Sequence record: PQ724392.1
Strand: one strand, 5' to 3'
DNA from: a phage
Length of the DNA: 64,000 nt
Shown here one piece after another: positions 1-64,000 of the stretch. The translations under genes and the position numbers were made by a program. The notes beneath the pieces were generated by a model. The model worked only from the letters and a program-made list of their open reading frames with translations, had not been told where the DNA came from and made no database searches. How positions within the stretch are numbered: the stretch's first letter is position 1; each line of letters opens with the position of its first letter.

Positions 1-51
1 GAAAGATTTAATACGGTGTGGATTGAACTCATATTTTTTGCCGATTTCCAT
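1..51 (-). CDS. 5' end of an unidentified early gene that runs off the left edge of the window
   Basis: ATG at 51 (minus) with GAGGAAA Shine-Dalgarno upstream and an early-promoter-like element at 90-118; only ~17 codons (MEIGKKYEFNPHRIKSF) lie inside the window. Confidence 0.3.
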   Translation of the reverse strand, partial: MEIGKKYEFNPHRIKSF

Positions 52-89
52 TTTTATTTCCTCAGTTGTTATCAGTAGTTGATGGAATC

Positions 90-118
90 ATTATGCCTTA
101 GCTCAAAGGACTTGTACA
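90..118 (-). promoter_or_regulatory. T4-type early promoter
   Basis: minus strand GTGTACA (-35, T4 GTTTAC-like) - 17 nt - CATAAT (-10), A-rich upstream; drives the gene starting at 51. Confidence 0.5.
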
Positions 119-130
119 CTACTTTTGGAA

Positions 131-156
131 AAGAAAAAAGGGACCCGAAGGTCCCC
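131..156 (-). terminator. rho-independent terminator after gene 32
   Basis: minus strand GGGACC-TTCG-GGTCCC followed by a T-run (plus-strand A-run 131-139). Confidence 0.7.
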
Positions 157-161
157 TTATA

Positions 162-1073
162 TTAAAGGCCAGCCAGAAGGTCATCAAGACCATCATCGGA
201 AGGCTCTGGAGTGCTTGGAGCAGTCGCAGTGCGTTCAGACTTAGCAGGTTTGCTGGAAGTGAAGTCTTCCATATCTTTATCGAAATCGTCCAGGTCAGCG
301 CCCAGTTTATCAGCTTGTGCAGCGGCTTTAGAAGCAGCACCACCAAGAGCAGCCGTACCCATTACTTTAGAGAATTTCTTCTGATTCTCTTCAAGGGATT
401 TAAATACCAGCAATTCGTTCAGGTCAGACATTTCGTCCCAAAGTTTTTTCTGGAATGCTTCATCATTGATACCAGCGATTTCAGACTGGTTCATGAATTT
501 GGAATCATCGTAGTTTTTATAACCGGAAACCAGTTTAGATTTCAGCACAAAGTTTGCACCTTCAAAAGGACAGGTTACATCAATAGCTGTTTCGCCCATG
601 TCAACATCGACTTCAACCATCTGGTTAATTTTGTCCATGATTTTCTTGCCGAAGCGATATTTGAATACTTGGCCTTCGTTAGACGGAACAGCAGGGTCTT
701 TAATGACCAGGATGTTAGCCCAGTAAGAAGTATTACGCTTCAGTTTACGATATTCGGATTCGTTTGTATTGTACAGGTCATTCTTATTCATGTACGCACA
801 CACAGGGCAGTTTTCGTAATCGCCGTGAGTGGAAGTACAGTTTTCAATATACCATTGACCAGCATTTTTAAAGCCGTGGTTAACGAGCTTGATGAACGGA
901 GATGGATTTTCTTCATTCTTGGAAGGCAGGAAACGAATAACCGCAGAGCCGACGCCATCAGTATCTTTCAGTTTCCATTCTTTTTTATCGTCAGAAGAGA
1001 AACCAGAACCACCTTTCAGAGCGTTAAGGGAAGCAGCCAGGTCAGCAGGGTTTTTACGTTTAAACATAGACAT
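162..1073 (-). CDS. 32: single-stranded DNA-binding protein gp32
   Basis: 303-aa ORF; N-terminus [47 protein letters not shown] zinc cluster and acidic C-terminal tail match the T4 gp32 family as I recall it; synteny 59-32; terminator follows. Confidence 0.95.
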
Positions 1074-1125
1074 ATGATTTTCCTTAGATTATTTGATTTT
1101 TAGCAGTTGTTTTGATTACGTATTA

Positions 1126-1149
1126 ATTATACTTCAAAGTGCTTGAAGC
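1126..1149 (-). promoter_or_regulatory. candidate MotA-dependent middle promoter for gene 32, inside the 3' end of gene 59
   Basis: minus strand CGCTTCA (Mot-box-like) - 12 nt - TATAAT. Confidence 0.4.
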
Positions 1150-1802
1150 GTTATTTGACAGTTTTTAACGGTCTCGATGAACAATTTACGAGCTTCAAGA
1201 GAATCTATATTTAAGATTTTCTTATAGGCATTTAGTTTGGTTGAATACTTTTCCCAAACCAAGTCGTTAGTCTGTTCATCATGTTTATTTATAATGCCTA
1301 AAAATGAATCAAGCAAACAAAACGTTTCAAATGAGATAACATTCGATTGGAGAAGTTTGAAAATATAACTTGTGTTTACTTTAGTATTATACTCGAAAAT
1401 CTCTTGAAGCGATTTGACTTCGACTTTCTTACTGAAGTAATAGATATTCTTTATATCATCTTCGTATACTTGTTTAATTCTTTTAAGTCTGCCAATGTAT
1501 TCTCGATAAAATATCAGAGCATCAGCATCGCTTATATCACCTATCCATGCATCCTGGTTCGCGACCAGGTTTGACATGAATATTAACGTTAATTCTTTGA
1601 GAGTGTACTTATCACTAAGCTTTTCGAAAAAATACTTATCGCGACGTTTTTGATAAGCACTATCGGAGATTCGCATGGTCCAGTTATATTTGATAATATC
1701 ATAACGACCCGAAAAATGCTGTTTGATGGATAAGTACAGTTGATATACTGATTTACCATTTATGTATCGGTTGTTATTTGGAGGCATGCGAATCGTAATC
1801 AT
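1134..1802 (-). CDS. 59: helicase loader gp59
   Basis: 222-aa ORF; GKSVYQLYLSIKQH..YNWTMR..QKRRDKYFF..ANQDAWIGDISDADALIFYREYIGRLK closely matches recalled T4 gp59; directly upstream of gene 32. Confidence 0.9.
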   Translation of the reverse strand: MITIRMPPNNNRYINGKSVYQLYLSIKQHFSGRYDIIKYNWTMRISDSAYQKRRDKYFFEKLSDKYTLKELTLIFMSNLVANQDAWIGDISDADALIFYREYIGRLKRIKQVYEDDIKNIYYFSKKVEVKSLQEIFEYNTKVNTSYIFKLLQSNVISFETFCLLDSFLGIINKHDEQTNDLVWEKYSTKLNAYKKILNIDSLEARKLFIETVKNCQITLQAL

Positions 1803-2119
1803 AACAAAAAGTCCAGCGTATTAGTTTTCTGTGTACGAGACATACTTGGGCGAAGCAGGTTATCATCATATGCTTCATTCATAATCTTATCAATGATTCC
1901 CGCAGGAATGTATCGTGCAAAATTGCCTTCAGGAATTCCACGTTCTTCCAACCAGGCGGTCGCAGCTTCCAGATAAGACATTTCAGTTGACTCAACCATG
2001 GCTTCAATATCAAGCCCATTTTGCTGCTTACTAATCGCCCCGGAAGGCGATTCAGTTTTCTGTGTATCGAAATTAACTAAAGAGGACATCGTAGAGCTCC
2101 ACAGCTTCGGTTTTTTCAT
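1799..2119 (-). CDS. 33: late transcription co-activator gp33 (start codon uncertain)
   Basis: C-terminal ...MSYLEAATAWLEE..IPE..F..IPAGIIDKI..LLRPS..TQKTNTLDFLL matches recalled T4 gp33; track ORF 1799-2185 overlaps dsbA, so an internal ATG (2119 or 2089) is the likelier start; ATGA overlap with the gene 59 start. Confidence 0.7.
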   Translation of the reverse strand: MKKPKLWSSTMSSLVNFDTQKTESPSGAISKQQNGLDIEAMVESTEMSYLEAATAWLEERGIPEGNFARYIPAGIIDKIMNEAYDDNLLRPSMSRTQKTNTLDFLL

Positions 2120-2342
2120 CTTCAAAACGTTCACGAGTGCCTTTATGATACAGACCGAGCTGTGTATTGAACATCTTACCGTCAACGCCTAATTCAGTTT
2201 TTGCCTTATCTTTAAGGTCTTTAATTTCGTCTGCATATGCTTCCATTTTTAATTTGGTATCGGAAGCAGCTTTAATCAGCTTGGCCAGTTCAGCGCCATG
2301 AGTATCAGGACAAAATTCAACTTTCACTTTTTTCTCTTTCAT
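2073..2342 (-). CDS. dsbA: dsDNA-binding protein DsbA
   Basis: 89-aa ORF; HGAELAKLIKAASDTKLK..ELGVDGKMFN..LYHK..ELYDVLFS resembles recalled T4 DsbA (89 aa); position between rnh and 33. Confidence 0.8.
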   Translation of the reverse strand: MKEKKVKVEFCPDTHGAELAKLIKAASDTKLKMEAYADEIKDLKDKAKTELGVDGKMFNTQLGLYHKGTRERFEDEKTEAVELYDVLFS

Positions 2343-2350
2343 AATATACC

Positions 2351-3295
2351 TTAATAAAATTCAGCAATATTTGCAGTTAGTTTAGACAGACCAGACTTAA
2401 CAAAGTAAGGATAAACTTTACTTTTGGCTGGGATAACGTAGTTATTATATCGTTCTAAGATTGAAGCAGATATTTCCGTTGGGATAAAGTCCATATCAAT
2501 CAACAATTGGTTTTCACAGAATCTATTATATTGCTCTTCTGTTAAAAGCGTTTTCAAAACGTCATGGTCGTAATAGTTGAGTGCAATTTGTTCAAGCTCA
2601 GCTGCGCGGGTCGGTGGAGTGCGTTCACCTTCTTCACGAGTGTAATAAAAATCACCGCGAACCTTGATGCTTGACACGTTATCTTTTTTGTCACCTTTAA
2701 CAACCTTTGTCACGCAATCCATAAGAGCATCGCCTGATTTAGTTTTGACATATTTTTTCTGCATCGGTGACCATTGTTTCACCCCAGGGAATTTATGTAA
2801 CTGGGTAAAGTCGCCATCCGAAGAAACAATCATAACCGGATGCCCGAGACCAGTGAGCAACTTCGTTAATACTGCAATATGGTCGTCAGCCTCAATTTTA
2901 TCCATATTCATCACGATGTAAGGCATATGTTTTTCCATTTCATCAATGATAATGTGCATGGCAGCATGTAGGCCTTCCCAATCAAATTGTGACTCTTCAC
3001 GAGCTTTTGCACGGTTTTTCTTATAATAATAAGATTTCGTGCGTCGCCAATAACCATTCTTCGAATTATCAACACAAATAATTGGGACTGTATAACCGAG
3101 CTTTTTAAACTGTACAATGTTTTTTCTGATAGAGTTCAGAACCAGATGTCTGGTCATTGCGGTTGTCACCTTAGGGAAGCCCGCGTCTTTACCGAATTCC
3201 TGGAAGGCTGCTGCCATGATAAGCTGGCTAAAATCGAGTAACAGAAAACCATCTTTTTGACGGTCTTCTTCAGGGAGTAAAAAATCTAAATTCAT
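2351..3295 (-). CDS. rnh: RNase H (5'-3' exonuclease, FEN family)
   Basis: 314-aa ORF; acidic-cluster motifs (VCVDNSK, EADDHIAV, SSDGDF) typical of T4 RNase H / flap endonuclease; position beside gene 34 as in T4. Confidence 0.9.
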   Translation of the reverse strand: MNLDFLLPEEDRQKDGFLLLDFSQLIMAAAFQEFGKDAGFPKVTTAMTRHLVLNSIRKNIVQFKKLGYTVPIICVDNSKNGYWRRTKSYYYKKNRAKAREESQFDWEGLHAAMHIIIDEMEKHMPYIVMNMDKIEADDHIAVLTKLLTGLGHPVMIVSSDGDFTQLHKFPGVKQWSPMQKKYVKTKSGDALMDCVTKVVKGDKKDNVSSIKVRGDFYYTREEGERTPPTRAAELEQIALNYYDHDVLKTLLTEEQYNRFCENQLLIDMDFIPTEISASILERYNNYVIPAKSKVYPYFVKSGLSKLTANIAEFY

Positions 3296-3323
3296 ATGAA
3301 CCTCTGTTCAATTAGTTGACTCG

Positions 3324-3351
3324 ATTATATTAGCATAAAAATTTTAAAGCA
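3324..3351 (-). promoter_or_regulatory. candidate middle promoter for rnh
   Basis: minus strand TTGCTTTA (Mot box) - 12 nt - TAATAT(AAT); overlaps the late promoter of gene 34 on the other strand. Confidence 0.4.
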
Positions 3352-3352
3352 A

Positions 3353-3360
3353 TATAAATA
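3353..3360 (+). promoter_or_regulatory. late promoter (TATAAATA) for genes 34-35
   Basis: exact TATAAATA ~30 nt upstream of the gene 34 ATG. Confidence 0.65.
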
Positions 3361-3391
3361 CACATATACCAAATCAATAAGGATAAAGCAC

Positions 3392-6300
3392 ATGGCCGAT
3401 ATTTTAAAACCAGCATTCAGAGCAACATCCGGTCTCGATGCTGCTGGTGAGAAAGTCATTAATGTCGCAAAAGCTGATTACTCAGTTTTATCAGACGGCG
3501 TTAACGTAGGTTTCTTTATAGAAGAAAACACAGTTCAACAATATGATGCAACACGCGGATACAAAAAGAACTTTGCAGTTATTAATGATAACCGTATTTG
3601 GGTTGCTCAACGTGATATTCCGGCACCAGCTGGAGCATTTACCCCTCAGTATTGGTTAGCAACTCGTACTGACCCTAAATGGGAAACTGTTGCATCTCCA
3701 ACTCGTCAGCTTAGCTCCGGGGAATTTATCGCAGTCGACTCAGCTGCAAGCTTTACCACATTTACCTTACCTCCGAACCCGACTGATGGTGATACCATCG
3801 TTATTAAAGATATCGGCGGTAATACCGGTTATAATGAAATTAAAATCCAGTCAAGCAACGTGCCTGGTCAAGGTAACCAAAAGATTGTTCGCTTTGGTAA
3901 TCAGTATTCAGAAGTTTTAATTACCAAACCATTCTCTTATAACATGCTTATCTTTTCAAACCGCTTATGGCAATTTTGGGAAGCAGGTAACGAAGAACGT
4001 GGTATCAGAGTAGAACCGTCGACCGGACGTTTCCATGCACAAGCTGGCGACTTTATTATGCGTCGTTATACAACTGGTGCACCGATTACTTTCATTCTTC
4101 CTAAGTATGCAAACCAGGGTGATATTGTCAAATCTGTTGATATCGATGGCATGGGGCCAACGTTCCACCTGATGGTTGAAACCTTTGACACCAGTTCCAG
4201 TCTTGGGAAAGCTGGCCAGCATCAAATGGAATTCCGTACCACAGGTGATGGTTTCTTCGTTTATAATGCTACCGAAAAACTCTGGTATGTTTGGGACGGT
4301 GATTTTAAAACTCGTCTTCGCGTTATTCGCGACAGCGTTAAACTTTTACCAAACGAAAGTGTCATTGTATTTGGCGAAGATAACTCAACTCCGGCAACGA
4401 TTAATATCGATTTGCCAACTAATGTTTTGCAAGGCGATATTGTTAAGATTGCGCTGAACTATCTCCGTAAATCGCAGACTGTTAATATAAGAGCTGCTGT
4501 TGGCGATAAGATTGCAACTGACATTAAATTGCTGCAATTCCCTAAACGTTCCGAGTATCCACCAGATACAACTTGGGTGATGGTTGATTCATTGACCTTT
4601 AATGGCAACATCAGTTATACTCCGGTTATTGAATTATCATATGCAGAAGATGCAGTGTCTGGAACAAGTTATTGGGTTGTCGCTCAGAACGTCCCGACTG
4701 TCGAACGAGTTGACTCATTAAATGATTCCACGCGTACACGTCTTGGTGTTATTGCTCTGGCAAACCAGACTCAGGCAAACGTTGACCATGAAAATAACCC
4801 AGAAAAAGAACTCGCAATTACCCCTCAGACTTTAGCCAACCGTGTTGCTAAAGAGAACCAACGAGGCATTGCCAGAATCGCAACGACTGCCCAAGTAAAT
4901 CAGAACAGTGATTTTGCATTTGTTGATGATGTAATTATTTCTCCGAAAAAACTCAATGAACGTACGGCAACAGAAACGAGACGTGGACTCGCAGAACTCG
5001 CCACACAGCAAGAAACCAATGCGGGTGTAGATGATACCACAATTATAACTCCAAAGAAACTGCAAGCTCGCCAGGGCTCAGAATCGCTATCTGGTATTGT
5101 AACTTACGTTTCAACGACTGGTGCAACTCCTGCTGCTTCGCGTGAATTAAATGGTACAAACGTTTATAATAAAAATACGGTTAATCTGGTTGTTTCTCCG
5201 AAAGCTCTTGACCAGTACAAAGCTACTTACACTCAGCAAGGCGCGGTTATTCTTGCGGTTGAAAGTGAAGTAATCGCTGGTACTTCACAATCTGGCTGGG
5301 CAAACGCAGTCGTTACTCCAGAAATGTTGCATCGCAAAACTGCTCTTGATTCCCGTATCGGTTTAATCGAGATTGCTACTCAGGTTGAAACAGATGCAGG
5401 AACCGATTATACCAGAGCTGTGACTCCTAAAACGTTAAATGACCGTAAAGCATCAGAAACGTTAACCGGCATAGCCGAGATTGCTACGCAATCAGAATTT
5501 GATACTGGAACTGATGATACTCGTATCTCAACTCCATTAAAAATTAAAAATAGATTTAATAATACTGCTCGTACTTCTGTTAATGCATTAAGTGGTTTAG
5601 TAGAAACAGGGACGCTCTGGGACCATTATAGCCTGAATATTCTTGAAGCAAATGAGACTCAACGTGGCACAGCAAGATTAGCAACTCAGGGTGAAGTCAA
5701 TACTGGCACTGACGATAAAACAATCGTTACTCCGCTTAAATTGATGTCGAAAAAAGCCACTGAAAACGCCGAAGGTATTGTTCGCATTGCGACAAACGCA
5801 GAAGCAACAGCAGGCACATCAAAAGTCTTGGCCATTAGTCCGTCTGCGCTGAAATATATTGTCCAAACAGAAACAACTTGGGAAGCATCTGAAACACTGC
5901 GTGGATTTGTTCGTTTATCTTCCGGTGCAGCTACTTCGGCCGCAACTACAACGACGGGCGCGGGATTTACATATGCAAATGGTGTGTATACCCCGGACCC
6001 AAGTAAACTGGTTAGCTATGCGAAATCTGGATATGCAGTTTCGCCTTACGAATTAAACCGCGTATTGCAAAACTTCTTACCAATAAATGCGATGGCTGTT
6101 AATGCTGAAAAACTGGATAACCTCGATTCAACCCAGTTTATTCGTCGTGATATTGCTCAGACTGTTGAAGGTGTATTAACCCTTACTAAGCAGACAAATA
6201 TCTCTGCTCCGGTTGTATCGACGAGCACTGCGGTGTTTACTGATGTAACGGCTGGTACTTCGACGTTCGGAACTGTGAATGTTGTTAATGGAACTAACAA

Positions 6301-7348
6301 GTGGAAAATCACTGCTCCTTCCACCGGAACGACAATGACTATTGGTGATACGACTAACGTATTGACATTAAACACCGCCTCGGGTAATGCTGCTGTATTG
6401 AACAACCTCAGCGCCGGAAACGATGTTCAAGCCAAAAATAATTACGTTCTAAATGGTCGTACTATTGCAACTACAACGGGCGAAGCTTCTGGTGCAACTT
6501 TGTCTCTGGGTGATAACTCACAGAATTTAGTGCTCAAAACTCTTGATGCTGGCAATATCATAGCAAATGGTGGCGGTGCATTTAAAGTTCTGACCGAGAA
6601 AAACGCAGTAGAAATTGTTGATAGAAACTTTGTTAACCAGGCTGGTGATACAATGTCTGGTGTACTCCGTGTAAATGCTCCGGTCCGTGTATTTGGTACA
6701 AAACCGAGTCTTATTGCACAAGCTCCGACTGCTGATACTGTTGGCTTCTGGTCTGTCGATATCAATGATGAACCGACTTATAGCCAGTTCCCTGGTTATT
6801 GGACAATGAAGTTAAAACGTCAGGTAAACATTGATACGGTTCAAACTAAACCTGCTGGGGTAACTGATGAAGTTTGGAATGCTTCTGGTTGGTTAACTGA
6901 AAACGGAACTTTTGCCTCGCCCGCTATTCGTTATCGTACTGATGATGGTACACTCGGTGATGAAGTATTAGGTAGCTCCGGACAGAAACTGCGCGGAACC
7001 TGGTTTGACTATTCAGTTCGCGACAAACAAATTAAATATCCTGGTACATTGACTCAGTTTGGTAATACGCTGGATTCGTGCTATCAAGATTGGGTTTGTT
7101 ACCCAACTGAATTGAACGGTGGTACTATTCGTTATACTCGTACGTGGCAGAAAAATAAATCTGCATGGACGACTTTCGCAATGGTTTACACCGCGGATAA
7201 CCCTCCGTCTGCAGAGGATGTTGGCGCATTACCGGCTGACAACACAACGATGGGGAACTTAACCATTCTTGATTGGTTGCGTATCGGTAACGTGCGTATC
7301 ATCCCAGACCCGACCACTAAATCCGTTAAGTTTGAATGGATTGAATAA
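3392..7348 (+). CDS. 34: long tail fibre proximal subunit gp34
   Basis: 1318-aa ORF on plus strand, first gene of the 34-38 fibre operon; internal ~30-aa repeats (ATQ.E.N.GTDDT.I.TPK.L) typical of T-even fibre shafts; late promoter TATAAATA upstream. Confidence 0.9.
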   Translation: MADILKPAFRATSGLDAAGEKVINVAKADYSVLSDGVNVGFFIEENTVQQYDATRGYKKNFAVINDNRIWVAQRDIPAPAGAFTPQYWLATRTDPKWETVASPTRQLSSGEFIAVDSAASFTTFTLPPNPTDGDTIVIKDIGGNTGYNEIKIQSSNVPGQGNQKIVRFGNQYSEVLITKPFSYNMLIFSNRLWQFWEAGNEERGIRVEPSTGRFHAQAGDFIMRRYTTGAPITFILPKYANQGDIVKSVDIDGMGPTFHLMVETFDTSSSLGKAGQHQMEFRTTGDGFFVYNATEKLWYVWDGDFKTRLRVIRDSVKLLPNESVIVFGEDNSTPATINIDLPTNVLQGDIVKIALNYLRKSQTVNIRAAVGDKIATDIKLLQFPKRSEYPPDTTWVMVDSLTFNGNISYTPVIELSYAEDAVSGTSYWVVAQNVPTVERVDSLNDSTRTRLGVIALANQTQANVDHENNPEKELAITPQTLANRVAKENQRGIARIATTAQVNQNSDFAFVDDVIISPKKLNERTATETRRGLAELATQQETNAGVDDTTIITPKKLQARQGSESLSGIVTYVSTTGATPAASRELNGTNVYNKNTVNLVVSPKALDQYKATYTQQGAVILAVESEVIAGTSQSGWANAVVTPEMLHRKTALDSRIGLIEIATQVETDAGTDYTRAVTPKTLNDRKASETLTGIAEIATQSEFDTGTDDTRISTPLKIKNRFNNTARTSVNALSGLVETGTLWDHYSLNILEANETQRGTARLATQGEVNTGTDDKTIVTPLKLMSKKATENAEGIVRIATNAEATAGTSKVLAISPSALKYIVQTETTWEASETLRGFVRLSSGAATSAATTTTGAGFTYANGVYTPDPSKLVSYAKSGYAVSPYELNRVLQNFLPINAMAVNAEKLDNLDSTQFIRRDIAQTVEGVLTLTKQTNISAPVVSTSTAVFTDVTAGTSTFGTVNVVNGTNKWKITAPSTGTTMTIGDTTNVLTLNTASGNAAVLNNLSAGNDVQAKNNYVLNGRTIATTTGEASGATLSLGDNSQNLVLKTLDAGNIIANGGGAFKVLTEKNAVEIVDRNFVNQAGDTMSGVLRVNAPVRVFGTKPSLIAQAPTADTVGFWSVDINDEPTYSQFPGYWTMKLKRQVNIDTVQTKPAGVTDEVWNASGWLTENGTFASPAIRYRTDDGTLGDEVLGSSGQKLRGTWFDYSVRDKQIKYPGTLTQFGNTLDSCYQDWVCYPTELNGGTIRYTRTWQKNKSAWTTFAMVYTADNPPSAEDVGALPADNTTMGNLTILDWLRIGNVRIIPDPTTKSVKFEWIE
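4810..5930 (+). repeat. coding repeats within gp34 (about nine degenerate ~30-aa units)
   Basis: recurring peptide pattern G.A..ATQ.E.NAGTDDT.I.TPKKL in the translated ORF; boundaries approximate. Confidence 0.5.
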
Positions 7349-7356
7349 GAGGTAAT

Positions 7357-8487
7357 ATGGAAAAATTTATGGCAGAGTTTGGACAAGGATACGTCCAAAC
7401 GCCAGTTATATCAGAAAATAATGCCGTTAAATTTAAAATGAGTATAGCAGGGAGCTGTACTCTTTCCACGGTGAAATCGTATATCAAATTTCAGGATGAA
7501 CGAATTGGACCAACTACTTTTGGCAATGGTCTGACTCTATTGGAAATTGATACAACTACGAATAAAATTGTTAACACGAAAAACTATTCATTAACTAGCA
7601 CACATGATGCAATCAGTCAGGCATTAATCACCTTTGTGGAATCTGTTCCAGCCGGAAGATTGATTGCTTTTATTTCTTCAGGGAAACTAAACGCATCACA
7701 GACATTAATTGATTGGTTCCGTAAATGTGGTTCAAGAGCATTCCCAGATAAATGGCTGATTGATAAAGTTGATACATCGTACTCGGCTTTTTACATAACC
7801 GGCCGGAATGTAATTGTTTCGGAGCATGTTAAGTATAATGACGGGAAGTTAGTTGAGGATGTTTCGACTCCGCTTGAAGTCATTTATGATACCTTTAGTG
7901 ATATAGGAGCAACAGGCTATCCTGTACGCATAACGGAAGACGAGAGCACGTATTCATCAACAGGTGATGGAACATCAACCACAATTAAAAGGTTCCCCAC
8001 AGAGGACCTGGTGACCCCTATGAGCACCTATAACCTTTTACCTTTGGATGTGCTTTACTTGAAGTTTCAGATGTCATTTGACGCAGCACTGAAAGCCGCC
8101 GGAACTGTAAGGACCTCGGTTCGATTCTTTAAAAGCCCCAGCACTTCGCCGATATCAAATACAAACATCGATATTGCAGCAAACGTTCCAGCCGGAGCGT
8201 GGGCGAGTTTCGAAAGATATGTCGAGATTCCAGCAGGAGCTGATGGCTTTACGGTAGTAACATCAAGAACTGTAGCTACTGGAACAGGGTCAATACGTAA
8301 TATTGTTATTGGTGAGATAACCAGAGGCGACTCGGCATTCAAACCAGCTGAATTTGGTGTCAATGGCATAAGGATGTCATATGCAAACGATGCAACAAAT
8401 ACAGGCAATACAATTGTAACATTCCCGGATGCGCAAGCTCCGAGAGCCGGCAAGATATATGCAGCCGAACTACGAGAAAAACAATAG
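7357..8487 (+). CDS. 35: long tail fibre hinge (knee) protein gp35
   Basis: 376-aa ORF beginning MEKFMAEFGQGYVQTP as in recalled T4 gp35; position 34-35-36. Confidence 0.9.
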   Translation: MEKFMAEFGQGYVQTPVISENNAVKFKMSIAGSCTLSTVKSYIKFQDERIGPTTFGNGLTLLEIDTTTNKIVNTKNYSLTSTHDAISQALITFVESVPAGRLIAFISSGKLNASQTLIDWFRKCGSRAFPDKWLIDKVDTSYSAFYITGRNVIVSEHVKYNDGKLVEDVSTPLEVIYDTFSDIGATGYPVRITEDESTYSSTGDGTSTTIKRFPTEDLVTPMSTYNLLPLDVLYLKFQMSFDAALKAAGTVRTSVRFFKSPSTSPISNTNIDIAANVPAGAWASFERYVEIPAGADGFTVVTSRTVATGTGSIRNIVIGEITRGDSAFKPAEFGVNGIRMSYANDATNTGNTIVTFPDAQAPRAGKIYAAELREKQ

Positions 8488-8509
8488 GACTCTTCGGAGT
8501 CCTTTTTTC
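8487..8509 (+). terminator. rho-independent terminator after gene 35
   Basis: GGACTC-TTCG-GAGTCC followed by TTTTTT. Confidence 0.7.
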
Positions 8510-8511
8510 GT

Positions 8512-8519
8512 TATAAATA
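8512..8519 (+). promoter_or_regulatory. late promoter (TATAAATA) for genes 36-37-38
   Basis: exact TATAAATA ~35 nt upstream of the gene 36 ATG, right after the terminator. Confidence 0.65.
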
Positions 8520-8554
8520 CAAAATATCATATGCCGGTTGAAGAGGACTTATAA

Positions 8555-9202
8555 ATGGCAGATTTAAAACTAGGCTCAACAGCCGGGGGTTCGGTCCTCT
8601 GGCACCAGGGTAATTTCCCATTAACACCAGTCAGTAATGACTTATATTTCAAAACTTATAAAATTTATTCCGAATATAACAAGCCACAAGCAGTCGATAA
8701 CGATTTTGTTTCTAAAGCTCTTGGTGGTAATTATAAAGCAAATGTATATTTCGAACAGGGCCTGACATTTAACGATTCAAATGGTTACGGGATTAAGTTG
8801 GGAGCGAGAACGGGCGGTGCTCCATTTACCGCATCTTTCCGTATTAAAGGACCATTTGGATTTGAAACTGAAACAGCAACCCCATTTGTTATTTTTGACC
8901 CTGACACTACGCCAGGAGCAAAACGTCTCATTGTTATGGGTGATACGTTAGCTCGTCAAGTTTATGATGAAACAGGTCGTGTATTTTCTCCAGGGAATAC
9001 TCCGTCAAAAGCTCAAGTTGGTCTTGGTAATGTAACTAACCAGCAACAGGTAGAACTAAATAATAGTACATTGCAAACAATGACAGGTAACTTGTCGGCA
9101 CCTAATTTCTTCTCTAGGAACCCAGCATCAGACCCGGCCCATGTGCCTCGTTTTGACCAAATCGTTCTTAAAGACTCCGTACAAGATTTTGGATATTATT
9201 AA
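8555..9202 (+). CDS. 36: long tail fibre distal connector gp36
   Basis: 215-aa ORF; MADLKLGST.GGSV.WHQGNFPL.. and C-terminal ..APNFFS.NPAS.P.HVPRFDQIV.KDSVQDFGYY match recalled T4 gp36. Confidence 0.85.
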   Translation: MADLKLGSTAGGSVLWHQGNFPLTPVSNDLYFKTYKIYSEYNKPQAVDNDFVSKALGGNYKANVYFEQGLTFNDSNGYGIKLGARTGGAPFTASFRIKGPFGFETETATPFVIFDPDTTPGAKRLIVMGDTLARQVYDETGRVFSPGNTPSKAQVGLGNVTNQQQVELNNSTLQTMTGNLSAPNFFSRNPASDPAHVPRFDQIVLKDSVQDFGYY

Positions 9203-9210
9203 GAGGCATT

Positions 9211-12200
9211 ATGGCTACTTTAAAACAAATACAATTTAAAAGAAGTAAGGTTGCCGGCGTTCGTCCGGCGCCAACAGTTCTTGCTGAAGGTGAACTGGCT
9301 ATCAACCTGAAAGACCGCTTACTTTTTACTAAAGATGACACCGGCGCCATTATCGACCTTGGTTTTGCCAAAGGCGGTAATATTGATGGTAATGTTATTC
9401 ATAACGGTAATTACAATCAAACTGGTGATTATACTCTTAACGGTGTATTTACTCAAATTGGTGATTTCAATCTCAATGGCATTGCTCGTGTAACTCGTGA
9501 TATTATTGCGGCAGGTCAGATAATGACCCACGGTGGTGAACTTATTTCTAAGAGTGCCTCAACTTCTCACCTTCGTTTCTTTGATGGCAATGACCGTGAA
9601 CGTGGCATTATCTTTTCTCCTAATAATGCAGGGGCAACCAACCAAGTAGTTAATATTCGTGTACAAGATTATTCTACCGCAAGCGAAAGCACTTATGCAT
9701 TTTCAGGCGCCGGTGTATTTTCTTCTCCTGTAGTTTTTGGATGGAAATCTGTATCAACTCCCGTAATTTATACTAATAAAGTTATTACAAATGGTAAAGT
9801 TGCCGGCGATTATGATATCTATTCATTGGCCGATAATACCCCATTGGCAGAAAGTGAAACAGCTATTAACCATCTCCGTGTTATGCGAAATGCTGTAGGC
9901 GCGGGTATATTTCACGAAGTTAAAGATAATGACGGAATAACCTGGTATGCTGGAGATGGATTGGACGCTTATCTTTGGTCATTTACATGGTCAGGTGGAT
10001 TGAAAGCCGGTCATTCTATTTCCGTAGGCACCCCAGGTAACTCTAAAGGATATTCTGAATTAGGAAATGCTTCAATTGCTCTTGGCGATAATGACACCGG
10101 GCTAAAATGGCATCAGGATGGATATTTCCATACAGTAAACAACGGCACGAGAACTTTCCTGTACAGCCCAGCAGAAACCACCAGTCTTAGAAAAATGGTT
10201 ATGGGGTATTCTACTAACGGAACCGATTTAACTACTCCTCCTACTGAAAACTATGCTCTTGCTACTGTTGTTACTTACCATGATAATAACGCGTACGGTG
10301 ACGGTCAAACTCTTTTAGGGTATTATCAAGGCGGTAATTATCACCACTATTTCCGTGGTAAGGGCACTACAAACGTTAACACCGCTGGCGGTTTGTTAGT
10401 TACGCCTGGTAATATAGATGTTGTTGGTGGTTCGGTTAATATTGATGGTAGAAATAATGCTTCTACGCTGATGTTTAGAGGTAACACAACTGGTAGTAGT
10501 TCAGTTGATAATATGACTATCAGCGTTTGGGGTAATACCTTTACTACTGTCGATGGCGACCGTAAAAACGTAATGGAAATATCTGATGCCACCAGCTGGA
10601 TGCATTATATTCAGCGTAAGACTGATAATACCGTTGAGGCCGTATTAAATGGACAACAAACTATTAACGAAAATCTTGTTGTCAAAAAAGATATTTTAGT
10701 TGATAAGGCGGTCCACACCGCCGGCGAAATTACTACAAGTGCCGTTAATGGGCTCCGCATCTGGAACAACGATTATGGAGCCATTTTTAGACGCTCAGAA
10801 GGCAGTCTTCATATTATTCCTACTGCATTCGGTGAAGGCATGTCCGGCGATATTGGTCCACTTCGCCCGTTTAGCATGGCTTTAGATACTGGTAAAGTCA
10901 CTATTCCAGATTTACAATCAAGTTACAATACGTTCGCAGCAAACGGTTATATTAAATTTACTGGTCACGGAGCAGGCGCCGGCGGTTATGATATTCAATA
11001 TGCACAAGCAGCTCCTATTTTCCAAGAAATTGATGATGCAGCAGTAAGTAAATATTATCCTATTGTTAAGCAGAAATTCTTACAAGGAAAAGCTGTTTGG
11101 TCTTTAGGTACTGAAATTAATTCCGGGACTTTTGTTTTACACCATCTTAAAGAAGACGGGACCGGAGGTCATACCTCAAGATTTAATGCTGATGGTACAG
11201 TTAACTTCCCCGATAACGTGCAGGTTGGTGGTGGTGAAGCTACTATTGCTCGAAACGGTAATATCTGGTCCGATATTTGGAAAACGTTTACTTCAGCAGG
11301 CGATGTAACTAATATTCGCGATGCTATTGCCTCCCGTGTGGCCAAAGAAGGTGATACGATGACCGGCCGCTTAACTCTTAATGCAAACTCGGATGCTATT
11401 GTTATTAACAGTGCTGCAACCGAATCTGGTTATGTGAAAGGACAAAAAGCTGGTGTTGATAACTGGTATGTAGGCAATGGCGGCGCTGATAACGCCCTAT
11501 CGTTTTATAGTTTCCGAACTAATTCAGGCGTTAATATTCATAATAGTGGGGAAATTGCTTTAGCTCCTCAAGGGTCGGATACTTTTTATTTTAATAGGGA
11601 CCGTCTTTATATAAAGGGTTCACAATGGGCCGCACACCAGGCTGGCGATTGGGGAAACCAATGGAAGCAAGAAGCCCCTGTGTTTGTAGATTTTGGTAAT
11701 GTTGGTAATGATAGTTATTATCCGATTATCAAAGGAAAATCTGGTATTACTAACGAAGGATACGTATCCGGTGTAGATTTTGGTATGCGCCGCATCACAA
11801 ATACATGGGCGCAAGGTATTATTCGTGTAGGTAACCAGGAAAACGGTTCTGACCCGCAAGCTATCTATGAATTCCACTCTAATGGTACTTTTTATGCTCC
11901 GAGCTTACTTAAGAGCAACAGAGTATCGGCTGGCGGTGGTGACCCTGTATGGGGTGGACCGTGTATCGTTATAGGTGATAACGATACCGGTTTGCTCTGG
12001 GAAGCGGACGGTATTTTCAACGCATATGCAAATGGTCAAGGGGTGTTTAGTTTTAGAGCCGGACTTGCCCAGACATTTGGTAACGTTAACTTACACTGTA
12101 ATGCGGGTATGTATGTTCGTGATAACATTGATGTTAACGACGTTTATATTCGTTCTGATATTCGTTGTAAGTCGGAAATTAAGCTTATTAAGAATGCTCA

Positions 12201-12471
12201 AGAGAAATCTAAACTCTTAGGTGGTTATACTTATCTGCTTAAAAACTCTGTCACAGATGAAGTTAAACCGTCTGCCGGTTTAATTGCTCAGGAAGTTCAA
12301 GAAGTATTGCCTGAACTTGTGACTGAAGATAAAGAGACTGGCTTACTTCGTTTAAACTATAACGGTATTATCGGTTTAAATACTGCTACTATCAACGAGC
12401 ATACTGATGAAATCAAGGAATTGAAATCTGAAATTGCTGAGTTGAAAGCATTAATTAAATCATTATTATAA
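9211..12471 (+). CDS. 37: long tail fibre distal subunit gp37 with C-terminal intramolecular chaperone (peptidase S74-like) domain
   Basis: 1086-aa ORF; N-terminus [32 protein letters not shown] matches recalled T4 gp37; C-terminus [12 protein letters not shown]...[15 protein letters not shown]...LNYNGIIGL resembles the autoproteolytic chaperone domain of endosialidase-type fibres. Confidence 0.9.
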
Positions 12472-12474
12472 GAA

Positions 12475-12490
12475 AGGGCCTTCGGGCCCT
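12475..12490 (+). promoter_or_regulatory. UUCG-tetraloop hairpin in the 29-nt 37-38 intergenic spacer
   Basis: AGGGCC-TTCG-GGCCCT immediately followed by GGAGG (SD of gene 38) and TTTTT. Confidence 0.5.
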
Positions 12491-12500
12491 GGAGGTTTTT

Positions 12501-13280
12501 ATGGCAGTAGTAGGAATTCCTGGCTGGATTGGGACATCAGCAGTGGCTGAAACAGGTCAACGTTGGATGACAGCAGCTTCTAGAGAATTGCGTCTTGGTA
12601 ACCCATCTTGGATGTCGCAATTTGCTGGTCGGTCCCGTGAGATTATTCACACACTTGGAGCTGACCATAACTTTAATGGACAATGGTTCCGCGACCGTTG
12701 TTTTGAAGCCGGCGGTGCTCCTATAGTGTTTAATATCACAGGCAACTTAGTATCATATACTAAAGATGTTCCGTTGTTCTTTATGTACGGTGATACCCCT
12801 AACGAATATGTTACTTTGAATATTCATGGTGGTGTTCATATGTGGGGCCGAGGTGGCAACGGTACAGTAAATGGAAGCCCAGGCACTAATGGTGGTGACG
12901 TAATCCAAAATGATATTGGTGGACGACTTCGCATTTGGAATTATGGTGTGATAGCCTCCGGTGGTGGTGGCGGCGGTGCCGCATCATTACAGAATAGTTG
13001 GCCTGCAAATGCTACAGCAGGTGGCGGTGGCGGCAGACCATTTGGTCTCGGCGGCGGTGGTGTTAATTGGCCAGGCGGCAATGCTAGTTATGATGGTCCA
13101 GGTGGCGGTGGTAATGCAAACCAATTTGGCGGTGGCAATGGCGGTGATGCTGGTGGCGCTGGTGGCGCTGGATGGGGTAATAACTTATCCAGGTCGGGTG
13201 GTGGTGCTCCTGGTAGAGCAGTATTCGGTTCCTCCCCATCATGGGGCGCGACAGGCACTATCTACGGCTCATGGTTATAG
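12501..13280 (+). CDS. 38: tail fibre adhesin gp38 (T2-type, glycine-rich motifs)
   Basis: 259-aa ORF immediately after gp37; conserved N-terminal half followed by runs of GGGGG separated by short variable segments, as in T2-type gp38 adhesins. Confidence 0.8.
12957..13215 (+). repeat. glycine-rich motif repeats in gp38 (GGN-codon tracts)
   Basis: at least six runs of ggtggcggtgg-type sequence encoding GGGG(G) blocks separated by short variable segments. Confidence 0.7.
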
Positions 13281-13291
13281 TACATAAGCAT

Positions 13292-13299
13292 TATAAATA
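13292..13299 (+). promoter_or_regulatory. late promoter (TATAAATA) for holin t
   Basis: exact TATAAATA ~18 nt upstream of the t ATG. Confidence 0.65.
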
Positions 13300-13317
13300 T
13301 CTTTAAAGGAGAAAAGT

Positions 13318-13971
13318 ATGGAACCAAAAGTAGGAATATCAATACCCGACCTACTTTTTGGACTTCTTGATAGAATTTTTAAAGATAATGCGACCGGGAA
13401 AGTTGTTTTTTCCCGGGTACTAGTTATTGTTCTATTATTTTTAATGGCGGTAATCTGGTATAAAGGTGATGCAATTTTAGATGCGTACAGGGATGCTTCA
13501 TACGCCTCGTACACTGAAATGATAAGGCAAGACCAGGATAACAGATTTAAAATTGCAGCTATCGAGCAAATCCAGATAGTCCACTCGTCAAGTGGGGCAG
13601 ACTTTACAGCAATATATTCTTTTAGACCAACTAACCTTAACTACTTCGTGGATATGGTGGGATACGAGGGGATATTACCTGATACAGTCGATGAAAAAAA
13701 CTTGGGTGGGTTTCCAATAGATAAGACTTCAGCGGAATATTTGGCGGGGGTTAATGGTAATTATTTCGAATCCAGTACGGAATCTGTATTCTTACCAACA
13801 AAGAAAAAAAGCAGCTTTACATATATGTTCAGCTGCCCATTCTTTAATTTGGAAAACGTTTATGCAGGCACAGTCTCACTGTACTGGTATAAGCAAAAAC
13901 CCGACCTTGGTTTTGATAGGCTTTCTTCTATGTGTGGACAAGCAGGTCGTACGCTTGGGCGTACACGTTAG
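13318..13971 (+). CDS. t: holin T
   Basis: 217-aa ORF; DLLFGLLDRIFKDNATGKV, single N-terminal TM segment and FSCPFFNLENVYAGT.SLYWY match recalled T4 holin (218 aa); late promoter TATAAATA ~20 nt upstream. Confidence 0.9.
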   Translation: MEPKVGISIPDLLFGLLDRIFKDNATGKVVFSRVLVIVLLFLMAVIWYKGDAILDAYRDASYASYTEMIRQDQDNRFKIAAIEQIQIVHSSSGADFTAIYSFRPTNLNYFVDMVGYEGILPDTVDEKNLGGFPIDKTSAEYLAGVNGNYFESSTESVFLPTKKKSSFTYMFSCPFFNLENVYAGTVSLYWYKQKPDLGFDRLSSMCGQAGRTLGRTR

Positions 13972-14243
13972 AATCCGGAGGTATACATCATAAGATAACG
14001 GTGTATATCTTCGAATCCTTCGTTAAATTGTTCAATGATTTGTTCAATTTCATCTTCAGATAAACTTTTAAACAACTTGTTAAACGATACATTGTTTAAC
14101 TCATTCCCATTCTCATTTCTCAATCCCAACTCATTCAAAAACGCGATAAACACATCACGCTTCATCGTAATATCTTCCCGGTCGGTTTTAATCAAAATTG
14201 AAGTTATAGTAACAATTTCAGAAACGATTTCAAATTTAGTCAT
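13968..14243 (-). CDS. asiA: anti-sigma70 factor AsiA
   Basis: 91-aa ORF; ..VSEIVTITSILIK..REDI....FIAFLNE.G........N..SF.K...L..........FNEGFE...RYL.MYT matches recalled T4 AsiA (90 aa); convergent with t. Confidence 0.9.
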   Translation of the reverse strand: MTKFEIVSEIVTITSILIKTDREDITMKRDVFIAFLNELGLRNENGNELNNVSFNKLFKSLSEDEIEQIIEQFNEGFEDIHRYLMMYTSGF

Positions 14244-14292
14244 TTTAATTTACTCAAGTATTCAATAAGACATTCAATTATTCAGTAAGGGT

Positions 14293-14321
14293 ATTATACT
14301 ATTATTCCTCTGGGTTGTACA
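14293..14321 (-). promoter_or_regulatory. T4-type early promoter upstream of asiA
   Basis: minus strand TGTACA - 17 nt - TATAAT. Confidence 0.5.
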
Positions 14322-14466
14322 CATGATTTTCCATCTGTACAACATATTCCTGATACATCTGTTCAACTGGTTCCTGGAACTTAAAATCAGCTCCAAGGAA
14401 TTCCTCAAAGCAAGCCTGCTCGTGCGTACGTTGGCCGGTGATGGTGTTCTCTAAGTTATGACTCAT
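14302..14466 (-). CDS. small hypothetical protein (54 aa)
   Basis: ATG-initiated ORF below the 60-aa track cut-off, co-oriented between asiA and arn; hand-translated (MSHNLENTITGQRTHEQ...). Confidence 0.3.
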   Translation of the reverse strand: MSHNLENTITGQRTHEQACFEEFLGADFKFQEPVEQMYQEYVVQMENHVYNPEE

Positions 14467-14555
14467 AATGATTCCCTTTGTGCTTCTGCTTACGTTTGGA
14501 CTGCATTTTGGTTTTCTTCTTGTCCTTATGGACAGACGCCTTATTGAAATCGTGC

Positions 14556-14834
14556 TTAGCTACCAGATTGTTCATGCAATTTCCTTAATTGATATTCAAG
14601 AGAACTGATAATTTCTTTATTAGTTGCAATATACATATCACGTAGGAAGGGTTTCAGACCTTCTCTAACTCTATACGTGTTATCACTAATATCCTTTATA
14701 TATTCATGGTCTAAAGCATCCCAAGCCGGCTGGTTAACATAAGTTCCCCAGTTATCTTCCATCATAGTGTTCAGACGTTTGATATGATTGATATGGGTTT
14801 CGATTGCATCAATCTGGAGTTGTTTAAGGTTCAT
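14556..14834 (-). CDS. arn: anti-restriction nuclease Arn-like protein
   Basis: 92-aa ORF at the T4 arn position (asiA-arn-...-motA); same length as T4 Arn and similar PAWDALD.EYI.D / KPFL.DMYIA.NK segments from memory. Confidence 0.65.
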   Translation of the reverse strand: MNLKQLQIDAIETHINHIKRLNTMMEDNWGTYVNQPAWDALDHEYIKDISDNTYRVREGLKPFLRDMYIATNKEIISSLEYQLRKLHEQSGS

Positions 14835-15445
14835 TAATAAAGGTCCTCTGAATAAAGTTCTTTTTCACTACCGCCACGTTCAATACGCACTTGATTTGCA
14901 TAAGTCGCAATAATCATTGCTTCTTCGCGGGTCCAGTAATTGCTGTACTGGTCAATGAATCCTTGATTATCACCACAAACATGGTCTGACACAAGTTTAT
15001 CACTTACTTGGTCAAGCACTTCTGCCATATCCTTGGAATAATGTCTGGCACCAGGAATAACCAGAGTCCCACCATCTTTTAACTTAAATCGGTTGGCGGC
15101 ACATACAATCCGTCGCTGATATTTTTCATTGTTATTCCAATGCGCAATCTGCCAACAGATTTCCGGGACTTCTTCCAGAATATCTTTTTCATCGCATGTG
15201 TATCCATGTGCTTTAAATTTTTCAGCGAGGCTTTTGGGGGTTTCACGCGATTCTGGTGCTGGTAACATTTCTAAACGAGTGATAAACGGATTCATTTCAC
15301 AATTACCTTCTTCATTATATTCGGTGTAATCACCGTATGCATGTAATTTAGCAGCGAGACTTTCAGGAGTCTCCCGAGAAAGAGCTTTATCTAACAAGGC
15401 CATACGGTCTTTAAAGGATAATGCTTTACCTTTTAATGGATTCAT
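14834..15445 (-). CDS. hypothetical protein with an internal tandem ~25-aa repeat
   Basis: 203-aa ORF; repeated segment [20 protein letters not shown] / [19 protein letters not shown]; no recognisable catalytic motif. Confidence 0.5.
15196..15393 (-). repeat. imperfect tandem duplication inside ORF 14834-15445
   Basis: two ~60-nt segments sharing cagcgag(g/a)ctt...(t/c)c(a/c)cg(c/a)ga and encoding the ESRETP.SLA.K..A.G.YT peptide repeat. Confidence 0.45.
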
Positions 15446-15789
15446 TTGAAAATCACCTTATAACCGTTATCTTTAGCGAATTCTTGAATTTTAGCGGCGG
15501 TTTCAATTAAATCACCTTTATAATAGGATGATAATTTAATATCAACTGTTTTGCCTTCGCCATACGAAGTTATATTCACTTTTTCCGTAAAAATAAGCTC
15601 AAGAAATCGCAATAGCTGCATACCAAATTCAAGAGTAACATTATCAATCTGGAGGTTAAGTTGATAAGTTTTCTTAATACCATTCACCAGGGCACAGCGC
15701 TCATCCCAAGCGTTACGTTGTTCTTCAATCAATTTAAGGGAATGACCTTCGCCATCCCAATTTAGTTCCATAGGAATCATTTGAACCAA
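15442..15789 (-). CDS. hypothetical protein
   Basis: 115-aa ORF, co-oriented and overlapping neighbours by a few nt (operon packing). Confidence 0.45.
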
Positions 15790-16109
15790 CCTTTAACACG
15801 TTGCCACAGACTTTTCTGTTGAGCTTTATTAACACCAATTGAGCGAATAACTGGTTGTGATTCCAGGTATTCTTTATAGTCAGCTTTATAGACTTCATAT
15901 GCTGCTGGAACAAAGGCCCCAATCGCCGCCATGAAGTTCTTGCGAGCACCAAATGGAGCTACTGCATCATCCTGGCGATGGATAAGATACTGACCAGCTT
16001 TGACCTTGACAATAGTCCCAAGGTAAGCGCCATGATACCAAACATCCCAACCCTCTTGAGTAGGTTCTACGCAAGCACGCAATTCATTAACAATATTCAG
16101 CTTATTCAT
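15777..16109 (-). CDS. hypothetical protein
   Basis: 110-aa ORF between arn region and motA; no motif recognised. Confidence 0.45.
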   Translation of the reverse strand: MNKLNIVNELRACVEPTQEGWDVWYHGAYLGTIVKVKAGQYLIHRQDDAVAPFGARKNFMAAIGAFVPAAYEVYKADYKEYLESQPVIRSIGVNKAQQKSLWQRVKGWFK

Positions 16110-16116
16110 AATTTCC

Positions 16117-16725
16117 TCACTTTAAGATGTTAATAACATGTTGAATGTTTTCAGTTGACATATGATTGTCAATGTAGGTATTCAATCCACCTACTTTAAC
16201 GCTAAATCCCACGTCTGTAAACTGTTTTACTATCTTTTGTTCAGTATTATACGCATGCACACGAATCTGACCATCACGACGTACATCAATCTGTTTTAAT
16301 GTCTTGATACGCTTGAACTTCACAATCAGATTGCTGCGGTCTTCTGAAATGCTCTTAAAGTCAATACCAATAGACAATAATTGCTCTTTGATATATTCTG
16401 CAGTCGCTTCCATTTCATCAGTCACACCGCGTTTTGTTCTTGTCTTCTTCACTTCCAGAAGGTCAGGATTATTTTCATTCGCCCACAGTTCAGCTGCATC
16501 CAGAATAAGGTCAACACCTTTTTCTGTAACCATCAAACCATCACCAGAAGCTTCAACATAGTTGTTATTCAACAATGTCTGCACGCTATCAATTGACGTG
16601 TTCTGCTGGCCTAAAACAACCTCAGGACGCACGAAGTTGTTTTTGTATACAAACACCAGAGCATTAACATCAGTCTCATGTAGAGCGTTCTGGGAGCATT
16701 TAACGATATAATTTAGCTTGTTCAT
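16117..16725 (-). CDS. motA: middle-promoter transcription activator MotA
   Basis: 202-aa ORF; SGDGL..TEKG.D.I..AAELWA.EN.P.LL..KK.T.K and C-terminal KQFTDVGFS.K...... resemble recalled T4 MotA (211 aa); synteny. Confidence 0.85.
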   Translation of the reverse strand: MNKLNYIVKCSQNALHETDVNALVFVYKNNFVRPEVVLGQQNTSIDSVQTLLNNNYVEASGDGLMVTEKGVDLILDAAELWANENNPDLLEVKKTRTKRGVTDEMEATAEYIKEQLLSIGIDFKSISEDRSNLIVKFKRIKTLKQIDVRRDGQIRVHAYNTEQKIVKQFTDVGFSVKVGGLNTYIDNHMSTENIQHVINILK

Positions 16726-16727
16726 AA

Positions 16728-16955
16728 TTATCCCTTAATAGATTTCATGTAATTTGATGCATATGATTGTACCACAGTACGTTTCATATGGGAAGTAGAA
16801 ACAATAACATCAATCGCTTGTTTACGTTCTTCTTTAGAATTCGCCAGTTTGAACATGTCAAAGTAATAATAGCAAGCTTCTTTATTAGATTTGAATTTAG
16901 CGTTAATGTATTCTTGACCTTCATTCTGTTGTGCAGTAAACATTTTATTCTCCAA
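16728..16955 (-). CDS. hypothetical protein
   Basis: 75-aa ORF downstream of an early promoter (16993-17021). Confidence 0.45.
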   Translation of the reverse strand: MENKMFTAQQNEGQEYINAKFKSNKEACYYYFDMFKLANSKEERKQAIDVIVSTSHMKRTVVQSYASNYMKSIKG

Positions 16956-16992
16956 AGTTTTTGTGATTCAGTTTGTAACTCAGTATGGAATC

Positions 16993-17021
16993 ATTATGCA
17001 TCAGGTCAAGGGTCATGTACA
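16993..17021 (-). promoter_or_regulatory. T4-type early promoter
   Basis: minus strand AAAAAGTAGTGTACA - 17 nt - CATAAT. Confidence 0.5.
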
Positions 17022-17040
17022 CTACTTTTTTAAAATATTT

Positions 17041-17068
17041 TAAAATAAAAAGGACCCCGAAGGGTCCT
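17041..17068 (-). terminator. rho-independent terminator after gene 52 and its trailing small ORF
   Basis: minus strand GGACCC-TTCG-GGGTCC followed by TTTTTATTTT. Confidence 0.7.
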
Positions 17069-17165
17069 AGTCTTTATCTATCTTATTACCAATAAACATA
17101 CCAACAATCACACCTGCGATTGCCGCGAAAATACAAAGCAATGCAAACTCAACTCCAAAACTCAT
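17067..17165 (-). CDS. small hydrophobic peptide (32 aa)
   Basis: ATG overlaps gene 52 stop (ATGA); hand-translated MSFGVEFALLCIFAAIAGVIVGMFIGNKIDKD; ends in the terminator hairpin. Confidence 0.3.
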   Translation of the reverse strand: MSFGVEFALLCIFAAIAGVIVGMFIGNKIDKD

Positions 17166-18541
17166 AGAGCCTCCAAATCATTAAGGTACTCAGTTTTAAC
17201 GTCGGTTGTCTTCCAGTACTCATGCTCAGCTTTCTTAGCCTTAGCTTCGTCCGCAAGCTTCTTAGCTTCATCAGAGGTCATATGGTAGATGTTCATCGCC
17301 ACTAACTTCTCTGCATAATCGCCATATATTTCACTCGCCTGGAGCTCCTCAATCAACTTCTTACGAGGTTTCCCCTGGATAACAACCTTACCATCAATCA
17401 CTTCTTTAATAAAGAAGACTTTTGCCCGGGCCAGTTTAAATGCCGCTTCAGTTTCTTTAATCTTACTGTCAATTCGCACTTGAACATAGGTCTTACGGAC
17501 ATCAACGAAATCGCGAATCAGGTCAAGCGTGTTGGTGTATTCAGCTAATTTGCCTTTGTGATTAAGCACAGTTAAGTTCTGGGAGAGTTTCTCAATCAGA
17601 CCAAAGTCTTTCATGATTTTCTCATGATTCTCTTCTTCAGTGCCATCCAACTTGTATTCTTTGCGGAATTTAATCTTAAACCCAAAACCATGCTCGCCGC
17701 AGTTATCTTTCCAGGTGATAAAACCTTTCTCTTCCAGTGGGTCCAGGATTTTACTTGTATATTTTTCCAGGTTCCATTGGACCGGGATTTCAGTAATTTC
17801 CATTTGAGTCCTTGAGGTCATTTTGTATGTGCCGTGAAGCTCATACTTACCAGGCTCTTCCAGCTCAACAACTTTACCACGGAATTCTGGATATTTTACT
17901 TTCGGAGCAATCGGCTCACGACCTTCCACGATAGCTTTAACAGCTTCCTTGACGTCCTGGAACGAATGAGGAAGGATATCAGTAGCAAAGCCAACAGCAA
18001 TCCCAGAAGTGGCATTAAGTAATACAGTAGGAATAACAGGAAGATAAAAAGCAGGAGGCTTATGTTCTTCATCAGGATGGGCCGGAGCATATTCTGTATC
18101 CTTAAACAAGTTGTAAAAGTTCTTTGAAACCCTTGCAAATACATAACGAGCTGATGATGCTTCTGGCACCATTCTGGAACCAAAGTTACCTTGCCCATCA
18201 AACATGGGATATTCATTTTTATATGTTGCAACCAGACCAGAAGTTGCTTCTTCCGCTGATGCTTCACCATGGTGATAACCATAATCAGCTACGCCCCCTG
18301 CGATGGATGCAACCTTATGGAATTTATTTTTATCACCACGAGCCAGGTCTAATGCTCTCGCCATAACAAATCTGTGAACTGGTTTAAAACCATCAATCAT
18401 GTTTGGGATGGCACGACCTTCCACAGTGTAGATAGCATATGACAATGCTTCCACATCAATAATGTCTTTTAGACTGCGTGGGTTAAGGGTCCCCATGGAA
18501 TCACTGAACTGTTTGGACATCATACTTAAAACGTCAGACAT
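17162..18541 (-). CDS. 52: DNA topoisomerase II medium subunit gp52 (GyrA-like)
   Basis: 459-aa ORF; NMIDGFKPVHRFV..RALDLARG, IAGGVADYGYHHGE, YVFARVSKNFYN match recalled T4 gp52 and type IIA topoisomerase A-subunit motifs. Confidence 0.9.
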   Translation of the reverse strand: MSDVLSMMSKQFSDSMGTLNPRSLKDIIDVEALSYAIYTVEGRAIPNMIDGFKPVHRFVMARALDLARGDKNKFHKVASIAGGVADYGYHHGEASAEEATSGLVATYKNEYPMFDGQGNFGSRMVPEASSARYVFARVSKNFYNLFKDTEYAPAHPDEEHKPPAFYLPVIPTVLLNATSGIAVGFATDILPHSFQDVKEAVKAIVEGREPIAPKVKYPEFRGKVVELEEPGKYELHGTYKMTSRTQMEITEIPVQWNLEKYTSKILDPLEEKGFITWKDNCGEHGFGFKIKFRKEYKLDGTEEENHEKIMKDFGLIEKLSQNLTVLNHKGKLAEYTNTLDLIRDFVDVRKTYVQVRIDSKIKETEAAFKLARAKVFFIKEVIDGKVVIQGKPRKKLIEELQASEIYGDYAEKLVAMNIYHMTSDEAKKLADEAKAKKAEHEYWKTTDVKTEYLNDLEAL

Positions 18542-18549
18542 ATATCACC

Positions 18550-18690
18550 TTACCAGATTAACGAATGTACTGCCATTATAGCATCAGAAATAAAAAGCAC
18601 AACCTGCACTAATGCAAACACAACTCCATAATAAAGCGCCACCAATAAGGCAGCAAGGGCTAACGAGTAGCCCAAGATTTTCTTAATCAT
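18550..18690 (-). CDS. small membrane peptide (46 aa)
   Basis: hand-translated ORF MIKKILGYSLALAALLVALYYGVVFALV...; one hydrophobic segment; between 52 and ndd where T4 carries small membrane genes. Confidence 0.3.
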   Translation of the reverse strand: MIKKILGYSLALAALLVALYYGVVFALVQVVLFISDAIMAVHSLIW

Positions 18691-18838
18691 TTTTATCCAA
18701 TAATTTAAATAGTGATAAAACTGCTAATACACCTTGAGCTGTTGACTGCAGAAATACTGAAGTTTCACCAGTTATTAATGTTCCAACAAATAAAAATGAC
18801 CAGCAGAAAAAAGCTACACCATGAACAAATTTATTCAT
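18683..18838 (-). CDS. small membrane peptide (51 aa)
   Basis: ATG with GAGGAAAA Shine-Dalgarno; hand-translated MNKFVHGVAFFCWSFLFVGTLITG... Confidence 0.35.
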   Translation of the reverse strand: MNKFVHGVAFFCWSFLFVGTLITGETSVFLQSTAQGVLAVLSLFKLLDKND

Positions 18839-18918
18839 ATTTTCCTCAAGGACGTCCGAAGACGCCGGTTAATTTCAGATTATGACGATGCCATTGCATC
18901 ACATGTTCGTTATGGAAA

Positions 18919-19092
18919 TTACTCATATATACCACACATTTTGCATAAGCGTTCAAAACAGATATACCCACCACTAAAGCACATAGTAACAGCAACTTTA
19001 TCATTAAATGGAGCACCAAAGGCTATAAAGGCTCCTGTAATAACAAATAGGGCTAAAACAAATAGGTAACCCATTGTAAAGAAATGTCTCAT
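18919..19092 (-). CDS. small membrane protein (57 aa; possibly the ac-position gene)
   Basis: internal ATG of track ORF 18919-19131 placed right after the ndd stop; hydrophobic segment [18 protein letters not shown]; position matches ac/stp of T4 but sequence identity not verifiable. Confidence 0.35.
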
Positions 19093-19093
19093 A

Positions 19094-19543
19094 TTAATAG
19101 CTCTGCAGAATGAATTTAAAGTTATCAGCAAGCATGCGATTCATTTCTGAAAGGGTCTGGCAATCAGAACTATGTGAGCGAGTGAACGCCATCGCAATTT
19201 GACCTTTACCATAACCAGTTGTCAGAGGTTTCATTTTAGAAACTGGGACAAACAGGACTTCATAGATAACCCCATTGTTCGCCATTGTGCGAGACAGTTG
19301 AGAACGCTGTTTGCGGATGTGACTTAATACAGTGTCAAACCCTTGTTGTGAACGTTGGTTACCAACATAAAAACGTGCAGCAACAATACGTGATTCGCCT
19401 TCACCTTTAACCACGAAATAAAAACCTGGTTGAGTGATAGCTTCTTTAGTTGGGCGACCGGCAACATAATTACCATTATGGATATAAGCAACAGTGGTAG
19501 CACCAGCATTCAGTACGTCACGACGGGTCATGTAAGTAGACAT
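19094..19543 (-). CDS. ndd: nucleoid disruption protein Ndd
   Basis: 149-aa ORF; [75 protein letters not shown] match recalled T4 Ndd. Confidence 0.85.
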
Positions 19544-19574
19544 ATTAATTTCCTCAGTAAGTTAAAGTTTTGTG

Positions 19575-19618
19575 CTCCAGTGGGGTCATTATACTCTGAC
19601 CCCAAGAGTTTGTACACT
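19575..19618 (-). promoter_or_regulatory. early promoter cassette with stem-loop in the spacer (PeSL-like), upstream of ndd
   Basis: GTGTACA - 17 nt - TATAAT with an 8-bp stem (TGGGGTCA/TGACCCCA) embedded; 44 bp identical to 30667-30710. Confidence 0.55.
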
Positions 19619-19961
19619 ATTTTTGTAGTTGTTCTAAAATAAATCCACTGGTGTAAAGGCTTGCATTATACAGACGGTCAAGAGACAACGAATCCAACCC
19701 ATAAGCTTCACGAATTGCATTCACAACACTTTCATAACTTGTATAATAAACATCGCGATAATCGCGGTCCATAGTCATGCGGAACTTAATAAATTTATAG
19801 AAACCAGTTTCAGGGTCCTGATAGAATGCAAATTCAGCAGACATCAAATTTTTAAGGTTAACAGCTTTTGTGCCACCTGAATAACTTAAATCAAATGCTT
19901 CTGATATGCTAATTTGTTTAAAGAACATAATGTTGCGATTACCAAAAAATACTTTAGACAT
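19617..19961 (-). CDS. hypothetical protein
   Basis: 114-aa ORF preceded by early promoter cassette at 20000-20028. Confidence 0.5.
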   Translation of the reverse strand: MSKVFFGNRNIMFFKQISISEAFDLSYSGGTKAVNLKNLMSAEFAFYQDPETGFYKFIKFRMTMDRDYRDVYYTSYESVVNAIREAYGLDSLSLDRLYNASLYTSGFILEQLQK

Positions 19962-19999
19962 AATATTTTCCTCAATTAAATTTTATTATCCACGGGAAC

Positions 20000-20028
20000 A
20001 TTATACTCTGCTCCCAAGAGTTTGTACA
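20000..20028 (-). promoter_or_regulatory. T4-type early promoter (diverged copy of the same cassette)
   Basis: minus strand GTGTACA - 17 nt - TATAAT; shares cccaagagtttgtacact and cattatactctg with the 19575 and 30667 copies. Confidence 0.5.
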
Positions 20029-20274
20029 CTATTCTACATCTACTGCGTCATCCCACAAGTCAACTTCTTCTGATGATTCCATCAGTTCATCAACTGTGAA
20101 GCACTCAGTATTATTTTCAATTGCAAAACGTTTCTGATAAAAAGGATAATCCAAACAGTTTTCAGTGCGCACAGGACGCTCGCTGTTATCCATTAAAGGT
20201 GAAATGCGAATCAGTTGTTGACCATTACCCAGGACAAATTTTTCACCAACTGCAATGTCTTTAAAAAGTTTCAT
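20029..20274 (-). CDS. hypothetical protein
   Basis: 81-aa acidic ORF, co-oriented. Confidence 0.45.
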   Translation of the reverse strand: MKLFKDIAVGEKFVLGNGQQLIRISPLMDNSERPVRTENCLDYPFYQKRFAIENNTECFTVDELMESSEEVDLWDDAVDVE

Positions 20275-20477
20275 TGCTTAGCTCCATTCCAAATTACATC
20301 AACAACAGACTTCAAACCATTATCCTGGATTTGTGTGAACACTTCAGCAGCAATCCAGAGCTGGAAACCAATCATTGCAATGGCACCAATGAAAATCAGG
20401 ATAATCATCGCCACAATAAACTTGAACATAAAGTCAAAGCGACGATTGGATTTCTGAAATTGTGAATTGTAATTCAT
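20271..20477 (-). CDS. hypothetical membrane protein
   Basis: internal ATG with GAGGA SD chosen over the track start; hydrophobic segment FKFIVAMIILIFIGAIAMIGF. Confidence 0.4.
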   Translation of the reverse strand: MNYNSQFQKSNRRFDFMFKFIVAMIILIFIGAIAMIGFQLWIAAEVFTQIQDNGLKSVVDVIWNGAKQ

Positions 20478-20630
20478 AATATTATCCTCAAAAGAAATAG
20501 TTAAAGTAAACGCGCACATGGTCAATCATAAAAACAATTGGGAAAATGCTCAGGACAACAAACAGTACAAACATGTTCCAAATGGCTTTAAGTAACTTTT
20601 TCATAATCATCTCCAGTAGTTGATAGGTTC

Positions 20631-20658
20631 ATTATACTACAACCACTGGAGATGTACA
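20631..20658 (-). promoter_or_regulatory. T4-type early promoter
   Basis: minus strand GTGTACA - 16 nt - TATAAT, followed by the conserved leader ATCAACTACTGGAG. Confidence 0.5.
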
Positions 20659-20749
20659 CTCTTTTATGCAAGTTTCATTAATAATAAACTAAAACAAACG
20701 CAAATTACTGGGATACACAGCATCCAGATAAGGCACCAGGTTTTGCTGC

Positions 20750-21016
20750 TCAAAATATCACCTCTTTGATTTCAATCAATCCCCTGTACAATGCAGTGCG
20801 AAGGTCATAAAGAATATCTATGCCATCAACATTATCCAGCTTGCCATCAATAAGCTTTTTTAAATCTTCCTTTGATGCAATCAATGGGCGAAGAAATTTA
20901 CAATCAGAAAGAGACAATTCTGTGGTAACATCATCACCATCACCTGACGCATCATACATAGCGGCAACAACCATACCTGTAACTTTGTGTTTGGCGTAGT
21001 ATAATTTAATATCCAT
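20750..21016 (-). CDS. hypothetical protein
   Basis: internal ATG with GAGGAAAA SD (track ORF 20750-21100). Confidence 0.4.
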   Translation of the reverse strand: MDIKLYYAKHKVTGMVVAAMYDASGDGDDVTTELSLSDCKFLRPLIASKEDLKKLIDGKLDNVDGIDILYDLRTALYRGLIEIKEVIF

Positions 21017-21026
21017 TTTATTTTCC

Positions 21027-21182
21027 TCATGCATAACGATTGTATGTATTTTTGCGACATGCGTAAAATTGACGCTCAGTAACTGCAAAACTTTTTCCAC
21101 GCTGTTGCATTAATTTAAAAAATTCAGTAATATCGCCATTAACTTCAAGGTATAAAGTCATTGCATATTGAGCAGGTTTCAT
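21027..21182 (-). CDS. hypothetical protein (51 aa)
   Basis: track ORF starts with GTG; ATG at 21182 with GGAGAA SD is the likelier start. Confidence 0.35.
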   Translation of the reverse strand: MKPAQYAMTLYLEVNGDITEFFKLMQQRGKSFAVTERQFYACRKNTYNRYA

Positions 21183-21218
21183 TTTATTCTCCAGTATTTG
21201 GTAACTCAGTATGGAATC

Positions 21219-21247
21219 ATTATACATAGACGCCATACTGATGTACA
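21219..21247 (-). promoter_or_regulatory. T4-type early promoter
   Basis: minus strand GTGTACA - 17 nt - TATAAT. Confidence 0.5.
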
Positions 21248-21258
21248 CTACTTTTTAA

Positions 21259-21534
21259 TTAATTGTGCATTTGTTCTTTAACTTCTTTATATGCGCCAAC
21301 TGCATTCACGACCCCAGTAAAATCTGCAGTCCCACGATAGAGATAGAAAGCGATTTCAGTCAGGTGGTAGACTTCAAATTCTGAAAGATAAATGATAGCG
21401 TCATAATAGGCAACTTGTCCCTGGACTTCGTTGAATACTACATCAAAAATTTCATGGGTTGGAAAATTGATGTTGTTGTTTTTGAGTGCTTGAATAAGAA
21501 TTTGTTTGATGTTGTGAGTAGTAACGTGTTCCAT
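21259..21534 (-). CDS. hypothetical protein
   Basis: internal ATG with GAGGA SD (track ORF 21259-21624). Confidence 0.4.
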   Translation of the reverse strand: MEHVTTHNIKQILIQALKNNNINFPTHEIFDVVFNEVQGQVAYYDAIIYLSEFEVYHLTEIAFYLYRGTADFTGVVNAVGAYKEVKEQMHN

Positions 21535-21581
21535 GATAATGTCCTCATTTGTTGGTGTGAGGACATTATTACATGGTTGGT

Positions 21582-22175
21582 TCAGCTTGTAAACCGGTGA
21601 TAGGGGAATTTTTCTTCTGAACAAGAACGGAGGTACCAGCCATCCCCTTGTGACTTCTGCACAAGACCAGACTCAGGAACGAAAGCGCCAGGTCCAGCAA
21701 GGAATTTTGGTTTAAATTTATAACCTTTGATAGTCTCTTTTACATCGAACATAATCATAAGGTCAGCAAGCTTGTGCTGCATAAAAGGGCCAAGATTAAC
21801 TCCGTAACCGTGTGGGTAATCGCCATGGCTGCCAGTGTGCACGGATATCCATTTGGAACCGGACTGGTGAGTCTTGACTTCGATTCTTACCCCTTCCTTC
21901 GAAACTACATCAAATGCAAAGGAATAAGGATTATCGTAATCTTCATCGCCACCACACAAAAAGCCGGAGGTCCATTTAGCAATAGCTTGTTCAGCCATCG
22001 TAGCCACCATACATCTTTGCATGACTTGCTCACGGTCCTGACCTGGGTCTTTACGCAATGAATACCTGGCAGTGTCTACAATCTTTTGCAGGGATTCAGG
22101 GGTTAAGTCTTCTTTTGTATAAAGAAAGGAGGGCATCTTTTTCAGATGCTCCCATGTTTTACTCTTCTGAATCAT
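21582..22175 (-). CDS. hypothetical protein at the denB (endonuclease IV) position
   Basis: 197 aa from ATG with AGGA SD; lies upstream of rIIB where T4 has denB, but two extra ORFs intervene and sequence identity is unverified. Confidence 0.35.
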   Translation of the reverse strand: MIQKSKTWEHLKKMPSFLYTKEDLTPESLQKIVDTARYSLRKDPGQDREQVMQRCMVATMAEQAIAKWTSGFLCGGDEDYDNPYSFAFDVVSKEGVRIEVKTHQSGSKWISVHTGSHGDYPHGYGVNLGPFMQHKLADLMIMFDVKETIKGYKFKPKFLAGPGAFVPESGLVQKSQGDGWYLRSCSEEKFPYHRFTS

Positions 22176-22179
22176 AATG

Positions 22180-22500
22180 TCATCCTTTAAAATACATATC
22201 GGATTTTTCGACAATATCTAAAGAATTTTGCTCAGCTTGCTCTTGATAATCGCTGCCAATATAAACTTTGTCCACATGAACGACGCCATAATAAATTCTG
22301 GCACTTTCGGCTAGTGTAGAATGGTCCAGACTACGAAGTTCTTCTTTCGTTGCAAGAATGATGTCCCTCGCATATAACCGCCCAGTTGACTTTGTAGAAG
22401 CATAATGACAATCCACACAATAAACAATATCCGCAACATGATTACCATGCAACCGGATTTCGTTAATAGATTCATCGCCAACGTTCATATAGTTAATCAT
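22180..22500 (-). CDS. hypothetical protein
   Basis: 106-aa ORF containing CVDCHY; co-oriented. Confidence 0.45.
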   Translation of the reverse strand: MINYMNVGDESINEIRLHGNHVADIVYCVDCHYASTKSTGRLYARDIILATKEELRSLDHSTLAESARIYYGVVHVDKVYIGSDYQEQAEQNSLDIVEKSDMYFKG

Positions 22501-22503
22501 AAT

Positions 22504-22701
22504 TTATTCACCAAAATAAGAGATACGGATTGCCAGTACATGAGCATATGCGCCCATCGCATCCAGTTGGGCAATCAAAAGACCTTGTTGACGGATATCA
22601 AGAGTTTCAAAAACACCACCCTTAATAAACTCTTCAAGAGCATTGATTTTCAAAACCAGCTGGTCATATTCTTCAACTACACGTGCTTGGAAACCTAACA
22701 T
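22504..22701 (-). CDS. hypothetical protein
   Basis: 65-aa ORF immediately upstream of rIIB. Confidence 0.4.
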   Translation of the reverse strand: MLGFQARVVEEYDQLVLKINALEEFIKGGVFETLDIRQQGLLIAQLDAMGAYAHVLAIRISYFGE

Positions 22702-22712
22702 AAAGCCTCATT

Positions 22713-22730
22713 TAGGGGCCGAAGCCCCGA
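22713..22730 (-). promoter_or_regulatory. GC-clamped tetraloop hairpin just downstream of rIIB (no U-tract)
   Basis: GGGGC-CGAA-GCCCC palindrome; possible RNA 3'-end stabiliser or weak terminator. Confidence 0.4.
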
Positions 22731-22735
22731 TTAAT

Positions 22736-23707
22736 TTAGAATTGTTCAGTTACATCATCAAGGACCAGGTAACCACAAACCCTCATTTTTGAATCGTTAT
22801 AATCCACCGGGATACTTACAACATCACGCGGGTGAACTTTACAGGATACGATGCGCCCATTACCATGACCAAAACCACTTCCGATATAACCTTTAGAGCA
22901 AACGTGCAACCCAGTTGAACAGGTTTGTTCGTCATTGTCATTCACACGAGAGCGCGGCATTTTAACATATTGGCCAGGGCTGTTGTCGAATGTATTTGAG
23001 TGACAATCTTTGTATGTTGCACGAACCATTTTCCAGGCGATGAAATGACCATCTTCGGTGATTTCGATATCGTTAGCAACCAGGAAGTCAAACAAACGCT
23101 GTACTGCTTTTTCACTCGGGTTCTCAAGGAGATTCTCAAGGAACGGCAGATAGAATTCAAAGTCTTCACCATTTTGCATTGAATCAATGATACGAGTAAC
23201 CAAACCAGAGCGCAGTTCAATTCCCTGATAGAACAAGCTACCACCTTCAATACGCACATCACCTTTCACATATTTTTGCACTGCAGCTTTGATTGAGATA
23301 AACTCGATAGCATCGTCAAAACGAGATTCTTTGAGTGCCTGGACAATATCATCAAAGTGTTTATGGTCTTTTGTTGCGTTCCAGACTGTACGGCCTTCAG
23401 TGATGGAAACGAATTTGCTTGATGCATTCCATACGATTTCCGGGCGGCTTCCGCCGATTGTATCAGTAACCGGGACTTCAACCGTTACTGTCACCGGAGC
23501 ATTAATCGCCACACCAACAGCTGCTTTCAGTGATGCAGAAATGGTTTTAGCTAATTTTGATTCTTTATCATTTTTCAAAACGCGGCGAATGGTGTCAACG
23601 GACACAGCAAAATATTCTGCCAATTCAGGCTGGGTATAATTGCCCGTTGAATACATCTGGACCACATCAGCTTGTTCGGCTTTAGACATACATTTGATAT
23701 TAAACAT
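22736..23707 (-). CDS. rIIB: rIIB protein
   Basis: 323-aa ORF; MFNIKC..KAEQA..V.MYS.GNYTQ.ELA.....SVDTIRRVLKN and C-terminal RIEGGSLFYQ.IELRSGLV.RI.DSM..GE.FEFY.PFLENLLENPS.KAV.RLFDFLVANDIEITEDG match recalled T4 rIIB. Confidence 0.9.
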   Translation of the reverse strand: MFNIKCMSKAEQADVVQMYSTGNYTQPELAEYFAVSVDTIRRVLKNDKESKLAKTISASLKAAVGVAINAPVTVTVEVPVTDTIGGSRPEIVWNASSKFVSITEGRTVWNATKDHKHFDDIVQALKESRFDDAIEFISIKAAVQKYVKGDVRIEGGSLFYQGIELRSGLVTRIIDSMQNGEDFEFYLPFLENLLENPSEKAVQRLFDFLVANDIEITEDGHFIAWKMVRATYKDCHSNTFDNSPGQYVKMPRSRVNDNDEQTCSTGLHVCSKGYIGSGFGHGNGRIVSCKVHPRDVVSIPVDYNDSKMRVCGYLVLDDVTEQF

Positions 23708-23708
23708 A

Positions 23709-25943
23709 TTATTCCTTATTGGCCGCTTCCACGGCCTTCATGATTTGAGCAACGTTCTGTACTTGTTCAGTTGACATGGCGTTACGGTTATATAAAAAGT
23801 GTGAAACAATCGGGTGATTCTTTTCAAATTCAAAAACCATTTTATCGCTTGTTACCGAAGCGTTTTTGGTCAGGTCGTCATAAATCTTATTACAAAGGAC
23901 CAGAGTTTCCTGCATGGTCTTATCAACCGTTCCACTGTTATATGCATTATAAGCAAAGAACTTATTGAACTGCATTAGTTCGGCATAGTCAGTATTCACA
24001 TCTTTCTGAACATCTTTTGCATAAAAATACTTGAACATAAAATTCAGTTCTGCATATTCAGACAGGATAGGAATATAATAACGCGAACGGCTTGAAGCGG
24101 CAATGTACTGGTCCGCATCAACCGCATCAATCAATTCCACATAACGATTGACTGCAGCTTCAATCAGACAATCACACTGCGCCAGCTTGGTAATCTTTTT
24201 CTGAAGCTGTGGACGAATAACACAGAATTCATTGATTTCCAACAGGTTTGCCAGTTTACACAATGTCTGGGTCCCGAAGGTCGTGGTGCCATATTCTTGA
24301 TTCAACGGGGAAATGCTACTGCGGTTAATGAATACAGCATAACCATCGATTTCCTCTGCATCAGCTGCACATGTAAATTCTTCAACAGACTGCCATTTGC
24401 CATTAGTTTTAGTCCAACGAATCAATGATGGAGTCTTTGACTTAACGCGCGCTTTCGGGTCAGCAACCGGAATCCAGTCTTTTACAAGGGCGGTCAGTTC
24501 AGACGTACGATAGATATTAACTGTATCGCCTTTAAATCGTTCTTGAAGTTGAACCATCAGACGTGTTTGAATTTCGCTGGTTGGGTCAACGAACAATAGA
24601 CTACTACCTTGTACAGTCGGGACTTTACCAGATGCTTTGAGCTTTTTGGCTTTCGCGCTGGTGTCATACAGCATTGAACTGATGCCCCGAATCATCGCAA
24701 TTCGCCCTTTAGCATCGTCAATAACAATGTTCAAGGTATTATTCTGAATACCAAACATGCTCGTCAGGCTTGCAGTATTCGTGTTCGAGCTTGAGTTACG
24801 CAGACGTTTCAGACGGGTAGTGCTATAGATATCATAGACAACCCCGGCATTAATAAGGTCTTTGTCCAGCTCGAACATTTCATACATCTGGTTAAAGGTC
24901 AATTGCGATTTCGTAAATTTCGTTTCAGCATTACGAGCTTTCAGAAAATTACGAGCTTCATAACTCAGACTCTGTAATTCGCGATACGTGTGGCGGATAC
25001 ATTCTGATTCCTGCCATTTCTTACAATCATCTTCCATGACTTTCTTATCAAGGGATTCAATACGTTCAACGATATTTGCGACCGTACGTTTATCCAGTGA
25101 TAATGCTTCGCGAGAAGGTGCAATATCCAACGAACCCATCGGGAACTTAATAAAGACAACATCATTTTTGGCAGTCATCCAGGTTTTCTTTGTATAACCG
25201 TCAGCAATTGGATAAACAATTCCACCGTAAATTGCATAAAGACCATAACGTTCTGGGCTGCTATAATCAATACGCTCTGGAGCATAATAATCATCAAATT
25301 CCGGGAAATAATTAATTTCGCCTACGCCTTGTACTTCAGCCAGTCCAGCAAATGGGCGCATGATATATGCAATCTCGTGGCGGAACTTACCAAAATCATT
25401 ACTATCAACCGGGACAACAACTTCAATCCCTGTGCGGTCGCCAGGTTTCATTGGTTCGCTAAAGGTCGGCTTAATCTGTGGACCATCGCCATCCATATAA
25501 GCGACATAACCATTAACTTGACCATCATGATACGAAATCAGGCTAAAAGTCTCTGTATAACTGAACGGAGATTTAGAACCCAGACCAAAGCCACCAATAA
25601 AATCATTGGATTCGGCCTTGGATGATGCAAAGAAACTGTTATACAGACCTGGAGTGTTTTCATCACCACGAATCTGGAAATCACTCATACCTGGACCAAA
25701 GTCACGACACACAAAGCGTGGGTCCAGTTCACCAGGAGCTTGAACAATGAATTTATCCTGACAACCATTGAGCATATGAGCATCAATCATATTGGTAATC
25801 AGCTCACGAACAACCGCGCGCACCTTATTTGTATAAAGGTCACTGGTCAGAATCTTAAACACCTTTGGAGATGCCTGGATTGTGAATGCTGATGCCTTGG
25901 CACCATTACCAAGGATTGTTTCCTTTTCAGTTTCTAAAATCAT
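23709..25943 (-). CDS. rIIA: rIIA protein
   Basis: 744-aa ORF directly upstream of rIIB; N-terminal GHKL/Bergerat-type ATPase-like signature (ELITNMIDAH, DFGPGMS, GGFGLGSKS); size as T4 rIIA (725 aa). Confidence 0.9.
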   Translation of the reverse strand: MILETEKETILGNGAKASAFTIQASPKVFKILTSDLYTNKVRAVVRELITNMIDAHMLNGCQDKFIVQAPGELDPRFVCRDFGPGMSDFQIRGDENTPGLYNSFFASSKAESNDFIGGFGLGSKSPFSYTETFSLISYHDGQVNGYVAYMDGDGPQIKPTFSEPMKPGDRTGIEVVVPVDSNDFGKFRHEIAYIMRPFAGLAEVQGVGEINYFPEFDDYYAPERIDYSSPERYGLYAIYGGIVYPIADGYTKKTWMTAKNDVVFIKFPMGSLDIAPSREALSLDKRTVANIVERIESLDKKVMEDDCKKWQESECIRHTYRELQSLSYEARNFLKARNAETKFTKSQLTFNQMYEMFELDKDLINAGVVYDIYSTTRLKRLRNSSSNTNTASLTSMFGIQNNTLNIVIDDAKGRIAMIRGISSMLYDTSAKAKKLKASGKVPTVQGSSLLFVDPTSEIQTRLMVQLQERFKGDTVNIYRTSELTALVKDWIPVADPKARVKSKTPSLIRWTKTNGKWQSVEEFTCAADAEEIDGYAVFINRSSISPLNQEYGTTTFGTQTLCKLANLLEINEFCVIRPQLQKKITKLAQCDCLIEAAVNRYVELIDAVDADQYIAASSRSRYYIPILSEYAELNFMFKYFYAKDVQKDVNTDYAELMQFNKFFAYNAYNSGTVDKTMQETLVLCNKIYDDLTKNASVTSDKMVFEFEKNHPIVSHFLYNRNAMSTEQVQNVAQIMKAVEAANKE

Positions 25944-25950
25944 GTTTTTC

Positions 25951-26160
25951 TCACTTTATGTTACGTTTGATTAATTCTGCAACTTCAAGAAGTTCATCCT
26001 TTGTTGCGGTGTCTGAAGCTATTTTAATACGGATTTCTTTGAAGCGTTCTTTAAACTCTTCAGCTTCTCTTATATCAAAAAATCGTTGGATAACACGGTA
26101 TTCTTTATGGACAGCTTTATCAAACAGTTCCATATTAACTTTGAAGTTTGTCATTTCCAA
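25951..26160 (-). CDS. hypothetical protein (rIIA.1 position)
   Basis: 69-aa ORF directly upstream of rIIA. Confidence 0.45.
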   Translation of the reverse strand: MEMTNFKVNMELFDKAVHKEYRVIQRFFDIREAEEFKERFKEIRIKIASDTATKDELLEVAELIKRNIK

Positions 26161-26419
26161 TCTCCTGCAATATTTTTCTCATACTACGCATGGTAGCTTT
26201 ATGTTCTTGGTCATGGTATATCAATGCAAGGAGTGCTTCAATTCGCTCCTCAGGAACCTTCTGGCCAGCCTTAATGCTCATGGCTGCTGTTCTTACAGCC
26301 AACAAGTAACTTCGCTTCCTGTCGCTATCTGGGAGCTCCTGTACCTTCCTCAGGCCAGCTTCCATAATACAACGTGCAACATTCTGCAGATTAACTAAAC
26401 TTCCGTCAGACATAATCAT
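26135..26419 (-). CDS. hypothetical protein
   Basis: 94-aa ORF, co-oriented. Confidence 0.45.
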   Translation of the reverse strand: MIMSDGSLVNLQNVARCIMEAGLRKVQELPDSDRKRSYLLAVRTAAMSIKAGQKVPEERIEALLALIYHDQEHKATMRSMRKILQEIGNDKLQS

Positions 26420-26465
26420 ATTTTCACCTCAAGGATATCCTAACGCACTTTTTGTGGCTTGTACA

Positions 26466-26494
26466 TAATAAAAAAGGACCCGAAGGTCCTTTTG
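26466..26494 (-). terminator. rho-independent terminator (palindromic, could act on both strands)
   Basis: AGGACC-CGAA-GGTCCT with A-run upstream and T-run downstream. Confidence 0.6.
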
Positions 26495-26495
26495 A

Positions 26496-26648
26496 CTACT
26501 CAACTTTATAGACTTGCCCATATGCGGTATAGTATTCGCCATCCCAAGTCTCGCACATAATGGTGACAAAGGATGCAAACAGAGGTTTAGTATCGGCCCA
26601 CAGATAACCGTATTCGCCATTTGACAACGTAACCCACCACTTTTTCAT
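26496..26648 (-). CDS. small hypothetical protein (50 aa)
   Basis: ATG with AGGAGAAG SD; hand-translated MKKWWVTLSNGEYGYLWADTKPLF...; followed by terminator hairpin. Confidence 0.3.
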   Translation of the reverse strand: MKKWWVTLSNGEYGYLWADTKPLFASFVTIMCETWDGEYYTAYGQVYKVE

Positions 26649-26690
26649 GGACTTCTCCTATAAGACGGGAGAATATTCTCCCACATCTAT

Positions 26691-28523
26691 TTATAGTGTT
26701 GCATTCATCCAATCTTTACGCTGCTGGGAATCTTTACCGAAGAGCATTTCGAACAGTTCTTTCCAGTTGTCGGGCAATTGAACAACTTCGAATACTGGTT
26801 CGAGCAATACGCGTTTGTACTCGGCATCTTCCAGAGAACCAAGCCCCTTGATATATCGGATGGTGTGCTTCGGAAGTTTATCCTTAGCTTCTTCATAGTC
26901 AGGAAGAGAATAGAACCATTCTTGTTTATCTTTGAGCTGCGCAATAATAACAGGAGTTTTCACAAAGCGAATTCGTCCTTCATGGAACAGCTCTGGCCAG
27001 TTACTGAAAAACGCCAATAACGATGGATAGATACTACCGACACCATCCACATCCGCATCTGTCATGATAGCAATGTTTCGGTAATTCATATTCTCGGCTG
27101 GTTGCCCAATCGTTAAACCAGTAATCGCACACACATCAAAGGCTTCGGCGTTCTTCATAACGTCAACAGCTTTCAGACCCCATGTGTTTTTGAACTTACC
27201 ACGTAACGGATAAGCACCTTGTAATTCACGGTCGCGGACCTTGATAAATGGACCGGTTGCAGAATCACCTTCGGTCAGGAACAGAGTCGTTTCCAGCTTA
27301 TCATTGCCCCATTCGTTGGCCTTGATATGCTTTTGCACCTTGGCCTTTGAAGCTTTCTTATTCGCCTTTGTCTCTGCTGCTTTCTCTGCAGCCAATTTAC
27401 GGGCTAATGCAGCTTCAACAATCGGCATAATCAGTGGTTCATTTTTCAGAATAGCTTGCGCGATTTTCTTGGCATCAATCTTAATGTGATTTCGAATTTC
27501 ACCAGCCGGAGAAGTCAATCGCTCCTTAGTCTGGGAATCAAATCGCATGTTGCTCATATCGCGGATGAACATAAGCATGGTGAGGCATTCTTTAACTCGT
27601 GCCTTTGTCACCTCAATGCCTTTATATTTGCGTTTAATGGCTGGCTGAAGATGTTCACAGATATCATCCATAACACATTCAACGTGGTGCCCACCATTCT
27701 TTGTATGAATGTTGTTGACATAAGTCAACTGGCGGAAACCATCCGGGCTAGTCGTAAAGGCCATCGATACTGTATCAGTTTCCTGGATAACAACTTCGGT
27801 TCCGAATTGCTTGGCGAACTTCTTGAAATTGCCATCAACCTTTTTACCATTAAAGGTAAACTGAATATCTGGATAAACAACCGCAAGAGTCTGCAGACGG
27901 TCCAATGTAATATCCAGATAAATCTGGGACAGGCTATTTTCTTCAAAGTGACTGAAGTCCGGAACAAAAATAACAGTTGTACCTTTACCCTTAGATTTCT
28001 TGGTAGACCAACCTTTGTTTTCCATACCATTGGAGCAGTTAACGGTGATTTCATTTGCACCATCAGCGGTAATCCCGGTGAACAATACAGAGAAAATATT
28101 GGTCAGAGAAGACCCGACGCCATTCATCCCGCCAGTTTTACGTTCAGCATCATCGCCGAAGTTACCACCAGCTTTTGGAATAGTCCATGCTGCAACAGGG
28201 CCAGGGATTTGTTCACCGTTTTGGTCTGTAACCATTGCTTGTGGAATACCACGGCCATTATCAGAAACCGAAATCTGATTGTCTTTAATTTGAACATCAA
28301 TTTTATTGGCAAATTTAAAACTGGTGCGAATTGCTTCATCAACAGAGTTATCAATAATTTCATCAATCAGTTTTACAATACCAGGAACATAGCTTACGGA
28401 CTTATATTCACCAAACAAGAATCGCTCATGCGCTTCATTTGAACTGGAACCAATATACATCCCGGAACGTTTTTTGATATGCTCGACGTCCGAGAGTACT
28501 TTAATTTCATTATTAATCATCAT
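26691..28523 (-). CDS. 39: DNA topoisomerase II large subunit, single fused 39/60-type ORF (GyrB-like)
   Basis: 610-aa ORF; GHKL ATPase motifs (IDNSVDEA, DNGRGIP, GGMNGVGSS) and TOPRIM (LTEGDSA, MTDADVDG); C-terminal part corresponds to what T4 encodes separately as gene 60. Confidence 0.9.
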   Translation of the reverse strand: MMINNEIKVLSDVEHIKKRSGMYIGSSSNEAHERFLFGEYKSVSYVPGIVKLIDEIIDNSVDEAIRTSFKFANKIDVQIKDNQISVSDNGRGIPQAMVTDQNGEQIPGPVAAWTIPKAGGNFGDDAERKTGGMNGVGSSLTNIFSVLFTGITADGANEITVNCSNGMENKGWSTKKSKGKGTTVIFVPDFSHFEENSLSQIYLDITLDRLQTLAVVYPDIQFTFNGKKVDGNFKKFAKQFGTEVVIQETDTVSMAFTTSPDGFRQLTYVNNIHTKNGGHHVECVMDDICEHLQPAIKRKYKGIEVTKARVKECLTMLMFIRDMSNMRFDSQTKERLTSPAGEIRNHIKIDAKKIAQAILKNEPLIMPIVEAALARKLAAEKAAETKANKKASKAKVQKHIKANEWGNDKLETTLFLTEGDSATGPFIKVRDRELQGAYPLRGKFKNTWGLKAVDVMKNAEAFDVCAITGLTIGQPAENMNYRNIAIMTDADVDGVGSIYPSLLAFFSNWPELFHEGRIRFVKTPVIIAQLKDKQEWFYSLPDYEEAKDKLPKHTIRYIKGLGSLEDAEYKRVLLEPVFEVVQLPDNWKELFEMLFGKDSQQRKDWMNATL

Positions 28524-28545
28524 CTTTCCTCTTGTGTATGGAGGT

Positions 28546-28570
28546 ATTATAAGTCACATATTTTAAAGCA
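28546..28570 (-). promoter_or_regulatory. candidate middle promoter for gene 39
   Basis: minus strand TGCTTTA (Mot box) - 12 nt - TATAAT, ~25 nt upstream of the gene 39 ATG. Confidence 0.5.
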
Positions 28571-28590
28571 AAAAGGCCCGAAGGCCTTTT
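28571..28590 (-). terminator. terminator-like tetraloop hairpin
   Basis: AAAAGGCC-CGAA-GGCCTTTT palindrome overlapping the stop codon of ORF 28589-28990. Confidence 0.55.
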
Positions 28591-28990
28591 ATTTGAATCG
28601 AAGCTGCTCTAACATTTTAATAGCTTGTAGGCGCCCGGCTTCAGTTTTAACCGTAATAATAACATCGCCACCGGTAACAACGATATCCTCTTTTGATTCC
28701 TGTTCGGTTATTTCAGAATCACATTCCTTTGGGGTTTCTTCAAAATATTTAAATTCATCACCAAAAATAAGACCGGTTCCATTACGACTATGGAAAGAAA
28801 ATCCAGTTCCATCGATAGTACTAAATTCCGTCACAACATTTGCTTCCATCTTGGTGACTGAAAACTCTTTGGTAGTAATCAAATCAATGATAGAGGTTCC
28901 TTGCTGGTTCAAAATGCAACCGGGCATACCGACATGTTTAAGGAAGCCATCTAAATCTTTAATGCAATAACTCTTTCCAATTTTAAACAT
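28589..28990 (-). CDS. hypothetical protein
   Basis: 133 aa from internal ATG with GAGGA SD (track ORF 28589-29167 would overlap the upstream gene). Confidence 0.45.
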   Translation of the reverse strand: MFKIGKSYCIKDLDGFLKHVGMPGCILNQQGTSIIDLITTKEFSVTKMEANVVTEFSTIDGTGFSFHSRNGTGLIFGDEFKYFEETPKECDSEITEQESKEDIVVTGGDVIITVKTEAGRLQAIKMLEQLRFK

Positions 28991-28997
28991 AATATCC

Positions 28998-29258
28998 TCA
29001 TTCAAATCGGATGGTTGAATTCTTGAACAACAAACCAGAACAAACAGTTCCTTCAACTTTCTTACCAGTTGGACCCACGGCCGTAAAGCCTGTATGTTGG
29101 AAATCATCTTTACCGCAAGAGAACCAATTATATCCGGTGATTTGGATTTGTTCATAGCCGTTTGCATCTAATACACGAATGGCATTATCTGCATCAGTAC
29201 AACCAGCCAATGAAACCGCCAGCACCAGCGCTGCAATAGAACGATTAACGTATTTCAT
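28998..29258 (-). CDS. putative lipoprotein
   Basis: 86-aa ORF; N-terminus MKYVNRSIAALVLAVSLAGC = signal peptide plus lipobox L-A-G-C. Confidence 0.5.
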   Translation of the reverse strand: MKYVNRSIAALVLAVSLAGCTDADNAIRVLDANGYEQIQITGYNWFSCGKDDFQHTGFTAVGPTGKKVEGTVCSGLLFKNSTIRFE

Positions 29259-29263
29259 AATTT

Positions 29264-29440
29264 CTCACTTAGTCAGCAGGTCGTAAAAACCGCCATTAAC
29301 ATGTTTAGGAGCCGAGACTAACCGAACAGCCAGCCGATGGCAATCAGGACAAACATCATTATCTCTTTCAGAGATTTTCTTGATTTTTTCGTATTCTTTC
29401 GCGCAGTCATCAGATTGACATTTGTAATCATAAAGTGGCA
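29264..29440 (-). CDS. small zinc-ribbon protein (FmdB-like)
   Basis: hand-translated 58-aa ORF MPLYDYKCQSDDCAKEYEK....CPDCH with two CxxC pairs; AAGGAA SD. Confidence 0.4.
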
Positions 29441-29442
29441 TG

Positions 29443-29814
29443 TTATTCCTTAAAGTGTGCTTTCAACATCTGGTAAACGGTCCAGGCTTCGGAGTTATTA
29501 GAGATGGTAATTTTAGTCAAAGGGAATTCGCTTGGCTCAGATGGAGCTGCGTCTTCGCATTCATCTTCAGTATCGTCATCTTTTTCTTCTTCAAAGAAAC
29601 GGAATTCATCTTCCTTTATGAATAGGCTCACAAATTCACCAGTTGATAATTCCATTTTATACACATCACCATCTTCAATTCTGACTGGTCTAAATCCCTC
29701 GCCATTGATTATAGCATTGGCTATATTATCATTATCTGTGCATAACAAACGGAATCTGCTTTCAGCAACATTATCTTTAAAATAATACCACTTATCAGTT
29801 TCAAATTTAGACAT
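29443..29814 (-). CDS. hypothetical acidic protein
   Basis: 123 aa from ATG with AAGGAGA SD; very acidic tail EEEKDDDTEDECEDAAPSEPSE. Confidence 0.45.
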   Translation of the reverse strand: MSKFETDKWYYFKDNVAESRFRLLCTDNDNIANAIINGEGFRPVRIEDGDVYKMELSTGEFVSLFIKEDEFRFFEEEKDDDTEDECEDAAPSEPSEFPLTKITISNNSEAWTVYQMLKAHFKE

Positions 29815-30031
29815 TATAAATCTCCTTCCAAAAATCTGTACCATCTTCTGATTCTTCGCGGAACAGCGCATAGCTAGGTAATTCTGCGTCTTTGTCTGCA
29901 TACACATAAATGATATCAGTGGTGCAAAGAAATTCATTGATGTTTTTCTTCACAATCACTTTATCACTTTCGGCAGTGTCCCAAAACTCTTCAGCGGTCA
30001 GGGAAGTGGTTACACAATCTTCATTAAACAT
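29807..30031 (-). CDS. hypothetical protein
   Basis: 74 aa from internal ATG with GAGGAGA SD. Confidence 0.4.
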   Translation of the reverse strand: MFNEDCVTTSLTAEEFWDTAESDKVIVKKNINEFLCTTDIIYVYADKDAELPSYALFREESEDGTDFWKEIYNV

Positions 30032-30046
30032 AATATTCTCCTCATT

Positions 30047-30065
30047 GATAGGGCAAAACCCTATC
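30047..30065 (-). promoter_or_regulatory. intergenic hairpin
   Basis: GATAGGG-CAAAA-CCCTATC between ORF 30077-30637 and ORF 29807-30031. Confidence 0.4.
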
Positions 30066-30076
30066 ATTTTTATAAT

Positions 30077-30637
30077 TTAGGCAAAATGAATATCAGCATA
30101 CTCAACGATAAAGCTCTCAGGAACAACCTTAAAGGTTCCAAGGAACACGATATTATACAGTTTGACCCCTTCTTCAACCCACTGGTCTGTGATGTAACCA
30201 GACATGCTAGTGGTTTCATAAGTCGGACCATACATGCAATTGTATTCAAACGGTTTAGGTGAAACAAAAAAGACACCTTTACCCAATTTCCATTTAAAAT
30301 CAACCCCAACATGAGACTGGTCAATGGTTTCAACGTCTTGAGCAATTACGCCACGAATATCATTGCTTTCGCACACATATCCATCATGGGATTCAACTTC
30401 TTCAACCACAGGGAGGTTGGCGGCAGTAATAGCAGTTGATTCCAGGAATTTAGCACGCACATAAGCGAATTGAGTTTCAGTCTGACCATTTTTGGGAATG
30501 ATACGCACCTTTACTTCATTATCAGGATGGTCAACAAAAATATCAGCACGAATACTGACAACCTCAACAAAACGTCCAGCAGCTCTTGAACGAGATTTTT
30601 TGGATACGCGAACGATTTCGCCAGCTTCAACTTTCAT
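30077..30637 (-). CDS. hypothetical protein, paralogue A (shared C-terminal domain)
   Basis: 186-aa ORF; C-terminal ~40 aa (SGYITDQWVEEGVKLYNIVFLGTFKVVPESFIV) similar to C-terminus of 30716-31471. Confidence 0.5.
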   Translation of the reverse strand: MKVEAGEIVRVSKKSRSRAAGRFVEVVSIRADIFVDHPDNEVKVRIIPKNGQTETQFAYVRAKFLESTAITAANLPVVEEVESHDGYVCESNDIRGVIAQDVETIDQSHVGVDFKWKLGKGVFFVSPKPFEYNCMYGPTYETTSMSGYITDQWVEEGVKLYNIVFLGTFKVVPESFIVEYADIHFA

Positions 30638-30666
30638 AATTTTCTCTCTTGGTTAATAAGTTTATT

Positions 30667-30710
30667 CTCCAGTGGGGTCATTATACTCTGACCCCAAGAG
30701 TTTGTACACT
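30667..30710 (-). promoter_or_regulatory. early promoter cassette with stem-loop (PeSL-like), second exact copy
   Basis: 44 bp identical to 19575-19618; upstream of ORF 30077-30637. Confidence 0.55.
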
Positions 30711-30715
30711 TTAAT

Positions 30716-31471
30716 TTAATTAAAAATTTCAACAACCATAGAACGTGGTACAACAGTAAATTCACCAGCATGGACAACGTTCAGGAGTTCAACACCATCT
30801 TCAATCCACTGGTCTGTTACCCAACCACAAATGGAACTGTTAAATGGGCGTTTGATTTGAACTGGTTTGCATAACAAGTCAATAGGGTCACCCAGTTCGC
30901 TAACTTCTTCCAGCAGTACAGATTCACGCGGATAAAGGATAGCTTCAAGATTGTCACCTGATTCATTGACTGCAGTAAATTCAAAGATGCTTTGGTGATT
31001 GTGGTACTTAACTGTTTTAACGGTAAATGGAGCAAATCCAAAAATACCTTTCAGTACCCGCCACCCGGCATGCATTGCAACAGTCTTTCCAAACTGACTG
31101 GCATCTTCAATAAGCTGATAGGTTTTACCAACTTTGATGGGAGTTTCTTCAACTTCTTTGAAGAGTTCAATCTCAGCTTCATAAACCATAATTTTTTCTA
31201 CTTCATTTGTATCAAGGCGACGTGCATGTAGAATATATGCTTTATCAAACCAGTTACTTTTTACAAAAGCTTCAACAATAAATTCACCTTCGCCTAAAGC
31301 ATCAGTCAGAGTATTATACCCAGAAACCATAGCTGCGTTTTGAATAATAGGTTCAATCAGTTGATAAGTTTTGTTAATTTCAATAGTCATATTTTGTTTC
31401 TCAAGTTTTAATGGTTTAATTGGGCGAACATACATGCTTACAACATCAAAGTCAATAAATTCTGGTTTCAT
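30716..31471 (-). CDS. hypothetical protein, paralogue B (shared C-terminal domain)
   Basis: 251-aa ORF; C-terminus ICGWVTDQWIEDGVELLNVVHAGEFTVVPRSMVV similar to paralogue A. Confidence 0.5.
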   Translation of the reverse strand: MKPEFIDFDVVSMYVRPIKPLKLEKQNMTIEINKTYQLIEPIIQNAAMVSGYNTLTDALGEGEFIVEAFVKSNWFDKAYILHARRLDTNEVEKIMVYEAEIELFKEVEETPIKVGKTYQLIEDASQFGKTVAMHAGWRVLKGIFGFAPFTVKTVKYHNHQSIFEFTAVNESGDNLEAILYPRESVLLEEVSELGDPIDLLCKPVQIKRPFNSSICGWVTDQWIEDGVELLNVVHAGEFTVVPRSMVVEIFN

Positions 31472-31728
31472 TATGCAACCTTATTGAACATCGCCAGTTG
31501 GTTAGGTTGTACAACCATAATTTCACGACGGCCTTTTGCGTTTGACACGTTCAAGTAAATGCCTTTGTTCATGTCTGTTTCTTTATCATATACCGCAATT
31601 TTATTGACAGTAAAGATTTTACCACGAATATTTGTAAATGCGCATTCAAACGCTTTAGTCAGACCTGCTTCGGCAGCTTGAAGAGCAGACATTTCATATT
31701 GTTGGCCAATTTCAAAAGAAGTAATCAT
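31471..31728 (-). CDS. hypothetical protein
   Basis: 85 aa from ATG with GAGGA SD; the track N-terminal extension reads through the conserved promoter/leader. Confidence 0.45.
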   Translation of the reverse strand: MITSFEIGQQYEMSALQAAEAGLTKAFECAFTNIRGKIFTVNKIAVYDKETDMNKGIYLNVSNAKGRREIMVVQPNQLAMFNKVA

Positions 31729-31759
31729 TTTGTTATCCTCATCAGTAGTTGATGAGATA

Positions 31760-31788
31760 ATTATGTCTCTTTCCATTGGCCTTGTACA
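31760..31788 (-). promoter_or_regulatory. T4-type early promoter
   Basis: minus strand GTGTACA - 17 nt - CATAAT, then conserved leader ATCAACTACTGATGAGGA. Confidence 0.5.
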
Positions 31789-31795
31789 CTACTTT

Positions 31796-32479
31796 TTATC
31801 GTTTTTTCGGTAAAGATAACGGGTCTGCATCTTCTTCGGAAGGAACTTCATCCAAACCAAGAGCATAGCGCTGGGCATACTTAAGCATCAAAATATCTTT
31901 CGCGCAGTCATGCACCGAATCATGCGCCACAAATCCATCTAAAGTCCCCTTCGGTAATGGAGTTTCACACATCTTACGGACGAGTGATAGGGCTTCAATT
32001 GCCGTCCTGATATCTCGTTGGTTCCAGAATACAACCGGCTCCAGGCCATAGGTATTCAATTCACGCTCGGGAATACCCTCATTGCGCTGTAGGTCACGGA
32101 TAAGGTCAACAAACAACGGGAAGTCAAAAGACATTCCACGACACCACATAAGGCTTTCATATTTGTTAATTCCATTACCATTCAGATAGTCAATCGCCTG
32201 TTGGATACCAGTCAAAGTATCAACATCTTGCGCAGAAGGAGCCAAGTTAACACGGGCTTCTGCTGATTGCTTTTTCCACCAACCCATGGTTGTTGTATCG
32301 AACAGACGCTTACCTTTTTGGTATTCAAGGCTAAACTTGATACGTTTGCCGCGATTAACCAGGGTTTCGAATGATTCCACAATAGCAGGGTCAGATTCGA
32401 ATGTAATCAGAGCCAGGTCAATAACGGCTCCCTTCGAGCCGTTTCCTAGAGTTTCAAAGTCAATAATAGCATCAATCAT
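31796..32479 (-). CDS. dexA: exonuclease A (DexA, DEDDh 3'-5' exonuclease)
   Basis: 227-aa ORF; MIDAIIDFETLG (Exo I motif), HDSVHDCAKD (Exo III-type H/D) and overall match to recalled T4 DexA (227 aa). Confidence 0.85.
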   Translation of the reverse strand: MIDAIIDFETLGNGSKGAVIDLALITFESDPAIVESFETLVNRGKRIKFSLEYQKGKRLFDTTTMGWWKKQSAEARVNLAPSAQDVDTLTGIQQAIDYLNGNGINKYESLMWCRGMSFDFPLFVDLIRDLQRNEGIPERELNTYGLEPVVFWNQRDIRTAIEALSLVRKMCETPLPKGTLDGFVAHDSVHDCAKDILMLKYAQRYALGLDEVPSEEDADPLSLPKKR

Positions 32480-32556
32480 CGCACATCTCTTTTAATTTTT
32501 GAATTTCACCAGCAACCATCGCACATCTCTTTTAATTTCTGAATTTCACCAGCAAC
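32477..32556 (-). repeat. 40-bp tandem direct duplication (2 copies, 39/40 identical) spanning the dexA start codon
   Basis: catcgcacatctcttttaattt(t/c)tgaatttcaccagcaac at 32477-32516 and 32517-32556. Confidence 0.85.
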
Positions 32557-32751
32557 ATAGTCGGAGATAAAAATCCCTGGCTCTTCATTGTTAAAATATT
32601 CAATCGCGGCCATACGTTTCCGAATAAGATTCAGTTCCAGTAAAACATAATTACCCTGCACGACGATAGTCGGATTATCTTCGAAAAATTCAACCGCGTC
32701 CTGAATACCATAGATAAGATTATCTAAATCTTCTTTATGTACTTTATACAT
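32506..32751 (-). CDS. hypothetical protein
   Basis: 81 aa from internal ATG; C-terminal codons lie in a 40-bp tandem duplication that also contains the dexA start. Confidence 0.4.
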   Translation of the reverse strand: MYKVHKEDLDNLIYGIQDAVEFFEDNPTIVVQGNYVLLELNLIRKRMAAIEYFNNEEPGIFISDYVAGEIQKLKEMCDGCW

Positions 32752-34072
32752 AATATGCGTCGTACCTCGCTCGTGTGATTCCAACATAAGCCAACTGGCT
32801 CGCTAATGAAGCTTCGGCCATATGGATGCATGGAGTATAGATGAATGCTTTGTCCACTGAAACGCCTTGGGCCTTGTGGATTGTACTGACCGGAAGAGCA
32901 CGAACTTTCAAGAAGGTCCTGCGCGCTTTCCAGAAGTCTTTCCACTCTGGACGTTTACCAGCGGCTTTCATCTGTTTGTATGTGTCAGCAACTTTCGCCA
33001 GATATGCCTGGAATTTTGGTTGCTGGTCTTCTGGTAAAACTTTAATGCGGTCAACCTGATATTCTTCATCTTCATCAATTGACTCAACTTCCAGGTCCCA
33101 GTAATTAATCACTAACTGGTGCGATTCGCCTTTACAACGGAGAATGGTGGAAGTGTATTTACAATCCTTGATACGAACCAACTGACCATTATTAAAAATG
33201 GTTTCGCTGAATTTCTTACCTTCAAATTCCAGCTCTTTCATGTGCGGCTCTTGCATAACCAGGACTTCATACGGTAAAAATGCTTTATCCGTTTCATATA
33301 GCTTGCGACGAATAATATTGTTCAGTTTTTCAACTGATTTATTCGTGTATGCATACATCCTGTTTTCCATCAACATATCAGCATCTTTTACAATACTGAA
33401 ATAGTTTACCATGAAATCCTTTAAAGCAGTTTGTGAGGTGAAACCTTGCACACCATGACCTTCATACATACAGTCACGGAACCAACCCCCATTACGAATT
33501 TCTGTCGCCACTTCAATGATAGGAGCATTACTTCGCATAACCTCAGTCAGATGAATCTGTTTGAACTTAGGATGCGTAAAGAATGGACTTATCTTTTGTT
33601 GTGTACTTCCTGGGTCAACCGGCTGCAGCTGGTGCATATCACCAATCCCAAGAATAGTACACCATTCAGGAACAGAGTTAAGAATAATCTTAAACAGAGA
33701 CCCGTCATACATACTTGCTTCATCGCAAACCAGAACATTACATTTTGACATGTCAGGCATTTCGCGCTGTTCAAAAACGTTTTGGTCTTCATATGTGGTC
33801 GGGTTAATCTTCAAGATACTATGGATTGTATTCGCTGTTTGACCAGACAATTTAGATAAAACTTTTTTCGCCTGGTGAGTTGGTGCAGCGAGCACAATTC
33901 CCATAACTCCATTACGCACTAAGTGGTCAATGACAAATTTTGTCAGAGTGGTCTTACCTGTGCCAGCTGGACCATTCAGAGTGATACATTCCCCTGAACG
34001 CCGCTGAATAGCTTCAGTGATATAATCAAAAGCTTCTTTTTGTCCTGTGTTCAAGTCTTCAAATTTAATCAT
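32744..34072 (-). CDS. dda: DNA helicase Dda (SF1B)
   Basis: 442-aa ORF; Walker A NGPAGTGKTT, ILAAPTHQAKK, VLVCDEASMYD, and C-terminal KAQGVSVDKAFIYTPCIH....LAYVGITRARYD match recalled T4 Dda. Confidence 0.9.
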   Translation of the reverse strand: MIKFEDLNTGQKEAFDYITEAIQRRSGECITLNGPAGTGKTTLTKFVIDHLVRNGVMGIVLAAPTHQAKKVLSKLSGQTANTIHSILKINPTTYEDQNVFEQREMPDMSKCNVLVCDEASMYDGSLFKIILNSVPEWCTILGIGDMHQLQPVDPGSTQQKISPFFTHPKFKQIHLTEVMRSNAPIIEVATEIRNGGWFRDCMYEGHGVQGFTSQTALKDFMVNYFSIVKDADMLMENRMYAYTNKSVEKLNNIIRRKLYETDKAFLPYEVLVMQEPHMKELEFEGKKFSETIFNNGQLVRIKDCKYTSTILRCKGESHQLVINYWDLEVESIDEDEEYQVDRIKVLPEDQQPKFQAYLAKVADTYKQMKAAGKRPEWKDFWKARRTFLKVRALPVSTIHKAQGVSVDKAFIYTPCIHMAEASLASQLAYVGITRARYDAYYV

Positions 34073-34368
34073 GCCAATTTTACTCGCTTAACATATAAAG
34101 TATCTAAAATTAATTTCAATTCTCGTGCGTGTTCTTCAGTAGGAAAAACAGTTTTTGTTTCACGCTTATCAAACCACCACTTCCTGGGAATATACCGTGT
34201 TTCAATACGTCCCATGCGTAAATAGCGGTTTGTAGTATATGAATAGTTGGCAAGTTCATAATCTGCACCCGCTTTTGTGGCGTATAAGGTAACCTTTCCA
34301 TCATACTCCAATGGGTGTTCAAAACCATCTTTATCTTTATGGACCAGCACATATGCGTAGTACATCAC
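34069..34368 (-). CDS. hypothetical protein (dda.1 position)
   Basis: 99-aa ORF overlapping dda start by 4 nt. Confidence 0.5.
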   Translation of the reverse strand: MMYYAYVLVHKDKDGFEHPLEYDGKVTLYATKAGADYELANYSYTTNRYLRMGRIETRYIPRKWWFDKRETKTVFPTEEHARELKLILDTLYVKRVKLA

Positions 34369-34369
34369 A

Positions 34370-35113
34370 TTAACCTCTAATCAGTTTAAAAATTGACGCG
34401 TTCAAAGGCAGACCACGTTTCAGTTTAAGGCGGTCAATGAATGACAACTTATCTAAACGCTCCAGACCTTGAATAATTTTATCATACATATCGTAACGCG
34501 TTTCAGCGTCAGATGATTTCATTTTCAGACGCCAGTCAGGACCACCCATAACCATTTTCAGCCCACGTTGACTAGTTCCGATGGAAGCCATTTGTCCATG
34601 GATACGAGCCTTGACTGCAATCACAGAAGGGGTAGTATCTTTAGCGCCACTTTTATAAAGCTCTTTTAAATGTTTTTGACGCTTCTTGATTCCACGTTCA
34701 GTATCTTTAATATTTTTAACAATTTTGCGAATTTTATAATAGTCAGCAGGAGTTACTTTAAAACTATTGGGCATCTTAGAACCGCCATTAATACGCACCG
34801 CCAAACGAGTCTGTGCACGTTTAAGTTCATCAAGAGATAAATCAGCACGTAAACCGTTGTACTTAGTTTTGACAGGGATAACATTGCCTTCAATATAACC
34901 TATATCATTGTTAAAGCGTTCAAAGGAAACTTTATCTTGAGTTGAATTTTCATCAAAACGTTCACCAGAATACGCACAGAATTCCTGTTTCAAAAGATTG
35001 GCGATATACTTACTAGACAGATTGAAATCCTTGTTACGACGTTTTGCAGACGTTTTGGTATGCTCGCGACGTTTGTAAACTTTTAATTCAAACTCTTCTT
35101 TTGACATATTCAT
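34370..35113 (-). CDS. hypothetical basic protein at the srd position
   Basis: 247-aa lysine/arginine-rich ORF between dda.1 and the mod genes, where T4 has srd; sequence identity not verifiable. Confidence 0.4.
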   Translation of the reverse strand: MNMSKEEFELKVYKRREHTKTSAKRRNKDFNLSSKYIANLLKQEFCAYSGERFDENSTQDKVSFERFNNDIGYIEGNVIPVKTKYNGLRADLSLDELKRAQTRLAVRINGGSKMPNSFKVTPADYYKIRKIVKNIKDTERGIKKRQKHLKELYKSGAKDTTPSVIAVKARIHGQMASIGTSQRGLKMVMGGPDWRLKMKSSDAETRYDMYDKIIQGLERLDKLSFIDRLKLKRGLPLNASIFKLIRG

Positions 35114-35160
35114 GATATTTTTCTCATCTTACGGACGATTGAATAACTCAGTACGGAATC

Positions 35161-35188
35161 ATTATATACTATTCATCTTTTATGTACA
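35161..35188 (-). promoter_or_regulatory. T4-type early promoter
   Basis: minus strand GTGTACA - 16 nt - TATAAT upstream of ORF 34370-35113. Confidence 0.5.
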
Positions 35189-35248
35189 CTACTTTTTCAC
35201 CTTTAACGCTTTTATTTTTACTGTGTATAATGGTTCTAAGGTCTTTGG

Positions 35249-35863
35249 TTAGTTCAAAACAGTTAAATGCCAAACAGTATACAGGTTATTCAATGGGTGT
35301 GTTTCAATCAAGTCTACGCGGAGCGTAGTCCCAGCGGGAAACATAAACTCATCTTCATCATTAACCAGGTGCAAGTTTGACTTCCTGGTTGCTTCTGGAT
35401 ATGCACCATTGAACTCTTCAGGAGGAGCACCGCAAATCATTTTGAAGATTGCTTCCTGATAGTTATACGCATATGGTGCATTGTTTATACAGAAAATGTT
35501 CCTTGTGCCATAGAAACTGTATGATGCAAAATTTCTTGCAACCTGCCAGTCCCTGGAAAAACTCATTACACGATTGAATTCAATTGTTGCGCCAACATAT
35601 CTTAAATCTTCCAGGTATTCCATGGTTTTCTTTGATATACCACGGAACAATGCTGCCGGCGGCGCAGTATTCAGATTGTTGCGGATAATCCTGGACAAGT
35701 CTTCTTGAATCAGGTCGGGTTTATTTTCCATACACTGCCAGAGTACTGATTGCTCATTATCTGTATAAAGAGCATCAATCTCCGCTTGACATTGGTTACG
35801 AAAAGACTCACTAGAAGCGGCAGTGTCAATAATTCCATTCAAAACGTCATCAGTGTACAGCAT
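35249..35863 (-). CDS. modA: ADP-ribosyltransferase (ModA-like, R-S-EXE class)
   Basis: 204 aa from ATG with GAGGA SD; motifs ALFRG (Arg), SFSRD (S-x-S) and EDEFMFP (E-x-E); position after srd as in T4. Confidence 0.65.
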   Translation of the reverse strand: MLYTDDVLNGIIDTAASSESFRNQCQAEIDALYTDNEQSVLWQCMENKPDLIQEDLSRIIRNNLNTAPPAALFRGISKKTMEYLEDLRYVGATIEFNRVMSFSRDWQVARNFASYSFYGTRNIFCINNAPYAYNYQEAIFKMICGAPPEEFNGAYPEATRKSNLHLVNDEDEFMFPAGTTLRVDLIETHPLNNLYTVWHLTVLN

Positions 35864-35894
35864 TTTATTATCCTCATCAGTAGTTGATAGGAAC

Positions 35895-35924
35895 ATCTTA
35901 ACGTGTCTTATTGCTCTTGTACAC
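35895..35924 (-). promoter_or_regulatory. T4-type early promoter (weak -10)
   Basis: minus strand TGTACA - ~18 nt - TAAGAT, then conserved leader; upstream of the ModA-like gene. Confidence 0.4.
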
Positions 35925-36468
35925 AGTCAAGAACATAATAATCACCAACAAATCCAGCATCAACTACCACGAATTTCTGGTCAACTGGAACAAACCATTC
36001 AAGCTCAGAATCAATCATGTCCATGTATTCTTCGCGCCTTAATGTAGCTGCCCGGACGGAACCAGAAGCTGTATTGAAGAATTCCAGTGGAACGTCAAGC
36101 GCGATTTTGCGCATCGCATCATGGTAACAAAAAGCTTTGGTCTGATTCAATCTGACGATAGTCCTTGTCACATATTCCATTGCAGCAAAATCCCTGGCAA
36201 TACCATAGTCTTCTGTAAAGGAGGTTACCCGTCCAAATTCAAAAGGTTGCATTGATTCTTTTGCTTCATCTAACAAATCAATCTCTTGCTGGGTTACTCC
36301 GCGCCACAAGACTGTATCGGGTATAGACAACCTTGACTTGATGATTGAGTTGACATTTGAATGCAAGGTCTTATCAACCTTTGATGTGCGGCATTCAAAT
36401 AATGAAGCTATCTCCATTTCACTAAATTTTAACTGGTTGGGTTCGGTATCAGATTTGATGATGTTCAT
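35908..36468 (-). CDS. modB: ADP-ribosyltransferase (ModB-like, R-S-EXE class)
   Basis: 186-aa ORF; motifs VLWRG, TSFTED, SELEWFVP; tandem with the ModA-like gene. Confidence 0.6.
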   Translation of the reverse strand: MNIIKSDTEPNQLKFSEMEIASLFECRTSKVDKTLHSNVNSIIKSRLSIPDTVLWRGVTQQEIDLLDEAKESMQPFEFGRVTSFTEDYGIARDFAAMEYVTRTIVRLNQTKAFCYHDAMRKIALDVPLEFFNTASGSVRAATLRREEYMDMIDSELEWFVPVDQKFVVVDAGFVGDYYVLDCVQEQ

Positions 36469-36524
36469 AATGGTCTCTCTGTTGTAAGAAAGACCATTAT
36501 GTCATTAGGAGGGGAGTAAGTAAA

Positions 36525-36794
36525 CTACTTAAACACTCCAAGTGGAACGCCAAAGACTGCAATGTCTACGGCCATACCAATCGGAGATTGGTATGATGGA
36601 GATTGATATGATGAGTAAGAACTTTTCGATTTTATCGGGGTTTCGACTTTAATTGTCTCGGATTCAGTCTTAAGCCTTTGTAAACGATTAATTTTTTGTT
36701 GCTCGATTTCCTTATGAGCATGTTTACGGTCGATATCCAGCGCCGATGTGGGAATATTTGTTAACCAGTTCATTGTTTCACCCATGGTGCCCAT
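36525..36794 (-). CDS. hypothetical protein with Ser/Tyr-rich tail
   Basis: 89-aa ORF; low-complexity SSYSSYQSPSYQSP. Confidence 0.4.
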   Translation of the reverse strand: MGTMGETMNWLTNIPTSALDIDRKHAHKEIEQQKINRLQRLKTESETIKVETPIKSKSSYSSYQSPSYQSPIGMAVDIAVFGVPLGVFK

Positions 36795-36948
36795 GGAGGT
36801 GGGTCGTCGTAATATGAGGCCAGGTCGCGTAGAACTTCCATTGGGAGGCTAAAACCGTGCTTCTGTATAATCGCATCAAGTTCGTCAACTAGGTCCACAC
36901 GGGCTTCCGTAGGAGCTTTAGGCTCTTCAAAAAGTTCAAATAAATCCA

Positions 36949-37431
36949 TTAGTAACCACCGATAGGGCCGTAACCATACATACGAGCTCGGACTTTAGTA
37001 TCGTGCATAGCTTCTTCTGTTAAAGTAAAGCGCAGACCAATATCAAAGTGTTTCCAAATCTGACGTTCGACTTCAGCAAGGTCGTCGGTAGTGGAAATCA
37101 GATATGTGCGACCTTGAAGACGTTCAGTGGCCATTTTATCTCTATCTTTATAGAAAATGGTATCTTCGCCATAAAGGTCTGGGTGACGATAGCCTTTGAT
37201 GTGCAGAGCTTCGGAAACAGTAAACGGACACCCTTCGGCAACATTAACGTTTTTTCTATGAAATACCTTCAGCATAACGTTTTCTGGCATCGTCAAGTTC
37301 ATTAATTTTGTTTCCAATGCAGTGACCGAATCCATGCCATTGTAAACCATGATAAGACATGCGGTAGCATCGTAAGGTCGTGTTTGACCTGCCGAATCAC
37401 GGACATAGAATTCTAATTCGTATACTTTCAT
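36949..37431 (-). CDS. hypothetical protein
   Basis: 160-aa ORF in the mrh-soc region of the T4 map; identity unverified. Confidence 0.5.
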
Positions 37432-37573
37432 AATGTTTTCCTCTTACCGACTAATGGACCATCAGGAACTTTATTTTCCTTGATGTACTTTTCGTTTTCT
37501 TCCATCATTTTACTGCCAATTTTCAAAAGCAAATCCAGTGCTTCTTTTGCTCGGCGTTCAGCATCTTCTTGTG

Positions 37574-37768
37574 TCATGATTTATCTCCGTAGATATCACG
37601 CATCAGTTTAAGCGCTGCTCGTTCAGTCTTCTTTTCCTGCATGGCTTTAAGCCCGTTAACGGCCCATTCTTCGGCTTCACGTTGCATTTCTTCCTCGGCC
37701 CTGGCTACCCAGGAATCATCAATCCCTGGAGTAACCAACCAATCTTTAAGCCAACTTGTAATTCTCAT
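37574..37768 (-). CDS. hypothetical protein
   Basis: 64-aa ORF, co-oriented. Confidence 0.4.
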
Positions 37769-38122
37769 TTAATCACACGAGCTGGAAGACGAATCACAGC
37801 TTCCCGAATCATAGGAGGAATAAGACGAATCACCGGTCCACGAACTAACTGCGGCGGCGGTGACCACAATCGAAGTAGTATCGATACTGCTTCGCGCTTG
37901 GGCTTGGGCTTGGGCTCTTTGTTCTTGCAGTCGAGTTAAACGTTTTTGTAGGTCTTCTTCTGACATTGTAGAATATAGGTCTTTTGATTTCGATTTGACC
38001 ACTTCTTCCATCATGCCGTCACCCATGTAAACATATTCTCTTAGCTTAACATCCGGCAGGCTAACCGGAACCACACCTTCACCAGGTTTAGTCTTGAATA
38101 AATTCTTGAGCCAACTAATCAT
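37769..38122 (-). CDS. hypothetical protein with Ser-rich C-terminus
   Basis: 117-aa ORF; C-terminal SSYSSYDSGSCDSSSSSCD. Confidence 0.45.
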   Translation of the reverse strand: MISWLKNLFKTKPGEGVVPVSLPDVKLREYVYMGDGMMEEVVKSKSKDLYSTMSEEDLQKRLTRLQEQRAQAQAQARSSIDTTSIVVTAAAVSSWTGDSSYSSYDSGSCDSSSSSCD

Positions 38123-38316
38123 AGGAAACCTCGTTTAAATTCAACTTGACCATCATCATAACGGATTTCAATATTGAATTCTAAAGAGTCATCGTCATGC
38201 ATCATGAATGAATGTACGATAACTTCATCAAACACACCCAGACCATACTTAAAATGGACATCATGAGCAATAATTTCATCTAAAGCTTTGTTTGGTTTAA
38301 TCCAACGGTTTAACAT
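38119..38316 (-). CDS. hypothetical protein
   Basis: 65-aa ORF overlapping its neighbour by 4 nt. Confidence 0.4.
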   Translation of the reverse strand: MLNRWIKPNKALDEIIAHDVHFKYGLGVFDEVIVHSFMMHDDDSLEFNIEIRYDDGQVEFKRGFL

Positions 38317-38360
38317 AGTATTCTCCTCTGTAATTGAAATAATTATACCGCTTCTATTAA

Positions 38361-38388
38361 AAGCAAAAAGGGAACCCGAAGGTTCCCT
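38361..38388 (-). terminator. rho-independent terminator after soc
   Basis: minus strand GGGAACC-TTCG-GGTTCCC followed by TTTTTGCTTTT. Confidence 0.7.
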
Positions 38389-38392
38389 ATAA

Positions 38393-38626
38393 TTAAACTA
38401 CTGGGGTAGGCGTAAACATCGCCGCGTTCTTAGTTCGCCAATCAGCTGCACTAGACGCTACGGTGACATAAGCGGCCTTTTCGGAAGGAAAAGTCTGATA
38501 GTGTGCATTCGCAATACGATGCTCATTTGAATAGATTTCAAACGGAACAGATACTTCAACACCTTTAACTTCTTTACCTTCACCAGCTGGATGCGTAAAG
38601 GTTTTGATATTAACGAAACCACCCAT
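38393..38626 (-). CDS. soc: small outer capsid protein Soc
   Basis: 77-aa ORF; G.VNIKTF........K...G.E.SV.F..YS......A.AHYQTFPSEKAAY.TV matches recalled T4 Soc; late promoter TATAAATA upstream and terminator downstream. Confidence 0.85.
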   Translation of the reverse strand: MGGFVNIKTFTHPAGEGKEVKGVEVSVPFEIYSNEHRIANAHYQTFPSEKAAYVTVASSAADWRTKNAAMFTPTPVV

Positions 38627-38657
38627 AATTAACTCCTTTGTTGTTTAATTACGGGTG

Positions 38658-38665
38658 TATTTATA
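38658..38665 (-). promoter_or_regulatory. late promoter (TATAAATA) for soc
   Basis: exact TATAAATA on the minus strand ~30 nt upstream of the soc ATG. Confidence 0.6.
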
Positions 38666-38667
38666 AC

Positions 38668-39186
38668 TTAATAACCCCGGTCCTGACGAGCAAAGTTCTC
38701 AGCGTTTTTCAGGTAATACAATTTAAAGATTTCTTCTGCAGTCAGTCCAAGGCCATGGAACATGTTCAGAACAAAGTGCAGGATATCAATCATCTCAAAT
38801 TTAATTTCGAGCTGGTCTTCGGGAGACAACTCATCAATACGACGATTACGGAATTCAGCATGTTGGACTTTCCATGGTTTCCATACACTAGATGCAGCTT
38901 TCTCGCCATTAGACATACCACCGAGAGAAGTCAGAAGTTCACGGAATTCGTCGTCGACATAATCTTTCTGGTTACGAAGCCATGCAACAACATCACCTGC
39001 AGTAGTCAATTCATCTGGATGTGAGTTATATTCTGGTTTTTCAGTAGCCAGACGAACTTGCAATGATTTCTGCATATCAAGCATAATCTGCAGCGGGTCA
39101 GTACCTTTTGTAATCGCATTGTCATAAGCTTCTTCAGCTTTATCAACACCAGCAATCAGTTGGGAACACTCGTTAAAATGAGCCAT
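38668..39186 (-). CDS. 56: dCTP pyrophosphatase gp56 (MazG-like)
   Basis: 172 aa from ATG with AAGGAAA SD; MAHFNEC..L..GVDKA, DPLQ.MLDMQ, ETAGDVV.W.R.QKD..DDEFRELLTSLG, SPEDQLEIKFE..D..HFVLNMF.GLG..AEEIFKLYYLKN.ENFARQD.GY match recalled T4 gp56. Confidence 0.9.
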   Translation of the reverse strand: MAHFNECSQLIAGVDKAEEAYDNAITKGTDPLQIMLDMQKSLQVRLATEKPEYNSHPDELTTAGDVVAWLRNQKDYVDDEFRELLTSLGGMSNGEKAASSVWKPWKVQHAEFRNRRIDELSPEDQLEIKFEMIDILHFVLNMFHGLGLTAEEIFKLYYLKNAENFARQDRGY

Positions 39187-39271
39187 TATATTTTTCCTTA
39201 TCAATTCATGTTATTTTGTATGTTAATTATATCATATTGGGTTGAAGCATAAATACACGGAAGGAGGATAT

Positions 39272-39469
39272 ATGCTCAAACTATCTAGTCTAATTCAAGC
39301 CATCAAAGGCAGTCGTAAGCGAACGATTCTGGTCCTTTCGATACTCTGTTTAGTTCTACTCTGGAACTTCGTTGTTGCCCCTGTTGCATTGACACATGGT
39401 GTTATATTACCAGTCATTGCACTCGAATCGGTTGTAGATGTTTCACTGGCATTAATCGGCCTTATATAG
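39272..39469 (+). CDS. small hydrophobic protein on the opposite strand (65 aa)
   Basis: ATG preceded by AAGGAGG; two predicted TM segments (ILVLSILCLVLLWNFVVAPVAL, VILPVIALESVVDVSLALIGLI); terminator hairpin downstream; only plus-strand gene among minus-strand early genes. Confidence 0.4.
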   Translation: MLKLSSLIQAIKGSRKRTILVLSILCLVLLWNFVVAPVALTHGVILPVIALESVVDVSLALIGLI

Positions 39470-39528
39470 GTGGAACTATGTGAACATTATTCTATCAGAT
39501 TTGGAAATTAACCAGTAAGAAAGACAAG

Positions 39529-39565
39529 AAACATCATGGGCTAAAAAGTCCATGATGTTTTTCTG
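39529..39565. terminator. bidirectional rho-independent terminator between gene 61 and the plus-strand small ORF
   Basis: 11-bp stem AAACATCATGG / CCATGATGTTT with 10-nt loop, T-runs on both strands. Confidence 0.65.
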
Positions 39566-39587
39566 TGGAACTTACCGGAATCCCTTC

Positions 39588-40616
39588 CTAAACTTTTGCG
39601 TACTTCGAAAGTCGCATTCTCGCCATCAACCCTTGAGCAACGTTATCGGCCATATATGATTCGATTTGTTCAGGGGTTGCGCCCTCCGATTTAACCATCT
39701 CATTTATGTCTTTCGTATGCCATGGTGCATTGTCCCAGAACATAACGGCTTCACCCGCTTCAACGAGCTTCTTCATACGTTTAATCGTATCCGGATGTCT
39801 TGGCTCGTTGTCCATTACCCATACTCGGGTTTCAGCATAAGGAACGGCTTCCAATGCTAATGTTCCACCAGTTATCGCAATGCTGTTAGGGATAAACAAA
39901 CTATCAATCGGACCTTCCATTACCCACACGCGCTTGCGCTCATCAATCTTGTCTACGCCATAGACTTTGGAAGCTTCTGGGTGAGCTTTGATTGTGATAT
40001 ATTTTTGTGGTGCATCTTTGCGAAGAGCTCGTCCTTGGAAAGATTCGATTTCTTTTTTGCCGTTGAAGATAGGAATAACCAAGCGTGGTTCATTCGTTTC
40101 ATTCTTATACGTCCCAGGATTAACGGAGTTAACTAATGCAGGCCATTTGTTTGTAAACCATAACCGGTTCCAAACATTGCTCGGAATACACCGACTTTTT
40201 ACATACTTAACTATCGGATGCGCTTCTGGTAAAGTATCGATTCTTTCGCAAAAAGCAAGCTCTTCAATAACCGGAGTTTTTTCTTGTTCTTTCGGAGCTT
40301 CTGCAACTTCATTACGTTGTCGACCGAAGGCGTTTTCCTTGTACTTCTCAACCATATATTCCCGGTGCAAATCCGGCTCAAACTCTTTTATGTATTTGCT
40401 TATATGCGTGGAGTAGTCACAGTTAAAACATTTCACGTAAACCGCACCATCAGATGGATTGGTATACGCCCAGAATCGAGCCTTGTGTGAATCTTTCTGG
40501 GAGTCACCACAAACCTTACAACGACAGTTTGCCTTAAATGTGCTCCCGGTGACTTCTCTGTAACGTGGTTGATACGATAAAGCTTTGACTGCAAATTCTC
40601 TATCAATATATGACAT
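39588..40616 (-). CDS. 61: DNA primase gp61
   Basis: 342-aa ORF; N-terminal zinc ribbon (CRCKVCGDS....C.NCDYS) and TOPRIM core; same length as T4 gp61. Confidence 0.9.
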   Translation of the reverse strand: MSYIDREFAVKALSYQPRYREVTGSTFKANCRCKVCGDSQKDSHKARFWAYTNPSDGAVYVKCFNCDYSTHISKYIKEFEPDLHREYMVEKYKENAFGRQRNEVAEAPKEQEKTPVIEELAFCERIDTLPEAHPIVKYVKSRCIPSNVWNRLWFTNKWPALVNSVNPGTYKNETNEPRLVIPIFNGKKEIESFQGRALRKDAPQKYITIKAHPEASKVYGVDKIDERKRVWVMEGPIDSLFIPNSIAITGGTLALEAVPYAETRVWVMDNEPRHPDTIKRMKKLVEAGEAVMFWDNAPWHTKDINEMVKSEGATPEQIESYMADNVAQGLMARMRLSKYAKV

Positions 40617-40648
40617 AGTTTCCTCATTTCAATGGCCTCGGAGGACCA

Positions 40649-40816
40649 TTATACTGTAGGTTTATCGTCTTTATTCTTACGCTTTTTTGATGGGATTTGT
40701 TCAGGGCCTTTATTGACAACTGCCCCGGAAGTGGTACCTGTTGCGATATTAGTTGGGTTTCCACCTGCATCACCGGCAACCATATCTTCATTGATAAAAT
40801 CTTTGAATGTTTTCAT
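40649..40816 (-). CDS. small hypothetical protein (55 aa)
   Basis: ATG with AAAGGGGGTG SD; late-promoter-like TATAAATA 17 nt upstream; hand-translated MKTFKDFINEDMVAGDAGGNPTNIATG... Confidence 0.4.
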   Translation of the reverse strand: MKTFKDFINEDMVAGDAGGNPTNIATGTTSGAVVNKGPEQIPSKKRKNKDDKPTV

Positions 40817-40832
40817 AACACCCCCTTTCCGC

Positions 40833-40840
40833 TATTTATA
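40833..40840 (-). promoter_or_regulatory. late-promoter-like TATAAATA upstream of small ORF 40649-40816
   Basis: exact TATAAATA on minus strand 17 nt upstream of the ATG. Confidence 0.45.
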
Positions 40841-41027
40841 CAATGAAGATAGCTTTATTGCCATTTGCATCAGTCACTTCATAGGTGTCTTCATGATACA
40901 ACGGAATAATCCAGGTAACACCATCATCAGCGATAACATGGATTGCTTCTTGGTCTTGCGACACGATTTCATATTCTTCAAAAATCTGGAAGACCGAAAT
41001 CTTAGAGCCCGTACACATTGCAGTCAT
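40836..41027 (-). CDS. hypothetical protein
   Basis: 63-aa ORF, co-oriented. Confidence 0.45.
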   Translation of the reverse strand: MTAMCTGSKISVFQIFEEYEIVSQDQEAIHVIADDGVTWIIPLYHEDTYEVTDANGNKAIFIV

Positions 41028-41069
41028 ATTAACCTCGCTTCATGAAGGCATTAAAAATCTGGTCATCAA
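41025..41069 (-). repeat. 45-bp direct repeat, copy 1 (gene junction cassette)
   Basis: catattaacctcgcttcatgaaggcattaaaaatctggtcatcaa; 42/45 identical to copy at 41386-41430. Confidence 0.8.
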
Positions 41070-41388
41070 TATCAGTAGGCAGTTCTTGAGCTTTAACCCA
41101 AGCCCCTTCCAGAATGTCATTTGCTTCAGTAGATATCATGACCCCAATTTCAGGGTTTCCGGTTATCCATGCTGCACAATCGCGTACATTCTTTTTATCA
41201 AATGGATAGCCACGAGTATCTTCATAAGGTCCACTCATTACCATAAATGAGCGAGCCTTTATAATAACATCATCTTTAACGATAATATAACCAATCGCCT
41301 GATTAAACCGAGGCTCACGAAATTCATAACGGGCATTACCATTATTATTGCTCACCAGTTCAAAATTCAGAAAATTATAATAACTCAT
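41029..41388 (-). CDS. hypothetical protein (shares C-terminal tail DDQIFNAFMKR with next gene)
   Basis: 119-aa ORF; 3' end lies in a 45-bp direct repeat. Confidence 0.5.
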   Translation of the reverse strand: MSYYNFLNFELVSNNNGNARYEFREPRFNQAIGYIIVKDDVIIKARSFMVMSGPYEDTRGYPFDKKNVRDCAAWITGNPEIGVMISTEANDILEGAWVKAQELPTDIDDQIFNAFMKRG

Positions 41389-41430
41389 ATTAATCTCGCT
41401 TCATGAAGGCATTAAAAATTTGGTCGTCAA
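41386..41430 (-). repeat. 45-bp direct repeat, copy 2 (gene junction cassette)
   Basis: catattaatctcgcttcatgaaggcattaaaaatttggtcgtcaa. Confidence 0.8.
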
Positions 41431-41830
41431 CTGAATATACAGGGGTTTCCAGAAGTTTCAAAAGACTGTTTTTAATGTACTTACCCGGGATACCCATATT
41501 AACAATACTGTCATTCAATTCATTATCAGGGTTGATGTCTTTAAATTCAAACCCATCAAATTCAACCTTGTCAGGAATACCATCAGCGAAAAAATAAACC
41601 AATTGGTGCATTGTATTGCGCGAAAATAATTTAGACTTGACCGCAATAAGTTCTTGCCAATGGTTTAATTCTTTGTTAAGAAGTTTATGAGCAAACGTAA
41701 TTCTATTATCACTATCAACAAGAAAATAACCCAGGTATTGAATGGGGTCGTCGCTCCAAAACATCCTGTATGCTTGTGCATTTTGATTTTTACAACGAAG
41801 TTTTTTGATAACTAAATTTCTGTTAATCAT
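41390..41830 (-). CDS. hypothetical protein (shares C-terminal tail DDQIFNAFMKR with previous gene)
   Basis: 147 aa from internal ATG immediately after the sp stop; 3' end lies in second copy of the 45-bp repeat. Confidence 0.45.
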   Translation of the reverse strand: MINRNLVIKKLRCKNQNAQAYRMFWSDDPIQYLGYFLVDSDNRITFAHKLLNKELNHWQELIAVKSKLFSRNTMHQLVYFFADGIPDKVEFDGFEFKDINPDNELNDSIVNMGIPGKYIKNSLLKLLETPVYSVDDQIFNAFMKRD

Positions 41831-41831
41831 T

Positions 41832-42125
41832 TTATTCACCTGTAACCCATTGAACAATTTTGCTATTGTCAAATGAAGCATCGCAATACAGAACATAGTT
41901 ATACTGCATAACGCCACCAGAAGTCAATTGGTCAGATACTTCTTTAACCATATCAGGGCGGTCACGTTTAGTTATGTTCATGATATCAGCATAAATCTGG
42001 TGTTCAACATCAGTCTGGTCAGCAGTCATAGACCACTCACAAAGGTCTTTATCAAGTCCAGCGGTGACAGGTGCTGTGCCACAAGATGCTACGGCAAAAA
42101 TTGCTGCGATAATTAACTTTTTCAT
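41832..42125 (-). CDS. sp: spackle-like secreted protein (superinfection exclusion / lysozyme inhibitor)
   Basis: 97-aa ORF with N-terminal signal peptide MKKLIIAAIFAVASCG; size and position between 61 and 41 as for T4 sp (61.3). Confidence 0.6.
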   Translation of the reverse strand: MKKLIIAAIFAVASCGTAPVTAGLDKDLCEWSMTADQTDVEHQIYADIMNITKRDRPDMVKEVSDQLTSGGVMQYNYVLYCDASFDNSKIVQWVTGE

Positions 42126-42153
42126 AATGTTCTCCTCAGTAGTTGATAAGGAT

Positions 42154-42182
42154 AATATACTGCATTATTCCCTTATTGTACA
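42154..42182 (-). promoter_or_regulatory. T4-type early promoter upstream of sp
   Basis: minus strand GTGTACA - 17 nt - TATATT, then conserved leader ATCAACTACTGAGGAG. Confidence 0.45.
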
Positions 42183-42183
42183 C

Positions 42184-42525
42184 TTATTTTTCACCTTCAA
42201 CTGAAAAACCGGTCAAGTTGTAATATTCAGCACGTGCAATATGAAGAGCTGCTTCAATATCAGTAAGGCAGATTTCTTCATTTAACAGTTGCGCTTCAAC
42301 GGTCAAAATCAGATTACGCAATGCGGTACCCTTACGCATGTCTACTTTATGAATTAGCTTGTCATCAACAAAAGCTTCAACCAGCGCATTATAGTTATCA
42401 GCAGTCTTCTGGACATACCAGTGAATACCTGCGGGGTGGAACATGCTAGAACGTTCAAAAGATGGTACACCAACAGCACTCACTTTGATTGTTACTTTTA
42501 CGCGGTCTTCTGGATTAAAATCCAT
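42184..42525 (-). CDS. Dmd-like paralogue
   Basis: 113-aa ORF; segment MF....W.VQ.....NYNALVEAFVDDK......R aligns with the Dmd core (NNALVKAFVNDNKVFEYDYR) of the adjacent gene. Confidence 0.5.
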   Translation of the reverse strand: MDFNPEDRVKVTIKVSAVGVPSFERSSMFHPAGIHWYVQKTADNYNALVEAFVDDKLIHKVDMRKGTALRNLILTVEAQLLNEEICLTDIEAALHIARAEYYNLTGFSVEGEK

Positions 42526-42738
42526 TTAGATTTCCTCAGATAAGTGGATGCGATAATCATATTCAAAAACTTTATTGTCATTAACAAAGGCTTTCACCAG
42601 CGCATTATTCACTTCCGCATACTGCACTGTAACCCATTCAATCATATTTTGGTCACTAACATCCAACATGGTTTCTTTGGTAAACATATTACCATTTTCA
42701 AACCAACCAATAAATACTACGTTCTCTAATTTATACAT
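42526..42738 (-). CDS. dmd: Dmd antitoxin (inhibitor of RnlA/LsoA-type toxins)
   Basis: 70-aa ORF; VVF.GWF.N..MFTKE........W.T.QYAEVN.ALVKAF..D.KV.E.D.R matches recalled T4 Dmd (60 aa); location between 61 and 41. Confidence 0.7.
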   Translation of the reverse strand: MYKLENVVFIGWFENGNMFTKETMLDVSDQNMIEWVTVQYAEVNNALVKAFVNDNKVFEYDYRIHLSEEI

Positions 42739-43056
42739 TTAGATTTCCTCGCAGAAGGCCCAGGCAGCGTGATAAACTGTTGCGCCTTTAGTATCATTTA
42801 AACAAACCACGTCAACCGGTGCAATCACACGATAAAGACGGGGTTCTCCTCCATATGAGCGAGCTGCTCTTCCTGCATAGATACGCGCCAAACCAATATC
42901 TTCAGTAAAAAACACACGCCCTAAATTTTTCTTACGTCCAACTTCTGACAGAACACCAGTTGCATCAGGAGGACAAAGCATATTTTGGATTCCAGCATTA
43001 GAGCTTGACCCATGATAATAAACTTTGTATTCTGCCTTGCAATCAATGGTTTTCAT
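42739..43056 (-). CDS. hypothetical small protein with H-G-S / Y / E motif arrangement
   Basis: 105-aa ORF between dmd and gene 41, a position I recall as empty in T4; YYHGSSS, ARIYAGRAARSY, GGEPRLY. Confidence 0.45.
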   Translation of the reverse strand: MKTIDCKAEYKVYYHGSSSNAGIQNMLCPPDATGVLSEVGRKKNLGRVFFTEDIGLARIYAGRAARSYGGEPRLYRVIAPVDVVCLNDTKGATVYHAAWAFCEEI

Positions 43057-43094
43057 TTTATTCTCCAGTAGTTGATAGGGTCATTATAACATAA

Positions 43095-43119
43095 GAAAAA
43101 GGGGCTGTAAGCCCCTTTT
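43095..43119 (-). terminator. rho-independent terminator after gene 41
   Basis: minus strand GGGGC-TTACA-GCCCC followed by TTTTTCTT; a TATAAT -10 follows immediately. Confidence 0.65.
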
Positions 43120-43127
43120 AAAATATT

Positions 43128-44567
43128 TTAAAATTTCATTTGAGCAGCAAGGTCGTCCAGGTCGCTCCTGTTGACCCTGGTTTGTCGATTCATTTCAGCC
43201 TGGCGATTCATCTCACCGGTGGCTTCTTTAACCGTAGGACCTTGTTTAGGAGCTGAATCATCATCAACCTCATACCAGCGCTGATTACCTTTCTTAACAC
43301 CCATCTTGAATTTATTATAGTAGTTCTTATCACCATAACGAGACTTAAGCTGTTTGATTAACTGCAGCCCCATTTGAGCGAATTCTTCGGTCTCAACAAC
43401 ACCCAACATAAAGTCAGCTGTATGAGCAATACCAAAGGATTCTGCGATATCAGCCATATCAATCTCAGCTGCAACGTTCGCGCCCCTGGTTGTCTGCGCT
43501 GCAGTCCACAGGACCACATTTTTCTCGACTGCCAGACCACGAAGTTCTTCTGCAACCATCTTAATCAGACCGTAACTATTTTCGGTAAACGTTTTCAGTC
43601 TTGAGCTCGCACAGATTGCCAGGTAGTCAACAATAATCACATCCGGCACAAACCCTTGCTTCAGCTTGTACTCGTTCAGTAATGCACGGAAGGTGTCCGC
43701 ATGAGCACCGCCAGTTGGATATTGTTTTATTTTCAGAGTCCCAAGAGTCCCGGAAGCACGCCATTTTTCCATCTTAGCTTTATATTCTGCCCATGATATA
43801 TGACCTTCATCAATATCATCCAGAGACACATCCAGCAAGTTGGCATCAATACGTTTGGCACATACTTCTTCGGCCATTTCCATGCTTATATAAAGCACGT
43901 TATGACCAGTCTGAAGATAGTCAGCGGCTAACGAACAAAGTCCTAGAGATTTCCCGACGTTGGTCCCAGCCAGTAAAACGTTTTCTGTACCATACTCAAC
44001 TCCACCCTTCGTGATTTTATTCAGGATGTTAATGCGGAACGGAACCTTTTTCGATTTGTTCAGATAAGTCTGGAATCGAGCTTCGTAATCGTTTAACCAG
44101 TCATGGCCCAGTGCAGAGTCAAAACAGATGGACAATGCATCACGCATGATGTCAGGGATAGCACCGATATCCGGGATTCGTTTATCACGTTTATCTTTCG
44201 GAAGTTCGGCATTACTCTGGATTTCGATAATCCTGGATGTGGCATTGAACATCGCAGACTTCTGTACATACTTCTCGGTTTCTCTGACCAACCATTCCTG
44301 GTCTTCTGGAGTATCGGCCAGGACTCCTAAGAGTTTCTTTGTGCCTTCGTATTCAACTTCAGAAAGGTCAGAACTGTCGAGCGCGATATCAAGTGCAGTC
44401 TTAGTTGGCACCGCCTGATATTCTTTTACGTGTTCGTTAATCGTATTAAAAAGGGTCTTCGCTGGACCCTTTTCAAAATATGTGCTATTCAGATATGGCC
44501 AGACTTTAACAAAATATTCCTTGTTAAAGAGTAGCTGGGATAAAATAGTTTCTACCACTTCCACCAC
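43128..44567 (-). CDS. 41: replicative DNA helicase gp41 (DnaB family)
   Basis: 479-aa ORF; Walker A AGTNVGKS, Walker B IIVDYL, arginine-finger region; length as T4 gp41. Confidence 0.9.
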   Translation of the reverse strand: MVEVVETILSQLLFNKEYFVKVWPYLNSTYFEKGPAKTLFNTINEHVKEYQAVPTKTALDIALDSSDLSEVEYEGTKKLLGVLADTPEDQEWLVRETEKYVQKSAMFNATSRIIEIQSNAELPKDKRDKRIPDIGAIPDIMRDALSICFDSALGHDWLNDYEARFQTYLNKSKKVPFRINILNKITKGGVEYGTENVLLAGTNVGKSLGLCSLAADYLQTGHNVLYISMEMAEEVCAKRIDANLLDVSLDDIDEGHISWAEYKAKMEKWRASGTLGTLKIKQYPTGGAHADTFRALLNEYKLKQGFVPDVIIVDYLAICASSRLKTFTENSYGLIKMVAEELRGLAVEKNVVLWTAAQTTRGANVAAEIDMADIAESFGIAHTADFMLGVVETEEFAQMGLQLIKQLKSRYGDKNYYNKFKMGVKKGNQRWYEVDDDSAPKQGPTVKEATGEMNRQAEMNRQTRVNRSDLDDLAAQMKF

Positions 44568-44896
44568 CTCTTTTTCATTTTAATCTTATCAATTTCATCT
44601 TGTATTTGCATTGTAACACACTTTTCTACATGCACTGCAAGCTCCGCTTTGCGGTCTTCAGAAGGGGTGCCGAAATCAACTGAAACTTTTCCCGATGGTT
44701 CAATTTTAATTCCGGTTACGTACACAATGTGATTGGACCCATCAGGGAGTGATAACAGAATTTCCTGCCGTACAGTTCCCATGGATTGCCGGATAATCTC
44801 CAAACTTTTTTCGTAGTAAGGTACAGAAGGAGCCTTAGCTCCCTCCGCATCTTTCTCGAAATTATCTAAATCAGATAAATCGATATCATTCATCAA
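44552..44896 (-). CDS. 40: head vertex assembly chaperone gp40 (by position)
   Basis: 114-aa ORF between uvsX and 41 as in T4; C-terminal basic/hydrophobic tail KMKKRWWKW; sequence identity not verifiable. Confidence 0.55.
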   Translation of the reverse strand: MMNDIDLSDLDNFEKDAEGAKAPSVPYYEKSLEIIRQSMGTVRQEILLSLPDGSNHIVYVTGIKIEPSGKVSVDFGTPSEDRKAELAVHVEKCVTMQIQDEIDKIKMKKRWWKW

Positions 44897-46064
44897 GGTC
44901 TTCCATCATATCTAAATCGTTTTCGATATCTGCCGCAGATGGTTTTGCCTTACCTTCAGGGGCAGAGTATTTTTCAACCTTGGAGGCAATAAGCGCATCA
45001 ACTTCGGCGTCAACAACAGCATTGCTATCGATTGCACCCAGCTGGTAATGGCGTTTGATTGCATCACGGAAAGGTTCGTGCTTAAACAATGGGCCCCAGA
45101 ATTCGGTGCAGTTAGTATCTTTTGCACGCCATGATTTTTCTTCGCGGACCATTTCACCGGTCTCAACATCAAGATATTCACGGTTATACCAACCAACTTT
45201 CGGTTTCACCACAAATCCGATTTCCATTGCCATATCAAGCAGGCCAGAATACGGGTCAATACCCCCATCGAATTTTACATCAATGAAGAATTTACTTTTC
45301 TCTTTGACCATACGAGATTTTTCGGCGTTCAGAACAAATTGGAAACCTTCAAGTTCTTTACCAGTTTCTTTAATCTGGCGTTTGCCGATAATGAATACGG
45401 TGTCCGCAGAATACATAACACCTGTACCACCGGTCATAACGGTTTTGCTATACATCTCAATCGTCTCGATTGTATGGTTAACCGCGACACAAGGAATATC
45501 CTTGATACTAAAATATGGGGTAACAATACGGAACAGAGATTTCAGGGATTTAGCACGAGTCATATCGCCAACGACTTTTTCGTTCATCGCATCTTCTGTT
45601 TCTTTTTTCGACGCCATGTTACCGATTGAGTCAATAAAGATAATGACTTTTTCACCGCGCTCAATTGCTTCAAGCTGGTTAACCATATCAACTTTCAATT
45701 GTTCAACCGACTGGATTGGTGTGTGGATAACACGCTCCGGGTCTACTTTCATTGCACGCAGATAGGCTTCTGTGATACCAAATTCTGAATCATAGAACAA
45801 ACAGATTGCTTCGGGGTATTTGTTCATATATGCAGAGACCATCGTTAAACCCATATTGGATTTAAAGTGTTTTGACGGACCAGCAAAAATAGTCAAACCT
45901 GACTGCATACCACCATCTAGTGCACCGCTGATTGCAATGTTCAGCATCGGGATTTTTGTACGAACTACATCTTTATCATTAAAAAACTTGGACTTAGTAA
46001 GAGTCGCAGTCATTTTGGATGTAGAAGCTTTAATCAAACGGGATTTCAAATCTGCAATAGACAT
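44886..46064 (-). CDS. uvsX: recombinase UvsX (RecA/Rad51 family)
   Basis: 392-aa ORF; Walker A-like GPSKHFKS, Walker B IIFIDSIG; N-terminal ADLKSRLIKAST; length as T4 UvsX. Confidence 0.9.
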   Translation of the reverse strand: MSIADLKSRLIKASTSKMTATLTKSKFFNDKDVVRTKIPMLNIAISGALDGGMQSGLTIFAGPSKHFKSNMGLTMVSAYMNKYPEAICLFYDSEFGITEAYLRAMKVDPERVIHTPIQSVEQLKVDMVNQLEAIERGEKVIIFIDSIGNMASKKETEDAMNEKVVGDMTRAKSLKSLFRIVTPYFSIKDIPCVAVNHTIETIEMYSKTVMTGGTGVMYSADTVFIIGKRQIKETGKELEGFQFVLNAEKSRMVKEKSKFFIDVKFDGGIDPYSGLLDMAMEIGFVVKPKVGWYNREYLDVETGEMVREEKSWRAKDTNCTEFWGPLFKHEPFRDAIKRHYQLGAIDSNAVVDAEVDALIASKVEKYSAPEGKAKPSAADIENDLDMMEDLDE

Positions 46065-46406
46065 TCATTTTTTCCATAGGCACCATTATATTTTTCTCAC
46101 AGGTTTAAGATAGGATAATTATATCACTGTATTTTTAGAGCAATTAACGATTGAATCCACGATTAATTGCACGTTCAACAATCTTCCGGGTCTGACGTTT
46201 GTCCCACCAGTACATAAAACCAATACCAAATGCAGACAACAACCACAGACTAATCAATAGCATACCAATCATAATATTTTTCTCGCAGTTCAGAGTAATT
46301 TAGTAAACGTTTCCACGTTTCCAGTTTTCTTCAGCCAAATGCTTATTACGCTTTTCTAATAGCAGCAAACCAATTACTGTTCCAACAATCAGAAGTAATA
46401 ATAGCA

Positions 46407-46910
46407 TCAGTTAATACCTTGGCGTGCTTTCTCTTTAGCTACACATTTATTAATATAGCTCAGACGGTTTTGAGCAGAACGCTGATACATATCGCGATAC
46501 TCATTGGCTTTTGGAGAACCCGTCTCCGCTGCCTGATAAGCTTCTGCACGCATGATGTTTATCTGCATATTGATATATGACATGCAGACCTGTGAAATCT
46601 GGTTAACAGTATCCAGGTCATTTTGGCGCTTGGTTTCTGCTTCCAGTTTAGCAATGATTTCGTCATGCTTCGCAGCTTGTTCGCGTTTGTACTCAATTTC
46701 ACGTTGAGCATATTTCGCGCAGTTATTTCCACATTGATTGTTGTCGCGTTTGTAGATAAGTCCAGTACCACCTTTGAAATCAAAGGAACCATTATGCACC
46801 TGACGGTCTGCAGCAATTCGCGCTTTACCAATCTCATTGGCATTAACAACATCACCCTGGTAAGCACAACCAGATAGCAGCATAACAGCTGCGATAGCTA
46901 ACTTTTTCAT
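46407..46910 (-). CDS. putative lipoprotein with coiled-coil region
   Basis: 167 aa from ATG with GAGGAAAA SD; MKKLAIAAVMLLSGC = signal peptide plus lipobox; lies where T4 has beta-gt/42. Confidence 0.5.
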   Translation of the reverse strand: MKKLAIAAVMLLSGCAYQGDVVNANEIGKARIAADRQVHNGSFDFKGGTGLIYKRDNNQCGNNCAKYAQREIEYKREQAAKHDEIIAKLEAETKRQNDLDTVNQISQVCMSYINMQINIMRAEAYQAAETGSPKANEYRDMYQRSAQNRLSYINKCVAKEKARQGIN

Positions 46911-47060
46911 TGTATTTTCCTCAATTAAAACATTCATAACGGGCTTGGAGTCCCAAAAATATCCAACCCAAAATTAAAGTTGGAATCATATGCGGAGTCA
47001 TTATTGCCCAATAGATTGACATACTAAAAAATGCAATCAGTACAATAATTGTAATTATCT

Positions 47061-47303
47061 TCATTTGGTTTCCTTGATGATAATTAACTGTGCGTTTGAT
47101 TTACGTTCAGCAACGAGTGCCCAAATAAACGCAATAAACCACCCAACCATTGTCCAACCTAACAGAAGGTTAACAAAGAAGATTCCGCAATTACTTTTGG
47201 TTCCACGCAGTAGCGCGATAATCCACGGTAGAAAATAGGTCAGTGCAGCCAGGAAGAAAGAACCAGCACCAAGAACAACAGTACCTGCAATTAATGTTTC
47301 CAT
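47061..47303 (-). CDS. imm: superinfection immunity protein Imm-like
   Basis: 80-aa two-TM protein; YFLPWIIALLRG....FFVNLLLGWTMVGWFIAFIWALV resembles the Imm-family motif as recalled; adjacent to gene 43 as in T4. Confidence 0.6.
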   Translation of the reverse strand: METLIAGTVVLGAGSFFLAALTYFLPWIIALLRGTKSNCGIFFVNLLLGWTMVGWFIAFIWALVAERKSNAQLIIIKETK

Positions 47304-47343
47304 TTTAATATCCTTAAGTTAATCATCAGTAATTGATGGAGTA

Positions 47344-47372
47344 ATCATACGGCAATCCTTTGCCGTTGTAAA
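47344..47372 (-). promoter_or_regulatory. early-type promoter upstream of imm
   Basis: minus strand GTTTACA - 17 nt - TATGAT; overlaps a hairpin (ACGGCA/TGCCGT) after the gene 43 stop. Confidence 0.45.
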
Positions 47373-47375
47373 CAC

Positions 47376-50090
47376 TTAAAAGTCAAACATATCAAAAAGA
47401 GATGCTTTTTTCTCGTAATCAACCTTAGCTGCTTCAGAGAACCCTGTCAATGGCTTAACAAAAGTCTTCTGGAACAGCGTGTTGTAGTCCATCCACTGCA
47501 AGACTTGGTCACGAATTTCAATCGGGAGTTCAATCCCTGATGGCCATGCAATCACGGTTTCGCCAAACGGGTTACCAACTTTAAGAGGAAGCACATACAC
47601 CTTTTCCCCTTCCATGATTTGTGGAACAGTCTTCAGCCCTTTAGTTGCACGCATATATGCAAGCACACCTTTGATATGAGCCGGGCACTTAAATCCAGGG
47701 AAACCGCCCTCATTATATTTCTGGATGTTGTTAACCGATGATACACCCGCGATGGTCATGTAGTTAAGCTCATTAAATTCCTTATTGAATTCCTTGAAGT
47801 ATGTCTGCAGAGATTCTTCACCTTCTTGCAGCATACGGCGGATACATTCTTTCAGAGCTTTCTGACATGCTTTTGGTGTACTCGACTTTTGAGTTTCCAG
47901 GCCCATGATTTTCAGTTTCGGAACAGCATATCGTGTGCCTTCCATATCGTACACGTTCAGAGCATAACGCTTCTTCGCCGTCCAGAATCCACCAACACCT
48001 TTAGAACCAAGTGGAGGACATGCAATCGCTTCACGGTCCATAAACATAAGGTGCTGTTTGTTGTTCATGTATTCAGCCAGCTCACGGAAAGCTTTATCGA
48101 TTGCTGGTTCCAGACGGTCTTTCGCGAACTTGTCCATGAAGTCAACCAGGTGGTTTGTATCGCGGAATTTAGATTCACCACCAACCTTTTTAATCAGGTT
48201 ATCGCACTGGATATAAATGGAGTCAGTATCACCATAGAATACATATGTTTCACCACTTGTACCGCAAACACTATCAAAATATTCGTTAACTTTACGCTCA
48301 ATCCACTGCAATGCAAGTTGTCCGAAAGATGTAATCGCGGTTGCATTTCGCAGGTCAAAGTAACGGAACCAGATATTACCCAGAGCGCCATAACAACTGT
48401 TGATAAGCAGTTTACGGTTAATCTGTGCGGTCATGCCTGCAACTTCTTCCATTTGTGCTTTGTACAACATACCATTCAGAACTGTTTGATTCAGACCATG
48501 CAAGGTTGTTTTCATATTGTCATCAAAGTCATAACGATAATCAACTTCAGGCTCGGTTGTACCAGTTCCTGGATTACGCAGGGCTTCCTTAATCAGTTCA
48601 CCATTACGTTGAGCCGCAAGCATATAACCTTTATGCTCTTTACGCTGATTAAACACCTTGGTGACTTCTGTCGGAATAATACCCGCAACATCTTTAAAAT
48701 ACATCATACCGTTTGGAGCACAACTAAATGTATCAGATGGACGGTCAGCAGTTCCTGCAATGTATTCATACATCGGCGCTGGTGTAAATGACCCGGCAAT
48801 CGTTTCTGGACTAATGTTAATCTGTCGGATGATGCTCGGATACAGAGATGTTAAATCACAGCTCATAACATATTTGTATGCGTTCGGAATCGGTTCCTTA
48901 ACAAATGCACCCGGGAACGATTGACGAACATGCGATTTGGTTTCCGGAATGACTTTATTTTGAGTCTTCAGGCTGTTAAAGATAATCGCATCCCAAGTTT
49001 TGATTGGGCTGAATACAGACTGAATCTGCATTTTTGCGTAATAACCCATTGACTGGCTAAGGTTAATAAACTGACGCTTACGGTCAATCTGTACAACACG
49101 ATAAACATCGATGATGTTATAAGAAATATACCGTTGGTGATTTGATTCGCGCAGTTTAGAAATCGGGCCATCATACGGGAGTTTACCAACACCCAGCTCA
49201 GATTCCGCAACATAATCCAACGAATAAGATGGCTGGTTTGTGAAGCTGAACTTTTTATACAGGTCCAGATAATCCAGAACAGAGATACCCAGAATCTGAA
49301 TGATTTCTTGTTCTTCACCGAATCCGTTGTTAATGACCTTAACTTTTGTACGACGATGTGGACTCAGACGTTTTGCCGTAGCTTCACCAAACACATTTTT
49401 AAGGCGGTTGTAGATATATGGAATATCAAACTTCTCGATGTTCCAACCAGTTAACATAACCGGAGTTTTCTCGTTCCAGAATACCAAATACTGCTGGAGC
49501 ATTTCTTCTTCTGAATCGAAAGCCATATAAACAATTTTTTCCAGGATTTCTTCAGGGACTTCATCGCCGCCATCTTCTTGCAGCTTAGCAGCAATATCAA
49601 TAGACCATTGCTCCACAGTGGCGTATGGTGAGCTCAAAAGGTCAAAGACATAGAATTTATCGTCTACCGAATCATAGTGCGTCAGGGCATCAATAGGGTG
49701 ACGTGCTTCAGACGGCTCAGGGAACCCATCAGGAGATGTCACCTCGATATCGAAGTTAGCCACACGGATTTTACTTGAATCGTATTTGATTTCGTGCGGG
49801 TAACGGTCGGACAAGTATGCGAGTTTAAAGTCATCCATACCCATAGCTTCGAGACCCATTTCATTCATTCGCTTCATCCACTGGGATGCATCACGCATGG
49901 AATCGAATTCTTTTTTCACACAACCTTTATTATAGATGTCTGTATACTTTGCGGCCTGGTCTTCGCGGGCGTGCATAAACAAGCATGGAGCATAAGGGAT
50001 TTCACGAACACGTTCATGACCGTTCTTGTCAATGTATCGTTCGAGCAGATTGTCACCGATTTGTTCGATAGTTAAATAAAATTCTTGCAT
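47376..50090 (-). CDS. 43: DNA polymerase gp43 (family B)
   Basis: 904-aa ORF; exonuclease motifs (FDIEV), polymerase motifs (SLYPSII, KLLINSCYGALG, YGDTDS); length as T4 gp43. Confidence 0.95.
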   Translation of the reverse strand: MQEFYLTIEQIGDNLLERYIDKNGHERVREIPYAPCLFMHAREDQAAKYTDIYNKGCVKKEFDSMRDASQWMKRMNEMGLEAMGMDDFKLAYLSDRYPHEIKYDSSKIRVANFDIEVTSPDGFPEPSEARHPIDALTHYDSVDDKFYVFDLLSSPYATVEQWSIDIAAKLQEDGGDEVPEEILEKIVYMAFDSEEEMLQQYLVFWNEKTPVMLTGWNIEKFDIPYIYNRLKNVFGEATAKRLSPHRRTKVKVINNGFGEEQEIIQILGISVLDYLDLYKKFSFTNQPSYSLDYVAESELGVGKLPYDGPISKLRESNHQRYISYNIIDVYRVVQIDRKRQFINLSQSMGYYAKMQIQSVFSPIKTWDAIIFNSLKTQNKVIPETKSHVRQSFPGAFVKEPIPNAYKYVMSCDLTSLYPSIIRQINISPETIAGSFTPAPMYEYIAGTADRPSDTFSCAPNGMMYFKDVAGIIPTEVTKVFNQRKEHKGYMLAAQRNGELIKEALRNPGTGTTEPEVDYRYDFDDNMKTTLHGLNQTVLNGMLYKAQMEEVAGMTAQINRKLLINSCYGALGNIWFRYFDLRNATAITSFGQLALQWIERKVNEYFDSVCGTSGETYVFYGDTDSIYIQCDNLIKKVGGESKFRDTNHLVDFMDKFAKDRLEPAIDKAFRELAEYMNNKQHLMFMDREAIACPPLGSKGVGGFWTAKKRYALNVYDMEGTRYAVPKLKIMGLETQKSSTPKACQKALKECIRRMLQEGEESLQTYFKEFNKEFNELNYMTIAGVSSVNNIQKYNEGGFPGFKCPAHIKGVLAYMRATKGLKTVPQIMEGEKVYVLPLKVGNPFGETVIAWPSGIELPIEIRDQVLQWMDYNTLFQKTFVKPLTGFSEAAKVDYEKKASLFDMFDF

Positions 50091-50150
50091 TTGGTTTCCT
50101 TTATAGTCGAGTGATTGACTTTTGTTTTATGACTTGACGCTATTATACTA

Positions 50151-50172
50151 CAAAAGGGACCGAAGTCCCTTT
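50151..50172 (-). terminator. rho-independent terminator after regA
   Basis: minus strand GGGAC-TTCG-GTCCC followed by TTTTG; TATAAT follows. Confidence 0.6.
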
Positions 50173-50180
50173 GCTTTAAA

Positions 50181-50549
50181 TTAATTACCAATTGTATATT
50201 TGGCCACGAGCTTCCAGTCGTCTTTTTGTTTAAAGGAGATAACACGGAAGTTGTTTGTTACTGCGAACAATTCATTATGCTCTTCTTCTTTGATAGTAAT
50301 TAAGCCCCAGTCTTCGAGCAGTTGAGCGATGGAATCACGGCGCTGATAGTCTTCACCATCAATATCCACCTGGCGGCCATCCATGCGCAGCATTTCTTTG
50401 AAGTGAACAATATAGTAACGGCCTTGCTTTTGGAGGATGTGGCAGCTCTGGTACAGTACACGGTCTTTATTATTTGCGATGCCCATACGGGTCAGAGTTT
50501 CTTTAACTTTCAGGAAGTCTTCAGGTTGCTTTAATGTAATTTCAATCAT
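50181..50549 (-). CDS. regA: translational repressor RegA
   Basis: 122-aa ORF; MIEITLK.PEDFLKVKETLTRMGIANNKD.VLYQSCHILQK.G.YYIVHFKEMLRMDGRQV match recalled T4 RegA. Confidence 0.9.
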   Translation of the reverse strand: MIEITLKQPEDFLKVKETLTRMGIANNKDRVLYQSCHILQKQGRYYIVHFKEMLRMDGRQVDIDGEDYQRRDSIAQLLEDWGLITIKEEEHNELFAVTNNFRVISFKQKDDWKLVAKYTIGN

Positions 50550-50550
50550 T

Positions 50551-51129
50551 TTACCATTCCAATATTTGTTTTTTAATTTCTTTTTGTTCTTTCACATTAC
50601 TGGTAACGGTCTTTAAGAATTCATCCGTTACCAGACCTTTTGTCTTTTTCAAAACATCTTTAAGACTACCTTTGACTTTCAATGTTTCCATATACATCAA
50701 AGCATCATCTGCATTAATTGTATAATATTTCATTAAAAGCTTTAACACAAGCTGGACGTTGACCGTATCTGGCTCAGCCTTCGCCCATTTACCATAACGC
50801 TTGCCTTGCGGAACCGCATGCAGCAAATAATTATAATGCTGTTGGTCTGTTAACCCGGAACCAATTAAGTTCATCACGTTCACCTGCATAATGCAATCGA
50901 CATGTTGGCTCAATGCGTTTTCCAACCAGAATTTATTGTAGTTTTCCGATTGAATCAGGTTCCGTGGTTTTTTACTAACGGTTATGTCATTAAGAATCGC
51001 GAACAATTCATTTTCTGCTTTCTCTTTGTATGAATCGGACAATTCCTGAATTTTGTTAAAGTCGCGTGATTTCCACACAACCTCATGTTCGTTTAATTGA
51101 ACGTCATCATCAAAGAGACTTACAGCCAT
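50551..51129 (-). CDS. 62: clamp loader small subunit gp62
   Basis: 192-aa ORF between regA and 44, overlapping the gene 44 stop; size as T4 gp62. Confidence 0.85.
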   Translation of the reverse strand: MAVSLFDDDVQLNEHEVVWKSRDFNKIQELSDSYKEKAENELFAILNDITVSKKPRNLIQSENYNKFWLENALSQHVDCIMQVNVMNLIGSGLTDQQHYNYLLHAVPQGKRYGKWAKAEPDTVNVQLVLKLLMKYYTINADDALMYMETLKVKGSLKDVLKKTKGLVTDEFLKTVTSNVKEQKEIKKQILEW

Positions 51130-52079
51130 TTCATTTCCCCAGCCAGTTGAGCAAACAGATAAGTCAAGTGAACTTCGGTATTGGCTGCAATGCCATGGTA
51201 CTGATTATTCTCACCCACAATCTCATACATACGGATGATGCTTGCACCAGTCAGTTTGCCATACATTTCATCAGCCAGCTTTGCAATGAAGCTTGAATAA
51301 TCATTTGCATGCTTAGGAGCCAGCCCACGGAGAACTTTAAAGTTACGGTCCTTAAGGGCATCAATCACATCATCAATTGGTGTGCGATTGTTTGTCACGA
51401 TGCTCAGAATACCGGAATCAATAACACCCTTTGCAGAGTAACGGTCAAGCTCATTAATTGTCTTACGCAGGTCCGGGAAGTTATGCTTAACCAGAGCAGC
51501 AACAACTTTCAGGTCTTCGATTTCAACGCCTTCGTTTTTACATATCGCGACTGCACGATGAATCATTTCTTTCATCATAGTGGTCTGGTCAGCTGGAGTT
51601 GCTTCACCAAACTTAATTACGCGACAACGAGACTGCAGCGGAGTGATGATGCCATCGATATTGTTCGCGGTCATAATGATTGAACAGTTGCTCGAATAAG
51701 CTTCCATAAAGCTACGAAGGTGTCGTTGTGATTCAGCCAGACCCGCGCGGTCGAACTCATCGATAACAATTACCTTGCGGCGACCTTCGATTGATTTAGA
51801 TGATGCAAAGCGAGTCAATTCATTACGCACAAAGTCAATTCGGCAATCGGAGCCGTTAACAAACAGCATATCAGAATTCGTATCTGCGCACATAGCTTTT
51901 GCAACTGTTGTCTTACCAGTACCAGGGGAACTACTGACCAGAATCAAGTTAGGAATTAAACCTTTTTTAACAATCGCCTCTAATGTTTCTTTATCATGAG
52001 CCGGGAGAATACACTCTGATAATGTACCTGGGCGGTATTTTTGTTCCCACATGAATTCTTTGTCATTAACCGTTAACAT
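51120..52079 (-). CDS. 44: clamp loader large subunit gp44 (AAA+)
   Basis: 319-aa ORF; Walker A SPGTGKTT, Walker B VIVIDEFD, SRC motif (QSRCRV). Confidence 0.9.
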   Translation of the reverse strand: MLTVNDKEFMWEQKYRPGTLSECILPAHDKETLEAIVKKGLIPNLILVSSSPGTGKTTVAKAMCADTNSDMLFVNGSDCRIDFVRNELTRFASSKSIEGRRKVIVIDEFDRAGLAESQRHLRSFMEAYSSNCSIIMTANNIDGIITPLQSRCRVIKFGEATPADQTTMMKEMIHRAVAICKNEGVEIEDLKVVAALVKHNFPDLRKTINELDRYSAKGVIDSGILSIVTNNRTPIDDVIDALKDRNFKVLRGLAPKHANDYSSFIAKLADEMYGKLTGASIIRMYEIVGENNQYHGIAANTEVHLTYLFAQLAGEMKWL

Positions 52080-52114
52080 ATATTTTCCTCATATTAGTTT
52101 CTACTTTGTACTCC

Positions 52115-52132
52115 ATGGGGCCGAAGCCCCAT
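52115..52132 (-). promoter_or_regulatory. tetraloop hairpin in the 45-44 intergenic region
   Basis: ATGGGGC-CGAA-GCCCCAT; no U-tract; possible RNA processing/stability or translational-operator context. Confidence 0.4.
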
Positions 52133-52135
52133 TTA

Positions 52136-52831
52136 TTAATCTTGGAATTCGTGGCTAGAGCCTTGTTCCATTGCAATCACATAGCTTGCTTGTGTGCCTT
52201 CAAACTTCGTAGCAAATTTATCATCTTTCGCCCAAAGCATAACACGGTAATCAGCCGGAATCATTTTCATGTTCAGTTTGTTAATGATAAATTTAAACGC
52301 TGCATCGCCTTCGTAATCACCACACACTAGGGAATACAATGGACGCGCTAACTCTTTATCTTCGAGCTGATTATAACCATGGATAACAATCTTACCGTCT
52401 TTGTTGGTGATTGCAAAAGTATCCAGAGACAAACCACCAGCCACACGCAGAAGCTGTTGCAGGTCACTACCTTTCAGGTCGAAAATAACCTTAGCTACCG
52501 GGAAAGGAATCTTCTTAGCAGGGAACACGATAGTGCTCGGGTCTGCTGCAGGCCAGTGAATCGTTGAACGTTGGTCTTTGATAATGATGTTTGATGCGTC
52601 TTCAGCCAGAGATACTTCAGCTTGGTCAGTTACCAGGCCCAGGATACTTAAGAAGCCGTTCAGGTCATAAATTGCAGCTTCAAAGTCAATTGTATCATTG
52701 ATTTCGGCTTCGCCATATGACGCTCCAGTTACGGAACGAGTCAGGATGGTATTACCTGGCTTAAGCATAATGCCAGAGTAAATGGAAGTGAAGTTTTTCA
52801 GAACTGCGATAGTGTCTTTAGAGAATTTCAT
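52136..52831 (-). CDS. 45: sliding clamp gp45
   Basis: 231-aa ORF; MKFSKDT.A.LKNF..I.SGIMLK, STI.WPAADPST, DLQQLLRV..GL..DT.AIT match recalled T4 gp45. Confidence 0.9.
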   Translation of the reverse strand: MKFSKDTIAVLKNFTSIYSGIMLKPGNTILTRSVTGASYGEAEINDTIDFEAAIYDLNGFLSILGLVTDQAEVSLAEDASNIIIKDQRSTIHWPAADPSTIVFPAKKIPFPVAKVIFDLKGSDLQQLLRVAGGLSLDTFAITNKDGKIVIHGYNQLEDKELARPLYSLVCGDYEGDAAFKFIINKLNMKMIPADYRVMLWAKDDKFATKFEGTQASYVIAMEQGSSHEFQD

Positions 52832-52858
52832 TTAATTACCTTTTATTCAAATCAAAAA

Positions 52859-53290
52859 TTAAGCAACAACTGCCATTTGTTTGCGGATAGCTTCCGGAAG
52901 AGATTCAATATACTCTGGAAGTTGTGCAGCAATAATAGAACCAGCTTGCACCAGATGGTCATCAGAGTTAACGCAATAATCATCTTCAAGACGTTCGGAA
53001 CCGTCACGGTCGATAACCAGTTTAGCACCAGCAGCCAGTGAATCGTTATAGTGATTACGCATCAGTTCAATCCACTTATCAGATACATCAGTATCAATCA
53101 CACCATACAGCATGAATTTAATTTCTTGCGGCAGAGACTGCAGACGGGTAGCAGATGCTTCATCACAGGCCAGAACCCAGGATTTACGAACACGGTTTTG
53201 GTTATGCGGGTTAGCGTCGGTGCGGATGGTTTTAACTTGGATATCTTTAGCAGTTACGTTGTTCATAATATTCTCTCTATTCATTATCAA
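52859..53290 (-). CDS. hypothetical protein at the rpbA position
   Basis: 143-aa ORF between 45 and 46; assignment by synteny only. Confidence 0.45.
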   Translation of the reverse strand: MIMNRENIMNNVTAKDIQVKTIRTDANPHNQNRVRKSWVLACDEASATRLQSLPQEIKFMLYGVIDTDVSDKWIELMRNHYNDSLAAGAKLVIDRDGSERLEDDYCVNSDDHLVQAGSIIAAQLPEYIESLPEAIRKQMAVVA

Positions 53291-53542
53291 TTAATCAAAG
53301 TATTCATATGCGAACCAGGCATTGTGTCTGTTCGCGATTATTTTAACATATTCTTCACCGAAAGCGTTTTGCAAGTCACGTTCAGTGACAAGGTGTTCAT
53401 CTTTCGAAAAGGTATTAACTAACACATACCGTTTAATTTCAGGGACAGCCAGTAAATGCTGCCCGGTTAAGAAGTCAGCCATAATAGCCTCTATTATAAC
53501 ATCCTTGTTTAAAGCATTATTCCATAACAGTGAATCGACCAA
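53291..53542 (-). CDS. hypothetical protein
   Basis: 83-aa ORF overlapping the gene 46 3' end. Confidence 0.4.
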   Translation of the reverse strand: MVDSLLWNNALNKDVIIEAIMADFLTGQHLLAVPEIKRYVLVNTFSKDEHLVTERDLQNAFGEEYVKIIANRHNAWFAYEYFD

Positions 53543-55199
53543 CTTTTTTCATCTGGAGATGTTGCCCGTATGCTTCCGGGTCATGGTCTCGGTGACTGAT
53601 AATAAAGATGTTGGTGTCTTCCAATTTGTTCAGGATGGTAGCAATTGCTTTAACACCCTCTACATCAGTGGCCGAGTCAAAAACTTCATCCAGAATCAAT
53701 GTGTTAATATTAACACCAGATACTTTCGCAGCAATATCGCGCCATGTAAACAGCAATGCAATATCTATACGAGCTTTTTCACCCTGGCTAAATGATGCAT
53801 AACTAAAGTCTTCACGTCCACGAGATTTAATCGTTTCGTTGAACTCTTCATCTAACGTAAAGCTATAATCAGCTTCCATAACTTTAAGATAAGCGTTTAT
53901 CTGCTTATTAAAGATAGGAATATATTTCTTAATAATCGCGCCCTTGATACCAGAATCTTTCAACATATCCGTTAGGATACCACGTTGATATTTTTCCATC
54001 ACAAGGTCAGATTTCTGTTTGACTATTTTATCAAGCTGGTCTTGAAGCATTTTAATGTCTGCTGCATGGTCAATGAATTCTGACTTGGCCTGCTCGATTA
54101 ATGCTTTAACCCTTTTAGCTTTTTCGACAGTCTGGACTAAGGTTTGTTTCTTAGTTTGAATGTCTTGTGCTATTGTACGCTGGTTTTGTCTTGCCTTGGT
54201 ATACGCATCAAATTGCTCCTGAACAGCATTCTGGCGAGCTTTATGCTTATCAGCCGATGCATTACATTCTTCAATCTTTGACTCAATCCTGGCGACAATA
54301 GGGTCTCCTGGATGCAACTGACTAGCACAGGTCTGACAACAACCACCTTTCTCGTACAGACCAACAACCTTTCGATAATCGTCAATCTTCGATTTAATCA
54401 GGAATGATTCCTGCTTTAACTTTGTGAGTTCGTGCTCAGGGTCTTCTCCCAAGATTATCTCGGTCAGTCTTGTCGTTGCTTCTTCGATAGTTGCCTTGAT
54501 TCCACGTGCTTCTGTGGCAAGTTCATCATACATCGTTTGCAGTCGCAACAGATTATCGCCTGACAATTTTCTTTGACGGTCTTCGTTGTCCTGATAGATT
54601 TTAATCTGTTGAACGATACCGTCATGCTGTACATCCATCACCTGGATTTGGCTATTGACTTCGCGGATAAGAGATTTGTTCAGCTTATCCATATCGGCCA
54701 GTACAGAAACCTCTAACAGGTCTTCGACGAGTTTTCTTCTTGCAGGAGTGGATAGGCCCATAAAAGGGGTATATCCAGCTGTGCCGAGTACGACAATTTG
54801 TTTGAAACTGGCGTATGACATTCCGATAAGCTGTTCAAATTCCGCTTGGAAGTCTTTACTGCTGGCAGATTCATCAAGACGTTTACCGCCACAAGAGATT
54901 TCAAAAACATTGGGTTTTTGCCCGCGTTTGATATAGTATTCTTTTCCATCATATTCCATCCACAATTCAACGAGCATATCTTTTTTGTTGCTCGAGTTAA
55001 TCAACTGGCCTTTCTTTACATCACGGAAAGGCTTACCGAACATAGCAAAGGTAACCGCTTCAAGGAACGTAGATTTACCCGCGCCATTCTTGCCGGTGAC
55101 CAGAGTTTTCTGGACTTTATCCAGTTCAACAGTAATCGGTTTAGCACCAACCGACATAATATTTTTATAGATAACTTTCTTAAGCTTAAACGTTTTCAT
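53517..55199 (-). CDS. 46: recombination nuclease subunit gp46 (Rad50/SbcC-like ATPase)
   Basis: 560-aa ORF; Walker A GKNGAGKST, long coiled coil with CxxC hook (CCQTCASQ), signature FSQGEKARIDIAL, Walker B LILDEVFD. Confidence 0.9.
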   Translation of the reverse strand: MKTFKLKKVIYKNIMSVGAKPITVELDKVQKTLVTGKNGAGKSTFLEAVTFAMFGKPFRDVKKGQLINSSNKKDMLVELWMEYDGKEYYIKRGQKPNVFEISCGGKRLDESASSKDFQAEFEQLIGMSYASFKQIVVLGTAGYTPFMGLSTPARRKLVEDLLEVSVLADMDKLNKSLIREVNSQIQVMDVQHDGIVQQIKIYQDNEDRQRKLSGDNLLRLQTMYDELATEARGIKATIEEATTRLTEIILGEDPEHELTKLKQESFLIKSKIDDYRKVVGLYEKGGCCQTCASQLHPGDPIVARIESKIEECNASADKHKARQNAVQEQFDAYTKARQNQRTIAQDIQTKKQTLVQTVEKAKRVKALIEQAKSEFIDHAADIKMLQDQLDKIVKQKSDLVMEKYQRGILTDMLKDSGIKGAIIKKYIPIFNKQINAYLKVMEADYSFTLDEEFNETIKSRGREDFSYASFSQGEKARIDIALLFTWRDIAAKVSGVNINTLILDEVFDSATDVEGVKAIATILNKLEDTNIFIISHRDHDPEAYGQHLQMKKVGRFTVME

Positions 55200-55420
55200 G
55201 TATTGTTCTCACGAATTGTTTGTTCAGCATATTCTAGCATTTCTTCGGAAGAAGCAAACACGTCGTCAAGTTCCATGGCCCATGAAACACCTTCAGAATA
55301 TTCAGAAGTGACATACATAGTTCCGGTATACCAAGAACCATCCACGTCCCATTCTACATTACCGAACCGGCCATCGCCAATATGAAAATCATGTTTATAC
55401 ATTTTCATCATTATAAGCAT
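55196..55420 (-). CDS. hypothetical protein
   Basis: 74-aa ORF between 47 and 46. Confidence 0.4.
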   Translation of the reverse strand: MLIMMKMYKHDFHIGDGRFGNVEWDVDGSWYTGTMYVTSEYSEGVSWAMELDDVFASSEEMLEYAEQTIRENNT

Positions 55421-55658
55421 CCTTGATGCATGATTCAGCCATATGAATTAATGTTTCTGGAGTATCATCTACCATTACATTAAAGCTAAATTCCACAGCC
55501 CAATCGGTGACTACATAGACTTTGATAAGTTGACCGGTTTCCCGGTCAGTGATAGCTTCAAACCAATACTTAATAGTATTCGGTTGATTATCGTCGTCAA
55601 CAACATCACATTCGCGGATATGCTCAAGTCCCGCTTCATTAAAATCATAAAGTCTCAT
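55395..55658 (-). CDS. hypothetical protein
   Basis: 87-aa ORF between 47 and 46. Confidence 0.4.
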   Translation of the reverse strand: MRLYDFNEAGLEHIRECDVVDDDNQPNTIKYWFEAITDRETGQLIKVYVVTDWAVEFSFNVMVDDTPETLIHMAESCIKDAYNDENV

Positions 55659-56674
55659 GGTTGTACCTCAAGATATAATTTGTTGGCCAATGCTTTAAGA
55701 GCTTTTGATTCTTTCTCATTGGTGTCAGGTAATGCATCAATATATTCTGCCATCATATCAGTTAAGCGTTTTATGTCTAACTCTTCTTCGGAGTCAGTCG
55801 TATCAACACTGTTATCAACCTTATTGACAACACGCAATTCATGTACACGCTTTTCTAATTCAGATTCGAACTTGGTCAGGTCTTTATCGACTTTTTCTAC
55901 AATAACACGGACTGATAGGTCTTTGAAGTCGTCGTAGTTAATAGTTTCGTTTGGATAGAAAATCTTCCGATGCCAGGTGGTTTCATTCGGAATAAATTTC
56001 ATCTCTTCGGTTTCTGTATCAAATTCCCAGAATCCGCGCGGGTCATTCTCATCACCTGCTGTTAATGTCCATGGTGTCCCGATGTACTTAACGTTTGCAG
56101 CTTCTGAAATGGTATGGAAGTGCCCAGACCAAACTTGCTTGTACTTCTTAAGGAAATCGGGCTCAAGCCCGTGGGATTTCAATCCTTTATAGAAATAAAA
56201 CCCGGTTAATTCCCAGTGACCAATGCAATATTCAGCACCAGAAGTTTTGATGTGTTGATGAATGTCAGTCGCGTTCTCGTCACACATCCATGGAATCATA
56301 TCAATCTGACAGCCGTCAAAATCAACAGTCGTTGGCTTGTCGTAGATTTTAACATGGTCATACTTATTCAGGAGTTCGGTGATAGCATTAGGATGAATCT
56401 TATTCTTCAGATTCATGTCATGGTTCCCGACTATCGTGTGCATAGTAATTCCTGCTTCACGAAGGAGTTCCATAATCTCGCGGCTGAATTCCATTGTCTT
56501 ATGCGTTACAGCCTTACGGACGTCAAAAATATCACCATATTGAATCCAGACTTTAATTCCATTTGCTTTGGAATATGCAATCGCCTGTAAAATACCATCC
56601 CGTTGAATGTTTTGAGCCCATGGGTCGTCAGCTTTGACACCCAAGTGCCAATCACCTAAATTTAAAATTTTCAT
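55655..56674 (-). CDS. 47: recombination nuclease subunit gp47 (Mre11/SbcD-like phosphoesterase)
   Basis: 339 aa from ATG at 56674 (track start is TTG); MKILNLGDWHLG, QYGDIFD, GNHD, GHWE, SGHFH metallophosphoesterase motifs. Confidence 0.9.
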   Translation of the reverse strand: MKILNLGDWHLGVKADDPWAQNIQRDGILQAIAYSKANGIKVWIQYGDIFDVRKAVTHKTMEFSREIMELLREAGITMHTIVGNHDMNLKNKIHPNAITELLNKYDHVKIYDKPTTVDFDGCQIDMIPWMCDENATDIHQHIKTSGAEYCIGHWELTGFYFYKGLKSHGLEPDFLKKYKQVWSGHFHTISEAANVKYIGTPWTLTAGDENDPRGFWEFDTETEEMKFIPNETTWHRKIFYPNETINYDDFKDLSVRVIVEKVDKDLTKFESELEKRVHELRVVNKVDNSVDTTDSEEELDIKRLTDMMAEYIDALPDTNEKESKALKALANKLYLEVQP

Positions 56675-56857
56675 AAGCCAAGCGCCGTTATCGCAGTGCA
56701 AAATAAAATTATTGAAATGAACCCGTCAGGAGTAGAAAAGAATCCTATCCAACAAGCTCGTGTGAATGTGTAGAATGCCATGAATAACACAACATATCCT
56801 AAAAATAATTCCATATAATCTCCTCAGTTGGTTCATTTTATCATCCCGAATATAAAG

Positions 56858-56882
56858 CAAAAAAGGAAGCACTAGGCTTCCT
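56858..56882 (-). terminator. rho-independent terminator
   Basis: minus strand GGAAGC-CTAGT-GCTTCC followed by TTTTTTGCTTT. Confidence 0.6.
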
Positions 56883-57200
56883 TTCCAATTAATACACCAT
56901 ACAGAGGTTCATGAGAAGACCTGAACTTGATAGGCTTATATTTAATAGTACCTTCATTTTCTGCTTTAATACGAGCGGCTTCAAATTGAAGTATCATCTC
57001 ATTTTTGTCAGATTTAATCTTATCAAAATCCGTCGAATTCGTCATTCATATGACCTCTTAAAAATCAGGATGTTCGTCTTGAAATATATTACCCAATCGT
57101 TTTAATTCGTCGGAAGTAAGAATATCTACATCATCAATAGTCATAATACACCTCTTAAACTTTTTCGTATTCGTCATTCATTAACCGGCAGTCCATGTTA

Positions 57201-57401
57201 TCATCGTTGCCACCACTTCTTAAGTTGATGTGAATCCACCCAAACCTTGGCTACAGGCTCAATCCGAAAAATTTCATCGGAATACTGCCCAACCATTTTA
57301 TATTCGGTTTCAGTCTGCTTGATACAGATATTACCATATGAGCGAAGTCTGAAAGCGGCTCCAATAAGAAGCCGTTTAAAAGGTTTATTTACTAATGCCA
57401 T
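57201..57401 (-). CDS. hypothetical protein
   Basis: 66-aa ORF between 55 and 47. Confidence 0.4.
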   Translation of the reverse strand: MALVNKPFKRLLIGAAFRLRSYGNICIKQTETEYKMVGQYSDEIFRIEPVAKVWVDSHQLKKWWQR

Positions 57402-57696
57402 TTACGATTTCCCAAATTTGTTTGCGAGTAGTTTCCCACATCAACTTAATCAGGTCTTCCGTAACTGGTTGGCGGTAAATTCCACGCAGTTTAACTAAAG
57501 CATATTTGTATGCTTCAAAATTGTTTTCCAGCACTGCCCCTTGAGCATGCTTATTCAGTCGTGCAATTTCACGAGCATTCTTTTTCAGAATCTTTGCTGC
57601 TTGACTCTGTGCTTCGAGCGCGTTCGCTTCTTCGAGACGTTCCTGTGCTTCTTCAATCTGCTTATCGGTCAGTTGAGAAATATCTGGAGCTTGCAT
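57385..57696 (-). CDS. hypothetical coiled-coil protein
   Basis: 103-aa ORF between 55 and 47. Confidence 0.4.
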   Translation of the reverse strand: MQAPDISQLTDKQIEEAQERLEEANALEAQSQAAKILKKNAREIARLNKHAQGAVLENNFEAYKYALVKLRGIYRQPVTEDLIKLMWETTRKQIWEIVNGISK

Positions 57697-57697
57697 A

Positions 57698-57949
57698 TTA
57701 ATCCTTGGGAGTTAACTCAATTGTAAAATATAGATTAGCATTATCCACATGATAACGGTAATCAACGTTATTATCCGGCGAAGTAAATTCCAGATTCCGG
57801 ACGTTTAAAGGGTCGATATCAATTGGAAGACCTTTTATGTCTCGCAGATAAAGTTTAATGAAATATGGGAGCGCAGTAAAGTCTTCCTCGATTTTATCTA
57901 AAAAATCGGTAATATCAAATTGATGTTCCATATAAAAAATCCAAATCAC
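57698..57949 (-). CDS. hypothetical protein
   Basis: 83-aa ORF just downstream of gene 55. Confidence 0.4.
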
Positions 57950-58472
57950 CTTCTTTATCTTTGGCGCTCTTATCAGACCCTGGCGCTTTAACTAAAGAGG
58001 ATTCGTACTGTGTCATTTTGTCATAGATGTCCTGGATAAATGTTTCATCAGCCAGAGCCACCATATCGTCGTCACGTGAATCATACACGTTATGAACGAA
58101 GTAGCTATATTTCTTTGCCATTTCTTTACGTTCTTTTTTGATACGCTGAACGAAAGCATTGAAGCAAGCCATTGTTATGTAAGCATGTGGATTATCGTAT
58201 TTTGTTTCGTCGAAGTTATGAAGACCTTTTATTGCGGCCTCAATTCCGTCTGCAATCATTTCTTGCTTCCAGGATTGGGTATATCCGGAGAAGTTGAAAC
58301 GTTTGCTAAGACCTTCGGCTATAAGCATAATTGCCAGACCAATAACATCGTTCTGGCGAATAATTTTATTCGGGTCGGTGTTCGCATTCAGCTTCTGTTT
58401 CCACTCCGAAATAGCTTTCAGAAGCTCTTTATTATTTACATAGTTATTCTTGGTTAATTTAATTTCGTTCAT
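57915..58472 (-). CDS. 55: late-transcription sigma factor gp55
   Basis: 185-aa ORF; [127 protein letters not shown] match recalled T4 gp55. Confidence 0.9.
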
Positions 58473-58520
58473 ATCGCCTCGCTTAGTATATGAATATTAT
58501 ATCATCCTTAATACAAAGCA

Positions 58521-58787
58521 TTAGCGAAGTAAACAGTAAGCCTGAAAGACCTTCTCCATAATTGCCTTAAATTCATGAATGTCAATATAAGGAATAACCT
58601 CGGCATCGCTAATGAATTCCATCAGGCGGTCATGTTCGTTGCGGTATTGCCCTTCATTCAGCATACCGATATGGGACTCCCAAGAGCCATACCCTTCTGC
58701 GTGCGGGAAGAATGTTATTTTCATAAATTCATCCACCCAAAACGTTCCCAGGTCCTGGACGGATATCATTGTATGATTGATGTGCAT
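58521..58787 (-). CDS. hypothetical protein
   Basis: 88-aa ORF in the small-ORF block between 55 and nrdH. Confidence 0.4.
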   Translation of the reverse strand: MHINHTMISVQDLGTFWVDEFMKITFFPHAEGYGSWESHIGMLNEGQYRNEHDRLMEFISDAEVIPYIDIHEFKAIMEKVFQAYCLLR

Positions 58788-59053
58788 CAGTACACCATCT
58801 GAGCAGCTTCTAAAACATCGTCAAGCTTATCAAACTGGTCAACATAATCAATCCCACCTACTTCATCTTTAGCATACAACCAATACTGATGGAATTCATA
58901 TTCAATAATAAAGTGGTCACCTTCAATCTGGAGAACACCAACATCATTAAATTGAACTGCATAACCCGCCAGACGTACATCATTCAGGAGTTCTTCTTTC
59001 ATAGTAATCATTTCCAGGTTTTTCTCATAATGAGAGAGTTTAATTTTAATCAT
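58787..59053 (-). CDS. hypothetical protein
   Basis: 88-aa ORF, stop/start overlap with neighbour. Confidence 0.4.
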   Translation of the reverse strand: MIKIKLSHYEKNLEMITMKEELLNDVRLAGYAVQFNDVGVLQIEGDHFIIEYEFHQYWLYAKDEVGGIDYVDQFDKLDDVLEAAQMVY

Positions 59054-59294
59054 TTAAGTAGTCCAGGAATTCGTCTAATGTCATGCCTTCCGCCCAAGCT
59101 ATTTTAGGGTCAGGCATTTTCATATAAGTGGTCTTAGAGCTTATAGGAAGTATCCTGAAATCATAATGACTTCCACGTAGCCTCTTAGCCTCTTTTATAA
59201 TAGTTTCACTATTAACCATCATAGATGTACGTTGGAAACCAGATAAAGCTTTAAGGACGATTATGGCTGATACACCTTCTGGTAAATTATTCAT
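59046..59294 (-). CDS. hypothetical protein
   Basis: 82-aa ORF, co-oriented. Confidence 0.4.
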   Translation of the reverse strand: MNNLPEGVSAIIVLKALSGFQRTSMMVNSETIIKEAKRLRGSHYDFRILPISSKTTYMKMPDPKIAWAEGMTLDEFLDYLND

Positions 59295-59617
59295 TTCGCA
59301 CCCTTAACAATTTTTAGGTCAACAAAACCTTTCTTGCGCTGGGAATTCATGCGCTTGATGGCTTTATCAGAAACTTCTTTGTTTTCGCGCAGAAGCGGCA
59401 GACCAAACGCTACTACATCAAATTCGTGCAGGATATACTGGACAAGGCTTTCACGAATACGCGCTTTACCCATTGTCTGACCTTCTGCAATAATCAGTTT
59501 CTGTACATCGCCTTCCCACTGGTCCAGAATCTCAGGGGTAACAAAACCAGATTTCATCAGAGTGTTAACTTTAGCAAATGCGAAATTAGCGATGATGTTA
59601 GTGATAGATGCAGTCAT
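59291..59617 (-). CDS. hypothetical protein
   Basis: 108-aa ORF; promoter-like TGGTATAAT upstream. Confidence 0.4.
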   Translation of the reverse strand: MTASITNIIANFAFAKVNTLMKSGFVTPEILDQWEGDVQKLIIAEGQTMGKARIRESLVQYILHEFDVVAFGLPLLRENKEVSDKAIKRMNSQRKKGFVDLKIVKGAK

Positions 59618-59689
59618 GATATATTCCTCAGTCTCATTAAATTAAAATTTTATTATCCTGGGGCCATTATACCATGACCCCGTTGATTT

Positions 59690-59887
59690 TTATTGCGCTT
59701 TAGCCGCTTTCCAGCCTTCATACATCATTGCGGCTGATATCAATATTGCTCCTGAGCAACTTGAATATTTGTGATTCCAAAACCAGTTCAGAAAAACTTC
59801 GTCATCGATACCTTGAGCTATCATATTTTCAAAAAACTGGCGACGAGCTTCAGCAATTCGCTGTGATAATTTAGATTCAGGGTTCAT
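59690..59887 (-). CDS. hypothetical protein
   Basis: 65-aa ORF. Confidence 0.4.
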   Translation of the reverse strand: MNPESKLSQRIAEARRQFFENMIAQGIDDEVFLNWFWNHKYSSCSGAILISAAMMYEGWKAAKAQ

Positions 59888-60026
59888 TTAAATTTTCCAG
59901 TTACCGTTTTCATCAATAAATTCAATCCAGTCATTTACTGACCACTTAGTTGTATCGCCTTTGGGGGCAGAATTTAAAGTGTATAACCCCTGCTTAAAAA
60001 GCATTCGTTTGATATTCATATTTTCC

Positions 60027-60320
60027 TCAACTGTAGCGATAACATTCGTTTGATTTACGTTTTGCAACACGATGAGAAGTATTGTAATCCAAATCATCCT
60101 CAACGTATACATCTTTTTTCAACTGACGAACTTCTTTACGCAGTTGACGATTCATCTCATTCTTGACTTCTGAATCAACGCCACAAAAACGTTTCCATTT
60201 GTCCGAACGGAAGATATTTTTATTCAAAGTTTCTTCTGATACACCGTCAGGTGCTTTACGTCTAGCTATGCAATTAAAATCTTTAGAAGACAATTCTTTA
60301 CGACGGATAGTTTTACCCAT
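60027..60320 (-). CDS. hypothetical basic protein
   Basis: 97-aa Lys/Arg-rich ORF. Confidence 0.4.
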   Translation of the reverse strand: MGKTIRRKELSSKDFNCIARRKAPDGVSEETLNKNIFRSDKWKRFCGVDSEVKNEMNRQLRKEVRQLKKDVYVEDDLDYNTSHRVAKRKSNECYRYS

Positions 60321-60322
60321 AG

Positions 60323-60577
60323 TTACCTCAACAGTTTGTATCCAATAAGATTTTTAATGTACTGGATATCTTTGACATCCAAATCCAACTTAAGGTCTTT
60401 CAGACGGTCGCACAGGGTCAAAAAGGTTACATGCTTCCAATTCTTCACTGGGCAGCAATAAGTCTTAGGACCATTTGCAATTTCAATATTCTTATCAGTG
60501 ACGGTGAGAAAAATTAGGCGCTCATCATCCAGATTAAGGGTAATGATATTTTTCATTGAGTGTAATTTCAGGCTCAT
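60323..60577 (-). CDS. hypothetical protein
   Basis: 84-aa ORF. Confidence 0.4.
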   Translation of the reverse strand: MSLKLHSMKNIITLNLDDERLIFLTVTDKNIEIANGPKTYCCPVKNWKHVTFLTLCDRLKDLKLDLDVKDIQYIKNLIGYKLLR

Positions 60578-60781
60578 AATTTAATTTCCTTAGCTATCGA
60601 ACAAAACACTCCACGGTCACAAATCATTTTAATACCAAGGTCAATTATGGTATACCACACATCCAGGCTAGATATTTCAGTTACTAAAACAGCTTTGCCG
60701 TTGATTGAATAATACTGGTTGACTTTAATTTCTTTATCTTCAATAACCATTTTGTTTTCCTCATCAGTAGTTGATGGGATA

Positions 60782-60810
60782 ATGATACACCGTTCAAAGG
60801 GGCTTGTACA
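60782..60810 (-). promoter_or_regulatory. T4-type early promoter overlapping a terminator hairpin
   Basis: minus strand GTGTACA - 17 nt - TATCAT; the -35 lies in the loop of hairpin AAGGGG-CTTGTACA-CCCCTT (60797-60816). Confidence 0.45.
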
Positions 60811-60820
60811 CCCCTTTTTT
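60797..60820. terminator. hairpin terminator after nrdH (T-run on plus strand)
   Basis: AAGGGG...CCCCTT followed by TTTTTT on the plus strand; on the minus strand it follows the nrdH stop. Confidence 0.5.
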
Positions 60821-61136
60821 AATCTTCAATTAAGTCCTGGTCGTACCCCAGGGATATCAGTTTTGTTTTAAAGGCAGGAATATTGGTCATTTTTTCATCA
60901 TTGACAAAAATCACCGGGTAACGAATGTTAAGAGTAGGATATCCAGCACGCTTAGCCAAAGACACGATTAAAGGCCTGTCATAAGCGATTTCAGAGCCTT
61001 GTTTGTTAAGGACTGAATAGAATGTATAAGGAAGGTTTAAGGAGCCCAGAAGCCCCCTGACGTGCATACAACCAGGGCATCGACCGACTTCTTCGGGGAT
61101 ACCATAGATTTCAATCTTAGTCGAGTTTTGGTCCAC
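60819..61136 (-). CDS. nrdH: NrdH/glutaredoxin-like redoxin
   Basis: 105-aa ORF with CPGC active-site-like motif near N-terminus (KIEIYGIPEEVGRCPGCMHV) and thioredoxin-fold size; lies between 55 and nrdG as in T4. Confidence 0.5.
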   Translation of the reverse strand: MDQNSTKIEIYGIPEEVGRCPGCMHVRGLLGSLNLPYTFYSVLNKQGSEIAYDRPLIVSLAKRAGYPTLNIRYPVIFVNDEKMTNIPAFKTKLISLGYDQDLIED

Positions 61137-61416
61137 AGGAAATCACTCCTTGGTAGTTCCAGGTTTTAATAACTTCTTCATCGCTGGCGGTTGCATACGG
61201 GACATAAATCTGAATAAGGAAACCTGTGTCATCGAAAGAGAAATAAACCGTCGGTTTGATTCCATGAATCTCAGATAGAGCATAGATATCTTTAAGGTCT
61301 TCTTCTTTATCAGCAAAGAATTTCGGGTCCAGGTCACAGTCGTGGAAGTACCATTCATCACCGAACTTGTCCCACGCGGTCCAATTAGTAGCTACATATT
61401 CTTCAAAACGTTTCAT
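61117..61416 (-). CDS. hypothetical protein
   Basis: 99-aa ORF between nrdG and nrdH. Confidence 0.4.
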   Translation of the reverse strand: MKRFEEYVATNWTAWDKFGDEWYFHDCDLDPKFFADKEEDLKDIYALSEIHGIKPTVYFSFDDTGFLIQIYVPYATASDEEVIKTWNYQGVISCGPKLD

Positions 61417-61652
61417 TCTTTCACCTTCATCATTTTAGCAATAACACTATGCACAGCCTGGATTCGTTTGTCGAACTCAGACCCTTCGAGGCCCTTTTCA
61501 GTACTCAGGGCACCAATCATCACAAACAGCAATCCAAATGGGATAACCAGGATTAAAAGGCACACAATAAACAGAACAAATGTAATATTGGCCAGGATAT
61601 CAGAAACAGCATTACGAAATTTATTCATATTTACCCTTAATTGATTAACCAA
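61413..61652 (-). CDS. hypothetical membrane protein
   Basis: 79-aa ORF with hydrophobic core ITFVLFIVCLLILVIPFGLLFVMIGAL. Confidence 0.4.
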   Translation of the reverse strand: MVNQLRVNMNKFRNAVSDILANITFVLFIVCLLILVIPFGLLFVMIGALSTEKGLEGSEFDKRIQAVHSVIAKMMKVKE

Positions 61653-61742
61653 GCATTGATAAGCACTAAACTATACTGCGAATAAAATTCTGGACCAAAA
61701 TGAAAAATCATATCATTTATAGTATCCATAATATAATTAAAT

Positions 61743-62213
61743 TTAATCATGTTTCCACACCCCATCGGTATTTGACCAAAGTCGCTGATTATCTGACCCT
61801 CGCCACAGTTTTTTGGTCGGAAGATTTTTCTCATACTTCCCATCAATAATAACATCAACATATTTAAGCATTTCTAGTTGTTTAATATCTTCAAACTTAT
61901 ATCCTGTCCACATCCAAATGCTTTTATTTGGATAAAGATTTTTAACAGTTTGAACCACAGATTGAATAACATCTCGGTTATCAGGATAGAGAGGGTCTCC
62001 TCCAGTTATAGTTAATCCTTCTATATAATCATTATTCAAACATTCAATTAATTGTTCTAGTGTTTTACCAGTGAATGGAACACCATTTCTAGCATTCCAT
62101 GTTGATTTATTATAACACCCTTCGCATTTATGCAAACAACCTGTGACGAAAAGAACGACCCTGCATCCAGGGCCATTAATAAAATCACAAGGATAAATTC
62201 TATCATAATTCAT
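61743..62213 (-). CDS. nrdG: anaerobic ribonucleotide reductase activating protein NrdG (radical SAM)
   Basis: 156-aa ORF; radical-SAM cluster CLHKCEGC and GLTITGGDP; length as T4 NrdG; overlaps nrdD stop. Confidence 0.85.
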   Translation of the reverse strand: MNYDRIYPCDFINGPGCRVVLFVTGCLHKCEGCYNKSTWNARNGVPFTGKTLEQLIECLNNDYIEGLTITGGDPLYPDNRDVIQSVVQTVKNLYPNKSIWMWTGYKFEDIKQLEMLKYVDVIIDGKYEKNLPTKKLWRGSDNQRLWSNTDGVWKHD

Positions 62214-64000
62214 TGGTGTTTAACCCTATGCATGATTTCTTTATTTTTGCCGAGATTAAATCCGCGTTCGTTCGGATTTCCCAAATAACCACAAGTTCTT
62301 CTTATTGTGTTCATCTTTTTAGGGTCAGTTTCTCCACAAATAGAACAAACAAATCCGTTTTCAGTAGGAGTCATTTCATGGGTACTTCCACACGTAAAAC
62401 ATTTATCTACTGGCATGTTAACACCAAAATAATCTAAATGTTGCGCAGCATAATCCCATACAGCCTCAAGACCTTTTAAGTTATTTTTCATATCAGGAAG
62501 TTCAACATAAGAAATGTGACCACCTGTCGCAATGAAATGATATGGAGCTTCGCGGGAAATCTTTTCAAACGGGGTGATATTTTCTTCTACTGAAACATGG
62601 AAACTATTAGTGTACCAGCCTTTATCAGTAACATCCTTTACACTTCCATATTTTTCAGTATCAAGTTTACAGAAGCGATAACAAAGGTTTTCAGCAGGTG
62701 TAGAATACAAACTAAAAGCAAAACCGGTTCTTTCAGTCCACTGCTTAAGACGAGCATTCATTTTAGTTAAAATTTCTTGCCCAATATCACGACCGGCAAG
62801 AATATTCAATTCGTGAATACCAATGTATCCCAAAGACACTGAACTTCTACCGTTTTTAAATAACTCAATTATATCATCATCAGGTTTAAGACGAACCCCG
62901 AATGCACCTTCTTGGTAAAGAATAGGAGCAACAGTCGCTTTAACTCCTTTTAAGGAATTAATTCTACACATCAAAGCTTCAAAACACAAATCCATTCGCT
63001 CATTGAACAATTCGATAAATTTCTGTTCATTGAACTGTGTTCCAATATAAGAATCTAACGCAATGCGAGGAAGATTCAGTGTTACAACACCAAGATTATT
63101 ACGTCCATCAAGAATTTCATTACCAGTCGAATCTTTCCATACGCCCAAGAAACTACGGCAACCCATTGGAGAAACAGGAATAGATGAACCAGTGATAGCT
63201 TTATTATTCTTAGCTGAAATAATATCAGGATACATCCTTTTGCTTGCACACTCTAGAGCAAGCTGCTTAATATCATAGTTCGGGTCGTCTTTATAAAGAT
63301 TAACACCTTCTTCAACGAACATAACAAGTTTAGGGAAAATAGGAGTTATCCCATCGCGACCAAGACCTTTGATACGATTTTTCAGAATTGCTTTCTGAAT
63401 CATTCGTTCAGTCCAGTCAGTTCCCGTACCAAATGTAATGGTTACAAAAGGCGTTTGTCCGTTTGAACTAAAGAGAGTATTTACTTCATATTCATAAGCT
63501 TGGAATGCATCGTATACGTCTTTTTCTGTTTTAGATTGGGCATAATTCAATGCATCAGTGATTTGCCATTTTTCTGCATCTTCAATATGTTTTGCGTATG
63601 TACGTTTAACATAAGGAGAAAATACTTTGTCTACATTAGCAAAAGTCGTTCCGCCATATTGGTGAGAAGCAACCTGTGCAGTAATTTGTGCCATAATTGC
63701 AGTAGCAACACCGATTGATTTAGGAGTTTCAATCTGTGCATTACCAAGCTTAAATCCGTTCTCAAGCATTCCTTTTAAATCTACTAAACAGCAATTAGTA
63801 AATGGAAGAGCAGGGGAATAATCAATATCATGGAAATGAATAATTCCACTTTCATGGGCTTTCATAATAAAAGACGCGACCATATTTTTGGCAATATGTT
63901 TAGATACAATACCAGCCATAAGGTCCCGTTGAGTTGGAAAAACACGAGAATCTTTATTAGCATTCTCGTTTAAAAGGTCTTTATTAGTTTTATGAATCAA
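62210..64000 (-). CDS. nrdD: anaerobic ribonucleoside-triphosphate reductase NrdD (3' part; 5' end beyond window)
   Basis: 596-aa ORF open to the right edge; C-terminal zinc ribbon (CFTCGS....CSICG) and glycyl-radical tail RRTCGYLG. Confidence 0.9.
   Translation of the reverse strand: MIHKTNKDLLNENANKDSRVFPTQRDLMAGIVSKHIAKNMVASFIMKAHESGIIHFHDIDYSPALPFTNCCLVDLKGMLENGFKLGNAQIETPKSIGVATAIMAQITAQVASHQYGGTTFANVDKVFSPYVKRTYAKHIEDAEKWQITDALNYAQSKTEKDVYDAFQAYEYEVNTLFSSNGQTPFVTITFGTGTDWTERMIQKAILKNRIKGLGRDGITPIFPKLVMFVEEGVNLYKDDPNYDIKQLALECASKRMYPDIISAKNNKAITGSSIPVSPMGCRSFLGVWKDSTGNEILDGRNNLGVVTLNLPRIALDSYIGTQFNEQKFIELFNERMDLCFEALMCRINSLKGVKATVAPILYQEGAFGVRLKPDDDIIELFKNGRSSVSLGYIGIHELNILAGRDIGQEILTKMNARLKQWTERTGFAFSLYSTPAENLCYRFCKLDTEKYGSVKDVTDKGWYTNSFHVSVEENITPFEKISREAPYHFIATGGHISYVELPDMKNNLKGLEAVWDYAAQHLDYFGVNMPVDKCFTCGSTHEMTPTENGFVCSICGETDPKKMNTIRRTCGYLGNPNERGFNLGKNKEIMHRVKHQ

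What the first reader, a model, noticed from the sequence alone, without database searches (positions are those of the whole stretch)
30077..31471. Adjacent paralogous genes sharing a ~40-aa C-terminal domain in the 39-dexA variable region
ORFs 30077-30637 (186 aa) and 30716-31471 (251 aa) end with similar sequences (YITDQWVEEGVKLYNIVFLGTFKVVPESFIV vs WVTDQWIEDGVELLNVVHAGEFTVVPRSMVV) but differ in their N-terminal parts. Each has its own promoter cassette. Tandem paralogues with a swapped N-terminal domain in a hypervariable early region are typical of host-takeover or anti-defence families under diversifying selection. The neighbouring ORF 29443-29814 has a strongly acidic tail, as seen in DNA-mimic proteins.
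Basis: seen in the sequence. Interest (0 to 1): 0.4.

Follow-up and report, generated by a model that had tools for sequence, protein, structure and literature searches.

The report
motB and a three-barrel motB.1 paralogue

Summary
ORFs 30077-30637 (186 aa) and 30716-31471 (251 aa), both on the minus strand, share a 38-residue C-terminal module (20/38 identical, BLASTP E 3e-12; local score 119 against 20.5 +/- 4.1 in 5000 shuffles). Their N-terminal parts are unrelated.

The window comes from a Gaprivervirus-like T4 relative. The 186-aa ORF is MotB (PF17613, 4e-57). The 251-aa ORF belongs to the MotB.1 family. Patterson-West et al. 2021 described exactly this relationship: same C-terminal domain, different N-terminal domains, adjacent genes. 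Their tables list close relatives of this gene (VR25_011, SP18_gp012).

Points I did not find in the two papers:
- The 251-aa form carries two tandem homologous LSm/SH3-like barrels (hhalign E 2.6e-24), which occur singly in other phages.
- The C-terminal module is confined to small T4-like-type proteins and always lies at the C-terminus (about 27 credible hits among 1.84 billion representatives).
- Selection is purifying (dN/dS 0.10-0.17), not diversifying.
- The shared module is acidic.

The "acidic-tailed" neighbour is the GoF orthologue, and nothing here points to a DNA mimic.

Side findings:
- The T4 reference motB.1 (119 aa) carries a one-base frameshift that every other T4 record listed lacks (the two read encode 143 aa).
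- A covarying hairpin overlaps the motB promoter -10 element.

Function is still inferred. Interest is low.

The parts
30077..30637 (-). motB (186 aa including the stop codon in the coordinates): basic KOW-like N-terminal barrel, acidic disordered linker, C-terminal barrel
   Evidence: Pfam PF17613 4.3e-57 and phrog_1671 9.9e-69 over the full length. 51% identical to T4 MotB, E 1.9e-61. AF2 model has mean pLDDT 71.6.
30434..30637 (-). MotB N-terminal KOW/SH3-like barrel (residues 1-68), pI 9.9
30317..30433 (-). MotB acidic linker (residues 69-107, net charge -8). It is about 24 residues longer than in T4 MotB and is predicted disordered.
   Evidence: pLDDT below 50 for residues 70-107. Charge. 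MotB homologues fall into length classes of 160-167 aa and 183-191 aa.
30098..30211 (-). Shared C-terminal module in MotB (residues 143-180)
   Evidence: BLASTP, hhalign. Four strands in AF2 with pLDDT about 86-94.
30680..30708 (-). Early-promoter-like site upstream of motB (TGTACA-17-TATAAT)
   Evidence: The GT[TG]TAC...TATAAT arrangement is conserved in most of the 20 aligned loci, T4 included; in two RB69-like loci the -10 hexamer differs.
30673..30696 (-). 8-bp hairpin (TGGGGTCA gagtataa TGACCCCA) overlapping the -10 hexamer. It would lie at the 3' end of read-through motB.1 transcripts.
   Evidence: 72 of 72 cells paired in 9 distinct sequences; 5 of 8 pairs change on both sides; covariation 0.67 against 0.355 in shuffles (0 of 500); slid registers pair only 31-48%.
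30716..31471 (-). motB.1-family gene (251 aa): leader motif, LSm/SH3-like barrel A, barrel B, linker and MotB-type C-terminal barrel
   Evidence: phrog_2333 1.5e-78. PF17613 hit confined to residues 211-247 (35.3 bits, cut-off 25). T4 MotB.1 aligns to residues 112-223, E 1.6e-16. AF2 mean pLDDT 75.2.
31391..31462 (-). Leader motif (residues 4-27, EFIDFDVVSMYVRPIKPLKLEKQN), predicted disordered
   Evidence: Conserved in the MotB.1 alignment. HMM hits of 1e-11 to 1e-18 in related loci. In other architectures the motif sits directly before the C-terminal module. pLDDT below 50.
31142..31390 (-). Barrel A (residues 28-110): the N-terminal domain of the common 180-aa MotB.1 forms
   Evidence: domA HMM 1e-41. 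AF2 pattern beta-alpha-beta-beta-beta-(short alpha)-beta with pLDDT 78-89. Weak match to the GoF-like phrog_622, E 0.0034.
30896..31141 (-). Barrel B (residues 111-192): the N-terminal domain type of T4 MotB.1
   Evidence: domB HMM 2.8e-46 here and 3.5e-36 on T4. A against B: local score 70 against 24.5 +/- 4.6 (0 of 5000); hhalign E 2.6e-24 over 78 columns.
30719..30895 (-). Linker plus C-terminal barrel (residues 193-251). The module shared with MotB is residues 212-249 (30725-30838), net charge -5.4.
   Evidence: Near-invariant CGWVTDQWIEDGVELLNVVHAG.F.VVPRS. Five strands in AF2. Charge.
31471..31728 (-). Small ORF (85 aa from Met17 of the 101-aa reading frame). Its stop codon overlaps the motB.1-type start codon. 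Lineage-restricted and of unknown function.
   Evidence: phrog_17795 covers residues 17-101. GAGGA lies 8 nt before the ATG at 31728, and the ATG at 31776 falls inside the promoter spacer. Only 6 homologues, all at least 91% identical.
31760..31788 (-). Promoter-like site (TGTACA-17-CATAAT) upstream of the 85-aa ORF and motB.1-type pair
   Evidence: It is a consensus match only; its conservation was not tested outside close relatives.
29443..29814 (-). GoF orthologue (123 aa): LSm-like N-terminal domain, acidic linker, short C-terminal segment.
   Evidence: BLASTP to T4 GoF E 2.8e-14 over the full length. phrog_622 3.7e-31. Position between 39.2 and cef as in T4.

Best explanation
The two ORFs are the early genes motB (30077-30637) and a long motB.1-family gene (30716-31471) of a Gaprivervirus-like T4 relative.

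What they share. By sequence they are homologous only in their last 38 residues. In the models that stretch forms most of a small five-stranded beta-barrel of about 50-80 residues. This barrel defines a small family seen only in T4-like-type proteins, and it always lies at the extreme C-terminus.

What differs. Different small beta-barrels sit in front of it. MotB has one basic KOW-like barrel. The 251-aa protein has a short leader motif and two tandem, mutually homologous LSm/SH3-like barrels (A and B). Other phages carry A or B singly. The pair therefore reflects an old duplication followed by domain swapping and, in this lineage, joining of two N-terminal module types. It does not reflect fast residue-level evolution.

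Proposed mechanism (inferred). The conserved C-terminal barrel is a common anchor. It brings both proteins to the same partner or site in the infected cell, most likely the DNA/H-NS nucleoid complex in which T4 MotB has been found. The N-terminal barrels decide what each protein does there. MotB would bind DNA non-specifically through its basic KOW half and disturb H-NS-DNA contacts. The MotB.1-type protein would bind RNA or protein through its LSm-like barrels.

Status of each step.
- Shown here: gene identity, extent of homology, domain architecture, restricted distribution, purifying selection, conserved motB promoter.
- Published for T4 MotB only: DNA binding, H-NS co-purification, toxicity, twofold effect on burst size.
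- Inferred: the anchor role of the shared barrel, and any activity of the 251-aa protein.
For: Identity:
- PF17613 at 4.3e-57 for the 186-aa ORF, and 35.3 bits (cut-off 25) confined to residues 211-247 of the 251-aa ORF; phrog_1671 and phrog_2333.
- 94-97% DNA identity to Gaprivervirus-type phages (e.g. vB_EcoM_RZ); RefSeq already labels both genes of vB_EcoM_RZ 'MotB-like transcriptional regulator'.
- Same gene order as T4.

Published relationship: PMC7827196 section 3.2, with VR25_011 (92% identical to the 251-aa ORF) and SP18_gp012 listed in its tables.

Extent of homology: 38 columns only.

Architecture:
- A and B are homologous.
- Module map across 23 loci.
- BFVD hits are family members, including T4 P39415.

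Distribution: a profile of the module finds 35 proteins at E <= 1e-3 among 1.84 billion representatives. About 27 are credible. All are 43-251 aa long with the module at the C-terminus, and many combine a KOW barrel with a MotB.1-type module.

Selection: dN/dS 0.10-0.17; the module is nearly invariant.

Anchor idea:
- The module is the only part kept through all N-terminal swaps.
- It is acidic (net -5.4 and -3.6), while the MotB KOW half is basic (pI 9.9). The basic half is therefore the likelier DNA binder.
- In all 20 loci that have a separate motB, a gene carrying the MotB.1-type C-terminal module lies directly upstream of it.
Against: - No experiment addresses the 251-aa protein or the isolated module.
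- The published view assigns DNA binding to either MotB domain and calls the C-terminal domain an OB-fold (PMC7827196). I could not search with the C-terminal barrel alone, so its fold class is unresolved.
- T4 MotB's own module is near neutral (-0.2), so acidity is not universal.
- Delta-motB.1 T4 has a normal burst size and latent period, and plasmid MotB.1 had much less effect on a reporter than GoF(D25Y) (PMC12152347). Those plasmids were made by gene synthesis and the paper cites the reference sequence, which encodes a truncated protein.
- Broken alleles exist (locus L015; protein P0259), so the gene can be lost.
- The AF2 models are of moderate confidence (pLDDT 72-75, pTM 0.42-0.43), and the relative orientation of the domains is not reliable.
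Confidence: 0.72

Rival explanations
1. The shared C-terminal barrel is itself the nucleic-acid-binding domain (the published OB-fold/cold-shock-like assignment). Both proteins would then bind DNA or RNA directly through it, and the N-terminal domains would only modulate binding.
Confidence: 0.25
2. The MotB.1-type protein modulates or antagonises MotB. Sharing only the C-terminal barrel, it would compete for MotB's partner or pair with MotB, tempering a protein that is toxic on its own.
For: In all 20 loci with a separate motB, a gene with the MotB.1-type module lies directly upstream. MotB alone is highly toxic (PMC6070864). The family-specific but conserved differences in the module (KLYN[IV]VF against ELLNVVH) would fit a matched pair. 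T4 MotB.1 runs partly as a dimer (PMC12152347).
Against: There is no direct evidence. Delta-motB.1 T4 grows normally (PMC12152347). Loci L020-L022 carry one hybrid gene and no separate motB within the stretch held. No complex prediction was possible with these tools.
Confidence: 0.12
3. An anti-defence or host-range family evolving under diversifying selection.
For: Location in a variable, dispensable early region. N-terminal architecture varies between phages.
Against: dN/dS is 0.07-0.26 in barrels A and B and in the linker plus C-terminal module (0.10-0.17 overall); the 27-residue leader rests on only 0-3 changes per comparison and reaches 0.64 in one. The C-terminal module is near-invariant. 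Nothing links the genes to a defence system. The published MotB phenotype concerns H-NS and the nucleoid.
Confidence: 0.05
4. The motB.1-type gene is a decaying duplicate with no function of its own.
For: Broken alleles: L015 is split by a frameshift, P0259 is a 43-aa fusion remnant, and RB69 has a 29-aa peptide (PMC7827196). Delta-motB.1 T4 shows no phenotype (PMC12152347).
Against: Strong purifying selection. The module is near-invariant across distant phages. An intact gene is present in 21 of the 23 loci. The best-known 'broken' allele, in the T4 reference, is absent from every other T4 record listed.
Confidence: 0.05

Closest known systems
T4 MotB (PF17613; Patterson-West et al. 2018, 2021)
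   Same: ORF 30077-30637 is its orthologue: full-length family match, 51% identity, same position next to cef, KOW-like N-terminal barrel plus C-terminal barrel, and a conserved early-type promoter.
   Different: It is 186 aa against 162 aa because of an acidic, disordered linker insertion. Overall pI is 5.2 against 9.2 for T4 MotB. DNA binding and H-NS effects have not been tested for this variant.
[quoted passage not shown] 2021; phrog_2333)
   Same: ORF 30716-31471 has the family's near-invariant C-terminal core, lies immediately upstream of motB, and its barrel B is homologous to the T4 MotB.1 N-terminal domain. The close relatives VR25_011 and SP18_gp012 are in the paper's tables.
   Different: It carries both N-terminal module types (A and B) in tandem plus the leader motif, giving 251 aa against 143 aa for intact T4 MotB.1 and about 180 aa for the common form. 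I did not find the tandem arrangement described in either paper.
GoF / MotB.1 / Frd.2 LSm-like fold family (Kim et al. 2025, PMC12152347)
   Same: Barrels A and B have the predicted five-strand small-barrel pattern. Barrel B is homologous to the published MotB.1 N-terminal domain. The window also holds the GoF orthologue (29443-29814) and a GoF paralogue (28589 to about 28990).
Small SH3-like beta-barrels (KOW of NusG/Spt5, Tudor/chromo/PWWP, EF-P domain I)
   Different: Sequence identity is only 5-22% and no shared functional motifs were identified. This is fold resemblance, not family membership.

Membership tests
MotB (Pfam PF17613) - ORF 30077-30637 | Full-length match to the family profile above the curated cut-off | tested here: met
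   192.9 bits against a cut-off of 25, E 4.3e-57; phrog_1671 E 9.9e-69 covering residues 1-186.
MotB (Pfam PF17613) - ORF 30077-30637 | N-terminal KOW-like barrel plus C-terminal barrel | tested here: met
MotB (Pfam PF17613) - ORF 30077-30637 | Position between cef and motB.1 in the 39-dexA interval | tested here: met
   Gene order in the window against T4 and vB_EcoM_RZ.
MotB (Pfam PF17613) - ORF 30077-30637 | Basic protein that binds DNA non-specifically and co-purifies with H-NS | not testable with these tools
   Published for T4 MotB only. This orthologue is acidic overall (pI 5.2), but its KOW half is basic (pI 9.9).
MotB.1 family (Patterson-West 2021 Categories 2-4; phrog_2333) - ORF 30716-31471 | Conserved C-terminal core motif related to the MotB C-terminal domain | tested here: met
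   CGWVTDQWIEDGVELLNVVHAGEFTVVPRS. Module HMM 9.4e-40. PF17613 hit at residues 211-247. hhalign to the MotB profile E 3.7e-13.
MotB.1 family (Patterson-West 2021 Categories 2-4; phrog_2333) - ORF 30716-31471 | N-terminal domain different from the MotB KOW domain | tested here: met
   No N-terminal similarity to MotB. Barrels A and B were identified instead.
MotB.1 family (Patterson-West 2021 Categories 2-4; phrog_2333) - ORF 30716-31471 | Gene immediately upstream of motB | tested here: met
   78-nt spacer in the window. The same arrangement holds in all 20 loci that have a separate motB.
LSm-like fold family (GoF/MotB.1/Frd.2, Kim 2025) - barrels A and B | Bent five-stranded antiparallel beta-sheet homologous to the T4 MotB.1/GoF/Frd.2 N-terminal domains | tested here: inconclusive
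OB-fold, cold-shock-like (published assignment of the MotB C-terminal domain) | Five-stranded OB barrel with structural neighbours such as the eIF5A C-terminal domain | tested here: inconclusive
DNA-mimic proteins - ORF 29443-29814 | Protein whose main feature is an acidic surface imitating DNA, with no other family assignment | tested here: not met
   It is the GoF orthologue (E 2.8e-14 to T4 GoF; phrog_622 3.7e-31) with an LSm-like N-terminal domain. The acidic stretch is an internal linker also present in T4 GoF. Mimicry itself was not tested.
Families under diversifying selection (anti-defence type) | dN/dS near or above 1, or hypervariable residues | tested here: not met
   dN/dS 0.10-0.17 overall and 0.07-0.26 in barrels A and B and the linker plus C-terminal module, from three pairwise comparisons; the 27-residue leader rests on 0-3 changes per comparison and reaches 0.64 in one. 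No site-model test was run.

The most novel reading that the evidence does not exclude
The invariant acidic C-terminal barrel is a docking module for one host or phage partner (an H-NS-type nucleoid protein, or MotB itself). The MotB.1-type paralogue would be a competitor or partner that tunes the toxic MotB. On this reading the published null results for MotB.1 are uninformative, because the constructs were synthesised and probably followed the T4 reference sequence, whose one-base frameshift removes the last two thirds of the shared module.
Probability: 0.12. Interest if true: 0.5.

Novelty: already known. Interest (0 to 1): 0.18.

Why it matters
The finding as stated matters little, because the motB/motB.1 relationship is published and the genes are already annotated. 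Two by-products are useful to people working on T4 early genes.

First, the natural MotB.1 proteins are full-length: 143 aa in T4 isolates, about 180 aa in most relatives, 251 aa with two barrels here. The 119-aa reference form used to define and test 'MotB.1' lacks most of the module that is conserved across the family. Functional tests should be repeated with intact proteins.

Second, the one element kept through every domain swap is a small acidic barrel. That makes it the obvious handle for finding the family's partner.

Tried and rejected
- N-terminal similarity between the two ORFs: none (score 39 against 29.8 +/- 5.1).
- Extension of the homology beyond 38 residues: not detected by profile-profile comparison. 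The models do place one more strand before the module in both proteins.
- The 85-aa upstream ORF as a third LSm-like barrel: rejected for now. hhalign gives E 0.028 at probability 1.8%. Shuffle tests reach the observed score in 151 and 114 of 5000 trials. Only 6 near-identical homologues exist, so no useful profile could be built.
- Extra N-terminal domain C of the 247-249-aa forms as a relative of A or B: no support (hhalign probability 2-3%).
- Solved structures: none related by sequence (best E 0.048).
- Exact-pattern scans of IMG/VR for the T4 frameshift and for the intact version: 0 hits each. The question was settled with tblastn against phage records instead.
- Fold class of the C-terminal barrel alone: could not be obtained.
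- Promoter scan as evidence in itself: the hit count equals the chance expectation. Only the motB site gains support, from its conservation.
Full report
**Observation**

Listing ORFs over 28000-33500 gives two minus-strand ORFs at the stated coordinates: 30077-30637 (186 aa) and 30716-31471 (251 aa).

BLASTP aligns residues 142-179 of the first with 211-248 of the second: 20/38 identical, 29/38 positive, no gaps, E 3e-12. The local score is 119. Shuffled C-termini give 20.5 +/- 4.1 (0 of 5000 reach 119), and shuffling the whole 251-aa protein gives 32.6 +/- 5.2 (0 of 3000). The N-terminal parts show nothing beyond chance: 39 against 29.8 +/- 5.1, reached in 126 of 2000 shuffles. Family profiles align only these 38 columns (probability 97.9%, E 3.7e-13).

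**Identity**

The window is from a T4-like phage. The 4-kb stretch is 94-97% identical to the best-matching records (EAWsc9, vB_EcoM_RZ, SP18); vB_EcoM_RZ is classified as a Gaprivervirus. Gene order matches T4: 39, goF-like, 39.1, 39.2, goF, cef, motB, motB.1-position gene, small ORF, dexA, dda.

- The 186-aa ORF is MotB: PF17613 at 4.3e-57, phrog_1671 at 9.9e-69, 51% identity to T4 MotB.
- The 251-aa ORF matches phrog_2333 (1.5e-78). It matches PF17613 only at residues 211-247, at 35.3 bits against a cut-off of 25.
- T4 MotB.1 aligns to its residues 112-223 (E 1.6e-16).
- RefSeq already labels both genes of vB_EcoM_RZ 'MotB-like transcriptional regulator', and UPEC01 calls the 251-aa protein a 'MotB domain-containing protein'.

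**What is already published**

Patterson-West et al. 2021 (PMC7827196, section 3.2) report that MotB and the adjacent MotB.1 share a conserved C-terminal domain but have different N-terminal domains. They sort 102 homologues into four categories and suggest a duplication. Their tables list VR25_011, which is 92% identical to the 251-aa ORF, together with SP18_gp012, VR20_011 and VR26_012.

Kim et al. 2025 (PMC12152347) place the MotB.1 N-terminal domain with GoF and Frd.2 in an LSm-like/SH3-like fold family. They report no phenotype for delta-motB.1 T4. Only these two papers in the library mention MotB.1.

**Anatomy of the 251-aa protein**

Aligning 27 diverse homologues and scanning 23 loci with module HMMs shows a modular family. 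The modules are:
- a leader motif (LIDFDVVSTYVxPxKPLEIKE);
- barrel A;
- barrel B;
- in some phages an extra N-terminal domain C;
- a linker (DPTDLLCKPVxIRRPF) followed by a near-invariant C-terminal core (CGWVTDQWIEDGVELLNVVHAG.F.VVPRS).

Architectures seen in the gene upstream of motB:

| Architecture | Where |
|---|---|
| leader + A + C-terminal module (about 180 aa) | most phages, e.g. L003, L005, L007, L008, L012-L014 |
| B + C-terminal module | T4 |
| B + leader-like motif + C-terminal module | L016-L018 (L015 is a frameshift-split version) |
| C + leader + A + C-terminal module | L004, L006 |
| leader + A + B + C-terminal module | the window, L002, L009-L011 |

A and B are homologous to each other: local score 70 against 24.5 +/- 4.6 (0 of 5000), and hhalign E 2.6e-24 over 78 columns.

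The AF2 model (mean pLDDT 75.2) shows a disordered leader (residues 1-27). Two repeats of the pattern beta-alpha-beta-beta-beta-(short alpha)-beta follow, and then a five-strand C-terminal unit (203-248).

The MotB model (pLDDT 71.6) shows a five-strand N-terminal barrel, a disordered acidic linker (70-107) and a five-strand C-terminal unit (121-180). The last four strands of that unit are the shared module.

**Distribution of the shared module**

A 43-column profile of the module from both families found only 35 proteins at E <= 1e-3 among 1.84 billion representatives. About 27 are credible single-stretch hits. All are 43-251 aa long, and all carry the module at the extreme C-terminus.

Their sequences include many proteins that join a MotB-like KOW barrel to a leader-like motif and a MotB.1-type linker and core (P0244, P0246, P0249, P0251, P0254, P0257, P0258). 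Loci L020-L022 carry such a hybrid and no separate motB within the stretch held. The two families grade into each other, and the C-terminal barrel is the constant element.

**Selection**

Pairwise Nei-Gojobori estimates among three 251-aa orthologues give dN/dS 0.10-0.17 overall. By module the values are 0.10-0.14 for the linker plus C-terminal barrel, 0.07-0.21 for B and 0.11-0.26 for A. The 27-residue leader rests on only 0-3 changes per comparison and reaches 0.64 in one. This is purifying selection.

**Charge**

The shared module is acidic here: net -5.4 in the 251-aa protein and -3.6 in MotB. The 251-aa protein has pI 4.8. The MotB KOW half is basic (pI 9.9). This MotB is acidic overall (pI 5.2) because of its linker insertion, whereas T4 MotB has pI 9.2. 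The residues invariant across both families are G, D, W, E, G, L, N and V.

On this basis I favour the basic KOW half as MotB's DNA binder and the shared barrel as a docking module. This is inference. T4 MotB's own module is near neutral, and I could not test the fold or binding of the barrel alone.

**Transcription signals**

motB has a promoter-like site in its upstream spacer (TGTACA-17-TATAAT, 30708-30680). The GT[TG]TAC...TATAAT arrangement is conserved in most of the 20 aligned loci, T4 included, while neighbouring bases vary; in two RB69-like loci the -10 hexamer differs.

The start codon of the 251-aa gene overlaps the stop codon of the upstream ORF. The nearest promoter-like site (31788-31760) precedes that ORF, whose likely start is the ATG at 31728, which has a GAGGA 8 nt upstream. 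'Each has its own promoter' is therefore right for motB only.

**The neighbouring 'acidic tail' ORF**

ORF 29443-29814 is the GoF orthologue: E 2.8e-14 to T4 GoF over the full length, phrog_622 at 3.7e-31, and the same position between 39.2 and cef. The acidic run is an internal linker that T4 GoF also has. Nothing here points to DNA mimicry.

**Side findings**

1. T4 reference motB.1. The reference (NC_000866/AF158101) carries an extra G (ATTGGAAGAT where other records have ATTGAAGAT). The ORF then ends at 119 aa, and the rest of the conserved module is intact in the next reading frame. In a tblastn of 739 matching phage records, only these two T4 records match in two pieces among those listed; every other T4 record matches in one piece. 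I read two of them, MT984581 and HM137666, and both encode an intact 143-aa protein. Kim et al. cite NC_000866.4 for their cloned T4 sequences, had their plasmids made by gene synthesis, and report a 13.8-kDa protein. Their plasmid assays therefore probably used the truncated form.
2. Hairpin at the motB promoter. An 8-bp hairpin overlaps the -10 hexamer. It is kept through compensatory changes in three sequence versions: 72 of 72 cells pair, 5 of 8 pairs change on both sides, and covariation is 0.67 against 0.355 in shuffles (0 of 500). Slid registers pair only 31-48%.

**Verdict**

The finding is correct as an observation and partly correct as an interpretation. As a discovery it is already known. 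What remains open is the function of the shared barrel and of intact MotB.1-type proteins.

Noticed in passing
L001 (NC_000866.4) about 4143-4330 minus strand; L023 and L024 201-632: The T4 reference motB.1 (119 aa) has one extra G that truncates the conserved C-terminal module. Every other T4 record listed matches in one piece, and the two I read (MT984581, HM137666) encode an intact 143-aa protein. Published MotB.1 constructs were made by gene synthesis and the paper cites the reference sequence.
   Followed up: yes
window 30673-30696 (minus strand): An 8-bp hairpin overlaps the -10 hexamer of the motB promoter and is kept by compensatory changes in three sequence versions (T4-type, Gaprivervirus-type, JS98-type). 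RB69-like loci lack it. Its role is unknown; it may be a 3' stabiliser or processing signal for the upstream transcript.
   Followed up: partly
window about 30660-30672 (minus strand), just 3' of the hairpin: A GGAG motif follows the hairpin in the window, T4 and most JS98-type loci, but not in L007 and L008. GGAG is the target motif of the T4 RegB endoribonuclease (from my own knowledge), so this could be a processing site.
   Followed up: no
L020-L022 3231-3617; proteins P0244, P0246, P0249, P0251, P0254, P0257, P0258: Hybrid proteins join a MotB-like KOW barrel to a leader-like motif and a MotB.1-type linker and C-terminal core. L020-L022 have no separate motB in the stretch held. The two families grade into each other.
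   Followed up: partly
protein P0259; locus L015 3110-3626: Broken alleles. P0259 (43 aa) fuses the first 15 or so residues of MotB.2 to the last 27 residues of the MotB.1 module, which looks like a deletion remnant. In L015, barrel B and the C-terminal module lie in different reading frames.
   Followed up: no
window 30317-30433 (minus strand): This MotB has a disordered acidic linker about 24 residues longer than in T4 MotB, making the whole protein acidic (pI 5.2 against 9.2). SP18 and ECML-359 have the 163-aa form without it, so motB itself is mosaic among close relatives.
   Followed up: partly
window 31471-31776 (minus strand): The 101-aa ORF probably starts at Met17 (ATG at 31728, GAGGA 8 nt upstream); the upstream ATG lies inside a promoter-like spacer. 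The 85-aa product has only 6 homologues, all at least 91% identical. It replaces T4 motB.2 at this position and is translationally coupled to the motB.1-type gene.
   Followed up: partly
window 28589-29167 and 28998-29258 (minus strand): The 192-aa ORF overlaps the 39.1-like lipoprotein gene. Its likely start is Met60, giving a 133-aa GoF paralogue (phrog_622 5.4e-15). With GoF and barrels A and B, the 39-dexA interval holds four LSm-like modules within about 3 kb.
   Followed up: no
L017-L019: RB69-like loci carry two tandem motB copies downstream of the MotB.1-type gene, as reported for RB69 in PMC7827196.
   Followed up: no

What the first reader, a model, noticed from the sequence alone, without database searches (positions are those of the whole stretch)
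32477..32556. 40-bp tandem duplication placing a copy of the upstream gene's 3' coding end in front of dexA
Two near-identical 40-bp units lie head to tail. The distal copy encodes the last 13 codons of ORF 32506-32751; the proximal copy ends in the dexA ATG, so the dexA initiation region is a duplicate of the neighbour's C-terminal coding sequence. This is the signature of a recent slippage or illegitimate-recombination event at a gene boundary. It could also create alternative frames or RNA pairing that couples expression of the two genes.
Basis: seen in the sequence. Interest (0 to 1): 0.45.

Follow-up and report, generated by a model that had tools for sequence, protein, structure and literature searches.

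The report
Inherited 40-bp duplication before phage dexA
A real 40-base tandem duplication in a T4-like phage pulls apart two genes that overlap in most relatives; about a third of sequenced relatives share it, both genes stay intact, and it is an ordinary inherited length variant, not a new kind of element.

Summary
Two head-to-tail 40-nt units lie at 32517-32556 and 32477-32516 on the minus strand and differ at one base. This is the strongest tandem repeat in the window and is not expected by chance.

The window is a Gaprivervirus (SP18/VR7/VR20 group). In 18 of 28 distinct GenBank genomes there is one copy, and the small DexA.2-family ORF overlaps dexA by 8 nt (ATGATTGA). In 10 of 28 genomes, the window and six metagenome/SRA contigs there are exactly two copies, always with the same joint (GATG|GTTG). 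So it is neither an assembly artefact nor private to this genome. Five two-copy haplotypes on mosaic backgrounds argue against a recent event.

What the duplication changes:
- The upstream ORF ends ...DGCW instead of ...DD, 26 nt before dexA.
- dexA keeps its native 37 nt of leader, including its weak SD.
- The duplicated SD+ATG opens a 15-codon mini-ORF (MVAGEIQKLKEMCDD*) whose stop overlaps the dexA ATG exactly as the ancestral ORF's stop did.

No RNA structure, promoter, terminator or Rfam family is involved. Most likely it is a single-origin, tolerated, near-neutral duplication spread by recombination. An effect on DexA dosage is possible but untested.

The parts
32517..32556 (-). Distal repeat copy (copy 1). 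It encodes VAGEIQKLKEMCD of the DexA.2-family ORF and carries a duplicate of the dexA SD (AAAGAG) and ATG (32519-32517).
32477..32516 (-). Proximal repeat copy (copy 2). Its first 12 nt give the ORF's new tail (G)CW + TGA. The rest is the 26-nt spacer with the dexA SD (32492-32487), ending in the dexA ATG (32479-32477).
32506..32751 (-). DexA.2/DexA.1-family small ORF, 81 aa here with tail ...EMCDGCW (79 aa with tail ...EMCDD in one-copy genomes). Its start overlaps the dda stop by 8 nt.
   Evidence: Pfam PF26837
32472..32519 (-). 15-codon mini-ORF MVAGEIQKLKEMCDD* created by the duplication. Its start is the duplicated dexA SD+ATG. Its stop TGA (32474-32472) overlaps the true dexA ATG as ATGATTGA. 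Its start is overlapped by 14 nt by the main ORF. Translation is not shown.
   Evidence: compare the ancestral arrangement
31796..32479 (-). dexA (exonuclease A), 227 aa, coding sequence unchanged by the duplication.
32744..34072 (-). dda helicase, the upstream gene of the same co-oriented, overlapping gene chain.

Best explanation
This is a genuine, inherited 40-bp tandem duplication. It most likely arose once, by illegitimate recombination or slippage, in an ancestor inside the genus Gaprivervirus, at the point where the DexA.2-family ORF and dexA overlapped by 8 nt (ATGATTGA).

Shown:
- The duplicated unit spans both the ORF's last 13 codons and dexA's SD and ATG, so both genes survive.
- The ORF only swaps its final D for GCW and now stops 26 nt upstream of dexA.
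- dexA keeps an identical leader back to -37.
- The first copy of the SD+ATG now heads a 15-codon mini-ORF that terminates in exactly the ancestral stop/start overlap with dexA.

Inferred:
- Ribosomes can still be delivered to the weak dexA start by termination-reinitiation through this mini-ORF, or through its internal AUG.
- DexA output therefore changes little, and the allele is close to neutral.
- It persists because a 40-bp repeat collapses slowly.
- Frequent recombination in T4-type phages has moved it onto many backgrounds and exchanged SNPs with one-copy alleles.
For: - The repeat is real and non-random.
- Copy number: 10 of 28 distinct GenBank genomes have two copies and 18 have one. 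The DGCW-tail protein is on 18 contigs against 71 for the DD tail among the listed cluster members.
- All 11 contigs read that encode a DGCW-tail protein have exactly two copies (10 for the window's 81-aa form P0002, 1 for variant P0008), and 6 of them are metagenome/SRA assemblies.
- The joint GATG|GTTG is identical in all 17 two-copy sequences. The only microhomology is an imperfect (G/A)TTG, read directly. In experimental T4 evolution, independent duplications had different boundaries at 6-10-bp microhomologies (PMC9391042). An identical joint therefore points to a single origin.
- The five deepest-branching genomes (VR7, VR25, VR26, TH15, TH40) all have one copy.
- Geometry: one-copy ...EMCDD* overlaps dexA; two-copy ...EMCDGCW*; mini-ORF. 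The tail lies outside the family profile (PHROG match covers residues 1-78).
- The dexA SD is weak, -2.9 kcal/mol. T4 also overlaps dexA.1 with dexA. Coupling is most efficient at small or negative spacing (PMC12548453).
- Mosaicism: 5-8 copy-number changes on the flank trees, and no association with the dexA-side flank, p about 0.49.
Against: - No expression data exist. Whether the mini-ORF is translated and whether DexA level changes is unknown.
- UPEC01 and contig L051 carry the duplication in a DK-13-like background on both sides. L051 has the DK-13 variant (TGT) in both copies. Under a single origin this needs a very short conversion tract (under about 80 nt) or inter-copy conversion, and it would fit a second origin equally well.
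- A frequency of about 20-35% across continents could also reflect selection rather than drift.
- The direction of exchange is unresolved. M719, with a single CAA copy, could be a collapse product or the donor of the CAA variant.
Confidence: 0.6

Rival explanations
1. It is an adaptive regulatory variant. Uncoupling dexA from the DexA.2-family ORF (8-nt overlap changed to a 26-nt gap), duplicating the initiation region and interposing a mini-ORF changes DexA dosage or timing. Selection, possibly balancing or host-dependent, then maintains both alleles.
For: - The two-copy allele is at about 20-35% worldwide, on many backgrounds, with 5 haplotypes.
- The dexA SD is weak, so expression should depend on coupling.
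- Coupling efficiency falls with spacing (PMC12548453).
- In T4, the dexA initiation region is a RegA-repressed operator (PMC3014915).
Against: - The duplication preserves the leader to -37 and recreates the ancestral stop/start overlap through the mini-ORF, so the predicted change is small.
- There is no accessibility difference.
- No flanking substitutions are fixed with either allele.
- There is no functional data of any kind.
Confidence: 0.22
2. It is a recurrent hotspot. The same 40-bp duplication forms repeatedly and independently in different lineages, and collapses again, because of a local mutational mechanism.
For: - Copy number needs 5-8 changes on the flank trees.
- L051 has TGT in both copies in a TGT-type (DK-13-like) background, as a fresh duplication there would give.
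- UPEC01 is DK-13-like on both sides.
Against: - All 17 two-copy sequences have an identical joint, yet the ends share only an imperfect 3-4-nt microhomology, and no hairpin or repeat would direct the event.
- Independent T4 duplications use different boundaries (PMC9391042).
- No three-copy allele and no other joint was found.
- T4-type recombination needs only short homology patches, under 50 bp (PMC2839356), so mosaicism explains the scatter.
Confidence: 0.1
3. It is a sequencing or assembly artefact, with a single copy in the real genome.
For: None found. Short tandem repeats can in principle be mis-assembled.
Against: - Two copies appear in 10 GenBank genomes from at least 5 groups and in 6 independent metagenome/SRA assemblies.
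- The TH phage project yields both states.
- The copies differ by copy-specific SNPs in five combinations.
- A 40-bp repeat is shorter than a sequencing read.
Confidence: 0.01
4. It is an RNA-level element. The repeat creates RNA pairing, a decoy for an anti-SD segment, or a recoding (bypass/frameshift) signal linking the two genes.
For: In the minimum-free-energy folds, UAUCUC (15 nt upstream of the repeat) pairs with GAGAUG of the first copy. In the one-copy state that GAGAUG is the dexA SD region, so copy 1 could act as a decoy.
Against: - Fold z-scores are 0.0 to 0.75 against shuffles.
- Opening energy of the dexA initiation region is 6.4-6.5 kcal/mol in all constructs.
- Rfam gives only a 12.6-bit chance hit against a gathering score of 40.
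- Read directly, there is no matched take-off/landing codon downstream of the ORF stop, and the ORF frame in copy 2 is not the dexA frame.
Confidence: 0.03

Closest known systems
Spontaneous tandem duplications in T4 formed at short microhomologies (rII duplications; dmd-tifA segmental amplifications, PMC9391042)
   Same: Head-to-tail direct duplication in a T4-type genome. It is presumably made by illegitimate recombination or replication slippage, can be lost again by recombination between the copies, and is polymorphic among close relatives.
   Different: It is far shorter (40 bp rather than hundreds of bp to kb). It duplicates no whole gene. The ends share only an imperfect 3-4-nt match rather than 6-10 bp. 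It is stably inherited in nature at exactly two copies rather than being a transient amplification under selection.
Translationally coupled overlapping gene pairs (stop/start overlaps such as ATGA or TAATG; T4 dexA.1-dexA)
   Same: The ancestral one-copy state is a typical 8-nt stop/start overlap in a co-oriented chain (dda / small ORF / dexA). T4 has the equivalent UAAUG overlap at dexA. In the window the same overlap survives between the mini-ORF and dexA.
   Different: In the window the full-length upstream ORF no longer overlaps dexA. Coupling, if any, would have to pass through a 15-codon relay ORF. Coupling itself has not been demonstrated for this pair.
PeSL regulatory cassettes of T4-type phages (PMC2839356, PMC4122927)
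   Same: Short repeated sequence at a gene boundary in a plastic early-gene region, ending in an SD and the ATG of the downstream gene.
   Different: There is no sigma-70 promoter and no stem-loop in or beside the unit. The two copies are tandem copies of local coding sequence rather than dispersed family members, and they flank no ORF.
RegA translational operator of T4 dexA (AAAAUUUAAUGUUU; PMC3014915)
   Same: Same gene and same position (the dexA initiation region). The unit holds an A-rich AAAAAUUAAAAG tract upstream of AUGs.
   Different: The AAAAUU tract lies 17 nt from the dexA AUG here, rather than adjacent to it. No binding data exist for this genus. The resemblance is only a lead.

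Membership tests
Tandem duplication (slippage / illegitimate recombination) | Two or more head-to-tail copies with no spacer, more similar than chance allows | tested here: met
   39/40 identity, TRF score 154, 0/100 shuffles
Tandem duplication (slippage / illegitimate recombination) | Relatives carry the unduplicated sequence at the same site | tested here: met
   18 of 28 distinct genomes have one copy with otherwise collinear flanks
Tandem duplication (slippage / illegitimate recombination) | Microhomology at the two ends, one copy of it kept at the joint | tested here: inconclusive
   Only TTG, offset by one base from the joint (GTTG vs ATTG), read. This fits slippage with one terminal mismatch but is not diagnostic.
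Translationally coupled overlapping gene pair | Co-oriented genes whose stop and start codons overlap or abut | tested here: met
   One-copy genomes have ATGATTGA. In the window this holds for mini-ORF/dexA but not for the full-length ORF, which has a 26-nt gap.
Translationally coupled overlapping gene pair | Downstream translation depends on upstream translation | not testable with these tools
   Needs reporter fusions or ribosome profiling. The only indirect hint is the weak SD, -2.9 kcal/mol.
PeSL promoter-stem-loop cassette | Sigma-70-like early promoter plus a stable stem-loop in the intergenic unit | tested here: not met
   No promoter-like or terminator-like site in 32477-32556. Folds are no better than shuffles.
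RegA operator | A/U-rich unstructured site overlapping or immediately 5' of the AUG and bound by RegA | tested here: inconclusive
   An A-rich, unstructured leader is present, but the AAAAUU tract is 17 nt from the dexA AUG. Binding cannot be tested here (PMC3014915).
Programmed bypass / frameshift site (T4 gene 60 type) | Matched take-off and landing codons around a stop, with a stem-loop, putting the ribosome into a productive downstream frame | tested here: not met
   There is no TGG landing codon downstream of TGG-TGA, no stem-loop, and the ORF frame in copy 2 differs from the dexA frame (read).
Known structured RNA family (Rfam) | Match at or above the gathering score | tested here: not met
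   The best hit is isrF at 12.6 bits against a gathering score of 40, E = 0.34.

The most novel reading that the evidence does not exclude
The one-copy and two-copy states could be two maintained expression alleles of dexA. The duplication would convert a directly coupled overlap into a tandem-initiation-site arrangement with a 15-codon relay ORF. That would change how much DexA is made, or how it responds to RegA and to translation of the upstream gene. Natural populations would keep both forms because different hosts or temperatures favour different DexA dosage.
Probability: 0.15. Interest if true: 0.5.

Novelty: new member of a known kind. Interest (0 to 1): 0.27.

Why it matters
The practical value is in annotation and comparison. 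The 79/81-aa (or 91/93-aa) versions of this small protein, and the overlap-versus-gap geometry at dexA in Gaprivervirus records, come from one 40-bp indel rather than from sequencing errors.

It is also a clean natural example of how a tandem duplication spanning a stop/start overlap can separate two overlapping genes without damaging either one. It offers a ready-made natural pair of alleles for testing how much translational coupling contributes to expression of a weak-SD gene in a T4-type phage. It does not point to a new mechanism.

Tried and rejected
- **Wider scans for the joint:** GATGTGYGATGGTTGCTGG was scanned in IMG/VR and in the metagenome collection. Every hit except VR20 was a chance match in unrelated GC-rich DNA, so these scans added nothing and found no three-copy allele.
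- **Outgroup junction:** A distant blastn search showed that outside this genus DNA similarity begins exactly at the dexA ATG. The ancestral state therefore had to be inferred within the genus.
- **RNA structure:** Folds, opening energies of isogenic one- and two-copy constructs and Rfam showed no signal.
- **Promoter or terminator in the unit:** None found.
- **Collapse of the duplication:** I first read M719 (single copy carrying the copy-2 variant CAA, with flanks that differ by only 10-11 of 1744 and 26 of 1600 nt from two-copy UPEC07/TH22) as proof of collapse. I withdrew that as proof, because M719-like phages could equally be the donors of CAA to copy 2.
- **Selection on the mini-ORF:** All copy-2 variants are synonymous in its frame. 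They are also the same third-position polymorphisms seen in one-copy coding alleles, so nothing can be concluded.
- **Literature:** Searches found no description of this duplication.

Full report
**The observation**

Read on the minus strand, window 32556-32517 and 32516-32477 are two head-to-tail 40-nt units, GTTGCTGGTGAAATTCA[G/A]AAATTAAAAGAGATGTGCGATG. They differ only at unit position 18. Tandem Repeats Finder gives period 40, 2.1 copies, 95% matches and score 154, the top score among 22 rows for the 64-kb window. The pattern occurs exactly twice, and never in 100 dinucleotide-preserving shuffles.

**Genes and genome**

All relevant genes are on the minus strand:

| Gene | Coordinates | Size |
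|---|---|---|
| dda | 32744-34072 | 442 aa |
| small ORF | 32506-32751 | 81 aa |
| dexA | 31796-32479 | 227 aa |

- PHROGs assigns dda and dexA as expected.
- DexA aligns end to end with T4 DexA at 65% identity without gaps, which fixes the start codon at 32479-32477.
- The small ORF belongs to the T4 DexA.2/DexA.1 family: 31% identity to T4 DexA.2 (E = 2e-9), 28% to DexA.1, Pfam PF26837 and phrog_5263.
- The repeat unit begins inside the family's conserved C-terminal 'DYV-GEI' motif.
- Megablast places the window in the genus Gaprivervirus (SP18, VR7, VR20 and relatives). No database record is identical; the best is 99.4% over 501 nt.

**Copy number in relatives**

- The 34 matching records represent 28 distinct genomes.
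- Direct counting gives two copies in 10: TH22, TH55, UPEC07, ECML-359, TH41, MN01, TH57, TH54, UPEC01 and VR20.
- It gives one copy in the other 18, including the type phages SP18 and VR7.
- The two-copy genomes come from Lithuania, USA, Uganda and Bangladesh and from several laboratories. One project (the TH phages) produced both states.
- In the large protein collection, the two-copy protein tail (...DGCW) is on 18 contigs and the one-copy tail (...DD) on 71 among the 15 listed cluster members. Two protein backgrounds carry either tail.
- Eleven contigs that encode a DGCW-tail protein (ten for the window's 81-aa form P0002, one for variant P0008), six of them metagenome or SRA assemblies, all have exactly two copies.
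- No three-copy allele was found. Collection-wide scans for the joint returned only VR20 plus chance hits.
- The duplication is therefore not an artefact and not private to this genome.

**Origin and history**

- All 17 two-copy sequences share the same joint, GATG|GTTG.
- In the one-copy sequence the two ends share only GTTG/ATTG, a 3-nt match with one mismatch beside it (read). This fits a slippage event with a terminal mismatch, but nothing would direct the same event repeatedly.
- In experimental T4 evolution, independent duplications used different boundaries at 6-10-bp microhomologies (PMC9391042). I therefore infer a single origin.
- The five deepest-branching genomes (VR7, VR25, VR26, TH15, TH40) have one copy. 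Outside the genus, DNA similarity starts only at the dexA ATG. One copy with overlap is therefore the inferred ancestral state.
- The allele is not young. There are five two-copy haplotypes, written as positions 9, 18, 36 for copy 1|copy 2: TGC|TAC, TGC|TGT, TGT|TAC, CGC|TGC and TGT|TGT.
- Each variant base also occurs in one-copy alleles.
- Copy number needs 5-8 changes on neighbour-joining trees of the flanks, against about 8.4 for random labels. It is associated only with the long dda-side flank (p about 0.006) and not with the dexA side (p about 0.49). The SNP table shows mosaics throughout.
- T4-type recombination needs only short patches of homology (PMC2839356). Recombination between one- and two-copy genomes, plus occasional collapse, explains the pattern.
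- A second origin in a DK-13-like background (UPEC01, L051) cannot be excluded.

**What the duplication does to the genes (shown)**

- In one-copy genomes the ORF ends ...KEMCDD* and its TGA overlaps the dexA ATG by 8 nt, as ATGATTGA. This mirrors the 8-nt overlap between dda and the ORF, and the UAAUG overlap of dexA.1 and dexA in T4.
- 40 is 13x3+1, so in the window the ORF reads copy 1 normally and then enters copy 2 shifted. It ends ...KEMCDGCW* at 32508-32506, 26 nt before dexA.
- The changed tail lies outside the family profile.
- dexA keeps an identical leader back to -37, including its SD AAAGAG (32492-32487).
- The duplicated SD+ATG at the end of copy 1 (ATG 32519-32517) opens a 15-codon mini-ORF, MVAGEIQKLKEMCDD*. 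Its stop (32474-32472) recreates the ancestral ATGATTGA overlap with dexA. The main ORF overlaps this mini-ORF's start by 14 nt.

**How it most likely works (inferred)**

- The dexA SD is weak: -2.9 kcal/mol against the anti-SD, compared with -12.5 for a perfect SD. T4 has GAGG.
- Coupling is most efficient at small or negative spacing (PMC12548453). The ancestral gene probably relies on termination-reinitiation.
- In the two-copy allele that route can persist through the mini-ORF, or through its in-frame internal AUG at 32486-32484. The net effect on DexA is therefore probably small.
- This would explain why the duplication is tolerated and behaves as a near-neutral length polymorphism.
- An adaptive change in DexA dosage or RegA control remains possible, since T4 dexA is a RegA target (PMC3014915). 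It is untested.

**What it is not**

- The unit contains no promoter-like or terminator-like site.
- Folds of the one- and two-copy leaders are no more stable than shuffles.
- The opening energy of the dexA initiation region is 6.4-6.5 kcal/mol whatever the copy number.
- Rfam gives only a sub-threshold chance hit.
- There is no bypass or frameshift geometry (read).

**Verdict**

It is a real duplication at a gene boundary that creates an alternative short frame, but it is neither recent nor RNA-based. It is an ordinary kind of mutation, seemingly undescribed for this genus. Its interest is modest, mainly as an annotation explanation and as a natural test case for translational coupling.

Noticed in passing
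window 36583-36613 (ORF 36525-36794, minus strand): A 15-bp tandem repeat (TRF score 55) is an in-frame five-codon repeat, SYQSP x2, inside an 89-aa ORF. On the plus strand it looks like repeated SD-ATG motifs, but that is the non-coding strand.
   Followed up: partly
window 32744-32751: The dda stop and the small ORF's start overlap by 8 nt (ATGTATAA), the same overlap length as the ancestral ORF/dexA junction. So dda, the small ORF and dexA formed a chain of 8-nt overlaps before the duplication.
   Followed up: partly
L042 (T4 NC_000866.4) 1144-1389: The RefSeq record names T4 dexA.2 'dextranase'. This looks like a name-similarity annotation error for an 81-aa protein of unknown function.
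   Followed up: no
L015 (phage DCP80, PQ671644.1) 2533-3461: Shortly after dexA the record continues into 'terminase large subunit' and 'tail sheath' genes instead of the motB.1 region, and the genome is only 140,978 bp. This is probably a large deletion or a misassembly in that record.
   Followed up: no
loci L001-L027, about 700-1600 nt downstream of the repeat (beyond dexA): Genomes with few differences (0-23 of 1744 nt) on the dda side differ by about 200 of 1600 nt on the far dexA side (for example UPEC07 vs ECML-359). This points to a sharp mosaic boundary or allelic replacement around the ORF downstream of dexA, which is also annotated with two different starts (2485 vs 2533).
   Followed up: partly
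window 32751 vs 32787: Public records annotate the small ORF with two alternative starts (81/79 aa from the ATG at 32751, 93/91 aa from an upstream ATG at 32787 that lies inside dda). Together with the duplication this yields four protein lengths for one gene in the databases.
   Followed up: partly

Follow-up and report, generated by a model that had tools for sequence, protein, structure and literature searches.

The substrate of T4 ModA (NP_049635), a toxic enzyme, is Arg265 on each of the two RNA polymerase alpha subunits; T4 ModB (NP_049636) acts on S1, EF-Tu, and trigger factor and also RNAylates S1 and L2. The two T4 enzymes are only distantly related to each other (29% identity). T4 Alt is a 682-aa head-packaged protein, whereas the proteins of the locus described here are ~200-aa (186 and 204 aa) single-domain proteins, predicted to be made early. 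Two reports cite R73 and E173 of T4 ModB as experimentally essential for activity (PMC10468400; bioRxiv 10.1101/2025.07.11.664405). Only T4 ModB RNAylates efficiently, presumably as a result of sequence differences (PMC10468400). Our literature search on the Mod proteins of phage VR7 or of Gaprivervirus returned nothing specific and no biochemical data.

The window analyzed in this work is a 64,000-nt stretch of phage DNA (sequence record PQ724392.1) that shares 98% nt identity with Escherichia phage ECML-359 (Gaprivervirus) and belongs to a VR7/ECML-359-like T4-type coliphage. The initial annotation, made from the letters of the sequence, had proposed tandem ADP-ribosyltransferases of the ModA/ModB type at positions 35249-36468. 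Two minus-strand ORFs are present there, 35249..35896 (215 aa) and 35908..36468 (186 aa), in agreement with the coordinates given there. The genes as we delimit them are:

35249..35863, minus strand: downstream Mod-family ADP-ribosyltransferase gene (modA slot, adjoining srd), start codon ATG at 35863, product of 204 aa, stop codon at 35251-35249
35908..36468, minus strand: upstream Mod-family ADP-ribosyltransferase gene (modB slot), 186 aa, very divergent, of a Gaprivervirus-type lineage

We consider it very probable that they encode two functional paralogous mono-ADP-ribosyltransferases of the Mod family of a Gaprivervirus coliphage, probably co-transcribed early within a host-takeover block. 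The pair lies in the T4-type slot between srd and modA.2, with dda, dda.1 (PF25693), and srd (PHROG 1400) on one side and modA.2, modA.3 (T4_MRH), modA.4, srh, soc, and gene 56 on the other; the order of the block is soc, mrh.2, mrh.1-like, srh, modA.4, modA.3, modA.2, gp023, upstream mod, downstream mod, srd, dda.1, and dda. Scans of the whole window for tRNAs and Rfam families gave no match, and no Alt homologue was found within the window. The two genes carry the labels modA and modB in the ECML-359, VR7, and SP18 records. Since public records already label these very genes as modA/modB ADP-ribosylases, the presence of two Mod genes in the window is ordinary annotation for T4-like coliphages, already known, and nothing new.

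Both ORFs matched the Mod family profile PHROG 832 ("RNA polymerase ADP-ribosylase"), the downstream ORF at E 1.1e-38 and the upstream ORF at E 4.9e-28. The corresponding Pfam family PF26816 (Mod_ADP_RT) is precomputed on syntenic relatives, on the cluster representative P0001 (99% identical to the downstream enzyme), and on P0013 (95% identical to the upstream ORF). In BLASTP, the two ORFs matched T4 ModA and ModB with E values of 4e-14 to 1e-28 and 29-37% identity. Run against 1.84 billion proteins, the family profile recovered 185 cluster representatives; the family size is taken from this exhaustive representative search, the word-index homologue searches having returned 12, 2, and 20 proteins. 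For the upstream ORF, 34 phage records hold a counterpart of 90% identity or more, and a phage MN01 protein 99.5% identical to it is labeled NAD--protein ADP-ribosyltransferase. Scans of both ORFs against Pfam and NCBIfam gave sub-threshold DRAT, FTR, and Sld5 matches only. The Pfam copy used predates PF26816, and as a positive control T4 ModA and ModB were likewise unmatched in the same libraries, so this null result is uninformative.

The AF2 model of the downstream enzyme had a pLDDT of 93.4 and that of the upstream enzyme 88.7, with the first 11 residues of the latter below 50. Foldseek returned Certhrax, HopU1, XopAI, C3bot, Tre1, CDTa, and iota Ia as top PDB matches of the two models, all of them R-S-E ARTs (E 5e-7 to 1e-4, TM about 0.5). 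For the downstream model the R-S-E ARTs were matched at E 5e-7 to 1e-5; the upstream model matched HopU1, C3, and Ia in the PDB and Mod proteins in BFVD at TM 0.75-0.9 (0.75-0.91 over both models). Both predicted models show the ADP-ribosyltransferase fold of the R-S-E clade. Sequence searches of the PDB, run with each protein and with the family profile, turned up no relative of solved structure. T4 Alt/VIP2 (PF03496) and the toxins C3bot, iota Ia, CDTa, Certhrax, HopU1, and Tre1 share the R-S-E ART fold and the catalytic logic, but Alt/VIP2 and the C3-like toxins have no significant sequence similarity to the window ORFs. Membership of the Alt/VIP2 family was rejected for both ORFs: neither matches PF03496, which T4 Alt does at 5.8e-36. 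The alignment against Alt proposed in the initial annotation was carried out and is not meaningful at the sequence level, hhalign giving the Mod profile a probability of 0.5% against T4 Alt, with the ExE strand alone aligned and without significance. The ModA/ModB-like identity, in turn, is borne out by PHROG 832, BLASTP to the T4 enzymes, fold, synteny, and intact catalytic residues; judged by homology, the two ORFs genuinely belong to the R-S-ExE ADP-ribosyltransferases of the Mod family.

The predicted catalytic residues are encoded as follows (residues of the downstream enzyme are numbered in the 204-aa protein; in 215-aa numbering they are R85, S112/S114, and E181/E183):

36301..36303, minus strand: codon of R56 of the upstream enzyme, then G57; read CGC GGA, invariant alignment column
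36214..36222, minus strand: codons of S83-F84-T85 of the upstream enzyme (STS-type motif), S-F-T as in T4 ModB S99-F-T101
35998..36006, minus strand: codons of E155-L156-E157 of the upstream enzyme (ExE), read GAG CTT GAA, invariant columns
35642..35644, minus strand: codon of R74 of the downstream enzyme, then G75; putative NAD-binding Arg of R-S-E, aligned with ModB R73 and ModA R72
35555..35563, minus strand: codons of S101-F102-S103 of the downstream enzyme (STS-type motif), placed by the family alignment and AF2 model
35348..35356, minus strand: codons of E170-D171-E172 of the downstream enzyme (ExE, with E172 as the predicted catalytic Glu), read GAA GAT GAG

The initial annotation had described an Arg, Ser-x-Ser, Glu-x-Glu triad in both ORFs. 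The order is right in both and the residues align with those of T4 ModA and ModB, but the upstream enzyme has Ser-x-Thr in place of Ser-x-Ser. T4 ModA R72/E165 and ModB R73/E173 share alignment columns with the catalytic residues of the window ORFs, and the Glu-x-Glu is retained, E170-D-E172 of the downstream enzyme aligning with ModB E171-Q-E173 and ModA E163-Q-E165. In the AF2 model the downstream S-F-S lies on strand E100-103, followed by a helix at 106-113. The family alignment of 109 sequences has the Arg in 108, the following Gly in all 109, the Ser in 106, Ser or Thr at the second position in 108, and each Glu in 107; these columns are thus 97-100% conserved, and both window ORFs hold every conserved catalytic residue. 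By this alignment the family-invariant Ser is the serine of S-F-[ST] (T4 ModA S96, ModB S99) and not ModA S109. The bare triad, offered earlier as evidence of family membership, proved no commoner than chance: the loose pattern R..Sx[ST]..ExE was found in 11 of the 45 window ORFs of at least 150 aa and in 13-20% of shuffles of both Mod proteins. The stricter signature [YFW]RG..S[FA][ST]..ExE[WFVMY] was found in these two window ORFs only and in 0 of 2000 shuffles. The motif argument alone would thus have been too little; the evidence for the ADP-ribosyltransferase assignment is homology and fold.

Each enzyme would bind NAD+ in a cleft of the C3/cholera-toxin type (R-S-E), where an Arg on the [YFW]-R-G strand and a Ser on the x-S-F-[ST] strand would hold the cofactor. 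Of the two glutamates in E-x-E, the second would activate the nicotinamide-ribose bond, and the first would steer transfer to arginine side chains of host proteins; we infer Arg specificity for both enzymes from the E-x-E. By analogy with T4, the targets may lie in the transcription and translation machinery, e.g., RNA polymerase alpha Arg265, S1, EF-Tu, and trigger factor, and their modification may help shift the cell toward phage gene expression. The pair would accordingly have a role in host takeover.

Two stretches may govern expression of the pair:

36496..36525, minus strand: candidate early promoter of the mod pair, G-TTTACT (-35), 17-nt spacer, TGa-CATAAT (extended -10)
35864..35907, minus strand: intergenic leader between the mod genes, with Shine-Dalgarno sequence (SD) GAGGA at 35875-35871 and an in-frame ATG at 35896, probably unused

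The -35/TGn/-10 layout is that of T4 early promoters (PMC2988021). The candidate has 9 of 12 consensus matches together with the TG, and its first bases coincide with the stop codon that ends the preceding ORF; a weak SD, AGAGAGA (36480-36474), lies 5' of the ATG at 36468. As the consensus scan was not enriched over shuffles (12 sites found versus 12.2 expected), the site at 36525-36496 is kept as a candidate only. No terminator-like site was found between the two mod genes. The pair would be expressed early, probably read from a sigma-70 promoter just 5' of the first gene.

The modA and modB genes of Gaprivervirus, Dhakavirus, and Mosigvirus (VR7, JS10, JS98, RB69, and SP18) are among the closest known systems, and the downstream genes of JS10 (65% identity) and RB69 (53%) form a clade with the downstream ORF at 99% bootstrap. 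The Gaprivervirus phages P479, SP18, and RZ, unlike the window, carry a Dhakavirus-like downstream allele with ~66% protein identity. The downstream alleles have been exchanged as a precise cassette between genomes that are otherwise at least 92% identical. Of six Gaprivervirus genomes, five agree at every base of a 59-nt stretch at ~35913-35855, from the upstream stop codon through ATG CTG TAC, and SP18 has one base different in it, just 5' of the ATG at 35896. Directly after ATG CTG TAC the downstream coding sequences of the two alleles diverge, and identity drops sharply from about 35855. Ratios of dN/dS were taken from within-allele comparisons only; a value from an unaligned comparison of the window with the P479, SP18, and RZ downstream alleles was discarded, as the indel offset makes it meaningless. 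Both genes are under purifying selection (dN/dS against VR7 of 0.05 for the downstream and 0.11 for the upstream gene).

The position of the swap boundary, within a few bases 3' of the ATG at 35863, also bears on the start of the downstream gene. The ORF 35249..35896 exists, but a gene start at 35896 is improbable. The GAGGA sits 7 nt 5' of the ATG at 35863, and this second ATG is the start in 12 of 12 database homologues and, among five Gaprivervirus records examined, in four; the homologues comprise 11 of 200-204 aa and one of 185 aa. The SP18 and RZ records annotate the longer, 648-nt ORF. On the SD spacing, the homologue starts, and the swap boundary, translation most likely begins at 35863 and yields 204 aa, and the 215-aa ORF from 35896 is probably not used.

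We then asked how the two enzymes relate to the T4 proteins by name. With T4 ModB both ORFs share the PHROG 832/PF26816 family and the R-S-ExE residues, and ModB is the best-scoring T4 relative of both. In BLASTP, the downstream ORF is 37% identical to ModB (94 bits) and 35% to ModA (69 bits), and the upstream ORF 32% to ModB (80 bits) and 29% to ModA (54 bits). The upstream ORF also resembles ModB in its slot downstream of modA.2 and upstream of the other mod gene and in its S-F-T motif; it differs in being 21 residues shorter, and neither window ORF forms a supported clade with ModB in the tree (NJ, 200 bootstraps; deep nodes not resolved). The node joining the upstream ORF to T4 ModB had a bootstrap value of at most 24%, so orthology of the two did not emerge. 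Slot and best T4 score nevertheless point to ModB as the nearest characterized enzyme of the upstream ORF. T4 ModA shares the family and the catalytic residues (R72, E165), and the downstream ORF occupies the ModA slot adjoining srd; it nevertheless scores higher against ModB, forms no supported clade with ModA, and ModA sits on its own long branch. In the reverse search, the best matches of T4 ModA were downstream-slot genes (JS10 86 bits, RB69 71, window 68), and BLASTP of ModA against the JS10 and RB69 upstream genes reported no match. Both ORFs score higher against ModB than against ModA; the names modA and modB are positional in the window, and by sequence neither ORF equals ModA or ModB. 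Given identities of 29-37% and the shared proximity to ModB by score, the T4 target assignments are not transferable. The initial annotation had called the paralogues diverged, which their 29% identity confirms, and had cautioned that their target specificity may differ from T4; judged from the sequences, that caution is reasonable.

The alternative that retains most weight, although we regard it as clearly the less probable one, is that both enzymes have ART activity and at least one of them, more likely the divergent upstream enzyme, acts on substrates unlike those of T4 ModA and ModB. Possible substrates are other proteins of the host, for instance from defense or toxin-antitoxin systems, much as T4 Alt acts on MazF; NAD-capped RNA (RNAylation) might also be transferred instead of plain ADP-ribose. 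The upstream ORF is only ~31-33% identical to T4 ModB and to the RB69/JS10 gene in its slot, and forms a clade of its own at 100% bootstrap. At equal divergence of the downstream gene (65% identity), identity of the upstream gene is 63% for one uncultured T4-like phage and 33% for JS10. The cassette exchange of the downstream gene is a pattern typical of conflict genes, and efficient RNAylation by ModB alone is presumed to lie in sequence differences (PMC10468400). Against this, no specific alternative target is indicated by sequence, both ORFs keep the ExE of Arg specificity and their syntenic place in the host-takeover block, and such divergence is normal in a family where T4 ModA and ModB themselves differ as much.

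A further reading of the upstream gene, tentative and with somewhat less weight still, takes it for a third, long-diverged Mod lineage that also occurs in a few uncultured T4-like phages, and not for an orthologue of T4 ModB or of "modB" in Dhakavirus and Mosigvirus. On this reading it displaced the usual gene in the slot and may have different host targets or a different NAD-linked donor. Its clade holds only P0013 and P0014 (and P0019, P0018, and P0022), with metagenomic relatives, on a long branch. The upstream genes of JS10 and RB69 fall into a different clade, at 100% bootstrap, nearer the single-copy genes of Moonvirus and Gelderlandvirus; their "modB" in the same slot (Dhakavirus, Mosigvirus) is about 33% identical to the upstream ORF, and in JS10 the flanking genes are 76-79% identical to those of the window.

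It is improbable that either copy has become a catalytically dead pseudo-enzyme kept as a binding protein or decoy; the upstream one, being short and divergent, would be the more plausible case. The long branch and the shortened N-terminus (~20 residues of the N-terminal helical region are absent) would fit such a loss, as would an Ala at the equivalent of T4 ModA S109, which one review lists as the triad Ser (PMC8120803). The S109 column is, however, variable in the family (Ser in 32 of 109), so the Ala is probably of no consequence. R56, G57, S83, T85, F94, E155, and E157 are all kept in the upstream enzyme, its dN/dS is 0.04-0.29 across Gaprivervirus genomes, and the confident core of its model matches R-S-E ARTs. 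The view that the triad arose by chance in ORFs with no ADP-ribosyltransferase function, for which the frequency of the loose pattern might speak, can be dismissed as already refuted by the strong profile (PHROG 832), pairwise, and Foldseek matches to the Mod family and R-S-E ARTs, the 109-sequence conservation, and the signature unique to these two window ORFs.

Two functional Mod-family enzymes thus remain the preferred reading, and overall this is routine annotation, of modest value in the naming, the invariant Ser, and the natural variants. Outside T4, the labels modA and modB follow gene position and are applied inconsistently: a phage EAWsc9 protein 100% identical to the downstream enzyme is labeled modB and a VR7 protein 97.7% identical to it modA. 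Therefore, T4 target assignments should not be copied to non-T4 Mod genes. The allelic cassettes and the divergent, possibly third lineage provide ready natural material on Mod target specificity and RNAylation. If the third-lineage reading is true, the exchange of Gaprivervirus and Dhakavirus-like downstream cassettes would be the mark of an arms race against host factors able to detect or undo ADP-ribosylation, and Gaprivervirus phages would be natural "specificity variants" for target choice and RNAylation determinants.

The initial annotation placed tandem ModA/ModB-like ADP-ribosyltransferases at 35249-36468, and that interval does contain two adjoining minus-strand ORFs, 35908..36468 (upstream) and 35249..35896 (downstream). 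The 3.5 kb surrounding the pair shares 98% identity with Escherichia phage ECML-359 and 87-98% with ∼25 other phages of Gaprivervirus and relatives (VR7, SP18, RZ, P479). The pair is named modA and modB ADP-ribosylase in the ECML-359, VR7, VR20, and SP18 records; some other matching records label both genes ADP-ribosylase only. This identity and these annotations place the window in the genome of a T4-type coliphage. The gene order around the pair is that of the T4 map, and no Alt homologue was found within the 64-kb window, as the map predicts. The features are listed below.

32744-34072, dda helicase, on the srd side of the mod pair
dda.1 (PF25693) and srd (PHROG 1400), on the same side as dda
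35188-35161, minus strand, promoter-like site before srd, sigma-70-like (TGTACA, 16-nt spacer, TATAAT; 10/12 matches)
35249..35896, minus strand, downstream mod ORF in its longest form, 215 aa
35908..36468, minus strand, upstream mod gene, 186 aa, transcribed first
36525-36496, minus strand, candidate early promoter (G-TTTACT, 17-nt spacer, TGa-CATAAT), directly after the stop of the preceding ORF
36525-36794, minus strand, small early ORF, 89 aa (PHROG 14077, VR7 gp023), function unknown
37769-38122, minus strand, small early ORF, 117 aa (PHROG 2031, mrh.1-like), function unknown
modA.2, modA.3 (T4_MRH), modA.4, srh, the mrh.1-like gene, mrh.2, soc, and gene 56, on the opposite side of the mod pair

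Across the 64 kb, the GC skew reverses at about 14 kb. The ORFs at 3392-13971 are large (up to 1318 aa) and on the plus strand, and their position and size suggest possible tail-fibre genes; beyond them the early and replication genes form a long minus-strand run. Scans of the whole 64 kb found neither tRNA genes nor Rfam families. The modA.2/modA.3/modA.4 region (equivalent to window ∼36770-37577) is called 'molybdenum ABC transporter (periplasmic molybdenum-binding protein)' in PP693301 (Yersinia phage vB_YenM_P8), MW250787 (UPEC07), and MW233709 (UPEC01), a label that evidently comes from the shared name of bacterial modA and does not reflect function.

Both proteins matched PHROG 832 ('RNA polymerase ADP-ribosylase'; E = 1.1e-38 downstream, 4.9e-28 upstream), and the newer Pfam family PF26816 (Mod_ADP_RT) is present on the representatives of their clusters (99% and 95% identical, respectively). 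The Pfam and NCBIfam sets searched, which lack the PF26816 model, gave no match for either ORF; this silence is uninformative because T4 ModA and ModB were likewise unmatched. The family is small: of 1.84 billion cluster representatives searched with its profile, 185 matched at E<=1e-3, 24 of them at E<=1e-30. AlphaFold models were confident (pLDDT 93.4 downstream, 88.7 upstream), and their best Foldseek matches in the PDB were all R-S-E-clade ADP-ribosyltransferases (Certhrax, HopU1, XopAI, C3 exoenzymes, Tre1, CDTa, iota toxin Ia, and VIP2; E 5e-7 to 1e-4, TM ∼0.5). Among predicted viral structures, the upstream protein matched other Mod proteins at TM 0.75-0.91; PDB sequence searches found no solved Mod-family structure. 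Alignment to T4 Alt, also proposed initially, yielded no significant sequence similarity to the Mod family (hhalign probability 0.5%), in agreement with the published division of phage R-S-E enzymes into 'Alt/VIP2' and 'Mod' families (PMC9503650).

We also examined the catalytic residues. Alignments with T4 ModA and ModB confirmed Arg, Ser-x-Ser/Thr, and Glu-x-Glu in the correct order in both ORFs, in invariant columns common to the T4 proteins, and Glu-x-Glu survived in both. The Ser-x-Ser assigned to both ORFs holds for the downstream one; the upstream ORF has S-F-T, exactly as T4 ModB. The residues are as follows.

Downstream ORF (numbered from a start at 35863): R74-G75, S101-F-S103, E170-D-E172
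Upstream ORF: R56-G57, S83-F-T85, E155-L-E157
T4 ModB: R73, E171-Q-E173
T4 ModA: R72, E163-Q-E165

ModB R73 and E173 were reported necessary for NAD binding and catalysis (PMC10468400; bioRxiv 10.1101/2025.07.11.664405). The triad pattern alone is weak evidence: a loose regex matched 11 of 45 window ORFs of at least 150 aa and also 13-20% of shuffles of the two proteins. The signature [YFW]RG...S[FA][ST]...ExE[WFVMY] matched these two ORFs only, and 0/2000 shuffles. In a 109-sequence family alignment, every conserved column is kept in both window proteins (R 108/109, G 109/109, first Ser 106/109, second Ser/Thr 108/109, a following Phe 105/109, each Glu 107/109). One review gives the ModA triad as R72, S109, and E165 (PMC8120803). 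The S109-equivalent position is variable (Ser in 32 of the 109 sequences, Ala in the upstream ORF), and the V-x-S-F-[ST] serine (ModA S96, ModB S99, and S101 and S83 here) is kept in 106/109 and sits on a beta-strand that leads into a helix in both AlphaFold models. This is the STS-motif arrangement of cholera-toxin-group ADP-ribosyltransferases. For these reasons, we take S101 (downstream) and S83 (upstream) as the probable triad serines.

The two window proteins are only 29% identical to each other, diverged paralogues as first described. T4 ModB scored higher against them (94 bits downstream, 80 upstream) than T4 ModA (69 and 54). In a neighbor-joining tree (200 bootstraps), deep nodes were unresolved and three shallow clades were solid: (i) the window downstream gene with its counterparts in JS10 (Dhakavirus) and RB69 (Mosigvirus) (99%); (ii) a clade of the JS10 and RB69 upstream genes (100%), whose closest neighbours are the single-copy Moonvirus and Gelderlandvirus genes; and (iii) the window upstream gene with the metagenomic proteins P0013 and P0014 (100%), joined by database proteins P0019, P0018, and P0022 at 75%. 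T4 ModA stood alone on a long branch. Its best BLAST matches are downstream-slot genes, and no BLASTP match to the JS10 or RB69 upstream genes was reported; the downstream slot thus plausibly represents the ModA lineage, within which T4 ModA would be evolving fast. A single mod gene occupies the slot in Moonvirus, Jiaodavirus, Gelderlandvirus, Winklervirus, and Karamvirus. Naming is inconsistent: the 100% match of the downstream protein is called modB in EAWsc9, and a 97.7% relative is modA in VR7. Some T2-like phages (Tequatrovirus T2, NC_054931 ∼51839-52303; VEc20; ACG-C40) have Mod-like sequences at three places in each genome, some of them encoding shorter proteins of 142-161 aa ('adenylribosylating enzyme'), further paralogues or fragments beyond the classic pair.

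By sequence comparison, the window upstream gene and the 'modB' of sister genera are different lineages. Against JS10, identity is 76-79% for flanking genes, 65% for the downstream mod gene, and 33% for the upstream one. In an uncultured T4-like phage (L011) of comparable divergence from the window, the values are 65% (downstream), 89% (srd), 51% (modA.3), and 63% (upstream). No nucleotide similarity to JS10 was detectable across 35912-36770 (the upstream gene and the adjoining 89-aa ORF), with both flanks similar. Upstream protein identity in the phage collection is bimodal, at least 90% in 34 records and <60% in 898 (28-32% in the examples listed). The 89-aa ORF, within the block dissimilar to JS10, lacks counterparts in T4 and JS10 as well as in the uncultured relatives L011 and L012; its C-terminal tail is hydrophobic (IGMAVDIAVFGVPLGVFK). 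It shares with the 117-aa ORF, which has no annotation in ECML-359, a Ser/Tyr-rich low-complexity stretch including 'SSYSSY'.

The downstream gene occurs in Gaprivervirus as two alleles ∼66% identical in protein: one in the window, ECML-359, and VR7, the other, Dhakavirus-like and closer to JS10, in P479, SP18, and RZ. Nucleotide identity between the window and P479 is 92-100% in both flanks and falls to 33-80% only within ∼35240-35855, a segment whose breakpoints match the ends of a 204-codon ORF (start 35863, stop 35249). At least 90% identity was found in 23 records for the downstream protein vs. 34 for the upstream, in agreement with a two-allele downstream gene. The ATG at 35896 (215-aa form) has no Shine-Dalgarno sequence; a second one in frame, at 35863, has GAGGA 7 nt ahead of it. 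Homologues from the database search start at the second ATG (200-204 aa in 11/12), as do 4/5 Gaprivervirus records inspected (ECML-359, VR7, P479, and JS10-type calls); in SP18 and RZ the annotated gene is the long form of 648 nt. The sequence from the upstream-gene stop through ATG CTG TAC is identical in 5/6 genomes (one base differs in SP18), and immediately after it the coding sequences of the two alleles diverge. These observations make 35249-35863 (204 aa) the most likely extent of the downstream gene.

Purifying selection acts on both genes: window vs. VR7 dN/dS was 0.05 (downstream) and 0.11 (upstream), and every within-allele value among five other Gaprivervirus genomes was at most 0.3. 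The site at 36525-36496 is of the -35/TGn/-10 kind described for T4 early promoters (PMC2988021), and we call it a candidate only, since scanned sites were not enriched over shuffles. Neither a scan nor reading of the sequence found a terminator-like site between the two mod genes. The good sigma-70-like site preceding srd suggests that srd may have its own promoter; it lies within the 135 nt that separate srd from the downstream mod gene, and an opposite-strand site at 35203-35231 also has 10/12 matches.

We concluded that the pair, which sits in the early host-takeover block of the T4 map and is maintained by selection, encodes two intact Mod-family R-S-E ADP-ribosyltransferase domains; the PHROG 832 match, aligned residues, R-S-E fold, and T4 position bear out the ModA/ModB-like interpretation. 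By analogy with the family, the Arg and Ser strands would grip NAD+, the second Glu of ExE would catalyze transfer, and the first would confer arginine specificity. T4 ModA modifies RNA polymerase alpha R265, and ModB modifies S1, EF-Tu, and trigger factor and RNAylates S1 and L2 (PMC2988021, PMC8120803, PMC10468400); the targets here may likewise be host transcription and translation proteins. The mod pair is already known and annotated, and is only mildly unusual, in that its upstream gene belongs to a separate lineage and its downstream gene is exchanged precisely between alleles, both typical of fast-evolving phage conflict genes.
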